A stretch of 64,000 nucleotides of DNA from Saccostrea cucullata (lineage: Eukaryota): the NCBI RefSeq assembly GCF_032062105.1, contig NW_026941496.1:62001-126000 (forward strand), in the 5' to 3' direction. Positions 1 to 64,000 of the stretch are shown here, piece by piece. The translations under genes were made by a program, and so were the position numbers. Each line of letters opens with the position of its first letter. The first letter of the stretch is position 1. The notes beneath the pieces are model-generated. The model made no database searches and had not been told where the DNA came from. It was given only the letters and a program-made list of their open reading frames with translations.

Positions 1-229
1 TTACATGTATGTCTTCCTCGTTTTCCTTCTTGACTTATTCATTGATTTATAAGATAAAAACAGCTTAGTTGCGTTCTTTGCCAATCACATTTAATTCCTT
101 AATTTCAATATGCAATAAAAACACAAAAACAATTTAAATTTGACATTTAATGTAACAGAGCTAAGCGAGCAGGGAAAGTCGAAGACAAAAACAATCTTCA
201 ATGCATATACCTTGTTACGAACCTCGCAT

Positions 230-1410
230 TAATCGAACAATATTTCCCAAACAACTATATAGTTCTGCTTGACACGTCATTACAGGTGACGTGAGTATAG
301 TAAATAATGAGGACCTTAAATCACATTAATTATAAATATCATAAAATTTCATAAAAGAACTAAAGATTAGGACTTCAAATCCTTCAAACATTCATAAATA
401 TTATGAATTCTTGTGTTAGAATCAATGGAGTACGAGAAATGGAGAATGGAGTATTCTTAAAATTGTTTTTCTCGAGGTGTTGATATTGAATTTGAACCAA
501 CATACTAATAACGGATATTTCAACTAAAAAATATTCTTCTAAACAAAAATACACAGCCGGTTCTAGTAAATGTTCTCCCAAGTCTCTATAGTCCTCACTA
601 AAATATATTAAAATTGGTAAAGTATATAATATGGAGACTCCAGGAGTACTGTGTAACAAATATATTCGATAAGTGGTAAATCAGATGTGGATACTTAAAA
701 ATTCCAAAAGACCTTTAGAAGATTTAAGATGACAAAATCTACTAGAATCAATAACATCGAAACAAACGACTTTTCAGCAATAAAGTTCAGTCCAGGCGTT
801 CTGACACCAAAGACAGCTGTTTTTCAATAAAAAGTCATTGATCATTTGCCAAATTATTTTGTTAAAACATTTTTACTGTACACATTAATACTCCGAACTT
901 AGTATTTACGATGCTTGAGTTTCTAACAGTTACGACTTAGGTTTTGGAGATCAAGTCTTCCTACAGTCTGTTAAATCATGGGTACCCATTGGGCAGCCAT
1001 TTTAAACAGACCTGTCAAAAACATGCCCGAGAAGAAAACAATTGCATGGCCGTCGACTTCACATTTTAATACATCGATGACGTATGAATAGTTACTTTCA
1101 TTCATTTGTCGACTCGAATTAATTCATACCCGAGAAATTGAATTAACAGATACCACAGAGTCCATCGTCGCAAACCACGGCCAAAATGTACGATCCTCTC
1201 CCATTCTGAGAGCTATATGCGGACTCCGGACCGTGGCTTGAGACGATGCACAGTGTCTGACTCATTTGTTTAATATTGAAATACATGTACTTCAGAAAAA
1301 GGCGCTAAAGGTGACAAAATAACAGAGTTTCATGATAAACATTATGACTTCAACTTGGATCTGTAACCCTGGTTTATCTGTCTCTTCACAACACAGACTG
1401 GTACACTTTC
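230..1410 (+). mobile_element. Highly decayed Penelope-like retroelement fragment
   Basis: Remnants of HVITGDVSIVNNEDLKS, VNQMWILKNSK, MGT..A and YIDD; similar to the better-preserved copies at 41.5 kb and 47.8 kb. Confidence 0.7.
1163..1248. mobile_element. 86-bp MITE with 9-bp target duplication, nested in the retroelement fragment
   Basis: TIR CATCGTCGCAAACCACGG / CCGTGGCTTGAGACGATG; flanks cacagagtc / cacagtgtc. Other retroelement copies show the empty site gataccacagagtctgac. Confidence 0.8.
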
Positions 1411-1492
1411 ACTTAGATATATGTTTTTAAACAAGTTCGAGAATTGATTAACATATTTACATGTTCAATAAATAAAAGAATACAATACTCAC

Positions 1493-4400
1493 CTTATTAA
1501 CAGAACAGAGTTCCATAGTTAGATAGCTCGCCTTGGACTGAAACTGTAATCGGTAGCCACACACCGTGGACATCTTGTTTTTCAGGTCCTGGAGAAAGGC
1601 GACAAGTATAGGTTTGGGGTTAACCCGGGGGAGACAGTGGATGTCCCGGGCCCTCAGACATACATCAGGGTAAGTGATGTCAGTCAGGGAGAAATAAAAT
1701 TAATATCGATTCCTTTTCTTTAAAGACAGTGTTTAAAAAAAACACAGATGCCTTAAAGCAATTGAATTTTTTCTAGTTGGTTTAAATAGTTTAGTCGCAT
1801 TAAGTTTCATTTTTCATTTAAACTTTGTTAATAATGTTAAATCATGATAAAAAATTGATTAAATTTTTAAGTGCGGTAACAAAAGGGAATAAATTTGAAA
1901 ATCAAAGAAAGTCTACAATTTTGCAATAAAATACCAGTATGATAGAGATTTGATATATATCGACGACGCATCACCAAAAAACATAAGTAATTCTATTCAT
2001 ATGACGACTTGATATATCCAAGAGAGTTCAACATGAAAGATACCACAGAGTCTGACATATGTTTCACAGTTTAATGTTTTACTTGAAAAAGAAGTTAATG
2101 GTAATGGTAGTCTAAAAATAAAGCTTAATGATAAAGTTAACGTGATTACGTAAACTCTTTATCATTAACTTCCCTTTAAATACAGCGATATAATTTTATC
2201 AGCTGAATATCATCTCTTTCAGTTGATTTAATACACAAGAGCAAGCTCTTAGTCTAATTTTATACAATTTCTAAAAGAGGCAAGCTGTTGACAAACAAGT
2301 TGATGAAACAAAAGTATCAATAGTTCTACGGTCGATACAATGACATTGTCATCAAATACACTATATCATTAAGTCAAATGCTGACTGACATTTTGCATTC
2401 TAATTGTTAGGCAATTATATACACACTGTATTGTCGACGGATTTTTTCCGTTATTTCCTGATCCTGACTAGAAGCACACAGCGCGTGTGACCGGTCGGTA
2501 CTTTTCAATAGTGCCAGATCCAACCTCTGATTGTTTGCTCTGCTTCTGATTTTGTTGTTTGAATTGATTTTTTAGCTTCAATACTGGCTTGAAAACCAAT
2601 CTAAGTCCAAAAAATATAAATCAACCCATTAGTTTATTCTTCTTGTTTGTTTCAGTTGTATCCTTAAGTTGAAAATCAAAATATTTATTAATAATCATTT
2701 CCATGTGAGCATAATTGCAGAAGAGATGTAACAGGACTGTAAGTTTTTTTTTCACCATTTCCTTTTTGAATTAATAACATTTTTTTTTCATCTCCGATTT
2801 GACTTTATATATTTCTGAAATCTATAAAAAGAGGATGTGACTACTCGACAGTTAATAAACCAATGTATTTTTAAGATGGTACATGTATATTAAAGGATAT
2901 GTAAACACCCGGTCCCCCAGAGGTCTGAAATGGATCTGGTAGTAGATTATGTCCTCCTCGTTTTCAGGTAGTCGATATCCATACTGCAAAATTAAGCAGA
3001 AAAGAAACAAAAATAAAATCAAACAAAAAAAAAATCAAAGAAAATCATATGATACACTTCTTCAAATTTTTTATCCCACAGGAAATACTATTATTGTCAG
3101 TAAAGATATAAATTGATTATTACAAAATTAGAATACATTTGATCAATTGATCTTGACTTACTGAATTTTTCCAGTGTCTTTTGATTTCTTTGTAGGATTT
3201 GAACGGACCATCTGTAGGCAGCTGTCGACCAATGCCCACTATCTGTCCCTTTTTCATACTGAGGTTGAAGTTTCTTTTTTGATCACATTCTTTAACTTTG
3301 GTTACATTGTCAAAATAGATTTTTGAGCGCTTTGAATTAACAATTGGCAAAAAAAAAAAATGAAATTTAAAAAAAAGCTAACGTACCTTGGTAACACGTG
3401 GCACCATGTAGAACCAATAGAATCTCCAGAAATAACAAAGTTACGGTCTTCCGTAAACTTTTTTAAACTTTGAGGAAGAAGTTCAATGTCAGAAAGCTAC
3501 AATTTAGAAAACAACTTAAACTGAACTGAGTAAGATAACTGTTTAGTACATAATATGGATATCTAGTCAATTCTCTCTTGTAGAATGTTGGTGAAACGCA
3601 CTAGTTTTACACCTTACCTGTAGGGCAGGAAACCTGACAGTGGACGCTACGAGGGACAGATGCAGCTGACCAAAAGTGACCACCAGGTCCATTTCTGGGT
3701 AAAGATAAGTACAATACTTCAAGATGCTCATTCATGAAAAGGAAAGAACGACAACTCGAAGAGAAAAATGAACTTACTGACGGCATTATCATATCCTTGG
3801 TGTGATAGAAAATCTCGACCTAGAGAAGACATTTTGGCTTTAGCACTATAATATAACTAAACTCAGGAATCACAAAATTGTATGTCTTGTTTAATTTGTC
3901 TCTTTTACCCTGAATGAGCCACTGCCCTGCTTTGTTCCAGGATGGGGCGATTCTGGCCAGCAAGGTGTAGTGTATACAGGACTGGAACAAGGCTGTCGTC
4001 ACAGGCTGGGGGTCACTACACTAAACATACAATGTGTAGTTAGTACACCCTCACAAACTGTGCACCTCCTCCGTAATTACTTGCCTAAATATAATTGAAC
4101 CTTACCAGGACAAAGCGTTATATATTGATTTTCAGATGGACGATATCAATGAAGCCTTTATAAATGTAACCAAAACTTGTTGACCAGAATAAGTCCATTG
4201 TCATGTTCTAAATTTTGAATTTACCGGGTGGGAGTAAACACAAAATTTAGAAGTTGTCATGTTCTAAGTTTTGTATTTACTCCCACCCGGTAAATTCAAA
4301 ATTTAGAACAAGACACCATGATGAGATGCAATGCACCCTGTCCTAGTGTCTGTATTTCTTTCACCTAAATCTGGACACCATGTACTTTATGTAAGAAATG

Positions 4401-7400
4401 CATTTCCCATTGTTCTTTAACTTGATCTTGCCAACTCTGGTTACACGAGACATAATCATTATGACTTTGTAAGTAGACTCAATTACTTGTGGTAACTGGA
4501 AACCCAGCCCAACTCAGCTTTGTTATTTCTCTTGGATCAAATTATAACACCTGTTTTTCAAAAATTTCATGTTAATATTTATTCAGCCATGCGTCATGTA
4601 CTATCTCATATGGAATAAATACCTGTAAACCGATCTTGGAAAATCTTGCTTGTAATTTCCCAGTGTTAAATAACGTCCTCTGAAATGAACCACACGAATT
4701 TACATTTTGTATTTCAGTGCCCTTTAAATTTATTAAATTTTTGTGAATATAACAAATGCTTATAAATAGGATGTTATATATACATGTGTACATGAAGTTT
4801 GCTGAACACGGGAAGGAAAAAAATTACCTTCAGTACAACGTGAAATGCATTGTCCGTGTTAAAGGAAGGCGTTGCTATAATTTCTGGCTCCGTAAATATT
4901 AGCTCTCTGTAAAATATTAAACTTATTTTCTAGTAAAAAACTTTACATGTACATAATATTTGAATGTTTAACAAAATAATAAAACAGCGTCGTGATTCCA
5001 CCGAAATAAGCTTTGCGTTAAATAAAACAGGTTTCACTTGTGAAAAAAATAAGCTATGTAGACCATTTGCTTCATTTTAGGCTGTAGCTTTTTTGTTGGT
5101 CTTTGTTCATATCTGATTTTTTTTTTCGTAGATGCAAATAACTTAAAAATACCGAAGACATGTATATTATAAACATGCATTTGGCATCTTAAGTATAACC
5201 TCTGGAACACAATGATAAAATCCTTTTTGAAAATAATATTTTTTTTTTAGAAAACATAGAATCAATTTATAACGTTCTTACGCATGACGGCACCCTCAAC
5301 ATGATTTATGCATATCATGACTATCTATGTTTAAGATAAATTCATCTGTTTACTAATATAAAAATGGAATATATATTATATTTTTTGAATAAACTAGAAA
5401 TACAATGTGTTAGTAAAATGCCCAAGATTATTACAGTAATACGGTATACGGTAAAAATTGACCAAAAATAACGTTTTACATTGAAATGATCATTTAGAGT
5501 TATTTCTCTTATCAGCCTACATGTATCATTGACGTCTTCATGAGAAATAATACTATAATTTCTTGAGAAAAAAATGTACTGTCATATAAAAAAAATCTAA
5601 TTACCATTTTTTGCAGAACTGCAGGTAGATGGGGAAAAAATCGGTCAGGTAAGTTACGAATCTACTCGTAAAATTTTCCATTTATGGTATGTTTTTTTTT
5701 TTGGCCCCCGTAATTGAAGATTCGGGATGGGGATAGATTTTGCCCTGTCCGTCCATTTTTCTGTCCGTCTGTGTGTTTGTCTCTTTGTCCGCAAAAATTT
5801 TAACCTTGCCCATAACTTTTAAGTGGATGGGGCTATGGTTTCATATTTCACAGGTGTACAGTGAACCAAACTTCTAAGTGTTCACGGTCACCTAACATTT
5901 TTAAGTTATAAAGAACAAATGCATACAAAAAATAATATCTTTAATTCATGGTTAATGATGCATATTTCAGTTCGATGTTGCGTAATTTTCAAGTAAGTAT
6001 CTCGTAAGATTTTAAAGCAAAGTGTCATGGACATAATGTACGCTCAAAATAAAATTCACATAAAACAATATTTATGGAATTAGACCACCACTCGCTCTAA
6101 TTACTGCGACATCCTTTTCTCATGGATACCATGTAGCCCAGAATAGGAGATTGACCCATCTGCTGCCACACGTTTTGCAGGGATCTTTCAAAACCGTTGA
6201 AATTGTGTGGAGGGGGGGGGGGGGCTTTGACATTACTGTTAAAAGTCCCAAATGTGTTCAATGGGATTCAGATCCGGTGAGTTAGCAGGCCAATGCGCGA
6301 AAAAGCCTTTTGGTCTTTATCTTGGGCGTTTGTAGGTAAGTACACCTCTTTCAGGATGATTCAGACTGTTTAAGATGATACTGGACTGCCATGCGCACCA
6401 AATTGTCGCCATTTTCTTACTGTTGAAGTTGTTGATTTAAATGTTTCTAAAGTGGTTCAGGACCATGTAACAATGTTTTTGACCTCGTTGTAACGAGAAA
6501 CCTTGGCCTCAGACGAAGATTCAGATCACTTCTGGTTTGGTTAAATTTTGTCCAAAGCTTACAAATTGTGAAAAGTATGCGATGAGAATGACAAGTAGTT
6601 TTTAAATAAATACATTTATTAGAGTGAAACTTAGAAGTTTTGTTAAGTGTATTCCTTGTGACAACACCTTTCTGAGGGTACCACCAAATTTGACCTCTTG
6701 ATCTTGGAATCTGACCCCCTTTTACCAAAAAGGCCCTAACTTTAACCTTGGCAATAACTTTTGAATAGTTGGTGCTAGCCCTCTGCTAGGGCTTACATAC
6801 ATGTACTTTACATAAGTTTTTTTACTGTGACAAGACCTTTCCATGGGTATAAATATTTTTGACCTTTTGAACTTGACTTTAGAGTTTGACTTTTAAAAAT
6901 CTTTAACTTTGGCCACAACTATTGAATAGTTTTATACTTCACAGGTGTATTCCTTGTGACAAAATCTTCTTTAGATGCGAACAATTTTGTTTTTGAATTT
7001 GAATTTAAATTGAATTTGAGAATCTTCAGTCCTCGCTATGGGCTTCTATATATGGGGGCATGAGTTTTCCACAAACACTTCTAGTTTAATATGGCAAGTT
7101 TGAACTTCATGTACCTAATATTGTACTCCTTCATCCAATGTATTGCATCAAAAATTATTTTTAAAGTACTTTATTTGCGAACCTCTGTCTATCCGAATTT
7201 TCGTTCCCAGAGAGCTACAATTTTGTAATAGTATAGTTACGCCTGGTTATATGTGCAACGAATCATAATTTCATTTCCTTCACGGGGCCTTGTTTGTTTG
7301 TTTGTCTATAGTGGTAAAATTTATTGTCGGGCAAAGAAGGTACGTCACCGTAGAGATACCAGTTGTCCAAACATTATGAGATGATATTCCTTATAAATCT

Positions 7401-7701
7401 ATGGCCTAATACTAGAAAATGCTGTCAAATTCTTTTACAGAATACACGTGTACATGTATGATGTATACGAGTCTGCCAAGACAGCGGGTACTAAGCTAAC
7501 AAAGTGCCTGTGCCCTGTAGTTCTACCAGGCCCTGGTGTACTTGAATATTTTACTTACCTGCATCGTATGATGTGAGGTTGTAGAGTTGATGAAATATGG
7601 AGGTTTCTTGTTATGCATACGGTAATTGCAAGCAATTCTTCTAAGGGAGGACATTCAGCCAAAACAATGACAGGTGTGGAAATATTGTCTTTACCGTACA
7701 T
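1493..7701 (-). CDS. C18orf63: C18orf63 / DUF4708 family protein, 10 coding exons visible (327 codons); no stop reached, so the gene probably continues past the left edge
   Basis: Exons (minus): 7559-7701 (ATG at 7701), 4828-4906, 4623-4679, 3909-4020, 3778-3819, 3618-3694, 3387-3496, 3162-3258, 2901-2983, 1493-1673. All phases join into one open frame. Eight introns are GT-AG and one is AT-AC. The peptide has [64 protein letters not shown] and FTYPDVCLR, matching my recollection of human C18orf63 ([47 protein letters not shown]). The last visible exon ends at a GTGAGT donor. Confidence 0.9.
1674..2900 (-). other. U12-type (minor spliceosome) AT-AC intron of the C18orf63 homolog
   Basis: Minus-strand 5' site ATATCCTTT (2900-2892), branch-like TTCTCCCTGAC (1693-1683) about 10 nt before the terminal AC (1675-1674). 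Splicing gives in-frame VF-T-YPDVC. Confidence 0.9.
1935..2590 (+). mobile_element. Penelope-like retroelement 3' fragment inside the U12 intron
   Basis: YIDD, KDTTES, ISQLI and FYGRYND remnants followed by the shared 3' UTR. Confidence 0.8.
4199..4315. repeat. Near-perfect palindrome (about 55-bp arms) in a C18orf63 intron
   Basis: tgttctaaattttgaatttaccgggtgggagtaaa ... tttactcccacccggtaaattcaaaatttagaaca. Confidence 0.85.
5695..7086 (+). mobile_element. Non-autonomous Helentron/DINE-1-like element with internal repeats, interrupted by a Tc1 derivative
   Basis: T-run start with GCCCCCG..CGGG stem, (GTCC/GTCT)n-like microsatellite, repeated units (aaccttggccataactttt..tattccttgtgaca..gacctt) and terminal GGGGGCAT..cacaaacacttctagtt. 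Confidence 0.7.
5859..6649 (-). mobile_element. Tc1/mariner internal-deletion derivative
   Basis: TA|CAGTGAACCAAACTTCTAAG ... CTTAGAAGTTTTGTTAAGTG|TA. The minus strand retains WPANSPDLNPIEHIWD (Tc1 catalytic-E region). The empty site cacaggtgTAttccttgtgac is seen at about 6940. Confidence 0.88.
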
Positions 7702-8480
7702 CTTGACTTTACAGTCGGAACCAAAATAAAACGTCTGCTGTATCTTTGTTCAATATTTTTGGAATCCCGTTCCCGAAAATATTTTTTTTTTAATCAAACA
7801 AAAGATGGAAAAAGATCTATCAAGATTGTCAAAAAGATGGATAAGAAATAAACAGGTAAATAAACAGATAAGTAAATACACTTTTTACTTTACGAGAAGA
7901 TTTTTTTTTTGTGATTTTGATCTAATCCTATAGTTTATGAATTTGTTTCCGAGGGAATGCTCGATTAAATCTCTGACTGAATTCTTTGGCAATATAAGGT
8001 ACATATTTCATCTTTTCACTGGTTTGACGGGTGAAAAATTAATGTCTAGGCTGCCCTTATTTTTACCGTCTTAAAACAGACATTAATACCCCGGACTTAC
8101 CGACCTCCTACCGTTTCTAATTTCAAATGGAAAGAAATATTTCAATGGCAAGAAGTATCACGTTTATTGAAGTTTTCCTGAGTAAATGTACGTGTATATA
8201 TAAGTTAATTTTAAAGGCTAGCTTAAATCGTACAAACAAAATGTGTTAAATAATCGAAATGAGTATATACGTAACAAAAAGTTGTGTATGCATATAACTA
8301 TTCAAGGTTTGAATAACTGAGAAAATAATGCAAAATTCGAGTATTTTGTAAGCTTTGTGAAGGTTTAAAAAAAAGGAGAAATTTTACAAGAACAAATTTT
8401 CTTAATTTCATTTTACGACAGAATAAATTAACATATAAAGTATTTGCTTGAGAAAAGGGCCCGCTTCAATGATTAAGGAA

Positions 8481-8669
8481 TACTGTATACAGGGTTATTT
8501 TATAATTGCAAACCATTTCCCCCCTTTCAAATTCGCCGTCACGGTTCTATTTTTAAAACATTTTACTGTTTTCTTTGAATTCGTCCCATCTTAAATTCGC
8601 CCACTTGTGTCTAGGTTAAGAGGGGTGATTTTAAATAAAACGGAGGCGAAATTTTCCCTGTATACATTA
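8481..8669. mobile_element. Short MITE (TACTGTATACAGGG termini)
   Basis: tactgtatacaggg ... ccctgtatacatta inverted ends with internal aaattcgcc repeats. Confidence 0.65.
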
Positions 8670-8854
8670 GTACATGTTTTATGTTCAATATCTACATGTA
8701 CATGATCTTCGGACGTAAATTAATTAACACAAAATAAATATATCGCAATGGGAGAATATGCAAGAATTTCTAAGGTAGCTATGTTGTTGTACATTTTACG
8801 TCGCTAGTCTTTATAAATTATATACATGTATGCATTTTTATTACACACTTAGTA

Positions 8855-9484
8855 ATAAATACAGGTTTTTTGCATATGCGATATGGCTGACGTCACAATA
8901 GCTGTATCAGTCCTGCAGGGCTGATATGGATTTGCGGGGCTGATAACCTATATCAGCCCTGCAAATCCATATCAGCCCTGCAGGGCTGATACGGCTATTG
9001 TGACGTCAATATCACACCCTTAGTAATTTAAACCACTAAACAGTACTTGTGATCATTAAACAGTACTTGTGATCATATACAATTTTTGGTGGGTTCATAT
9101 TCTCTTAATCTTAACTTTTTGAAAAAAAGGTTAATCTTAATTTACAAATACATGTAATAGATTATTTTCAAATTACGGATCGAGTGCATTGAAATAGAAG
9201 TAGAAACAAACCCAAATTGTTTGAGACAATAGACCATGTACACGTATGTAAAAAGTCCATGCATGATTATTTGCTTATTTTCTTCTCAACTTAATGGATG
9301 CTGTATTTTATTACTAATCATGTAATAAACATATTAATACATATATCCTTTTCCACATCACATCCTGTATCAGCCCTCGACCAATATCAGCCCTCGGGCC
9401 TTCGGCCCTCTGGCTGATATTGGTGTCTCGGGCTGATACAGAATGTGATACCGGTATGGAAAAGGGTATGTATTATTCTCTATA
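8855..9484. mobile_element. Palindrome-rich non-autonomous element (Crypton-like)
   Basis: Two nested hairpins built from ATCAGCCC/GGGCTGAT: about 8888-9008, and about 9325-9475 with a GGGCC-TTC-GGCCC tip. Includes an exact 20-bp tandem duplication at 9037-9076. Superfamily assignment is from recalled resemblance only. Confidence 0.55.
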
Positions 9485-9744
9485 TGGTCCTTGTAATTTT
9501 GGTTCAAAATCTCTAACATGTAAGCAAAAATTATATATCGTTTTAACTGTCTAAATTAATCTCTATATGGTGCAACAATATACATACATCAGTTAACTTT
9601 AGATATTATCCCATCTGAAGAGATATTATGCGTGATGCCATTTGAACCCAAATAAAAAGTGAAACATATCTTAAATGCTGAAAATCAGAATACTGAACTG
9701 ACTGAATTGCTTATTTTTTTCAAACAAGGTACGATCCAGACAAA

Positions 9745-11841
9745 TTAATCGTCCTCTTCTTCTCGCAGAGGTTTCTCTTCCATTTTGCCATTGACAACAG
9801 TTTTATCGCCATTCACAGCCAGTGATATATCGCCCCTTTTCGACACGTCCTCCTTGGGCATATTTGCATACTTATCCCTGTTACACCGCTTGTAGATAAG
9901 ATAGATAATGGTCAACAAGAAGAGAGGTAAGGGCGTCATTACCCCAGAAGCTATGGGGGCCACGGCCGCAATTTCCCCATCGGGTGGCGGGGAGGCCGTG
10001 AACATAAGTAATATGGCGATTCCCTGATTCTGAATCCCGGTCTCTATAATGATTGTTTTAACCTTGGTCCACGACTGACGCAGAATCAGAGAAATGATTC
10101 CTGACAGCACATAACCACAATATGGCAGTAAAGCACCAGCGAGTATGACTTTAGGCTCGAAGAACTTAAAAATAAACAAGTTTGTGTAGATGCCGACTGA
10201 CAGTAGGACGACGATGGCGATGATAGTGACGGGGGTGATGATCTTCATCAGAATCTTCGTTAGACGTGGTAATTTGTACTTAATGGCGACCCCTACCAGT
10301 AACGGCACCACCAGGATCACCAGGGTCGTGAAAATGTTCAGGAACGGGATGTTCATCTCCGTGTCAGTGCTCAGTTCATTGATAAAAACTTGACCAAGTG
10401 TGTAGATCCATAGCGGCATCATTGCTGCAAGTATAGAAAATTAAATCTGAATGTAATCACGATCAAAGCGTTTTAATATGCATTTTAATTGTGTTGTTGT
10501 TAAGAAAACAAGAAAAATATAATTTAAAAAACTCATTTTTAGATTCTGTAAATCAGTTTCAATACCTAAGGCTGCAATTGTGCTGATGGTCGTCATGGTG
10601 ATTGAGAGTGACAGGTCTCCATCCAGTAAATGAGAGTATATGTTGCTAACCCCGCCTCCTGGACATGTACCGGAAATGAAAATCCCCAGACCCACGGCAT
10701 GGTCCTCTGGAATCACCAGCTTTGCTATGCCAAATGCAATCTAAACGTCAAGAAGTAAGATATTTTTAAAGTTTAGAATAAGAAATATCAAAGATAGAAA
10801 AACTATACTTATTTTGCTGCTGACGTAATGAGCCTGATATTAATTTCTCATACGAATCAGTACTGTACATGTTCCACTTGATCCGAGATAAACTTCACTT
10901 TATTTTTTTCTATGGATCCAATGAAGTAGAACAGAACAAAACGGGTAAGTTTTATTATTTCAACAAAATTACATTTTTATCAGATAAAGTCAAAGTAATT
11001 AAATCCCCCTCCCTTTTCTCTGCAAGTTGCTTGATGGATCAGACCTAAAACTTTTTTCAGAGAGAATGAGAGTCAACCACTCTAAAATCTGCAGATAGAT
11101 AGATGTGAAATGTTATGTGCTTACCAATGGCATTAGGATATACTGACAACTGATTCCGATCGCTGGGGCAACAGGGCGGCGCAAGTTCTCCTTTACAACT
11201 CCAAGGTCAAGTTTACATCCAAAGGCCAAAGTTACGAAAACAAGGAAAATGTAAATAACAACACGGAAAATCGTATCGAGCACTCCCATTTTTCTAAAGA
11301 CAACAACATGATAAGTGCTATAGTCTTCAACAGATAGGTTGTTTTGCATGTTTCCTAATTTACGGAGTTCAAAGGCCAGAAATGTCCGTCCTATGAGTTC
11401 GCCGTAAAGGTTAAAGGTTAAGTTTCCTCTAATGCCCATGCGATGAATCACGTGATAAGGCTGGGAGACTGTAGATGCATCCTTGCCCATAGGTAAAACG
11501 TTTGGTCCGTCAGTAACATTTACCAAAATTTCAGTGGCATTTCCACAGGAAATGATCGTGCTGTCTGTTTGTCTGACGGTGAATACCTTTTTTCCTTTAC
11601 TAAATACTCCCAGTCGGTATTTTTCGCTGCTATGATTACAATACAAGGTATATTCTACACTGAACGTAGTCTGTTGATACATCATTAGAATGAACGGTTG
11701 ATGCGGTCCCCACTTCAGCTCAAAGTGGTCGTGTGTACGATTTGGCATTATTTCTTCGACATCGTATCCTTGTCTGGCATTTACACCCACCACAGTCACC
11801 AGAATTAAGGAACAAACCACTTGTTTCATAATTTGTAACAT
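9745..11841 (-). CDS. SLC10 family sodium/bile acid cotransporter-like protein (about 523 aa, 3 exons) with signal peptide and long extracellular N-terminus
   Basis: Exons 11125-11841 (ATG 11841; alternative ATG 11829), 10566-10740 and 9745-10424, with GT-AG junctions and consistent phases. SBF motifs: FGCKLD..VKENLRRPVAPAIGISCQYILMPL, CPGGGVSN, LDGDLSLSITMT, IETGIQN. Confidence 0.92.
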
Positions 11842-14534
11842 CGTATACAACACTAGCACTTTCTCAGTTTCGCATGCTTTAGGTGCAATACGAAGTTTGT
11901 TGTGGTAAATCAGCCGATCGTGTAATCTCCTTTAGAAGTCTTGGCGATATAAAAGGATGTCAGGTAAATCTGATAGCAGGTAAGTCATACCTGTAAATTA
12001 ATCCAATCAAACTCGGCTTTAAATTCAGTGGCCCAACTTCACGGACTGTTAAATCTCAGAAGCTGAAAGATATCTCTAAAGAAAACAAATTCTTCACTTG
12101 ATTAAGATCCTATCCGATACTTACACTGTTTTTGTTTACCTGTTAGGAATGTCGATGTTATTTGATTCTCAGACTGAACGCTCTTAATTAACATTCAAAG
12201 CCTACTTAAATGAAAGGACCTTTTAACAAGAAATGATGTAAGAATGACTTAATTTAGTTAGATTCGAATGACAATATAAATAATGGCTCAATATTTTCCC
12301 GAAAATTAAACGTGGTATTGCTACCAGACTAGAAAAATCAAATGAATACGACAAAAATTACAAGATTAAAGAATCCTCAAGGTTCCCTTTATCAAATAGG
12401 ATTACATATTATGTATACATAGCCTGATTACACAGTTTTTCTGAACAGGTTAAATGGTGAAGAATGTGCATATTCAGTATTAATTTTTATTACCGGCGGT
12501 GAAGCACTGAAGACTACGAGACGGACGTTTAATTGACCGTTTTCCAAATAAGAAAATAATTTTAAAAAATAATATATTTTTAAAAAATCCTAACAACAAC
12601 ATTTCAGGTTCCCCCCTCATCATAAATTAAATATTATTGTGTTTTTATTGGCCAGTCGATGTTTTGATTTTGTGAAATTGCACGCATTTAAACCTGAACT
12701 TGAACTGTTGAAATGATTTATTCTTAATATTTGAATGAATAACAATTTTAAAATATGAAATACATACAGATTGTGCTAGAGCGTTAAAATAAACAAAGTG
12801 ACATCTCAAGTTTGCAAACAGGCATTGAAATGTTTTAGATACTGTCACCTGGTTTAGATTTTCATATGTGTGTATACTTAATAAAATCCTGATACTCTCC
12901 CTGACAGAGACTGTCCACTCGTGTTTTATTGACTTATCACGGGGCCATTGTTTGTACAGCCAACACACTCCTTTATTGGCAAAACAATATGATATTTTAA
13001 TGATAGGTCTGAATTTTTACTGACCGATAGAAAAGTGCATGGGGTTATAAGTAAACGGCACTTTTAAAAAGTCAGACATTCCATCACACAGTAAGGGTGT
13101 CAGTGATGGAATATGGCAGAAGAAACAGTTTTTTTTCGGTCAAAAGAAATTTCACAAATAACAAACAGTTATTTTCAATCTTTAAGAGTTTGTTAAAATA
13201 ATTATTATTACTGTATTTATTTGGATTTACCCAATTTCATCTTAAATAATCACAGTCGATCACTTTGTAGTGGTGAAAAATTATTCCAAATCACTATGAA
13301 GTAGAATTTATTCAAAAACTTCTACATGAGAAAGAGAAAACACTTTCTTTCACCTTCAAATCGATATCCAGATATATTTACGACGTGTTATCAATAAACA
13401 ATCAAGAATCCATTTATATGTTCAATCAAACTTGCAATGAAAAAGCACCACATATTCTGTCGCATGTTTCATATTTGGACATGACGATAGGGCCAACTTT
13501 TGACTAAATTGTATATAAAGATGACCAGTTTCACTAACATGTTCTGGATACGACCAACTTTTAAACCAAAGCAGGCTACTGAGAGACAAGTTAATGCTAC
13601 AAGGATTTCAAATATCTCGTTTAAATTTAATAGTTCGTAAATTCCATAATCATTAATATGACAAAGTTAGCAAATATAGTCCATCATTAGGCAGTTAGGT
13701 CGCTTTTGATCGATGTGTTGGTACCAGTAGTTAAGTTTTTTAATTATGCTAAAGTTGACAACAGAATATTCAATCTTTCTGCTCATGTACAAAAAAAAAA
13801 CCCTTGGCGGTTGAGACCGGTCGACAAGGATGGCTACTCTTCCAAAGATCCTAATTCCCTGACTGGAATTTCTGGGTGCTCTTTGACTCATTCACAGGTT
13901 AGTATTATTTGTAGATTACTAGTACTTCACCTTTTTTATATACCAGTACATTTTTGCAAGTGGCATTGGTGGTCATTGTAGGGTCATAAGTTAACCATTT
14001 GAGCCCTGTGTAGAGTCTCCCGGACTCTGAACCCATTGGGGAATTTTTCAACTCTGGTAGATAACTTCTCGATTATTCTTGTTATAGTTTAATTGATTTT
14101 CTATCTTTCATCTTGGCTCATCTTCATCAAGTATACAGACAGTTCTGCAAAATGTCCATAAGTTGAAAGAAAATTATCAGATGTCCTATATCCATTTTAA
14201 CCTCGCTTGTACTATGAGGATTTTTTTCAACCCTGATTTTTGAGAGGTCAATGTTTGCTGTGCTCCTGATTTGTATTGTTTGAATGGACTACTGTTCGTT
14301 ATCTCCATATATTATGTCATGCATAACTGCTTGATATGACAATGCCAACTGTTTTGTGCTAGTTGTCTAAGAGTAATTGCTTTCGAAAATTGCACTTAAA
14401 ACTTTTAGTTCTCCAAAGTCCTCAGTCATAAAACAACCCACTTTTTTCTCCGTAATTGCGATGAACAATAATTGATTGATTTTTTTTCTCACTTTATAGT
14501 CAATAAGCTGGAAAATCCTATATCTTTAGGAACG

Positions 14535-14845
14535 AGACAAGTCGACAGACAGAGACAGATAGTACTATCAGGTCATTTCACCCAGGGACGACGCAAGGCA
14601 ACAACATAGAAAGAGGGCAATAGGACACATTTAAAAGTCTTGGACGACGGACGGCGACAACGGATCGGGTCAGAGAAAACAGGGCACGTGATGATTGAGT
14701 CAGGGAAACGCAAGGCGACAACGGAGACAGAGAGCAACAGGACACGTTAAGTCACTCAGGCATGACAGGGGAGAAAGAGAGCAACAGATCACGTGAGTGT
14801 GTCAGTGATGACGCAAAGTGACAGACGGAGATAGAAAGCAACTGA
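14535..14845 (+). repeat. Degenerate purine-rich minisatellite, unit about 60 bp, about 5 copies
   Basis: Recurrent gacgcaaggcgacaacggagacagagagcaacaggacacgt variants. Confidence 0.7.
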
Positions 14846-16447
14846 TTACCAATATAAAAATTTAACAATTAAACTTTTACATACCAACAGGTTCAACCAA
14901 TTCGAATTTTCCTCTCCAAAGTCCCAACTGTACTCCAAAATGCCATTAAAATACGGTGTTCAAGTAAGGCATAAAATGCATAAACTAATATGAAATTGGA
15001 GTTCTTGTACAAATTTTGAGCTGCCGACCAGAATTTTTTTTCACCTTTCTATACAATACAATGATTTTTCGGTAAGGTCAAAACTAGTTTTGCCTACCAT
15101 GAACTTTGGTCTAAGATAAGGAAAATAATATGGTTTACTCAAGATTTTTGAATGCGTTTAAAATATTATCTCATTCGAAGTAATTCTTCTCGAAGAGTAG
15201 TAAGGGTTAAGATATCTTCAAATGACTTCAATGATAGTAAAGATTGCACATAAGAGCCTAGTAAATCTAGATTAAGGGTCAAAAGGTTAAGGTCATGGGT
15301 TGATATCTATGAAGAAGTGAGACCACTCCCGGTAAATTCTTGTTCTGCTCTGTGATACACTTACTACTCTTTTCTCAGCTTTAGCATTTTTAATGATAAC
15401 CTGGTCCGGACACCATAAGTTTTTGCCTTCATAGAAAAGTACAATTATCCTAATATGACAAATATGCGACGATGAATCGCAAGGCCAGAAACAGGCAAAC
15501 ATTGACAGCAGATTTATCCTCATTATCTATAACCAATGTGCATGAGAAATGAACTTTTGTTAGGGACTGCAAAAATGTTCACAGGAACTTTAAATGTCAA
15601 AAACTGTGTACACATACAGCTAGTTTTCGTGACACACATGTTGTAAATTATTGTCCTGGTTGATCTAGCAAGTTATTTTTGAAATTATATCAATTGAATT
15701 CTAAATATAAATTAAGCCATTAAAATTACCTTGAAGCTGTCATACAAAAATGATTAAAACCCAAACTCCACACCAAATATCAAAATCAAAAATGATTTTC
15801 CTCTCAGTGAAAGCAACTATTTATTTCTGTTATCAACACATAGGATGTATAAACCAAAGATAAAACACCTGTGCCATGCAGTGACATGCAATGATCCATG
15901 ATTTTTATTTTTCAAAGAGCGGCTGGAGTGTAGTTAGGGATTCACCCTGATTTAAACATGTATGTTTGAGTATATATAATTGTTGTACTTTACCTAAGAA
16001 TAAATTTTAAAACAGAATAAAAATTAATTGAAATTTTAATTTAAAAAAAACCTCGAAAATAAATAAAATGAAAAAAAGATTTGAAAATGGAAATTGGAAT
16101 ATTCACATGTTAAGGAATACAACTGACTGAAAAAGGAAGCGTTGGATACACATTGACACTTTTTCGATTGGAAAATCAACAAAAACTATAACTATTCCCT
16201 CTTGGGAATATCTTTTTACATCATGCCGGATCATATACAATGTACTGTTATTTTTCAGTAATGATTATCTTCATTAAACAATTGAAACGTATGAATTGCT
16301 GATAGATATTTATTTTCACTTCAACAAAAGGTAACAATTTGCTCAGAAACTTAGTCTATAAAATTTAACTATTAAAAATAACTGAAGGGAAAAATCATTC
16401 CATTCAACAAATTTTTTGAGTAAATTTATATTTTTCTCATATCTTAG

Positions 16448-18675
16448 TTCAAAGAGAGTTGAGGAATACAAGGAGTTTGCTGTCTTCACAGAAACAGATC
16501 CATTGATACACTGCACCATAAGACGACTGAGTCTTGACAATTGTGTAAAGAGAACTCTCCTGCAATGGCCAGCACTACAGTCCTATTTCCCAAGTCACAA
16601 AGATGTTGAAAGATCTGGAGGACGAGTGAAAAAGATTGCAGAACTACTGACCAATCCTGAAGTCAAACTTTACTTCTTGTTCCTTGATTTTATCCTTGTA
16701 CCTCTCAATGAGTTCAACACTCTTTTTCCGGTAAAATTAATGAATATGTGGTGCTTTAAGGTTTCGTCAAAGGTCAAAATGTCTAAAAAATTATTTTTAC
16801 AATAGCTCAAAAACTATGTGTGGTATAAAGTCAAAACGTTAATAGTTTATAAATATATTATTGATAAATAGATAGAAAGTATCACTTGGTAACAAATATT
16901 TTTTGAGAAAAATTGTATCAGAAAATGTGCAAATTTAAAGAAAAATGCACCTGCTTTATTCTGTCCTTTTTGTGAAAACCATCATTGCAGAAATAATATA
17001 TGTTTATCATTTAAGGGCAAGTTGGACGTGAATGGTCTCTGAAAGGCTGTTATTGAAAGCATGACATGTATAAAGACAAGACCCCTATAAAATCCGCCAT
17101 TTGCAATGTACTTTCACTTTCAAGTCTTAATTAACATTTGGACAAAATAAACAGGGAAAACAACTTTCCAGAGGCTGTCCAAGTCCAACTTGCCCTTCAT
17201 TGATCAACATATTTTGTTTCTGCAATGATGGTTTTCTCTTAGAGAACGGAATTAATTAGGTGTATTTTTTGAAAATATATGCATTTTAAAGAAGAATTTT
17301 TCTCAAATAATATTTTTTCCAAGTATTTTTTTTATCAAGTGATATTTTCTATCTGTTAATCAATGAAAAATTTATAAACAGTAAAAGTTTTAACTTTATA
17401 CCTCACATAGTTTTGGGGCTATTGTAAAAATAAATTTTTGGACATCTTGACCTTTGACGAAACCTTAAAATCTAGAAATAATTTAGTATTGAAATAAATT
17501 ATGATTGATGTCTTTTTTTGTCATTTCAACAGTGTGATCGTTGTCTGCTGGGATCTGTGAAGTCAGAAATGGAAAGACTCCTAAAAAAATACACAGCAAA
17601 CTTCATCAAAAAGTCCGTCATTTGAGAACACAACACAGACCTTACTAAAGTACTATTCTACTCTAATGAGGCCCAACTTACAGATGAACGCCTGGCTGTT
17701 GGAATGTCAGCTAGATCTTTCCTGGCAGAAGAGGAGGAAAACATTCCAATTGCAACACCATCAAGATTTTTCATATAAGTAATACAGAATCAAAATTTCA
17801 CTTTGAAACATAATAAACAAAATTTAAAAAAAGTAAAAATAAAAATTTAGAAATTATGTTGTTTCTCATTGTAGGTTTGTCAGAAAATTCTACCAGGCTG
17901 TGGTTTCTAAAATGGTGAAGAAATTTCCATCTAATGATTCTTGTTACAGGATCTCAGAATCATTGATCCCCAAAATAGAAAGGATATTACAGCTGAGACA
18001 GGTTACAACAGTTATTTATTTCAAAGACATGTGCACTTAAAAAAAAATAAAATCATACACTCTGATAATTTTATTCTTGTAATTCAGCAATGAACTTGAC
18101 TAAGAGGTTCAAAATTCTTCAAGATGAGGACCTGGACTCTTAAGTGCTTTGGCTGATGAGTGTCATGATTATGCAGTTTCCCCCGATGATGACCTTCCAT
18201 CAGCTGAACAGGAAATCAACACATTTTGGATTGAAATGTCCCGAAAGAAGCTGGCCAATGATGAGCTCAGATTTCCCAAACTTTGCTCTATAATTAAAGC
18301 CATGATGGCAATTCCAAAGTCAAATTTTGAGTGTGAAAGAGTGTCTTCTTGTTAAAAGAAAATCCAAACCAGTTTCAGGTCAGAGTTATCTCAGGAGACC
18401 ATCTGTTTCATTCTAGCAAGTACACTTAACAATGACAATGTTTGCTTTCAGTCTATTCCAACAAAGTCAACTCTCCAAATGGCAAGAATAGCCACTAAAC
18501 CTACTGTGAAGAACACAAAAACTTTTGTCTGATTTAGTATTGTTGTTAATCTCATTATTCATTATAGCAGAATTTGAACATTTAGCAAAAATGCCGCGGA
18601 AAATGCCGCGCACAATGCTCCCTCTTTTGTAGTAAAAATCTCCCTATTTTTCACCACTGCAGGTTAACGTGTATG
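16448..18675 (+). pseudogene. Intron-containing hAT transposase pseudogene (3' part) with probable right terminus
   Basis: Exon-like blocks 16448-16730 (KRVEEYKEF..IRRLSLDNCVKRTLLQWPALQSYF..LNEFNTLF), 17533-17774 (internal TGA, donor mutated to ATAAGT), 17875-18001 (frameshift) and 18088 to about 18530 (FW..RFPKL..AMMAIPKSNFECERV..KKIQTSFRSEL, the hAT dimerization motif). Terminus-like AGGTTAACGTGTATG ends at 18675. Confidence 0.82.
16760..17464. mobile_element. Non-autonomous foldback element with long TIRs and TTAA target duplication (Kolobok-like), inserted in a hAT intron
   Basis: TTAA|GGTTTCGTCAAAGGTCAA ... TTGACCTTTGACGAAACC|TTAA. Imperfect inverted arms extend about 270 bp (to AAGGGCAAGTTGGAC / GTCCAACTTGCCCTT). 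Confidence 0.85.
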
Positions 18676-19189
18676 ATGGAATATTCACGTGTCAAAGAAT
18701 ATAACTAACTAAACTAACTAAAATAGGAAGCGATGGATACATATTGATACTTTTTCGATAGGAAAATCAACAAAAACTATCATGTTTATTCTTCTACTGT
18801 GGTATTTTCACTTAGTAAATATCAATTTTCACATTATTTTTGTCATGAACATGTATTTTATTTACAGATTAGAAATTGTATTTCCATTATTTCTACATTT
18901 AAAATATACCGAAAGTTACATTTTCAACTAGAGTATTAATTTATTTTACTCGAAGAAGAAAATAAAATATTTGGGCCTGAAAGACAACAAATTGTATGGG
19001 TAAGATGTACACATTTTCATAATCATTACATGAACTCTTAATAAGTCATATATTATAATTATAAAAATTATAATCTTATTTGAGTTTGGAAAAAAAAAAA
19101 CAGCTGATAGCTTATCGCACATATCAGGAAAAATGAATATTCAGATTTTTATTTATCAATAAAAATATATCGGAAATAAAACACAATAT

Positions 19190-19750
19190 CGCTATTCTTA
19201 ACCTGCAACCAAGCTTTATGATAATTAAACGTGATAACTATAACTTTGCTATCGTCACCTTCCCTTACGTATACTGCAATGTGGTTTCGTCGCCTGCGTC
19301 GGAGTTTGTGTATCTCAGTTGATTCGATTCACAGGAGCATGCTCTACGTGTGGGCAATTTCTTGAGCGAGGTAAGTAATTGACAAACGGGTTGATGGGGC
19401 AGGTGAGTCTGCAGTATCGTTGGGAGTCATTATTTCGAAAATTCTATGGTCCATACAATGACCTTGTCAGCGGATACAATTTGTCGTGGAGTCGGGAGCT
19501 GACTGGCGTTTTTCATGCTTGTTGTTGGTTGTTGGTCCGTTGTTTTTACACTGAGATGATGGCAGATTTTCCTTTGTTACCCGATCATGACAAGGAGCAC
19601 ACCACGGGTGTGATTGGTCGGCAGGCGATGCGCACTCCTCCATAGCACCTGATCCCACCTCTGAAGTTTTTCAGCTCTGTGTTTGCTCTGCTCCGATTTT
19701 GTATTGTTTATATAGCCTTTTGATCTTGAAGACTATTCGATCTCCATATG
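19190..19750 (+). mobile_element. Penelope-like retroelement 3' fragment
   Basis: TTKLYDxRD, SQLIRFTGACSTCGQFL and FRKFYGPYNDLVS, then the conserved 3' UTR (gcacctgatcccacctctg). Confidence 0.82.
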
Positions 19751-21661
19751 TTTCACTCCGCTGATTTAAAGCAAATCTGCAATAGGGAGCTTTAGTGTTC
19801 GTTCTTGTCTTCCGTGATCTGTCTTTCGCTTTCAATTTTATAATTTCGACATTTTCTTAACAGCAATCTTGACAATTTTACCAAGTTTGGCATGGATCAT
19901 CCTTGTGTTAAGGATTCAAAATGGGCTATGTCCTTTTTCAGAAGAGATAAATTGATACATGTACATTAAGATTTAATCTAATTTGGCAAAGAATTCTTGC
20001 TGAATTTCATCAACCATCGTTACTACTAGTTGACTCCACTTAAGTAACAGCTGTGTGGGTTACACAAGAATTCAGACGTTTCGTATTATTCAGACTATAC
20101 CCGAACTTACCGTTCAAATTCATATTTAAAACAGAGAGGAATATATAGAGCGATTCAAGAGCAATTCGATTCTTCTCTTCTCATCTTGTATTTGATACTG
20201 AATTGAATTATGAGAGATGGCTCAAATATCAACATACACAATATACTTAAGGCAGTATTAGATTAAAGATGTGGCATCTGATTTAAAAGACGCAAATAGT
20301 CAGTCACTGGAACATGATTTAGAAAAGAACATCCATTGTAAATTGATGCCAATTCATTCTTCTTAGAGGTCACAAAGGAGGATGAATTCCAAGTGCACAA
20401 ACACAGATCTGAAAAGTACGAATACTATAAAAGTGACGATATCGGTATATACATAGAAAAAGCAGATAGAAACAGTAGGTTTTTGAAAGATGCAGTCTCA
20501 AAGCACCTCTTTGCAGTTATGAAGCACGAATTTGTAACTATTTTTCAGCTCACCGCAACGAACTTGATCGTGGGGAGCTTACGCAATACCCTTGGCTTCG
20601 GCATGTTGGCTACCAAGGTTGAAGTTTTTGGAGCGAGCAGATTTCTTTTCAACTACTTCTATGCCCTTCTTTAATCAGAGATGTACATAAAATGCTTCCT
20701 TATTTTTCTTTGAACCAGTTAAAGATTCAGATGCTTCAATTTAGTAAAGAATGATCAGACTAGTGTTTTGGGGGCCGGATGAAATTGCAGTAGGTCGCAT
20801 TTCCAAGTAAATGTAAGTCCTACTTGAGTTTTGGTCCTTGCATGGATGATAATTTTTAGGATGCACACTACCAGACTTGCTTGGGATGCTCGACCAGTGT
20901 TCATTTTCCGGATGAGTGACCAGGTTAAAATTTTTGGTAAGACGATATATCAAATAAAGGCATTTTCATCTCGGACTAAACTCTGACGAAAAGTCATAAA
21001 CCAACTGTACCTTTAAACCAAATTTTGGTTTTGAGAACTCTAAATTGAAAGGGAACGATTATCATACCAAAACTTTCCTCAAGATGAAAGGTTTTGTCAT
21101 AGATGTAACAACAATTAAGTTGATGATGAAAAACATTTTTTTTATTCTTCTGCAGTCATATAAAGGGAAAAAGGGCTATTTTGTATAAGATATAAGAAAA
21201 CTGTTGTAAGAATTTTGACAAGATGGACAATGACCAAAAACTCGTATGGTTAATAACCAATGAAAATGTTGGAATTCTTAGTCAAGTATGTGAAATGATT
21301 TAAAATAAAGGCATATGACTCCTGAAGAATGGTATCTGCTACCAGGCCAGCAGAATATATACTTAATTATGTAACAGTACCATAGTAATTTTATGATTAT
21401 TTGCTAGCTTTTATCTACTGATTTCTAATCTAGTCTGTTCATTGAAGTGTAAAGCAGTTTGGTTTTTCCTTAATATTGTATTATTATATATCATATGCGA
21501 TGCTCATATATTTGATTTCACTGAGAACATTACAAAGTACCAGTAATTCAACTGTGAGAACTTTTGCAAGTGAAGATTAGGCTAATATTACACTTACCGG
21601 GTAATACATGTACATGTACATCCAATACCTGTTCATGGTGTTATAATCATGATTACATGTG

Positions 21662-21836
21662 CAGTGAAAACTGTCTAATCCGACACCTGAATAATCCGAC
21701 ACACTGTGCATTCCGACATTAAATTTCTTTCCCATTTTAGTATTTTCCTTGTTTTAACACTGTGCAATCCAACATCCTGTCTATTCCGACACAAAAATCG
21801 TCTCCCAGTGCATATCGGATTAGACAGGTTTCACTG
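21662..21836. mobile_element. Tc1/pogo-type MITE (CAGT..ACTG termini); related fragment at about 47545-47650
   Basis: CAGTGAAAACTGTCTAATCCGA ... TCGGATTAGACAGGTTTCACTG|TA with internal tccgaca repeats. Confidence 0.8.
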
Positions 21837-22379
21837 TATATTGTTTTTAATTGCACTGAAGAGTATATATTTCCAAGTAACACAGAGAAGTGCCTCAATC
21901 AAACTTTAATGGATGATGTATTAAGAGATGCACACGATTAGATTCTTCTTCCTCCATCCGGCCTCCATCAGGTTGAAGGTTTAGTTTGGGACTTTGCCTT
22001 ACATAAAGAAAACATTTGTTGAGGTGAGATTAGTTATTTATCTGAGTAAATTTAATTAAAAAAAATAACTCTGCCATGTCTGCAAATGTGAATAATATTT
22101 CATAATGATCTTATCCATTATTAGTTAAGATACAATTAATGGAAGAACAATTAAAACAGCTACTAAAGTGTTTGATTTGCATTTTTACTTGGCATTAAAT
22201 TTTGTGACATCAGAATAAGGATCATAAACTTTTTACCTCTTCCTTGTTTTGGAAATTTTAGTGCCAAAGCGTTCCACACATTCAATAAAGAATCCAAGTA
22301 CTAGTTAACGACCCTGTACCTACAGTCTTCACCATTTTGCTACGGACCCTGAACAAACCCAATCATCAACCTATTGTAT

Positions 22380-24279
22380 GGGTCATCTTCAAAAAAAAGG
22401 TTCATTTTTTTGAATGACATATTTTTGGAAAAATGAAAGTGGTTTTACTATGATTTTTTCAACTTATTTGAATAATACAGTAATAAACTACTAAAATCCA
22501 CTGCATTGCAGAAAAGAAAATATTTCTTTTAAAAAATATTGACATTATATCTTAGTCATTTTAACTTTAATGTCCTTCCTGTTACTTTCATAAAAAGAGC
22601 TGTAAATTTTAATTTAAAGAAAAACAAATGACAAAACTTAAATAGGTATATAAATACCAGGATAATTTGTCCCTCCTGTTACAATTTCTGTCCATTCTGT
22701 TACAGGAGTGCATGTTTAAGTTATAATGGCACTATTTGAAGCACAAACATATTTCAATATGATTTACGAAGTTTTTTAACATGTGTTATTAAACTTTTAC
22801 CAGGTATTACTTAGAAAAATAAAAGTAATTTTTTTATTGTTAAAACTCAAGAAATGAAGTCCAGTTTTCCGTACTGTTACCATGTTAATGGTAACAGGAA
22901 TGACAGTAACAGGATGGACGTTTCTCATATAAATCACCCGTTATTTAGTATAATGTACTCTTTATGCATCATCGAGACATTGAAACTATTTCTTTGTAAC
23001 TTAGTTCATCTAATTGTTCTAGCAGAATAAAAAATTTAAAGAGTACTTGCATATTATTAAGGTAACACATAGGGCATATTTTCATTATACACTACCATTA
23101 AGACAAACTTATCGACCTTTGAACCCTTTCTTTATTCACTTTCAAATCATGGCGCTCATAAACTTGAGACAACAGAAAATGATGATATATTGAGGATCGC
23201 GAAAACAGTTCCTAGGAAAGTGAGATAACTTTTATTTTAACATTTTCTTTTTGGTAACAAGAATGACATTAACTGGTAGGACATGTCACTTCCGGAATGT
23301 TAAATGCACAATACTAGTATTTAGTGGGCGGCATAAGTAAAACACCCATATTAAATTAATCTGTGAATGAATTCAATTAATAAGAGGTGTAAAATTTGTA
23401 CATATCTACACAGGGTAATATTTTCCCTATCATTTAACTAAGCGCGTTATAAAATTTCTTTTAATGTGACATGGTTTACTGTTAAATTTTACTTGGTTAA
23501 TTATTTTAACTCTTATCATAATTAATCAGATGTAACCATGGCAATAAATTTTATTTTATTTGACGTAAAATAGTTTGAATAATATTTATCATTAAACAAA
23601 TCTTGCAAATTAATGCGCGTAAATTATTTTGTTACCTTTTTGCACTAAAAAGTAACATATTTGGGGTGTTGAAAAACTAAATAGGCAATAAATTTTTTTC
23701 TTAAATCAAGCTTTTTACGGCTTAAGTGCTGTTCAGTCGCAAGTATCCAGTACTTTAAAATAATGAAAGAAAAAGTTGGGGTCAGTGATGTTAATTTTGA
23801 AATATTGGTCAAAATATGTGATTTTCAGGCGAAAAATGGTGTAAATTTTATCTTAACTAATTTGACATATCATTATTTTTGGCAAAGTTTGTTGAAGGAA
23901 GGTGTAAAACTTGATCGAAAAATATAAATTAAGACCTATATTTAATATTCTTGCTTCTTGCTTTCTTTGTAGCTTTTTGAGCAGTTTTCTCGTTGAATGT
24001 TAAATCATTAACAATTTGAATATGTTATAAAAATTGAATTTTGATAAATAGTTTTGATGTAAGAGGTTCTGCGTGAACTTTTCCAAAAAGCTGACGAGTG
24101 ACATACCTTAAATGCATAGAATATTTTTTATAAAACACCTGGGAGATGATCATAAAATAACTTATAAGCTGTATGACCATGTATATTCACCAACGGGAAA
24201 AAATTTCACTCTAAAGAATATTTTTCCTATTATTTTGATCAAAAGACAAAAAAAGTGAACTTTTTTTTGAAAATGACCC
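22380..24279. mobile_element. 1.9-kb non-autonomous DNA transposon with GGG..CCC termini and AT flanks (ISL2EU/Harbinger-related)
   Basis: AT|GGGTCATCTTCAAAAAAAAGGTTCA ... TGAACTTTTTTTTGAAAATGACCC|AT; no ORF. It splits a degenerate gctac..ccctgaac repeat array. Confidence 0.75.
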
Positions 24280-25837
24280 ATATAGCTACAGTCCTGAACA
24301 ACAAAATTGTCATTTTAGCTATACATGTATAGACCCTGTACTTGACGATCATTTCCCTACTCGCTACATGCCCTGGACAAGCTATTTCGAACAAAGTAAA
24401 CACCAAACTCCAAACTGCTAATTACATGTTCGGTTTTTGGTAACGCAAGAAATATTGTTAAATATGAGAAAAAGGTTATCTTAGAGGAGAATGAAGAAAG
24501 AGAGACGACTCCAAACAACGTTGAATTCTTGAATGAGGATTTTCGCTGCAGAGCATTTTGACAATTTCCCCGTCTACACTAATGATAAATGAAGGTTTAC
24601 GACAGTGAAGTCTTTATTCCTGTAATTATAAGTATATATCTACAGCAGCTATTAACAAACATCGAGAGTTGTCCCATTTTTCGGAGATACTTATTTTTTT
24701 CGTTGCAACAAGATCTGGACTACAGATTGCAAAAAAGGTAAATTCTGTTTATGAAAACTTTATTTAACTTATTTTCTTATTTGAAAGAGAGGTATTTCGT
24801 GAAATTAAAAAAATAAAATATATGTTTATTATTTTTCAATATTACAGCATAATGTATTACACAGTAGAAATTACATGCAACCAGTGGCCTCGAAAGTATG
24901 TGCAATTTTTATAGAGGTCATTTAAAAACCTCGACTTTCTTAATTTTCAAAGATATGCTCAATATCACTTTAGCAAAAACCATATGATCACATGCTTTTT
25001 TAAAAAATCATATGATGTAGTCTGATGAAATAGATTTCTTATGCTTTGTTAACAGTTTTCCAAGTGTCCATTTACATGATTTTAGTGCACAAGGTTACAT
25101 GTTTCTCATTAATGCTGTTCTCAGCTCTTTTTCACAAAAATAAGCAAAATCATCGGAAAATTGTTACATATATGAAGTAAGACGAATATGAAGATCTATT
25201 TGCGAAGTATATTTTCATTAATAAGGCTCTGTATTTATATATAGATCGATTGGAAGGCCGAAATCCTACTCCTAAGTTGGAGACACTGAATGTAACAGCA
25301 CTTGACTTTACATGACTACACATCTCGTTGATTAACTCTAAGACGAAGCTTCATGGTAGGTGATGAATACATGTATGTGAGCATAATTACTGAAACTATA
25401 TGGCAATTAATATAATACGAACACGTCCTACAATAACATCTGTGAGTAATCCTATAATTTTCTCTAAATTCGCTCATCATGCTATTACATTGGTATGTAC
25501 ATCATATATAAGCTGTTATTTTGTTTTAAGTCCAGAGGAAGATTGGATTGAGATGTGAGAACTGTAGATAACGTTGTTTTTGTAACTTCTTTTCGCGAGA
25601 TATAGCTTTCTATTATTATTCACAAGCTGTTGTATATAAACTAGTAATCCTTACTGTCCTCTACAAAAATTTGATTTTTTCAATTAAAATTTGTATATGA
25701 CAATAATTAGCACATTTTGATTTTTTTTTCCATCGTGATATTACCAATAGAAATATATGCGGGGATAATTTTTTTGCGAACAGTTACAGTTAGACTCGCG
25801 GAATTACGCGAAAATAAAGATAATACCAAAGAGCATG

Positions 25838-26108
25838 CACTGAAAAAATAACTAGTTAAAGTCACTAAGAAGACTAGTAAATTTACTGTCCATACGATCA
25901 CTACCTTAAAAGTAGTTTTACTGGGTATTGGGTGGATTTACTAGATAAGATTAGTCAATCTAGAATTTAAAAGTAACTTTCACTAGTAAGTATCTATACG
26001 ACCCCTCTCCACTTCTCACTAGCTTAGTCAGTAAATTGAAAGTTTACTAATCACGACAAACGTTTTTCGAGGCACACTAGTTTAATTAACCTGTTATTTC
26101 TTTCTGTG
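25838..26108. mobile_element. EnSpm/CACTA-like MITE
   Basis: CACTGAAAAAATAAC ... GTTATTTCTTTCTGTG termini with many ACTAG subterminal repeats. Confidence 0.55.
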
Positions 26109-26149
26109 CAGATTTTAAAACTTCAGTACATGTATTTATACAATTATTA

Positions 26150-26500
26150 GTGCCCCCCCCCCCCACCACCACCATGCACCACACCATACCCCATAACCCA
26201 GGGGTCAAGTTATTCACAATTTTGGAAGAGGTACTCATCAAAACTATTTACTTAAATCATCCGATTAATATCCAAGAGCAGATGAGAAGATTTTCAAGGA
26301 ATTAATGCATTTTTCTATATAATCATTAGAGCCCCGCCCTACCATCAGAACCCCTGATCCAGGGGGCCTGAAATTCATAAAATTGGTAGGAAGCTTAAAG
26401 CTTATTTCAATTATGCCAACAGTTTGACTGCTTGATGTCCAGGGGTCAATAAGACTTTTGAAGATTGCATTACATTGATGTTGTAGCTCATGCCCTTAAT
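26150..26500 (+). repeat. About two degenerate monomers of an oyster Cg170/HindIII-like satellite
   Basis: ccaggggg..tgaaattcataaaattggtag and gagaagattttcaaggaattaatgcattt recur at about 165-bp spacing and resemble the recalled Crassostrea 166-bp satellite. Confidence 0.6.
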
Positions 26501-27275
26501 GCTATTGGGCGTTTTAAGGGTGGCAGGGACCTACTTGTTTACTTTCGATACTTTTTTTCGTTCTATTCCTCGGCTCTTTAAGCTTCTACCCGAGCAAACC
26601 ATCTCGATCAGTCCTTCTGAACACGTCCTACCTTTGAAGGTAGTCAATTACTGACAAGATTTGTGAAATTATTACCCTGCAAAACATTGTTACTTCTTGT
26701 TTAACTCCTCAAATATGTATATTATGTTGGTAGATCAATTTAAGCTTTGGAAATGCGTTTAGGGTACTTTTCAAACCCGTCACCCGGATACCGTAATTTT
26801 CTCACTTTCTCAAGTAAAGATAGCAATTTAACATGGTCAAAATATTGAAATTTTCGTTGTCCTTCGTTGCTACCATAGCATACAATACAAAAAATGTATG
26901 TTTTTTGCATCAGATTTTATTCAAAGAAACTAAGTACTGGTAATTCAGTAGATATGAATAGAAGTGCGGTAAAGATAGCTTTTATCACTAAACATCCATG
27001 TTGAACAAAGTGTGTATATATAATGCAGTTTTTGGTTTCTAAGTTTTATCTATATTATCTCCTTAATACATTACCTATGTACACACCGAAACTAAGAATA
27101 CAGTTTATCAAGATCTCGGGAATTTCGAGATGTCAAGAGAATCTATCAAAACTGCCTCCCGACGAACATATTTCATTTAAATTGACCTCGATAAATTTTC
27201 TCTTATCATCGAAGTTCTCACCAAATTAAATCTTTAAAGTGATGAACGTTCGATTTAATACAACCAATTGAAAGG

Positions 27276-28997
27276 ATGGCCTCGAAAGAAAAACAAGAAC
27301 CTGAAACGCAAAGCCCAACTGGACCATCAACTGCACAGAAAGTCGTCAAGACTGGCTTTTTGGTTTTTATATGGATCTGTATAGTAAGTGAAAGAAAAAT
27401 GACGACTTTATTTTGAACATTGATCTCCCATTTTATGCAATAAGAACACATGTAGTAAATAGTCGTTTACGCTAATAATGGTAAATGTATTCTTGTTTTA
27501 ATCCAGTAATTTTTTTTCGATATATAGGGTCTAAATTTGGAAATAACTGGACCAACACTGAAAGACCTTAAACTTCGTGCACATCTGGACTATGAAGAGG
27601 TATCGAGAGCTGTTTCCGGTCGAAGTATCGGGTTCTTTATTGGAGCTGCAATGGGAGGGTTTATTGTGGATAAACTCGATCCTCTCTGTGACCTAGTGCT
27701 GGCTATTTGTCTGGACCTAATGGGAACAGCTACTATTGTAGCTCCACATTCTGAAAATATCGGCTTGATGTGGTTCCTTTTTGTTATGCAAGGCACATTT
27801 GAAGGAGTGATCAATATAGGTACAGTCATAAAAGAGTTATACTTTGGCTTAACCAATCATATAATGTCATCTAAAGATTTTTTAAACTCTCATTGACACA
27901 AACTGATTATTTATGATTTTATAATTGCAGCTGGTCAAAAGCTTATTCTGGAAATTTGGCAAGAAAAAGCGTCATCTCCTCTTTTTCTTTTACACTTTGG
28001 ATTTGGAATTGGGTCCTTTATCGTTCCACAGATTGCAAATCCTTTTCTAGCTGTCCTTAAACCCAGCGCCGCAGCGAATGCCACTAACATCACCACGGTC
28101 GTACCTATATCAACAACGGAGACAACCGAATTACTGAGGGAGTCCAGAATAGAGTGGGCATACCTCATCGTTGCTTTAATTGCCGTAGGGGTTTCATTTG
28201 TGTTTTATTACTACCAGTTCTGCGGTAAATGGTCAAGGAATACTCAAGCCAGTAAATCTAAAAGTGATACGGATGCTCAGCTAACAATCCGCGAAATAAT
28301 TGATCCTGCAACATGTGCAAATGGGAATCGTCTGTTTGGTATACACGTCCTGGGACTTCTCTTTCTTTTCTTTTTTAATTGTACTGGCGGTGAACGAGTT
28401 TATGGTAAATTCATTCGCAGTTTCGCTATTGACCACAACAAACTAGACGGAGATGAGGCATCTCTGATGAACAGCTCCTTCTGGATTAGTTTTGCTATTG
28501 GGCGTTTTTCTGGATTTGTTGCTGCAAACTGGATTTCCATTCGGATTATTGTTTTGATAGAGGCAACAGGAGCAATGGTCTCCGCGGTTCTTCTCAACAT
28601 ATTTGCAGAGGACAGCACTACGATGCTATGGGTCCTAACGCAGCCAATGGCCTTCTTCATTGCCCCTTGTTTTCCGTCCGGTGTTGGATGGGGCGATTTT
28701 CATATTCATATGTCTGGAGTTGGAATAACTTTTCTCCTTTTAGGAGGAGCGTTAGGTGGTGTTTGCTACATGTGGATCATAGGGTACTTGTATGAGAACA
28801 ACGGTCCTCTTTCTTTCTTTCGCACTATACTGGCCTATGGGATTATAATGTGTGTCCTGGCTTTCATAATGCATTTCTCGACCTGGGGTAAAGGGCATCG
28901 ATTTATAAAGGAGACAAAAGAAGTCGAGGTAGAGGCTGTGGATCCAAAAGCCGTGAATCTTAAATTTGATGAGAAGTTGCATAGTGAGAAATTATAA
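27276..28997 (+). CDS. MFS transporter, MFSD4/SLC60 (sodium-dependent glucose transporter 1-like), copy A, about 488 aa
   Basis: Exons 27276-27383, 27528-27819 and 27931-28997; GT-AG; frame continuous. Motifs GPTLKDL, LHFGFGIGSFIVPQIANPFL and FWISFAIGRFSG are typical of MFSD4-like proteins. Confidence 0.9.
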
Positions 28998-29959
28998 TTA
29001 TAAGCAAAATCCAATAATTATTATCATTTTGAAGAATTCTTATCATTATCAATAAAGATTGTTTTCATTAATTGTTTTATGTTTACTATAGCAATAAAAA
29101 CTTTACATTCTCAAAGGGCACCCTTAGTGAAATATTTTCTTTTCACAATTCAATAAAAATAATTTACCCACCAAGACATGAAAAATCTGCACCTCTTTAT
29201 CCGCAAGATAAAAATACATGTAACTATATCTTTCCTTGATAAATAAATCTTCCAAAAAGCACCTGGACCGAAAAGAGTATTTATTAAAATTTTCTAGTTA
29301 AATTGAAATTTCTTCAAAATTCCAGTGGTTAACAATGGTGATCTGGAAGTTACATCAGCGACAGTAACATTGCCTCTCAAACAAAGCAAAATATCCTATA
29401 TGTTTTCCAGTATTCATGTAATACTTTTGCATATAAACCTGTTCCATCAGGTTCCCAGTTACCATATTTTTTTTTCGAAACAATCTTGCAAAGGTCGTTG
29501 ATGTTCTTGACATCTGTAGATTCTATTTTCTATGTTCATTTCACCCGAACCCGGCAATAAGATGTCGCGACAGTTAGTTTGAAGATTTGCAAAGGGAAAT
29601 AGTTAGGTTAAAATAAGTCATTATTGACATTAATATGTGGTCGGGGGACTTGTGGCAAGGCTAGTGCCAAAGTGAGGAAAAACATTTTTCAAAGGAAATT
29701 TTAAAGGAAAATTTCTGATTAGTGATGATTAGTGCTTTAAAGTGCAAGCTTCATAATATAGTGTAGAATATTTTCTTTTTTACAAAACCTTGGCTCCAAG
29801 GGTTAAGGTCTAAAGTGGAACCATACTAGATGATTAAACTTGTAAATAGAATAAAGAGGAAAACAGAAGAATTCTTATTGATCATATTAATATGATTTGC
29901 ATGTAAAAAAGCTGGTACATAACAAACAGTGATCCATCTCAAATTAAACATAAAAGCAA

Positions 29960-30330
29960 ACAAAACAAAAATATGAACGGCGCATGAAACACGGACCCCT
30001 GGAAATTTCAATGGTGAGATCAGGTGCCTATAAGGAGTATTCATCCCCGGTCACTTTGTCATCATCGCAGTGGGCATTAGTGTTTATCGACAGAATATTC
30101 CACAGTCAAAATTACCATAAAAAACATATCATAATTCTAGAAATTGGATGATACACCAATGAGGGCAACTATAACAACAATAAAATTTATGAAATGTTCA
30201 CGTTTCAAGAAGTTATCAAAATTCCTGAAACATCGACTTATCTATCAGGAGCCTGTTTCGTGTAACATATTGATCGCACACAACTCTTGGTCATCACATT
30301 GTTTTGGAGACATCAACACCATATGAACGT
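29960..30330 (-). mobile_element. Penelope-like retroelement 3' fragment
   Basis: Reverse complement of the 3' UTR (gatcaggtgcctataaggagtattcatcccc) and decayed RT C-terminus. Confidence 0.65.
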
Positions 30331-30367
30331 GAGACAGAATATTTCTACATAAATAAGGATTGGTCAA

Positions 30368-30530
30368 TTGATTGATGTAACTTTTTTTCTTTTACGTCTG
30401 TTACGAGATAATGAAAGGGCTTTAAATTTTGACCTATGCTAGGCATTCAAAGTCATTAAGCAGTGAGGTTTTTAATTTTTATCTCCCCTACGCCTTCAAC
30501 GACACTGAATCTTGTTTTTCAAGGTCTCGT
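30368..30530. mobile_element. Degenerate SINE-like fragment
   Basis: ttgattgat..gaaagggctttaaattttgacctatgctaggca..gcagtgagg resembles a common oyster SINE (from memory). Confidence 0.4.
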
Positions 30531-31367
30531 GAAAAATTTATAGAGGCAAGGATCTATATTCAAGCTCAAAAGTTCATTTAACAATATGAATCAAAGCGAC
30601 AAAAGACCTATAAAACATTGTATGTTGGATCAGGTGCCATGGAGGAGTGGGTATACCCTGCTTACTTTAACCTTTATTCCAAGTGCTTCTCGAAGGAACA
30701 TTCACAACTTATGTTTAAGGTTGAAGCGATGCTTCACACGACAATCTAAACAGTGACCTCCCGATAACGAAGCAACCGCTCTATCATAAGGGTACCATAA
30801 AAATATAAACAGGAAAGTGAACTCGTTTGTCATAAAATTATTATAATGGTAAATGCACAGAAATGATGGGGCACGATTAATCATATCAACTTAATAGCAA
30901 ACTACGTAGTCAGATGCGTTAGTCCAAAACATGGATCTATTGGGTTAGGTAGAAGCCAAAAAAAAATTAAATAAGATGTTATTTAATAGGTTCAGACCAG
31001 AGAAAAAAAAACTTTCATAAATATTTTTATCCAAATGCAGTGCTTTCTGGTGAACATTGTGGAGTATTGGTCTCTTCTTTGAAAGTTTGGTATTATTTCT
31101 GAAGTTTTAAATAAAAGTCAGTATGTATTCCTCATCATGCCTGATTTTGAGGTCTCATGCACAATTAATCAGAAAAAAACCTAATTTTCTTTATAACTTT
31201 TAATTTTAAGAACCAAAATATAAGTGTTTTGATAATATTTCAATACAAAGCTTGTTTTGCCTAAAAGGCAGGTAAATTTTATCATTCAGGATCGTTGATT
31301 AAAAAATTGTTATGCCTTTTATTTAAATGATATATGTTGGACATTAACTTTCAAATTATAGGATAAC

Positions 31368-33337
31368 ATGTCTGTATCTGATGAACGTGAACCTAAGATG
31401 GCACATACAGGGCCATCCAAGACACAAAAAATTATTAAGACTGTCTTCCTAGTCTCTATATGGATATGCATCGTAAGTAACAAAAAACTACAAGGCCATC
31501 TTTAAAAAATTATTTGTTTGCTCTCTCCCGACCGATTGGCTTAAAATACAAACTCAAAACTTCTAGGAAACGGTAGTTTTAATTTTACTCCCCTCCCCCG
31601 TATCTTGTCGGAATTTTCCGAGAAAAATATACCCCCATCAGGTACTTACCTATCCTTTTTTTTTTTCATTCTGAGTCTGGAGATTACAAAAAAATATTTT
31701 AAAGATGTTCTAACCATATGCGCACGATTACTTGATTTGTTTTATGACTTTAACTATCATGGATCTTGCTATTTTTTTTATCAAATGTTTTCCTTTCTAG
31801 CTAATATTTTTATATTGATATATTTGTGTTATACCTAGGGACTCTGTATTGAAATTGCCGGACCAACACTGAAAGACCTGAAGCTCCGGGTTGACCTTGA
31901 CTATGAGGAAGTATCAAGAGCTGTTTCCGGTCGAAGTGGTGGATACTTTATAGGAAGTGCAATGGGGGGCTTGTTTGTCGACAAACTTGACCCCTACTGC
32001 GATCTGATGCTAGCGACCAGCCTTGACCTGATGGGTACAGCAACTATTGTTCTCCCATTTTCTCAAAGTATCGGTCTCATGTGGTTTCTATTTGTAATGC
32101 AGGGAACATTCGAAGGAATACTTAACATTGGTATTTAATTATTTTTTTATATGAATTTCCAGTCCTGCACATATTGAATTTTGTTTCCGATGATATGTCA
32201 ATTCTTTTTAACTTAATGCTAAATATATTTGTATTTTTAGTTGGACAAAAGCTTGTTCTAGAAATTTGGCGGGAAAAGGCATCCTCTCCTCTTTTTGTTT
32301 TACACTTAGGGTTTGGGATCGGATCCTTCATCGTTCCACAGATAGCAAATCCGTTCTTAGCAGTTCCTAGGACATCAACAGCACAAAATTCTTCCAATGT
32401 ATCAACCGTTCTTTTATCTACACAGACATATATCAATGACTCTCTCTTAAAAGAATATCTAAAGGAGTCCAGAATAGAGTGGGCATATTTGATTGTTGCT
32501 ATAATTACTATAGGGTTGTCAGTTGTGTTTTATTATTACCAATTTTGTGGGCAATGGTCAAGGAATACAAAAGTCATTTATTCAAAGATGAATTCGTTTA
32601 CCCCACCAACGATTCGTGACATCATTGACCCTGCAACCTGTGCAAATGGAAATCGCCTCTTTGGCGTCCATATTTTAGGACTTCTTTTCCTTTTCTTTTT
32701 CAATGCTGTTGGAGGTGAGCGTGTTTATGGAAAATTCATCCGCAGTTTTGCTATTGATTACAACAAGTTCGACGGTAATGAGGCATCTCTGATAAATAGT
32801 TCTTTTTGGATTAGTTTTGCTCTTGGGCGTTTCGCTGGATTCATTGCTGCACGATGGATTCCAATTCGAATTATCATTCTAATAGAAGGAACGGGAGCCT
32901 TAGTATCAGCGATATTGCTGAACATCTTTGCTGATGACAGCTCCATTATGCTCTGGATTTTAACACAACCGATGGCCTTTTTTATTGCTCCTTGCTTTCC
33001 GTCCGGTGTAGGGTGGGGCGATTTTCACATTCATTTGTCTGGACTTGGAATAACTTTTCTCCTTTTAGGAGGAGCGTTAGGTGGTGTTTGCTACATGTGG
33101 ATCATTGGATATTTCTACAAGAACAACGGCCCTCTTTCTTTCTTTTATGTTATGCAGGCCTATGGAATTTCAATGTTTGTTTTAGTATTCATAATGCACT
33201 TCTCCACTTGGGGAAAGGGGCATCGTTTTCAAGACGAAGTAAAAGGAGTGGTAGAGACTGTGGAAATGGAGGAAGAAAAACCAAGTGTTAAAGAAGCATT
33301 TAATGAAAAAAAGCAGAAAGATGTTTACAATCTATAG
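31368..33337 (+). CDS. MFS transporter, MFSD4/SLC60-like, tandem copy B, about 497 aa
   Basis: Exons 31368-31472, 31839-32130 and 32241-33337. Same intron positions and identical 292-nt exon 2 length as copy A; highly similar peptide. Confidence 0.9.
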
Positions 33338-34920
33338 AGTCAAAGGATTGACACCTAATATGGTCAATGAGTTTGAATAAAAATTAATGAAAACAAAATA
33401 TATCCTTTGAAGAATTTTGTTGTAATATTTAAGAATAAGCCAACTCGCATATTTTTAGTGGCCCCTGTTTAATCTGCTCCCTGATTTGTATTGTTTTAGT
33501 GAAATACTGTGTTACTGCTTTATATTCATATTACCCGGTACACAAGTTGAATTGTATGTTCTATTTTAAAGTGTGCTTACACTTTCATAAACATGTACTT
33601 GTTTGCACTAGTTTGTTTTCTTTGTAAATCGAACTTTCATTTGATTAAAAAGGAAAAATATACCCTTATACAGCATTGTTATTCTGTTGATAGTTATCAC
33701 AATTTTAGCAATGCTTTGGATTTATTTCTGAATGAAATGGATTGTGTGATTGCTGAAATTTCCATGATTCGCGTGGTTTTTTATACCTCTGATTTGTATC
33801 ATATGAAAACTGTGAGATAATGAAATAATTAGATAAATGCATTAGTTTCTTTTATGAAATTGTGCAATTCTGATTATTTTTTATTATTCGTAATAAAGAA
33901 TTCGTTTATTGAAGATGTAAATCATAGTTATAAATAAAATTTTCAGGGAAAGCTAATTTCAGTGAAATACAGTACATCGACCCATACCTTTAATTCAGTT
34001 TGGATAATTTTCATTATTTTCATGTTCTTAGACAGAAGTTGAATAAGGTAGATTTTTGGGAGGTGAGTTTAAAGTATAAAGAGAATACCTGATATATGAT
34101 ATATGATTTAGTATCGAAAAAGCCTGTACAATTTTTTTCACCAATTTCTATAAAATTATTTAGTAAAATTCTATCCTAAAATGAACCAACTAGATGACCA
34201 TTGTCTCTATAAAAGCGTGTTTTAAATTAGAGGTATCGCAAATTTACCTTAAATTCTGGTTTCAAATTGTTGTAACTCCCTAAGGCTTCATAAACCATGC
34301 CAATATTCGCAAATTACTTAAAGATACATTTCTTCTTGTAAAGTGCATCTCTAAATTTATTTTGAAGAAGAAATGGTCATGTTTTTCCTATTGATATAGA
34401 TGTGGTTCAGATAAACAGCTGGTGCTTTTTCGGTCTTCAATTCAATAAAACAGCTTCGGGTAGTATGCAAAAGAGCATACAATCTCATATGCGTCAATGT
34501 GAAACTTTAGTTATCAGGTAAATTTCGGATGTTCACTGAAATATTTTTTGAGAAATGAAGGCCCTGAGATAATTCAAGGTACCATCTGTTATAAATTGAA
34601 TAAGAAATGTATGTAGTTAAGCAACCCGGAACCATATTTTAGCTGATATAAAGTACGTACATAGCCTTAACTCGGTATGATTGAAAAAAAAATCTCGAAT
34701 GTAATTTTAACAACATAAATCACTCTAAGCTTAAATTATACCAGCAATTAAATCGTGTATCTTAATATGTATTTGACAAAGAACAGTAGACAAAAGTGAA
34801 GATATACCAGTATTTTTTTTTTTATTTTAATCTTTTTTTCATAAAATGCTTGTCTGAGAACCGATCGGAAAAACACGCGAGTAACCGGTTACAGAAAATT
34901 ATTTATCAACCTTATATATA

Positions 34921-36060
34921 CACTGATCCAAACTTCCGAGTGTTCACCTAACATTTTTTTTTAAGTTTTAAAGAACAAATGCATAAAATAAATAATTCTT
35001 CAATTAATGTTTAATGATGCATATTTCAGTTCGATTTTTTGTAAATTTCATATAAGTATCTCGTAGAATTTTAAGCAAAGTGTCAAGGACATGATGTACA
35101 ACTGTACCCTCAAAATGAAAATTCACATAAAACAATCTCTATGGAGTAAGACCATCTCTCGCTTTAATTACTGCAAGACATCCTTTTTCAATTGATACCA
35201 TATACCCCTGAATAGGAGATTGGCCCATCTGGTGCCACACCTTCTGCATGGATTTTCTAAACAGTTGAAATTGTGAGGAGGGGGGTGGACTTTGACATTA
35301 CAAATTCCAAATGTGTTTAATGGGACACATATCCGGGTATTTTGCAGTGGATCATCACACAGAGGCCTTTTTGGCCAATATTCTTGGACGTTTAGCACGT
35401 ACGTATACGCTTTAAGGATGATTCAGACTGATGAGCTGATATTAGACTGCCACGAGCACCAATTTCTTATCATTTTCATAGCATTGGAGTTGTTTGTTTT
35501 AGCCTTTCTAAAATTGTTCCAGGACAATGTATCACTCTTTTAACCTGGTTGTGGCACGAAACCTTAGGCTCAGACCAAAATTTAGATAATTCCGGTTTGG
35601 TTAAATTTTGTCCAAAGCTTTCAAATTGTGATAAGTTGGCGATGAAAATGATGCACAACCTTTATAAAATGTGTATATATTGGTTTTTATACTGGTTGTT
35701 AATTTTTAAAAGTAATTTCAACGACAAATAAGCACTTAAATAAAAGTGAGTAAAACGTGGTGCAAGTATGATCCAGATATCACCAACAACTCTCTTTTCT
35801 CAATGGTCATTTTGCCAATGTTTTGTTTTTAGTTAAACAGGTTGATCACAAAAAGGTTGCGTATTATGCAAATCACGTGCCGTAAAGTACAGATTTATTG
35901 TTTTTATGCTGCGTCACGGCACATTGGTTTTACATCGGTGATAATCAATCTTTGAACAACTAATTGATTATAATAATTTGAAAATATCATATCATTCTAT
36001 CTTGTAGTTTTCAAATAAATACATTTATTAGAGTGAACACTTAAAAAGTCTTGTTGAGTG
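34921..36060 (-). mobile_element. Tc1/mariner derivative, same family as 5859-6649 (longer version)
   Basis: TA|CACTGATCCAAACTTCCGAGTGTTCAC ... GTGAACACTTAAAAAGTCTTGTTGAGTG|TA; colinear with the 5.9-kb copy; decayed PDMCPIKHIW motif. Confidence 0.85.
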
Positions 36061-36632
36061 TACAATAAACGGTATACGCGACTGTTTAGTTTTTACCTGT
36101 CTATGTAAAATTATATATAAGGTAAATCGAAATTGAGGATCTTGTTAAAAAAAACAAACAAACAACAACAATAACAACTTTAAAATACAGAAAACATTAA
36201 AAACGAATTTCATAGTCCCCACCCACTGACGTCAGACACAATGACAGTCGATTAATATTGAACGAAGCCTAAAAAATCATCGAAATGTATAATCCATTTT
36301 TCAGTTTACTCTTTTACTTTCAGTTTTTGATCTTGTTTGCTGTATTTGATCAAGTTTCCTGTTTTTCAAACTCTGAAAAAAATGTAAGAAAACTGTTTCT
36401 GATTATGACAAAATTGGTTACAATTAATTAAGGTTATAGTTTTTTTGGTTTCCAACTTTGTTGTATTTCATGTTGCGATTATGAAACAGTCGTTCTTGTG
36501 TTTTTTTCTGTAAAATAATTTTGTCAACTTTGAAATTAATAAAGGTTAATTTAATTTTACAGACTTTGATATTGAATACTGTACGTTATCGCCATATCGT
36601 TCATAATTAAATTGAAAATCTAAGAAAAATAA

Positions 36633-36835
36633 GAGGCCCCTTTTTGAGTTTTCTTACGACTACAACTACGAAATATTTTCCCAATCTTCAAAAATTAGCT
36701 GAGCTATTATATACTTCACCAAAATTTATTTTCTACTTCGTATCAATATTTTGTATAAAATTTTATGTACATGACAGAAATTAGAGCAGAGCAAAATTTT
36801 TGTCTAAGTCGTAAGACTTTTGTTAAAAGGGCAGC
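36633..36835. mobile_element. PIF/Harbinger-like MITE remnant
   Basis: ggcccctttt..tcttacgact ... agtcgtaaga..aaaagggc inverted ends. Confidence 0.5.
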
Positions 36836-38729
36836 TGAATATCATGAAACCACAAAGCAGCTATTTTTTTAAAAAATATAAGATAGGGTGGATTTAGCAC
36901 AATTAAATCCTTATTTTCCTCAGCAATGTGGATTTTTTCATAATTATCTTGAAACAAAATTGTGACCACAATTTTTCGTTTTTGACATTACATTTTATTA
37001 GCATTATTTTATCATTATAGCAAAAATAACCATTTAATTCTCGAATGAAAAGAATATTTTCATTTTGCACGTATCCCTAATTTACGCATACGACATCCAA
37101 TGTTATTAAGGGATTGTCCTATTTAGTAACTTAATTTTCCCAAAGAATTTAAAGAAAAAGGGGGGGGGGGAGAGATAAACAACAAAAATTATAAATGTTC
37201 TATTTTTCTATCATTGAAATAGTTAATTCCAAACTTGTAACAAAATTTTTCCATGTCAAATTTGCAGCTCATATTGCTTCAATTTTCACAATCAATTTTC
37301 TTATTTTACTTGCTTCATTTTTGTGTTTCTTCTTTGTCATGTTCATATACATGTTCAATGCGTATAAGTAGTTGTAGCCTTGTGTGAAAAAAAATAAAGT
37401 TTATATTAACGTTCAATGTAGAGAAATATATATATATATTGAAACTTTGGAAATAAAACTATTCATTTATATTTTTTGAATGTTTTCCAGACTTTCATAA
37501 TTTCTAAAATACATCAATCTACTGTTCCATTGAATAGATTTTAGAGAAATAATATGATGAGAAAATCTTAACACTTTTCCTTAAAATTATCAGCAATTAA
37601 CTTGTTTTAAAAATCAGACAAAGTTTTTTTATGGTGAGAAATCCTAAAATTATCTTGACAGTGAAAATAAAAAGGAAGAAATGAGTGGAACAAAAATATG
37701 CACGAAATGCACGGAATTGCTGCACTTTATACACTGTACAATATTTATGTATCGTGTCTTTTGTCATCAGACTTTGAAATTAGCTATAATTACAAAAATT
37801 CTACAGTTAAGGATTTCATTAGTTGTATTATGTTATTATACAGTTTCTAAGAGGACAGAAATTGATAATGCTTTGAAAATATAATCATAATTTTAGGCTT
37901 GTGTCTCAAATTACATTAAAATATCAATGAGAAAATGGATCTCTAATTTAAAGTATTATTTTTAAAAATTTAATTACTCACATTAGATGCACTAGAAAAT
38001 AAGTTACTGGAGGTGTGTACTTAAAATATGATGTTTAAAAAAAACGAAAATAAACTTTGATTATATGCTACTCCTACATGAATCTTAGAAGGCTAATTTG
38101 GAGAGAAACGACTTTTTGATATTGATTTTGAATTTTGTACGCCATACTCCTTTTCTGTTTCATAGAATTTTAGAAGTTTGGTGAAATATGCTGTTTGATT
38201 ATTTATTTGTACTTTACAAGAGGGGAAATTGGTGGGATTCTCCGTATAAATCCATTAAAATATTATCAAGATAAGACCAAAATAGACACAGAATGCGTAA
38301 TCCAGTCCATCAAAACATTTCTTTAAATTATTTTCCTTTTTTAAAGTTTAATCTTCAAATGGGAGATGTCATAAATGGTATTTTATTTTTATCTTTAATT
38401 TGAACGAGGGGATTTTTCTCTCGATATCTTCTGTACGTAGTTTGTTGTTCTTATACAAAAGGAGTGAACTAATCATCTATCGACACAAACAACTCAATTA
38501 TACACTTGCAGAATCGGCCAAAGATCGTATAAATTTTAACAGAATTTTCAAGGTAACGTATTTTAGCACATTTTATTCTACGGGGCCACAATGAACTTAA
38601 TTAACCTCATATTCTAACTGATGTCTTTTGTATTTTTCTAGAGCAAATATTTCTTTGTAAAACCTCCGTTTGTTGTGTTAATTCAAGATGATAACAAATA
38701 ATCTCTTAATCAGTCATATGATTTCATTT

Positions 38730-40385
38730 TACGCGGTGTGCTCCTTGTCATGATCAGGAAATAAAGGAAAAACCCGTCGTCAACACAATGTGTAAATAAT
38801 GGACTAACAATAAGTATGAACAACGTCAGTCAGGATTTGACTCAGTGATCAACTGCATTTGTTGACAAGGTCATTGTATCGACCATAAAAATTAATTAAT
38901 ACATTAAGATGACTTCCAACGAGACTGCTGATATTCTTGTTTCGTCAAGTTGTTTGTCGTTTTAGAAATTGTTCATACGTAGAGCATGCTCTTCCGTATC
39001 AACTGAGATATATAAACTCCGTATGGAGGTGATGAAGGTATATTGCTGCATAAGTAAGGAAAGTTGACGATAGAAAAGTTAAGGTCATCACGTTGTTCAT
39101 AGAGCTTGGTTGTTATTACCATTAACATCTTTTTCAAGTGAAATATCCAATAATGAAACAGATATGTCAGAATCCTTTATTTCATGCTCACCAGGATATA
39201 TCGTATCGACATAAGAATGGAAATTACCATTGTTAAGGTGGCTCATTACATCCACAGTTTATTTTAGATTTCAATACAGCACCACTTATAATGTAGATGT
39301 CAAATATCCAGATGGTGGTCTTGATATCGTAAATATTTTTAATAGAATTTTTTAGTTTTTGTCTAATTTTAGTGAAATGTTTTATTTCAAGCCTATTATT
39401 AACAGAATTTCAGTTCAGAACTTTCAGTGTCAAATGATGGGCATCTTCTTCAGACAAGTACACACGGTGAAAATACCTCATAATACCTTATAATAATTTT
39501 ATTAGAAAAAATAATTTTCTCCTAGAAAACAATTAATGTCATAATCTTTTTAATCTATGCATAAAACATTAAGAAAATGTGTTCTGAAGAGACAAGGAAT
39601 GTATTTCAATGAATTACATGTGTCAAATTGAATGAAGAAAGTTTAAACGAAATGAAAAATCCAATTTAAAAAATATTTGGTATAAAAAGTCCACTTTCAA
39701 GAGTTATCTTTCCTAATTAGCCAAGACTCAAAACACTATGGAACGTTTGACATTACATCTAAAATTCAGAACAAAGCTTTAAATTGCCAGAGTATACATT
39801 TAAATCAATAAAGCAAATATATAAATTAACACCAACACAGTAAATAGCGCAAGTAAATAACTTTTTAATTTCAACAAGGTTGTAGATTTTAACTCGAATT
39901 TCCTCCATACATACATGTCATTGATTGATAGAGCTCACTACATGCATGGCTATGAAAGTGACATTACTTGTTTGGCGAAGATTTGACTGTTGTTTTCTTT
40001 TATTTCTGCTTAAAAGCAATTCTTCTTGGTTTATGCATAATGATTCCGTTACTTTGTTTTCACTGTTTACAACACCGCATGTTTCACCTATTTTTAAAGC
40101 GTTTTAAAGGTCAGGGTCATATTATAGAGGTACCTGTACAATTCGTCCCCAGCGGAAACCGGTTGACACAATGGAGGTTTATTTTTTTGTGTAGTACGTC
40201 ATCAAAAAGTGGTGTAATGAGCCTCCTTAAGTGACAATACGTCGTCAATATATCTTAATGTCGAGTTGAATGCCACAGTAAATGTTTTCTTTTCACGTAT
40301 TAGATTTGGGACAAATTCTGCTTCATATGAATACAAAAATAGGTCTGCCTTATAACGGGGCGCAATTGGTACCCATGAGAATTCA
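38730..40385 (-). mobile_element. Penelope-like retroelement RT fragment split by a Kolobok-like insertion
   Basis: ADLFLYSYEAEFV..FNSTLRYIDDVLS (40231-40385) continues as NNGNFHSYVDTIYPGE at 39236 and below. Confidence 0.85.
39237..40226. mobile_element. 990-bp non-autonomous element with TTAA target duplication (Kolobok-like)
   Basis: TTAA|GGTGGCTCATTACA ... TGTAATGAGCCTCC|TTAA; removing it restores the retroelement sequence. Confidence 0.85.
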
Positions 40386-40469
40386 AATAGATTGCTGTAC
40401 AAAGAATTTTATCGAATCATCGTAGAAATGAAAAAAAATGTTGCAAATTTGTAAAAAGGCGCTCATATA

Positions 40470-40785
40470 TCGTAAGTTCTATGGTCGATACGATGACCTT
40501 GTCAGCAAATACAGTTTATCATTGAGTCAAATGGTGACCGATGTTTTTCATACTTACTGTTAGTCCATTTTTTATACACTGAATGGAAGTAGGATTTTCT
40601 GTTATTTCCCGATTATGACAAGGAGCACATCGCGTTTGTGACTGGCCAGCAGGGGATACTCACTCCTCCATGGCACCTGATCCCACCACTGATATTTTGG
40701 ATGTTCCTGTTTGCTCTGCTCCTATTTTGTATTTTTTTTTTTGGACTTTTGATATTGAATACTGTTCGTTATCTCCAGATGATTC
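40470..40785 (+). mobile_element. Penelope-like retroelement 3' end
   Basis: RKFYGRYDDLVSKYSLSLSQMVTDVFHTYC* plus the conserved 3' UTR. Confidence 0.85.
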
Positions 40786-41517
40786 ATCTAAATTTTGAAT
40801 TAAAGACCACAACACTAGACTTTTACTTTATTTACTTCGTTTGATTTTAAATGTTTGTGTGTTGGTTTTTTCTTTTCTTTTTCATCTTTGTATAGTTTTT
40901 CCGGGGTGTTTGTGTTGTTTTTTAAAGTGTGTGTGTGTGGTTTTTTTAATTTTTTTTTTTTTGAAAATTGCAGCCACGTAGCATCGGTTTTGAAAATGAG
41001 GAGGGGGCAGCCAGAGAAATTTTTTTTACTTACCTGAAAAAGTTGACAAGCAAAAAGAAAAAAAGGGAAAAGTCTCCCAAAGTCGAAAATTCTATTTCGT
41101 GAGGGGGGGGGGGGGGGGAGGAGTATAAGACAACTTTGTTCAATACCCCCCGATAAGTTCCTTCCATAAAAGTAAGTAATACTTATGCAGTAGTCCTGTT
41201 GGTGTGTCGTTGCAGTACATGTATACGCTTGACCATGGGCACTTCCGGTTCCGGTTTCAGTGAATTTCCGGTTAAACCCTAGGATGGTTTAGTGGTATCT
41301 AATCTAGCAATTTTTATATGTTGTATGGAATTATAACTACTTGACGTGCTGATATCTTGCATTGTAATTGATTGTAAACGCCTCACCTTTATCAATGATG
41401 TAATCTTTTCTGATTGAAGGATATCCAGTTTCTGTATATCCTATGTCGTCTATAAACTTCTCATGTTCTTCTATTTCATCTAAAGATTCTGCAGTTTTAT
41501 TCAGATTCTTAGATGGA

Positions 41518-42620
41518 CAGCTTAAAAACTTACGACTTTTAAACATTATACACAACCATTCCCCACGATAAATTAAAGTCCAGGCTTTCTGATCTCATTG
41601 ACAGCTGCTTTTTCAGCTAAATGGAACTGAATGGAACTCGTAAATTGACTTACTTGGTCATTTGTCATTTGCAAAATTATTTTGTAAAAACACATTCTGA
41701 TTGCACACACAAGTACTCTGAAGTTGACATCAAAAAGATACTTGAGTTTCTGATTGACAATATCTATGTGGTTTTTGGAAACCATGTCTTCCAACAATAT
41801 GTTGGAATTTCCATGGGTACCAATTGCGCTCCGTTATTAGCAGACCTATTTTTGTATTCATATGAAGCAGAATTTGTGTAAAATCTTATGCATGAAAAGA
41901 AGAAAACACTTGCTGTGACCTTCAACTCAACATTTAGATAAATCGACGACGTATTGTCAATTAACAATGGTAATTTTCATTCCTATGTCGATACGATATA
42001 ACCTGGTGAGCTTGAGATAAAAGATACCACAGAGTCTGACACATCTGTTTAATACTTGGATATTTTGTTTGAAAAAGATGTTAATGGTAATAACAACCAA
42101 GCTCTATGAACAACGTGATGACCTTAACTTTTCTATCGTCAACTTTCCTTACTTATGCAGCAATATACCTTCATCACCTGCATACGGAGTTTATATATCT
42201 CAGTTGATTCGATATGCAAGTGCATTCTCTACGTATGAACAATTTCTAAAGCGAGTTAATTATTGACAAACAAGTTGATGAAACAAGAATATCAGCAGTG
42301 TCGTTTAAAGTCATCATTTCGTAAGTTCTTTGGTCGATACAATGACCGACCTTGTCAGCAAATACAATTTATCCTTGAGTCAAATGCTGACCTATGTTTT
42401 TCATGCTAATTGTTAGTCAATTATTTATACATTGAGTTGACGACGGATTTTTCCGCAATTTCCCGATCATGACAAGGAGCACACGGCGGGTGTGACTGGT
42501 CAGCAGGGGATGCTCACTTTTCCCATGGCACCTGATCCCACCTCTGATGTTTAAGAGGTATGTTTTATTTTGTATTGTTTTATGGACTTTGATATTGAAT
42601 ACTTTTCGTTATTTCCATAT
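41518..42620 (+). mobile_element. Best-preserved Penelope-like (probably Naiad-type) RT fragment, 5'-truncated, with stops and frameshifts
   Basis: KTYDF.TLYTTIPHDKLKSRL, QQYVGISMGTNCAPLLADLFLYSYE, FR*IDDVLSINN, TTKLYEQRDD and YGVYISQLIRYA. The ORF ends shortly after the RT thumb with no C-terminal GIY-YIG domain. Confidence 0.9.
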
Positions 42621-43659
42621 CCTTTATCAAATACTTTTATATATATAATTAAAATGAGAATGAATCTGCATAAAAAATAAAGTGGATAAAGGAAGAGAAA
42701 TATTCTCCGTGTACAAAAAGAACTCTTTTTTTTTTAACATTCAGATTCAACAAAATTTCAATGAACATTCAGGTAAAATATTTAAATTACTCGCAATACA
42801 AAAGCAAACATACATAATTAAGTAAAACAACATTTTATTACATTGATCCATTAGTTTTTATTTTGCCATATATATTGTGCCATATTACAAAATATACAAA
42901 ACAATTCTGTTGATTGGAATTGTTGATTATTACAAAATTTAACAAAATCACAAATACTAAATCATGAAAATTTGTAAGAGAATACTAAAGGATAATCGAA
43001 TCTCATTATTACTCATTTTAATAGAATAAAAGTAGAATTGTATTCGCCACGTTAGAGTGTTGTGCTTTTTCACAAAAGGCAGAAAGGCGATAAGAATACA
43101 GACGATATTGATTGAAACCTGCCTGTATATAACTTGTTTTAATTGTTAATACGGCTTAAAAAACCAGGCATTCAATGATTACTTCTGACGGGAGCTGTGT
43201 ATACTATGGCAAATGAAATGCAATTGGAGCTATATATCTTTGATATAAGCATGGAAAAGGTTCTAGGAAGTTAACGGCATCATGTAGTTTATTTATTTAA
43301 TGATAATTTATTTTTCGTTATTTTTAAATTAAATTTTCTAATGAATTATTTCTTTTTAAAATTTATTATTCTCTGTGTAGATACATCTGTTTAACGGCTA
43401 GAAAAATTATTATTAATGCCCCTTCCTCCATTTAAAATCTTGTGTATTTTAATGGCTTAAAATTAATGAAAATTTTTAGATATCAATTTTAAATTAATTT
43501 TAAATTTCAACAGAAAGCAATTCAGAAGTATTTAAACATGGTATGTTGTAATCTCAATGTAAAAATAGCCTTTTTATAATACCTAGACAGAAAATAACAC
43601 TAGCTTAGAAGCTTTAGTAATCAAAACGGAAAAATGAAGAAGTCAACTTAACGAAATAA

Positions 43660-44300
43660 ATGGTGATAACGAACAGTTTTCAAGCTCAAAAGTCACGGAG
43701 TTGTGAGTATTTCCTGTCGACCGGTCACACCCCCAGTGTGCTCCTGGTCATGACTGGGAAATGACAAAAAAAGTCCGTCGACAAATTAGTGTTTAAAAAA
43801 ATGACCAAACAAAAAGTATGAAGAACGTCAGTCAGCATTTGACTCAATGATAAATTGTATTTTCTGACATGGTCATTGTATTGACCATAGAACTTACGAA
43901 ACTTTATAACGAGCTTGCTGATACTATTCTTTCATCATCTTTTTTGTCAATAACTTATTTTGTTTTAGACACTGTTCATACGTGGAGCACGCTCTTGGGT
44001 ATAGAATCAACTGATAGATATATACCTCGTATGCAGGTGATGAAGGTATATTGCGTAATAAATAAAGGAAGTTGCCGATTGAAAAGTTAAAGTCATTTTG
44101 TTTATCATAGAGCTTGGTTGTTAGATGAAACAAATATGTGATATATGTCGGAATCTGGTTTCTTTATTTCAAGCTCACCGGGATATATCGTAAATGAAAT
44201 AAGAATAGAAATAACCATGGTTAATACGTTGTCGATACAGATTATTATCGAGTTGAAGGCTACAACAAGTGTTTTCCTCTTTTGTCGTATAAGATTTTAA
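43660..44300 (-). mobile_element. Penelope-like retroelement 3' fragment
   Basis: TTKLYDKQNDFNFSIGNFLYL..NIPSSPAY; inverted relative to the 41.5-kb copy. Confidence 0.85.
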
Positions 44301-45808
44301 GCATTAAGTGTTATTAAGTACAGATGATGTTGGAATTTCCAGTACCTTGCTGGGAGGAAAAAATAGCTTAGTGGTGATTAATTTTAAAATTTTTAAAGGA
44401 ACCGGAATTTTGTAAAATCTATTGTTTAGGGTGTTGAAAAGCCTTGAAAAACATATCCATGATACACGTATCATTAAAAATTAAGCTGATACTCAAAGTA
44501 CATAGTTAACCTATCAACAGTATTACAAAATTACTATTTTAAAAAGTTCAGTTATAACAATTCTTCAGAAGTCGGAAAAAATGAGGTTGAATTTTTAAAA
44601 AATATATTACATACCAGTATCTGGTTGTGTTGAATTTTTTTTTCTAAAAATATATTACAATGTACATGTCTTCTCGCAGTATGCTTATTTCCTGCCTTCT
44701 CTCAGAAGGAGAGATTAAAGGTAAGATCTAGACTGTGTTATTAGTGTCAGTCCAATAACTCTGCAGGGACTGTCCATGAGACAAAGTGCAATTTCACTGT
44801 ATTGATCTAAACTCCTATTTCAAATTAATGAAAACAGGACGTGGCTCTATCAGTTTTCAAGAAGAACATTAAAATAATGTTTAGATAAAATAGTGCGGTA
44901 GAGAAATTTTTAAAAGAGATACTAATCATCCGAAAGTCTCAAATAAATATGCTAATCTCACCAAAAATAAAAATAAAACAAATGAACTATAGAGTAAACG
45001 AAGAGTATTCAAGCTCAGAAAGTCCATTCAAATTTTATCAATCAGAAACAGCGCAATTTTGCTCCTCTATAACATCAGAGATGGGATCAAATGAAAATAC
45101 ATGTATAGTTCTTAAAGTTCAATGTGCGTGCTCTTTTTAACGAATTAAATATTTGGAGCGATCACTATTGACTTACATATTAATAAGGTATTTTTTGCAA
45201 AGATTTAAAGAGAAAATATGAAAACCCCTCAATATATATGATTATAAGAGGATATATAAATTCAAGTTATTTTGTTGTTGTTGTTGTTTTTATTTCAATA
45301 CTACAAGGACCATCATTATTTTTTTAAACAATCTCTACTTTGAATTTTTGGTTGCTTTGTCTCAGTATCTATTCATTTCATGTCATTTAGTACATCTACC
45401 TTTTGAGTAGAGAATTTCATTTCCTCTTTTCCACTCCTTATCTAAATTAACTCTTCTTAAATTGAATTTCTAACATATATTCGTTGCTTTTAGTACGAAC
45501 AGAGAGATATCAGACATTAATTGAAGATAAAAATTCAGTTCCATCCTTTACATCAAGCACGATATTGAGTGATTTTTGCGACAGTAAAGTGATAATGACA
45601 CATGCAATGCAAACGATTAAATCCCACCATAATAACCTACAGCCTCTGGGAGTCTTCAACTGGAATAGATCTATTTACATATTGGAGTATTAAATGTAAT
45701 GTTGATAAACACGTGCACAACACATTGTTTTATAATGGGCTACTAATGTTGGTTTTTGGCAATATATACTTCCGTAGAAATTCAGTTTTTAAGTTATAAA
45801 GAGGAGAA

Positions 45809-46852
45809 TTATGTTGTTTCGGATAGACTATGCTGGGAGCATTTAAATCTCCGAAATGTAAAGATACTCTTCAATCCAAGACGAAAGTTTGCACAAAAAG
45901 CAATATAAACTATGAAGTTCGCTGTAAATGAAAAATAGTATATATTTTGAAGAATTTGATTGATGTAATAATCCTGTAAATTAGATGAGTCTTCTTCATT
46001 TAACAAGAAAGAGATCTGATAGCAGAGTCTAAATATAAAACATGGACTGCTGAACACGACATGGGACAGACTGATCAACAAGAGAACACGAGCTATTCGG
46101 AGGAGGGATCTCTCTCGTCTTGATATCCTGATATTTGAATGATATCTAAAGAAAGAGACTCTGATATCTTTCATAAGAAGATGTCTACCAACACATGCAC
46201 AAATGATAGTTATTGTAATTATTCCTGGTAGCAAGAAGGTGACTACCATGTCAATGAAGAACACCAATCGTGTCAGCAGGGCTCGCTGGTCACTTCCTGG
46301 TGTACAGACCAGCATGTTGGACCTTTGTTCCACTCGTGTGGACCATAGTGTCGTAGAGTATAGAAGAAGAGAAGTGGCGATAAGGCAAGAAACAAGAATT
46401 TTAGCCTTTCGACGTTTACATACGAACCTGGCTGCTCTGATATGGTGGACAATGACATAATGTTCAAAGGTGATTACAGCAATCAACCAAACCGTCATAA
46501 AACTGCAGACATAAGTCAGAAATACGACCAGTTGACAAATTCCATTTTGATTTATGACTGGAACATTTACCACAGCTAACCATGACAACAGAACTAGCAG
46601 CATGTAGACACTGGTGAAACAGGATAAAGAAGCCAGGTACAGATTGGAGGAATTCAGACGAAGGTTCTTTGAGGTGAAGACACGTGCCGCAGTAAGGTTA
46701 CCGAGAAACCCTATCACACAGATAACCGGTTGAACGTAGATCTCTGTTATCCTCCAAGCATCAATTAGTGCTTGGCTTGGTATATCTTCTTCATCAGCGG
46801 ATTTCAAAATTTCAATTAGAATGGAATAGTACTCTTCAATACTGAAGTTCAT
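45809..46852 (-). CDS. Intronless class A (rhodopsin-like) GPCR, invertebrate FMRFamide/peptide-receptor-like group, 347 aa
   Basis: Seven hydrophobic segments; TM1 GFLGN, Cys at the top of TM3 (GICQL), EHY at the DRY position, TM7 NFIVY, helix 8 NFR. Confidence 0.9.
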   Translation of the reverse strand: MNFSIEEYYSILIEILKSADEEDIPSQALIDAWRITEIYVQPVICVIGFLGNLTAARVFTSKNLRLNSSNLYLASLSCFTSVYMLLVLLSWLAVVNVPVINQNGICQLVVFLTYVCSFMTVWLIAVITFEHYVIVHHIRAARFVCKRRKAKILVSCLIATSLLLYSTTLWSTRVEQRSNMLVCTPGSDQRALLTRLVFFIDMVVTFLLPGIITITIICACVGRHLLMKDIRVSFFRYHSNIRISRRERSLLRIARVLLLISLSHVVFSSPCFIFRLCYQISFLLNEEDSSNLQDYYINQILQNIYYFSFTANFIVYIAFCANFRLGLKSIFTFRRFKCSQHSLSETT

Positions 46853-47764
46853 TTTTCTGAAAGGTTCTTTGTGGATTATCCTTTTTGAATGTTTTCACGG
46901 TGTCCAGACTGTCGTTCAAACTGCGTTCTGAAACATCGCTGATGCTTTTATTTTACACTGCACACTTTTTTTCCTTTGTAATAGCCATCAATCAATATTT
47001 AGTAACATACCTTGTGTTACGATAATGGTTTCTTATCAGCATATTAGCAGTGTGATATTACCATTCGATGCATCTAAATGACTGATTTATTAAAACAAGG
47101 TTATAACATTTCTGGGATTTCTGGTCATCTTATCACGTACTTCCGGATTTGTTGGACGACATAGACATACTAATGAATAAAGTTTGTCGGGCATATTAAT
47201 TTTATTTTATTTGAATAATGTGAAAGTCGCCTGAACTTTTCAACAATACCGCCTGATTTATCCCAAACATGACATTCAATCTGGAAAGATAAAATGCATC
47301 TGCTGTGTTGTACATGCTATTGGTTATTTACAATCGTTCACTTCATGTTATCAAATTTTTAATTAAGTGGGAGACAAATCAGTGGAGATTGTCTATATCT
47401 TACTTTCGATATTGCAATCATGTCCATGTGTTCGTTTGCGTTCAATGGGTTGTGATTAAATAAATTGTTTGCAGAAAACTGGAATATAGAAAGGGTTTTA
47501 TTGTTTGTTAAAAGACCAGCATCAAATTGTTAAAGATCAGGGTTAACATAAGATAGAAACTGATCCAAATTGGAGTGCACTGTGACAGGAATTTTAAGTC
47601 GAAATAGACAGGATGCCGGATTGCAAAGTGAAAAGAACATGGAAAATAAAAAAAAAGGAATAATTATGATTTTACAGTTGTCCCATTTGAAAGTATAAAT
47701 TGTACTTTCGTACATTATCTAAGAAAAACGTAAAATCTCTCCCGTTTTTAAAGGGGGAGGCAAA

Positions 47765-48212
47765 ATACATCAGAAACTCAAGCATATTTTTGATGTCGAC
47801 TTCCGAGTACTTGTGTGTACAATCAGAATGCTTTTTAACAAAATAATTGTGCAATTGACCAATAATAAGCTAAGTAAATTTTCGAGTTCTTTTTTATTGA
47901 AAAAGCAGCTGTCAATGATATTGAAAAGTCTGGATTTTAATTTGTCCTTGGGAATGGTTGTGTATAAAGTCGTAAGTTTTTAAGCTGCTGATTTTCGTGA
48001 TTTCAAAGTTTCTTTAAGTTCCTTGGAATTTTTAAGTATCCACATCTGATTCACACCACTTCTTGAATATATTGTTGCACAGTACTCGTGAAGTTTTTCC
48101 TTCACTACTGTTAATATCTTCGCGAGGAGTAAAGAAAGAGGCTTGGTTGAACATTTTCTGGAACCCGCTATGTATCTTGGTTTGTAAGGATTCTTATGAA
48201 GTTTTGGAATAA
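47765..48212 (-). mobile_element. Penelope-like RT N-terminal/fingers fragment
   Basis: IPKLHKNPYKPRYIAGSRKCSTKPLSLLL..SRSGVNQMWILKNSKEL..LYTTIPKDKLKSRL. Confidence 0.85.
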
Positions 48213-48681
48213 ATTACCTTTAAAAAAATATTCAAGAGGCGATGTCTTACAATCAATATTAATTAATTGCCGATTTTCTACATAAAATATTAACACTTTA
48301 ACCCCCTTCCCCGCAGTCACGCATTTTAACGCATATAGCATTTCCTATTTCTAACGCAAAATCACGCATATACCGTTTCCCCGCAATCACGCATTTTCAC
48401 GCACTTTTAAAAGTTCATTTAATCTTAAATTTAATGCCAATTTCCTTCTATTTTATACTTGCAAAATTCTCATCAAATAAGAAAAGTTATATTTGTATCA
48501 AAATATTACGTCATGATATTATTTACGCTGAACTTTAATGAAACGTGTACCTCGCTATAAGGTGCTTGCGGGGAAATGGTAAATATCTATTTCTATGACG
48601 TGAACATTCAGTGTATGTTGCATAACAGTTCAGTAAGTTGTAAAGAGTTAAATGTAGACTGATATGAAAATGCTATACATT

Positions 48682-49663
48682 TATATGTTACAGTAAATAT
48701 ATGTGAAATCAGGAATTCCATGTATTTCCTAAACCATTCAGTAAATATATGTATACTGGAGAAAATAATGTAATTACTGAAAAGCGAGGAAATTCATGTA
48801 TTTACTGAAAATTTTAGACAATGTTACATATTTTTACTGAACTAAGCTGGATGACTATACATATCCCTGAAAATATTCAGTAAGTACAAATACTAGTATG
48901 CGGTTTTTTTAAAGCAGCATTTATTAAGAATTGTTTCTAGAAAGATGACGTTATGCATTAATTTTGAATTCTGGGCAAGACTCAGTGCACTGACTTTCTA
49001 AAACTCCATTAGTGAAAATTAATGGTTTTTCTATTTCGAACCATTAAAATTGTGAGGGTGGAAAATTCTTAAAGTAAAGTTTCATCTTGAATTACTGACT
49101 TTAATTTCATTACATTTTATGTATTTTCTGGCATTTTTCACCATACAGCAAAACAACTGTTTTAATTGCAAATAAGATTTTTTTTCAGGGTTGCAAATTT
49201 CCTGACAATAAATTCAAAGTAGCATCGTATGAATATCTAATAAAGTAAGAAATAATTGTAAGTATTTTGTGATATCGATAACACATTCCAGAAAATGTAA
49301 CCAGTGCATCATTATGCTTTGGGGGATGGGGGTATACATGCATTTACAAATAAGGCATTTTTGAAATTTATGAATCAATAAAGGTTTATTTCAAATACTA
49401 TTTAGTCACATATGATGTGACTGATATATGCATTGAATGTACTGTACATCTGTTCATATTTATGATTCATATTTTAAATTATCTCTCCAAAACACAGTCA
49501 GTAAATATGTGTAAAAGGATTTAAAAAATTCAGTAAACACATGTATTCCCTAACTGAAATCAGTAAATATGTGTGTTTCCTAAGCAGAATAGGAATTTCA
49601 TGTTTTCCTAAATTTCAGGAAATATATGAAATTCCTGATTACACATATTTACTGTAACATATA
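48682..49663. mobile_element. Foldback-type non-autonomous element with subterminal CAGTAAATAT repeats
   Basis: tatatgttacagtaaatatatgtgaaatcaggaatt ... aattcctgattacacatatttactgtaacatata. Confidence 0.75.
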
Positions 49664-50019
49664 CATGTATGAATAGGAACAAAAATAGGAAAATGACGGA
49701 TGGCTAACAAGAGGTTTTGCAGCAATAAGCAAGGATTTTTTTCACTATATTTTTAACATAAAATATATATTCCTTGCAGTATCTAAACGTTGTGAAATTT
49801 TTATCCATGGAAATAGAATCATTTCGAGTTAACGCTCTTAGATTACAATCAATGGAGAGAGAAACAATTTTCTACAAGAAATCAAACTTTTAAAACTGCA
49901 TTCATTTCTAAAACGTTTATTTATAACAATTGGACATATCTATTTATTTAATCTTAAACATTCATCTGAGATGATAGATCCGGTTTTTCACGTCATTTGT
50001 GTATAAATGTCCTTCGTGT

Positions 50020-50610
50020 ACATGTTTATTTTTGTTCACAATGTACATTTATAAATTTTGTTAATTATGTAACACATGTAAAACATTTCTTACTATGAAT
50101 ACATTTATAAATTTTACTTGTAATACATTTTTATATTTTGCTTTATTGTAATACATTTCTATATTTTGCTTTATTGTAATACATTTATAAATTTTATTTA
50201 TAGTGTAATACAATTATATATTAATCATAATAAAATACATTTATTAATTTTCTTTTAATGTAATACATTAATTAATTCTGTTTATAATGTAATATAATTT
50301 ATAAATTTTGTTCACTATGTAGCACTTGTATCAATTTTGTTTGTAATGTAAAACATGTGCATTTTTTTCTACAAAGTAACACATGCATGAAATTTGTCCG
50401 CAATTTCATGTAAGTATATTTTGTTCACAATTTAATAAAAGTATGAATTTTGTTCACAACGCAACACAAATATAAGTTTTGTTTACTTTGTAATACGTGC
50501 ATAATTTTTTTTTTCAATACGTAATACATATTTAAGTTTTGTTCGTATTGTAATACGGAAAAAAATTTCGTTGTATAATACATATTTTGTTCATAGTTTA
50601 ATATATGTAA
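50020..50610 (+). repeat. AT-rich minisatellite, unit about 28-29 bp
   Basis: Recurrent tgtaatacatttataaattttgttcacaa variants, about 20 copies. Confidence 0.8.
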
Positions 50611-52049
50611 TTTTTTTCATTCTTTCCGTTTTGCAGCCCAACATTGCTGAATCAAGACATCTTTTTAGCGATATTATTTTTTAAGTAGTGTGAGTAGCAT
50701 TTTTGAGAATTTTACCTTGCTATTATAATGTTTCATTACGATGTATGTTAAAGTAATTTAAACGTTTATATATAATTAGACTAAAATAAAGTATTTAGTA
50801 AATAATTAAATTGATTCAAAAGAAAGACCTTTGTACAATCAAATATTTGGTATTATTTCAGAAAACAATATTGTACAGGACGACAATAATGCTTGTTAAC
50901 AATTATTCTATTACAAATCTGAACAACAGAAGTTTATGAATGTTCTTTTTTGTCTTTGAAATAATTTTTGACAATTTTGCAACAGAATTTTTTTACATCA
51001 AAGTTGCAGTTCATATTTCTTTAAACAGAAATTTAGGCATTGAGGTAATTTAAACACATTATATACAACAGTAGACCTATTAGAGAAAATTCCATAATTG
51101 TCGAAAATAACAATAATTTTCAAAAATAAATAATTTTTGGATTGAAAAAAAAACCCATCATCCATGATCAAGTAAATCTTTTCTGATTTATTAACAATTA
51201 CTTAATGTACATAATAAAATAAATAAGATCTCTTTTTTCTCTGACATTATAGCACAATATCCAAAGTTTAAATATTAAAGTAATAGCGTTTTTTTTAACC
51301 AGACCTTATTTACAAATAAAATTTCAACTACATGTATGTTAATTGCATAGCCCCTTTTTGTACATTTTTAAATCATTACTTTTATTATTCAGTCACATAT
51401 GAATTCCATTTTTCTTAACTTCAGATTTATTTTTCTTATCTTTTTGAAATTTAATTGTCAACTCACGATGAAAATTTCTTAATAATTATATTCATTTGAC
51501 AAGAATGTGTGAATGTTCAATCTGTCTTGTGCGGTTACCTAATATGAATTGTATGTGACATCGTTGACGGATTTTTTTGGTACTTAAGAATGATGTTTAT
51601 AGCATTTCGTTTTAGGTGTTTCTTGTACACAGTGAATTGAATTTATATAATATTTGGAGCTACGAGACAAACAACACCCACTTCTTAATCCAACTGTTAC
51701 AAATCATGTTTCCTTTAGTTTAATGTGTCCGTTAAACTAGTTATGAAAAAATGTTAAATATTTACTGCATAAAGCATGCTTTCTTTTTAACAAAGGCAAT
51801 AAAAATATTGCCTTCATCCATAAAAAATGGTAACCTTCAACAGCAATATTCCGACAATATTGAAAAGTTTAAATTTATGTTATGCTCTTTCAGCTGCAAA
51901 TTAATTGTAATCAAAATGCATTATTTTACCTAAAAGATATGGATCTTCAAACAAAACAGAATGTAACAGTAAACAATCATATTTACTAGGAAAATATTTT
52001 ACTTCAATAAAACATGGAGAAAACAAACAATAATCAAGCTTGAAAGACC

Positions 52050-52535
52050 ACTGAAACAATATAAACGAGAGCAGACCAAACACGGACCCCTGAAACCATC
52101 AGAGGTGGGATCAGATGCCATGGAGGTGTAGGCATTCACTGTCGATCAGTCATTTCTTGCCATGTGCTTCTTGCAGTGTTTGAGCAAACGAAAAATCCAT
52201 TGACAATTCAGTTTGTAAAAATTGCACTTACTTCGTATGAAAAACATCAGTCAACATGTGAATGATAGATTGAATTCGCCGTCAAGATCATTTTGTCGAG
52301 TATGAACTTGCAAAATGTTTATAGTCTATTTGAGTCTTCTGATATCCTTGTTTCATCAACTTGTTTCTCAAAGGTTACCTTATTTAAGAAATTATTAAAT
52401 TCATATGTTTTTCATGCTCTTGCGTATTAAATCAACTGGAAGACAAAAACTCTACATACAGTTGGAGATGGTGCATGTATATTGTAAAAGGAAATTGGAA
52501 AGTTGACGACTGAAAAGTTTGAATCATCACATTTA
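52050..52535 (-). mobile_element. Penelope-like retroelement 3' fragment
   Basis: cagaggtgggatcagatgccatggagg (reverse complement of the 3' motif) plus decayed RT C-terminus. Confidence 0.75.
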
Positions 52536-53755
52536 TAATGAGTTGAAAATGCTTTAAAATTGTTTCTTTAAACACATTAGTTATTGTGTAAAATATACAA
52601 AAGACAATATCTCATCCTTCGCATAAAAGATCTGAAGGATGATCCAGAACTAACTCTATCACATTTATATGCAATAGCGATAGAAGCATTCGACTTCATG
52701 CGGATGTAAGCCAAATAAGTCGATATTTTAATTGTTTTCTAATGTGTTGTGTAATCGTTTACTGAGCGGCCTGTCTCTGTCATGGTAATTGATTCCTCAG
52801 TGAGATAACAGAAACATTGACATGTTGATGGATATCATTTCACGGGCATGTTTCATCATCATGATTAAATGTGGTTCTTTGATGTGTACAGTGTAGTGTG
52901 AATCTCTGTGTTCATCATCACTTACTGGAGTTACAGGAAGCGCTTAACTTATATTCTGTTTATGATGATGTTTTGTTGTAAACTGTCAAAATTCGTGTTT
53001 TTCTGATAGTGTCACGTGCCACACTATATCGTGTAATTGTGAGCACAACATCAACAGAAATTCTGACTTCGTTTCTCAGTGTTTATTTTACTATGAACAT
53101 CTGATAAAATGTCGACATGAGTGACACGTATACAACATAAATAACAAAAGCTTATCAAATTTATTTGTTGAGGTGTCTTTGGTACAATTTGTTGATATAA
53201 CTTAGGTACAATATGTAAAGGTAACTTAGGTACATATTGTACATATACAAAGGATTGTTTATGGGATTTGACTACCTTTCGATTAAATGTTGCTTGTAGG
53301 AATTCAATTATGATGTTAACATGCAATTCGTTCATATCCTTTATATAGGAAATGATATTAGCTGATACACCTTAAACTTCATATAAATCTTAGCTTTACC
53401 TTTTTCATTTAATACTAATGGTTTGTTATTCACGGTTGTATAATTTGCTTATTTTTTTCAGTATATAATCACACATGCTTGATTTTGCACAAAATTCATT
53501 TTTCCTTGAAAGTGCATGAATTTCTAATTCATTTTTTTTCTTTGACTTGTTGATTCTATTAAAGACCAAACATCACAAACTTGTTACTGCAACTTGGTTC
53601 CTCTCTTTCTGTTAAATAACAAAAGTAAAAGATACCCGTGAAAATTAAATGAAAGTTGTCTATTTACCTATTTACCTCTATTATTTAACAGAAATATATG
53701 GAGATATCGATCAGTATATTCAAACTCAAAAGTCCATAATACAATACATGATTTA

Positions 53756-64000: not shown

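What the first reader, a model, noticed from the sequence alone, without database searches (positions are those of the whole stretch)
1674..2900. AT-AC U12-type intron whose 5' end mimics the next exon
Seen: a perfect ATATCCTTT donor, a TTCTCCCTGAC branch-like site and an AC acceptor give the only in-frame join I found between exons 9 and 10. The unspliced read-through also encodes T-Y-P (ACA TAT CCT), as the spliced junction does (ACT TAC CCT), and then stops after about 15 codons. GT-AG-only predictors would mis-model the gene, and retention would truncate it inside the PAZ-like motif. Established: AT-AC introns are rare and often rate-limiting. The intron has also tolerated a roughly 650-bp retroelement insertion.
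Basis: partly seen in the sequence, partly recalled or inferred. Interest (0 to 1): 0.7.

Follow-up and report, generated by a model that had tools for sequence, protein, structure and literature searches.

The report
Ancient minor intron in oyster C18orf63
An oyster gene carries a rare AT-AC intron that likely corresponds to one already catalogued in human C18orf63; its look-alike start is most likely a coincidence of two fixed patterns, and the more interesting lead is that the host protein is predicted to fold like the front half of an Argonaute.

Summary
The intron is real: minus strand 2900-1674, 1,227 nt, phase 2, AC|ATATCCTTTA...TCCCTGAC-9 nt-AC|T. It is intron 9 of 13 in oyster C18orf63/DUF4708. 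RefSeq protein XP_062596488.1 already reads F-T-Y-P-D across it. This genome has U11, U12 and U6atac genes that pair with its donor and branch site. Human C18orf63 is a catalogued minor-intron gene with a CAC|ATATCCTTT donor. Six metagenome loci have an intron at the same FT|YP site: one AT-AA, four GT-AG U12-type, one degenerate.

The mimicry exists but is explained. Any phase-2 U12 donor reads Tyr-Pro, and Tyr-Pro is nearly invariant in the protein, also where the intron is absent. Free codon positions match the donor 5 of 18 times (6 expected). It does mislead annotation: at least six database proteins read into the intron.

'Only in-frame join' is overstated (14 GT-AG joins stay in frame), but only this join gives the conserved protein. 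The retroelement fragment (about 630 bp) is confirmed. No RNA reads were available.

Side result: the host's first 330 residues are predicted to fold like the Argonaute/PIWI/MED13 N-L1-PAZ-L2 lobe; the intron splits the PAZ-like part. I did not find this in print.

The parts
1674..2900 (-). Intron 9 of C18orf63/DUF4708, U12-type AT-AC, phase 2, 1,227 nt
   Evidence: RefSeq protein P0001 uses this join
2891..2900 (-). U12 5' splice site ATATCCTTTA
   Evidence: +4..+9 pair 6 of 6 (one G-U) with this genome's U11 nt 3-8; +2..+9 pair 7 of 8 with its U6atac box
1682..1694 (-). U12 branch region TTTCTCCCTGACT, predicted branch A at 1684
   Evidence: 9 of 11 positions pair with this genome's U12 with the A bulged; a mussel-like ortholog has TCCTTAAC at the same 9-nt spacing
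1674..1675 (-). AC acceptor
2852..2854 (-). First in-frame stop if the intron is retained (282-aa product)
1945..2570 (+). Decayed 5'-truncated retroelement fragment, antisense to the gene: RT C-terminal half (about 1956-2407) plus 3' tail; probably Penelope-like (Naiad)
   Evidence: longer copies hit RVT_1 weakly, E 2e-4 to 3e-4, below the curated cut-off; clade inferred from Craig 2021 passages, not tested by tree
2901..2983 (-). Exon 9 (aa 240-267, ends F-T)
   Evidence: (PF15813)
1493..1673 (-). Exon 10 (aa 267-327, starts T|Y-P-D-V-C)
   Evidence: single match in the genome
3162..3258 (-). Exon 8
3387..3496 (-). Exon 7
3618..3694 (-). Exon 6
3778..3819 (-). Exon 5
3909..4020 (-). Exon 4
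4623..4679 (-). Exon 3
4828..4906 (-). Exon 2
7559..7701 (-). First coding exon (ATG at 7701); coding exons 11-14 lie left of the window, in L009

Best explanation
This is an AT-AC intron with U12-type donor and branch signals in oyster C18orf63, likely removed by the minor spliceosome and likely orthologous to the catalogued human one, and its Thr-Tyr-Pro read-through is most likely a coincidence of the fixed U12 donor with a conserved Tyr-Pro motif. Shown: the signals, the protein restored by this join, pairing to this genome's U11, U12 and U6atac, and an intron at the same site in six other loci. Inferred: U11/U12 recognise donor and branch, U6atac takes over the donor, A1684 forms the lariat, and 2901 joins 1673. 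In phase 2, xxR-TAT-CCT-TTN always reads x-Tyr-Pro-Phe/Leu; Thr is forced by the exon's AC; Tyr-Pro is held by the protein, at the end of a predicted PAZ-like strand. Retention would stop at 282 aa with four junctions downstream, so it is predicted to trigger NMD rather than make a useful isoform. The practical effect of the mimicry is on aligners, which run into the intron. The retroelement sits away from both ends and is likely neutral.
For: Signals and chance values. RefSeq join. snRNA genes and pairing. Human donor CAC|ATATCCTTT, branch TGTTCTTTAACA, 1,192 nt (Olthof 2019 supplement rows). Of 19 metagenome loci, 6 have an intron at FT|YP. Y268 is found in 117 of 117 aligned homologs and P269 in 117 of 118. 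L042 and L043 lack this intron but keep Y-P. Free codon positions match the donor 5 of 18 times, 6 expected. About 2.4 two-codon mimics are expected by chance in 722 introns (residue frequencies recalled, phase mix assumed). Read-through mis-models: P0011, P0020, P0195, P0199, P0202, P0204.
Against: No junction reads for this species. The human intron's position is inferred from the donor context and from a mole-rat model that ends FTYP-F..., not from human exon sequence. The oyster branch site has one core mismatch (TCCCTGAC). For one phase-2 intron taken alone, Y-P next is unlikely (about 0.002). The intron-less L042/L043 read TT|A TAT CCT at the site, which shows that coding sequence there can spell the donor.
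Confidence: 0.85

Rival explanations
1. The mimicry is a fossil of the intron's birth: coding sequence AC-R-TAT-CCT (Thr-Tyr-Pro) already spelled a U12 donor, and a tandem duplication or an insertion at this proto-splice site made the intron. The intron itself is real either way.
For: All six junctions with both ends in hand have AC at the exon end and N-TAY-CCN after the intron. The oyster junction has a 2-nt AC repeat. Intron-less L042/L043 read ATATCCT at the site. Most vertebrate homologs have Leu after Y-P, which the donor also encodes.
Against: Every matching base is forced by the amino acids; free positions are at chance. A duplication would not supply a U12 branch site. Invertebrates mostly have E, D, S or N after Y-P, so the Leu looks derived. 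Chance predicts a few such cases per genome. Any neutral trace would have decayed since the protostome-deuterostome split.
Confidence: 0.1
2. The read-through is used: retention plus intronic polyadenylation makes a 282-aa truncated protein that keeps T-Y-P, as a regulated switch.
For: Two AATAAA lie on the gene strand downstream of the stop (2689, 2638). Some database models end just after FTYP-F/S (P0195, P0199, P0202, P0204).
Against: The read-through tails are not conserved in length or sequence (oyster 15 codons, L040 4, L048 2). They lose C272, R274 and the L2-like part. AATAAA is common in 33% GC DNA. The truncated models may be annotation errors.
Confidence: 0.04
3. The junction is really spliced as a GT-AG intron by the major spliceosome (for example 2882 to 1653), and the AT-AC signals are incidental.
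For: 14 stop-free in-frame GT-AG joins exist.
Against: All of them delete C272 (117 of 117 homologs) and R274. The donors are weak and the nearest acceptor has no pyrimidine tract. Four other oyster proteins read FTYP-x-x-C. Orthologous U12 signals are conserved.
Confidence: 0.01

Closest known systems
Human C18orf63 minor intron (ENST00000579455, chr18:74342327-74343518; Olthof 2019, PMC6717393 supplements)
   Same: Same gene family (PF15813); AT-type donor ATATCCTTT after an exon ending in AC; similar length (1,192 vs 1,227 nt); U12 branch site.
   Different: Oyster branch TCCCTGAC against human TCTTTAAC. The oyster intron holds a retroelement fragment. The table lists it as 'HumanOnly' relative to mouse. 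Its exact codon position in human was not read directly.
U12-type (minor) introns: AT-AC, GT-AG and AT-AA subtypes (Moyer 2020 PMC7367187; Larue and Roy 2023 PMC10639083)
   Same: RTATCCTT donor, branch A 10 nt from the end, no pyrimidine tract after the branch, non-zero phase. Larue and Roy report AT-AA as the commonest non-canonical minor-intron end and relative minor-intron enrichment in molluscs.
   Different: Nothing in kind. This one site shows AT-AC, AT-AA, GT-AG, a degenerate donor and absence across relatives.
Argonaute/PIWI N-L1-PAZ-L2 lobe, MED13, and split Argonaute N-lobe partners (chains 9lgw_B and 8pvv_C)
   Same: The model of host residues 9-330 aligns to MED13 (Z 13.3-13.5, rmsd 5.5-5.6, 265-268 aligned), MILI (Z 11.2, rmsd 4.9, 272 aligned) and the SiAgo-Aga1 chain (Z 9.4, rmsd 4.3, 161 aligned). 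Dicer PAZ regions align to residues 167-277 (Z 5.5-6.0).
   Different: Identity is 7-12%. There is no MID/PIWI half in the 757-aa protein: a long low-complexity tail follows, then a weakly SAP/HeH-like end. Nucleic-acid binding was not tested.
Naiad Penelope-like retroelements (Craig 2021, PMC8557442)
   Same: RT at the C-terminal end of the ORF with no endonuclease after it; heavy 5' truncation; very abundant in bivalves.
   Different: The intronic copy is a decayed 3' fragment. The N-terminal GIY-YIG domain and the clade were not tested.

Membership tests
U12-type intron | 5' splice site RTATCCTT | tested here: met
   ATATCCTTTA; pairs with this genome's U11 and U6atac
U12-type intron | TCCTTRAC-like branch site 10-20 nt from the 3' end | tested here: met
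   TCCCTGAC, one core mismatch, A 10 nt from the end; 9 of 11 pairs with U12
U12-type intron | Removal restores the conserved reading frame | tested here: met
U12-type intron | Minor spliceosome snRNA genes in the genome | tested here: met
   U6atac, U12 and U11 each have 3 matches over the Rfam cut-off; U4atac was not searched
U12-type intron | Position conserved as a minor intron in orthologs | tested here: met
   L036, L037, L040, L045, L048 with both ends, L035 donor only; human gene listed
U12-type intron | Excision in vivo depends on U11/U12/U6atac | not testable with these tools
   needs junction reads and knock-down
U12-type intron | intronIC score above the minor threshold | not testable with these tools
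   intronIC was not available
C18orf63 / DUF4708 (PF15813) | Pfam match above cut-off | tested here: met
   E 5e-85, 285 bits, aa 15-282
Argonaute/PIWI family (host protein) | N-L1-PAZ-L2 lobe fold | tested here: met
   predicted model pLDDT 90.7; Foldseek E about 1e-7; VIA Z 8-13.5; ESM Atlas PAZ 0.90 for aa 165-285
Argonaute/PIWI family (host protein) | MID and PIWI domains | tested here: not met
   The modelled part ends at L2; Pfam finds only DUF4708 in the whole protein; the tail is low-complexity and poorly conserved. The tail was not folded separately.
Argonaute/PIWI family (host protein) | Binds small-RNA or DNA guide 3' ends | not testable with these tools
   needs biochemistry
Penelope-like (Naiad) retroelement | Reverse transcriptase homology | tested here: met
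   tblastn E 2e-21 to the ORF of a longer copy; those copies hit RVT_1 weakly
Penelope-like (Naiad) retroelement | N-terminal GIY-YIG domain and placement in the Naiad clade | not tested
   only 3' parts of copies were fetched; no tree was built

The most novel reading that the evidence does not exclude
C18orf63, an uncharacterised gene of pre-meiotic germ cells, encodes a stand-alone Argonaute/PIWI N-lobe (N-L1-PAZ-L2, no MID-PIWI) with a SAP-like tail: an animal counterpart of the split N-lobe partners of prokaryotic Argonautes. It acts on small RNAs or DNA in the germline, and the minor intron kept inside its PAZ strand from oysters to humans makes its production depend on minor-spliceosome activity. 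The fold part alone is about 0.85 likely; the full functional reading is much less.
Probability: 0.2. Interest if true: 0.75.

Novelty: already known. Interest (0 to 1): 0.3.

Why it matters
The intron itself is ordinary: a known class, already used in the RefSeq model, with a catalogued human counterpart. Two uses remain. First, the site is a compact example of U12 subtype change (AT-AC, AT-AA, GT-AG, degenerate, absent) and a reproducible annotation trap; C18orf63 models ending in FTYP-F/L/S should be distrusted. Second, the fold result gives a testable hypothesis for a human gene that is testis-enriched (13 TPM-scale value in testis, 0.12 or less in seven other tissues) and named as uncharacterised in a meiotic infertility gene module (PMC9792524 passage).

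Tried and rejected
RNA evidence: no RNA holder was listed for window 1450-4050, so no reads were laid; this says nothing either way.
Sequence search of the family profile against PDB found no real relative (best E 0.03, low-complexity); the Argonaute link is by fold only.
Rfam scan of 1400-3200 gave three sub-threshold chance hits and no snoRNA or ribozyme.
No target-site duplication longer than 6 nt was found around the retroelement fragment.
The Olthof 2024 supplement has no C18orf63 row; its main text was not read.
Literature searches with no hit: C18orf63+Argonaute, DUF4708/PF15813/zebrafish name, C18orf63+PAZ. C18orf63+PIWI gave 8 papers, 7 listed; two were read at the matching passages and neither links the fold. 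Subscription papers, database annotations and bioRxiv supplements were not searched and may already note the fold.
Earlier scan findings: none.
The alternative acceptor AC at 1683 (adds 3 aa) was rejected because it is the branch site itself.
The SAP-like C-terminus is a lead only (scores 0.76-0.77).
A Pfam scan of all alignment members was not completed, so PAZ hits among individual homologs were not counted.

Full report
Observation. On the minus strand, exon 9 (2983-2901) ends TTT AC. The intron starts ATATCCTTTA at 2900 and ends TTTCTCCCTGACTGACATCAC at 1674. Exon 10 (1673-1493) starts T TAC CCT GAT. The length is 1,227 nt and the phase is 2. Read-through gives F-T-Y-P-L-I-Y... and stops 15 codons after Thr, at 2854-2852. 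Under a second-order Markov model of the window the donor has a probability of about 2e-5 at a given site, and a branch-like 8-mer about 6e-4 in a 13-nt window. The claim 'only in-frame join' needs a correction. Among donors in exon 9 or the first 150 intron bases, and acceptors from 200 nt before exon 10 onward, 14 GT-AG and 69 AT..AC joins are stop-free. Only 2900-1674 gives the conserved protein without an indel.

The gene. Exons 8 and 9 hit DUF4708. Exon 10 is 100% identical to a protein named C18orf63-like from Saccostrea cucullata, XP_062596488.1, on a contig of this same length. That protein reads RVFTYPDVCL, so the RefSeq model already uses this join. It maps to 14 coding exons, four of them left of the window. 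Exons 1-10 reproduce its first 327 residues exactly, and introns 1-8 are GT-AG. Exon 10 has one match in the genome.

Minor spliceosome. U6atac, U12 and U11 each have three matches over the Rfam cut-off in this genome. Donor +4..+9 pairs 6 of 6 with U11 nt 3-8, with one G-U. Donor +2..+9 pairs 7 of 8 with the U6atac box. The branch region pairs 9 of 11 with U12 when A1684 is bulged, and that A lies 10 nt from the end. These pairings are computed, not observed.

Orthologs. Olthof 2019 (PMC6717393; supplement rows seen, main-text passages) lists human C18orf63 as a minor-intron gene: donor CACATATCCTTT, branch TGTTCTTTAACA, 1,192 nt, expressed almost only in testis. A metagenome scan gave 19 loci. 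Six have an intron exactly at FT|YP. L040, whose nearest named proteins are from Mytilus, is AT-AA with a perfect TCCTTAAC at the oyster's spacing. L036, L037, L045 and L048 are GT-AG with GTATCCT donors. L035 has a degenerate GTAACCTT donor and no acceptor in the contig. L042 and L043, near-identical to each other, have other introns but lack this one. Six loci show no intron across their match (probably transcripts, so uninformative) and five do not cover the site. L045 and L048 are close relatives, so the independent lineages are fewer than six. Larue and Roy 2023 (PMC10639083; section 30 read, other passages seen) report AT-AA as the commonest non-canonical minor-intron end.

The mimicry. 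In phase 2 any RTATCCTTN donor reads x-Tyr-Pro-Phe/Leu, and Thr is fixed by the exon's own AC. Among the 120 best homologs, Y268 is present in 117 of 117 aligned rows, P269 in 117 of 118 and C272 in 117 of 117. Y-P is kept in L042/L043, which lack the intron, so the protein holds it. At the three free codon positions the next exon matches the donor 5 of 18 times in six junctions, against 6 expected. With recalled residue frequencies and an assumed phase mix, about 2.4 two-codon mimics are expected among 722 minor introns, and about 0.5 of the Y-P kind. Against this reading: for a single phase-2 intron Y-P is rare (about 0.002), L042/L043 spell ATATCCT in coding sequence at the site, and most vertebrates have Leu next. 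A proto-splice origin is therefore not excluded. Moyer 2020 (PMC7367187, passages) discusses proto-splice sites for U2 introns and the U12 bias against phase 0. Baumgartner 2019 (PMC6865273, passages) has no such term.

Effect on annotation. Of the 120 homologs, 113 have a clean F-T/S/N-Y-P-x-x-C. Two (Mytilus coruscus P0011, Ruditapes P0020) show FTYP-L/F, an insert and a second YP, which is the pattern of reading into the intron. Five differ in other ways. Among the further representatives, four end just after FTYP-F/S: mole-rat isoform X2, Mactra, Antedon and Pecten. Three of these four have XP_ accessions. Whether they reflect retained transcripts or model errors cannot be told. The mole-rat case supports a mammalian intron at this exact site.

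Retroelement. About 1945-2570 on the + strand, antisense to the gene, is 70-75% identical to at least 40 other places. It aligns, with stops and frameshifts, to the C-terminal half of an RT ORF from a longer copy (E 2e-21), and such copies hit RVT_1 weakly. An RT with nothing after it, in a bivalve, fits Naiad Penelope-like elements (Craig 2021, PMC8557442, passages); this is inferred. The same family has many fragments in the window, so an intronic copy is unremarkable.

Host fold. An AlphaFold model of residues 1-334 from 94 sequences has pLDDT 90.7. Foldseek returns Argonautes, PIWIs and the CDK8-module chain MED13 at E about 1e-7 (the name MED13 for that chain is recalled). VIA-align gives Z 13.3-13.5 to that chain (rmsd 5.5-5.6, 265-268 aligned), 11.2 to MILI residues 224-561 (rmsd 4.9, 272 aligned) and 9.4 to the SiAgo-Aga1 chain B (rmsd 4.3, 161 aligned). 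Dicer PAZ regions align to residues 167-277 at Z 5.5-6.0. The ESM Atlas ranks PAZ clusters first for residues 165-285 (0.90). A shared fold shows no function, identity is 7-12%, and no MID/PIWI half is present. Searches found no paper making this link. Passages in PMC9792524 and PMC9570461 call the gene uncharacterised in germ cells.

Mechanism. Shown: signals, frame, orthologous introns, snRNA complementarity. Inferred: excision by the minor spliceosome; NMD of a retained transcript (stop upstream of four junctions); neutrality of the insertion. Untested: retention level or any regulation. Olthof 2019 saw no retention for 467 of 722 minor introns in mouse tissues, so 'rate-limiting' cannot be assumed here.

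Verdict. A real, conserved U12 intron that is already annotated, with a mimicry best read as coincidence. Interest 0.3, lifted a little by the subtype series and by the Argonaute-lobe fold of the host.

Noticed in passing
window 7701-1493 (-) and L009; protein P0001 aa 9-330: C18orf63/DUF4708 is predicted to adopt the Argonaute/PIWI/MED13 N-L1-PAZ-L2 fold without MID-PIWI; no paper linking them was found in four searches.
   Followed up: partly
P0001 aa 700-757 (last exons, in L009): Conserved C-terminal helical domain, weakly SAP/HeH/Ku70-tail-like (ESM Atlas 0.77).
   Followed up: partly
L040 6106-7164: Orthologous intron with non-canonical AT-AA ends and a perfect TCCTTAAC branch site in a mussel-like sequence; the K-Y-P in the Mytilus coruscus mis-model also fits an AA end.
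   Followed up: yes
L035 about 526: Orthologous donor degenerated to GTAACCTT, possibly converting towards the major class; the acceptor is not in the contig.
   Followed up: partly
L042 1314, L043 2570: AT-rich genes with other introns lack this one, and their coding sequence reads TT|A TAT CCT at the site.
   Followed up: partly
P0001 T267 and homologs: The residue before Y-P is Thr in 176 of 184 clean cases but varies (L, V, C, S, I, A) in divergent homologs and in the intron-less loci; it may reflect divergence or a splice-site constraint on the exon's last AC.
   Followed up: no
window 9745-11931 (-): Upstream neighbour that reads like an SLC10 bile-acid:sodium symporter gene (recalled resemblance, from the ORFs).
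   Followed up: no
window 13295-13692, 19227-19525, 38807-39252, 40217-40560, 41513-42413, 43809-44296, 47768-48004, 52234-52534, 63635-63838: Further decayed fragments of the same RT family in the window.
   Followed up: no
window 16386-16805 and 18128-18355 (+): ORF pieces that read like a hAT-type transposase remnant (recalled resemblance).
   Followed up: no
window 2689 and 2638 (-): Two AATAAA inside the intron, downstream of the read-through stop.
   Followed up: no

What the first reader, a model, noticed from the sequence alone, without database searches (positions are those of the whole stretch)
1493..4020. C18orf63/DUF4708 protein shows an Argonaute-like N-L1-PAZ motif order with no MID-PIWI in view
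Seen: the spliced protein reads LLARIAPSWNKAGQWLIQGRDFL, then a beta-hairpin-like KMDLVVTFGQLHLSLVASTVRF, then WCHVLPSMKKGQIV and FKSYKEIKRHWKNSYGYRLP...YYQIHF...VFTYPDVCL. Established: Argonaute/PIWI proteins have GR(S/N)(F/Y)(F/Y) followed by the L1 hairpin (xLNxDxxxxxF), and a PAZ domain with SxxxY(F/Y)xxxYxxxL ... YLPxExC that binds small-RNA 3' ends. Inference: this uncharacterised family may be a stand-alone N-L1-PAZ nucleic-acid-end-binding module, possibly in germline small-RNA or transposon control. The resemblance is by eye only.
Basis: partly seen in the sequence, partly recalled or inferred. Interest (0 to 1): 0.8.

Follow-up and report, generated by a model that had tools for sequence, protein, structure and literature searches.

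The report
Half-Argonaute (N-L1-PAZ) germline orphan protein
This oyster gene is the orthologue of the uncharacterised, meiosis-enriched animal protein C18orf63, and its conserved domain is confidently predicted to fold like the front half of an Argonaute (N, L1, PAZ, L2) with no MID or PIWI half, giving an orphan family its first testable idea of function.

Summary
Window 1493-4020 (minus strand) holds exons 4-10 of a 15-exon gene. The gene starts at window 7701 and ends about 3 kb beyond the window start. It is the single-copy DUF4708/C18orf63 orthologue of an ostreid oyster.

No sequence method (HMMER, Pfam, hhalign) detects the link, so homology rests on fold and colinear domain order.

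The rest of the protein is a long disordered region with an R-I-[IV]-P-x-F motif and a C-terminal SAP/HeH-like domain. There is no MID or PIWI in the gene or on the contig.

Nucleic-acid 3'-end binding is plausible but untested. A MED13-like peptide-binding scaffold is the main rival.

No paper in the library links C18orf63 to Argonaute. One intron is U12-type AT-AC.

The parts
7559..7701 (-). Coding exon 1 (Met1 to Arg48), start of the N-domain-like part
   Evidence: ATG ORF. tblastn to P0002 residues 1-48 at 92% identity. GT-AG junction to exon 2.
4828..4906 (-). Exon 2, N-domain-like part
   Evidence: Pfam DUF4708 profile positions 38-70. Junctions.
4623..4679 (-). Exon 3, end of the N-domain-like part
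   Evidence: tblastn to P0002. Junctions.
3909..4020 (-). Exon 4: L1-like helix and the most conserved family motif (YTLLARIAPSWNKAGQWLIQG)
   Evidence: Pfam DUF4708 at 40.3 bits, E 3e-10. The invariant residues C108, Y111, P119, W121 and N122 lie here.
3778..3819 (-). Exon 5 (RDFLSHQGYDNAV), an L1-like loop
   Evidence: 100% identical to P0002. Junctions.
3618..3694 (-). Exon 6: L1-like beta-hairpin (MDLVVTFGQLHLSLVASTVRFPALQ)
   Evidence: Model strands 141-151 and 154-165. tblastn.
3387..3496 (-). Exon 7: start of the PAZ-like domain (helix and first strands, ...WCHVLP)
   Evidence: Pfam DUF4708 profile positions 162-197. Isolated PAZ structures align to model residues 166-276.
3162..3258 (-). 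Exon 8: PAZ-like strand and helix (SMKKGQIV ... FKSYKEIKRHWKNS)
   Evidence: Pfam hit at 32.9 bits, profile positions 198-229. Near-invariant residues S206, K208, G210, P220, F225, Y228 and W235.
2901..2983 (-). Exon 9: PAZ-like part (YGYRLP ... YYQIHF ... VFT)
   Evidence: Pfam hit at 34.2 bits, profile positions 231-263. Near-invariant residues Y239, G240, Y241, P244 and F257.
1674..2900 (-). U12-type AT-AC intron between exons 9 and 10
   Evidence: The 5' splice site reads ATATCCTTT. A branch-site-like TCTCCCTGAC lies 10-19 nt before the terminal AC. This is the only junction that restores ...VFTYPDVCL... as in P0002. There is no read-level confirmation.
1493..1673 (-). Exon 10: last PAZ-like strand (YPDVCL) and the L2-like strand-helix part, ending the folded domain
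   Evidence: tblastn at 90% identity to P0002 residues 266-326. Model elements E278-281 and H286-299, with pLDDT falling after about residue 320.

Best explanation
The locus encodes the oyster orthologue of C18orf63 (Pfam DUF4708), a protein found across bilaterian animals. Its conserved N-terminal ~320 residues are an Argonaute-superfamily N-lobe, in the order N domain (about 10-95), L1 (about 96-170), PAZ-like domain (about 166-276) and a short L2-like element (about 277-320). There is no MID and no PIWI/RNase H half, so it cannot anchor a guide 5' end or slice. A ~350-residue disordered Ser/Thr/Pro/Lys-rich region follows, carrying one or two conserved R-I-[IV]-P-x-F motifs. The protein ends in a SAP/HeH-like helix-extended-helix domain, a type that usually binds DNA or chromatin. 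The most likely working model is a chromatin-tethered adaptor of meiotic germ cells. In this model the PAZ-like groove, rich in invariant aromatic and basic residues, holds a single-stranded nucleic-acid 3' end (RNA or DNA). What is shown: gene structure, family membership, fold and domain order, and absence of MID-PIWI. What is inferred: common descent with Ago/MED13, nucleic-acid end binding, chromatin tethering, and a germline role in the oyster.
Against: No sequence-based method detects Ago, PAZ or MED13. Profile HMMs against PDB sequences found nothing. Pfam at E<=10 on 30, 81 and 10 family members gave no PAZ, ArgoN or ArgoL1 hit. hhalign against a TtAgo-clade N-lobe profile gave probability 0.1%. 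The family HMM against this genome's own Ago and Piwi exons gave E>2. The best structural match is MED13, whose PAZ contacts a peptide of its own L2 and whose channel held no nucleic acid in the solved structure. An Argonaute-like fold therefore does not imply nucleic-acid binding. By secondary structure, the PAZ-like part lacks the beta-hairpin that precedes the helix in canonical PAZ (residues 217-227 are a loop), so the pocket may be incomplete. No coordinates were available to test pocket geometry. No expression data could be obtained for this organism.
Confidence: 0.55

Rival explanations
1. It is a MED13-like protein scaffold. The Argonaute-like N-lobe binds no nucleic acid, and its PAZ-like groove holds a peptide instead. 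That peptide could be the protein's own conserved R-I-[IV]-P-x-F motif from the disordered region (auto-regulation) or a partner protein. The SAP tail supplies the only nucleic-acid contact.
Against: The PAZ-like part keeps a dense set of invariant aromatic and basic residues (S206, K208, Y228, W235, Y239, Y241, F257, Y267). This suits a conserved ligand such as a nucleic-acid end at least as well as a co-evolving peptide. Lepidopteran homologues are only about 320 aa, with no disordered region or motif, yet they keep the domain.
Confidence: 0.3
2. It is half of a split Argonaute. The N-lobe pairs in trans with a separate MID-PIWI protein or with a canonical PIWI/AGO, as the N-L1-L2 (APAZ) partner proteins do with short prokaryotic Argonautes. 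This would rebuild or modulate a bilobed effector.
Against: No stand-alone MID-PIWI gene is known in animals (my own knowledge, not tested here). All Piwi-domain matches in this genome lie in loci that also carry PAZ or ArgoN exons. There is no linkage or co-occurrence evidence.
Confidence: 0.08
3. The resemblance is not homology. It is either a prediction artefact or a convergent arrangement of common alpha/beta modules, and DUF4708 is an unrelated fold family.
Confidence: 0.07

Closest known systems
MED13 / MED13L (Argonaute-like subunit of the Mediator CDK8 kinase module; PDB 8tqc_D, 7kpv_D)
   Different: MED13 also has MID and PIWI domains and MED12/cyclin C-binding insertions, which DUF4708 lacks. 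DUF4708 ends in a SAP/HeH-like domain. No Med13_N Pfam hit was found.
PIWI-clade and AGO-clade Argonautes (MILI 9ij4, Siwi 9nhb, hAgo2 4w5t) and long prokaryotic Agos (KmAgo, TtAgo, AaAgo, CtAgo)
   Different: DUF4708 has no MID or PIWI, so no guide 5' pocket and no slicer site. No Pfam PAZ, ArgoN or ArgoL1 signature is detectable. The PAZ-like part appears to lack the hairpin before the helix. The tail is a disordered region plus SAP.
APAZ / N-L1-L2 partner proteins of short prokaryotic Argonautes (SiAgo Aga1 9lgw_B, SPARTA 8j8h_B, SPARDA 9qbl_C, SPARHA 9om4_A, AfAgo-N 8pvv_C)
   Different: They lack a PAZ domain, carry effector domains (TIR, nuclease), act with a MID-PIWI partner encoded next door, and are prokaryotic. 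DUF4708 has a PAZ-like module and no adjacent partner gene.
Dicer PAZ domains (Giardia 2ffl, human 4ngb, plant DCL3 and DCL4)
   Different: Dicer's PAZ sits in a platform-PAZ-connector cassette with RNase III domains, and Dicer has no N or L1 modules of the Argonaute type.
SAP / HeH / LEM helix-extended-helix domains (Ku70, SLX4, PIAS1, Hcc-1, emerin)
   Same: The C-terminal ~45 residues hit Pfam Ish1, HeH and SAP in many family members and match these folds.
   Different: Scores are modest. The oyster sequence itself reaches only E 0.057 for HeH. Seven of 29 full-length representatives, and the lepidopteran proteins, lack the tail.

Membership tests
DUF4708 / C18orf63 (Pfam PF15813) | Match to PF15813 above the gathering score (27 bits) | tested here: met
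   Single exons score 40.3, 34.2, 32.9 and 28.2 bits at colinear profile positions. The near-identical orthologue P0002 scores 276.9 bits over profile positions 6-274.
DUF4708 / C18orf63 (Pfam PF15813) | Orthology: single copy and colinear with named C18orf63-like proteins | tested here: met
   There is one locus in the 1.17 Gb assembly. All 15 exons are colinear with the Saccostrea echinata protein. Relatives are named C18orf63 or C18orf63-like in molluscs, annelids, echinoderms, hemichordates, a tunicate, insects, fishes and tetrapods.
Argonaute/PIWI proteins (sensu stricto) | N domain, L1 linker, PAZ domain and L2 linker in that order (N-lobe) | tested here: met
Argonaute/PIWI proteins (sensu stricto) | MID domain with a guide 5'-phosphate pocket | tested here: not met
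   The remaining ~420 residues have no Pfam domain except a SAP/HeH-like tail. The exons beyond the window are low-complexity.
Argonaute/PIWI proteins (sensu stricto) | PIWI (RNase H-like) domain | tested here: not met
   No PF02171 match lies on contig C23633. All 31 matches lie in other loci. P0002 shows none.
Argonaute/PIWI proteins (sensu stricto) | Sequence signatures of Pfam PAZ (PF02170), ArgoL1 (PF08699) and ArgoN (PF16486) | tested here: not met
   No hit at E<=10 in 30 + 81 + 10 family members. One Atlas arthropod cluster reportedly has PAZ in 25% of members, but I could not reproduce this.
PAZ domain (functional sense) | Aromatic and basic pocket that binds a 3' end | not testable with these tools
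What can be said is that invariant or near-invariant W200, F225, Y228, W235, Y239, Y241, F257, Y267, S206 and K208 lie in the PAZ-like part.
MED13 family | Med13_N / Med13_C signatures and a MID-PIWI lobe binding MED12 and cyclin C | tested here: not met
   MED13 is the top fold match, but there is no Med13 Pfam hit and no MID-PIWI lobe.
SAP / HeH (Pfam clan of LEM/SAP helix-extended-helix motifs) | ~35-45-residue two-helix motif with a conserved Gly and hydrophobic pattern, matching SAP, HeH or Ish1 models | tested here: inconclusive
U12-type (minor spliceosome) AT-AC intron | 5' splice site /ATATCCTT, branch site TCCTTRAC-like 10-15 nt before the 3' end, terminal AC | tested here: met
   The intron starts ATATCCTTT at window 2900. 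It ends ...TCTCCCTGACTGACATCAC at 1674, with the branch A at -11. It is the only junction that gives the conserved VFTYPDVCL reading. There is no RNA-read confirmation.

The most novel reading that the evidence does not exclude
DUF4708/C18orf63 is a third eukaryotic lineage of the Argonaute superfamily, beside AGO/PIWI and MED13. It is an N-lobe-only 'half-Argonaute', tethered to chromatin by a SAP domain. In meiotic germ cells its PAZ-like pocket captures free 3' ends, either small or nascent RNA or resected ssDNA at meiotic breaks, without any guide-directed slicing.
Probability: 0.3. Interest if true: 0.85.

Novelty: new variant of a known kind. Interest (0 to 1): 0.72.

Why it matters
C18orf63 is conserved from molluscs and insects to humans. 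It is repeatedly listed among oocyte, meiosis and testis genes, yet it has no known fold or function. No paper in the searched library connects it with Argonaute.

If it is an Argonaute N-lobe with a PAZ-like module and a SAP tail, several things follow:
- It gives concrete experiments: 3'-end binding assays, pocket mutants, chromatin association, and fertility phenotypes.
- It adds an animal example of a stand-alone N-lobe. Among the structures matched here, the stand-alone N-lobe proteins were the partners of short prokaryotic Argonautes.
- Together with MED13, it shows that the Argonaute fold has been reused in eukaryotic nuclei well beyond small-RNA slicing.
- PAZ is generally regarded as confined to Argonaute and Dicer (my own knowledge). 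This family would be a further carrier.

Tried and rejected
Negative sequence-level tests:
- Sequence profile of the domain (A1), and of its PAZ-like part (A5, 81 sequences), against all PDB sequences. Only chance hits appeared: eL31, Nnf1.
- Pfam at E<=10 on every member of A1 and A5 and on ten arthropod and tunicate homologues. Only DUF4708 was found.
- hhalign of A1 against a TtAgo-clade N-lobe profile. I obtained that profile through the pTT27 plasmid record and one word search. Probability was 0.1%. That clade is narrow and distant, so this is a weak test.
- Family HMM against six-frame open frames of this genome's own Ago and Piwi loci. Nothing scored below E 2.

Attempts that gave nothing useful:
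- Finding the arthropod C18orf63-like members that carry Pfam PAZ (the lead). The last word search, with a lepidopteran query, returned only PF15813-annotated proteins.
- An apparently intron-poor PAZ gene in the genome turned out to be Dicer, not an Argonaute.
- A profile of the C-terminal domain against PDB sequences. Nothing was found.

Steps not carried out:
I searched exon by exon by reference. The Saccostrea echinata orthologue P0002 served as proxy for the fold; its N-lobe exons are mostly 83-100% identical to the window's (the short exons 2-3 align at 66-74%).

Rejected ideas:
- That the R-I-[IV]-P-x-F motif is a PP1 RVxF or PCNA PIP motif. The patterns do not fit (my own knowledge).
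- That a MID-PIWI part lies downstream. The next gene is an unrelated 541-aa open frame rich in long hydrophobic stretches, with no Pfam hit.

Full report
**What is in the sequence**

The window is G000:C23633:62001-126000 of a 1.17 Gb eukaryotic assembly. Translated one by one, the exons hit Pfam DUF4708 (PF15813) at successive profile positions: 38-70, 87-121 (40.3 bits, E 3e-10), 162-197, 198-229 and 231-263. The family has a single locus in the genome.

A 37-residue exon searched against 1.84 billion representatives returned 57 proteins. The best full-length one is P0002, 748 aa, from the oyster Saccostrea echinata. Its relatives are named C18orf63-like or C18orf63 homolog in bivalves, insects, a sea star, lizards and a newt. 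Wider searches add gastropods, a chiton, annelids, a nemertean, hemichordates, crinoids, sea urchins, Ciona, many fishes, a marsupial, a barnacle, a spider and Lepidoptera.

**Gene model**

tblastn of P0002 on the window and the adjoining contig (L005) gives a colinear 15-exon gene. A local junction search fixed all 14 junctions.
- Coding exons in the window are 7701-7559, 4906-4828, 4679-4623, 4020-3909, 3819-3778, 3694-3618, 3496-3387, 3258-3162, 2983-2901 and 1673-1493.
- Five more exons lie in L005, at 9844-9221, 9141-9048, 8576-8230, 7809-7723 and 7140-7009.
- Thirteen introns are GT-AG.
- The intron between exons 9 and 10 (window 2900-1674) is AT-AC. It has a perfect U12-type 5' site (ATATCCTTT) and a branch-site-like TCTCCCTGAC 10-19 nt before the terminal AC.

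Exons were searched by reference, and P0002 was used as proxy. Against P0002, the N-lobe exons are mostly 83-100% identical (the short exons 2-3 align at 66-74%), the disordered exons 64-72% and the last exon 89%.

**Fold**

An alignment of 30 N-terminal domains (A1) gave an AlphaFold2 model of P0002:1-335 with mean pLDDT 89.6 and pTM 0.86.

Foldseek against the PDB returned 119 hits at E<=1e-3. Every row shown is an Argonaute, a PIWI or MED13, with best E 4e-7 and probability 1.00. TM-scores are low (0.25-0.46), as expected for a hinged multi-domain lobe compared with proteins twice its size.

VIA-align on those chains gave the following:
- hAgo2: residues 42-407.

An ESMFold model of a chordate homologue in the ESM Atlas superposes on my model at TM 0.87 (319 residues, rmsd 2.3), so a second predictor agrees. 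An arthropod C18orf63-like cluster there carries Pfam PAZ in 25% of its members.

A language-model feature search of the sequence, with DUF4708 clusters excluded, returned only PAZ, ArgoL1 and ArgoN clusters, scoring 0.91 down to 0.79. By the tool's own calibration this is a lead rather than proof.

From the model's secondary structure and these ranges I assign N to about 10-95, L1 to about 96-170, the PAZ-like part to about 166-276 and an L2-like element to about 277-320. The PAZ motifs (WCHVLPSMKKGQIV, FKSYKEIKRHWKNSYGYRLP, YYQIHF, VFTYPDVCL) fall in the PAZ-like part.

**What sequence methods say**

Nothing detectable was found at the sequence level.
- Profile HMMs of the domain and of its PAZ-like part find no Ago, Dicer or MED13 chain among PDB sequences.
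- Pfam at E<=10 finds only DUF4708 in 121 scans of members.
- hhalign against a TtAgo-clade N-lobe profile gives probability 0.1%.
- The family HMM scores no exon of this genome's own Ago and Piwi genes below E 2.

These resemble GRDFL, HLSLVASTVRF and VFTYPDVC. This is not statistically supported, and the exact register is open. Common descent therefore rests on the four-module colinear fold match, not on sequence.

**The rest of the protein**

After residue about 326 come roughly 350 residues rich in Ser, Thr, Pro, Lys and Gln, with no Pfam domain. Most full-length representatives keep one or two R-I-[IV]-P-x-F motifs there.

There is no MID or PIWI domain. None is found in P0002, in the remaining exons or in the next gene. 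No Piwi match lies on this contig, and all 31 genome matches lie in other loci. Lepidopteran homologues are only about 320 aa, which is the N-lobe alone.

**Mechanism**

Shown:
- An Argonaute-type N-lobe without the MID-PIWI half, so no guide 5' anchoring and no slicing.
- Stronger constraint on the N-lobe and the tail than on the linker.

Inferred:
- The PAZ-like part holds the densest cluster of invariant aromatic and basic residues in the family: W200, S206, K208, F225, Y228, W235, Y239, Y241, F257 and Y267. It is therefore the likeliest ligand site.
- By analogy with PAZ, the ligand would be a single-stranded 3' end.
- The SAP-like tail would hold the protein on DNA or chromatin.

Vertebrate C18orf63 is listed as oocyte-enriched in chicken and human beside SPO11, REC114, SYCP1-2 and SPATA22. 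It is also listed among peri-meiotic genes of the human fetal ovary, and its promoter is hypermethylated in azoospermic testis. This fits a meiotic, nuclear role.

The main rival comes from MED13, the best structural match. Its PAZ contacts a segment of its own L2, a large disordered region follows its PAZ, no nucleic acid was seen in its channel, and its putative interface has diverged. DUF4708 could likewise be a peptide-binding scaffold, possibly for its own conserved linker motif.

I put the fold assignment at about 0.9, common descent with the Ago/MED13 superfamily at about 0.7, and 3'-end binding at about 0.35.

**Novelty**

Thirty-seven papers in the library mention C18orf63, all in gene lists. 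None mentions DUF4708, and none mentions C18orf63 together with Argonaute. A recent survey of Argonaute structure and evolution that treats MED13 as the divergent relative does not mention this family. The Pfam copy used here still calls it a domain of unknown function. The link may be visible to anyone who runs a fold search on a public model, so I rate it a new variant of a known kind rather than categorically new.

**Limits**

- The comparison with eukaryotic Ago, PIWI and MED13 by profile-profile methods could not be run, because no full-length sequences of those families could be brought in by reference.

Noticed in passing
window 1674-2900 (minus strand): U12-type AT-AC intron inside the PAZ-like coding region. 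The 5' site reads ATATCCTTT, a branch-site-like TCTCCCTGAC lies 10-19 nt upstream of the terminal AC, and the other 13 introns are GT-AG.
   Followed up: partly
L005:7009-7140 (minus; contig C23633:59009-59140, outside the window): The last exon encodes a conserved SAP/HeH-like helix-extended-helix domain (LNKVNSVTMISWLKTRGVQCRTKDKKQELVTKVL...). It is present in 22 of 29 full-length family representatives.
   Followed up: yes
L005:9221-9844 (minus), the large disordered exon: Two copies of a short conserved motif, R-I-[IV]-P-x-F (RIVPRF and RIVPVF here), sit in an otherwise poorly conserved Ser/Thr/Pro-rich region. One or two copies occur in most full-length homologues from molluscs to vertebrates. 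The binding partner is unknown.
   Followed up: partly
proteins P0199-P0234: Lepidopteran C18orf63-like proteins are only about 310-330 aa. They consist of the N-lobe alone, without the disordered region or SAP tail, and their PAZ-like part is more divergent than in other animals.
   Followed up: no
alignment A1, P0002 numbering: Conserved cysteines C47 (in the N-like part), C108 (L1-like, invariant), C201 and C271 (PAZ-like) are spread over three modules. Whether they lie close together in space (a metal site or disulfides) could not be checked without coordinates.
   Followed up: no
ESM Atlas clusters, rows 3 and 4: Unnamed protein clusters from green algae (680 aa, TM 0.72 over 309 residues) and from Nitrososphaerota archaea (580 aa, TM 0.62) share the N-lobe fold. 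They may be divergent Argonautes or further N-lobe proteins.
   Followed up: no
protein P0202: A 339-aa Mytilus galloprovincialis entry annotated as ATR kinase carries both PF00454 and a DUF4708 fragment. It is probably a merged gene model, but possibly a sign of neighbouring genes.
   Followed up: no
L016 = G000:C11058:21001-31000: Dicer gene with unusually long uninterrupted exons. A 680-aa open frame holds PAZ plus RNase III, and a 522-aa open frame holds the helicase and the partner-binding domain.
   Followed up: partly
window 9745-11859 (minus) and 27537-28997 (plus): Neighbouring open frames with long hydrophobic stretches look like membrane transporter exons. Nothing nearby is related to small-RNA pathways.
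   Followed up: no
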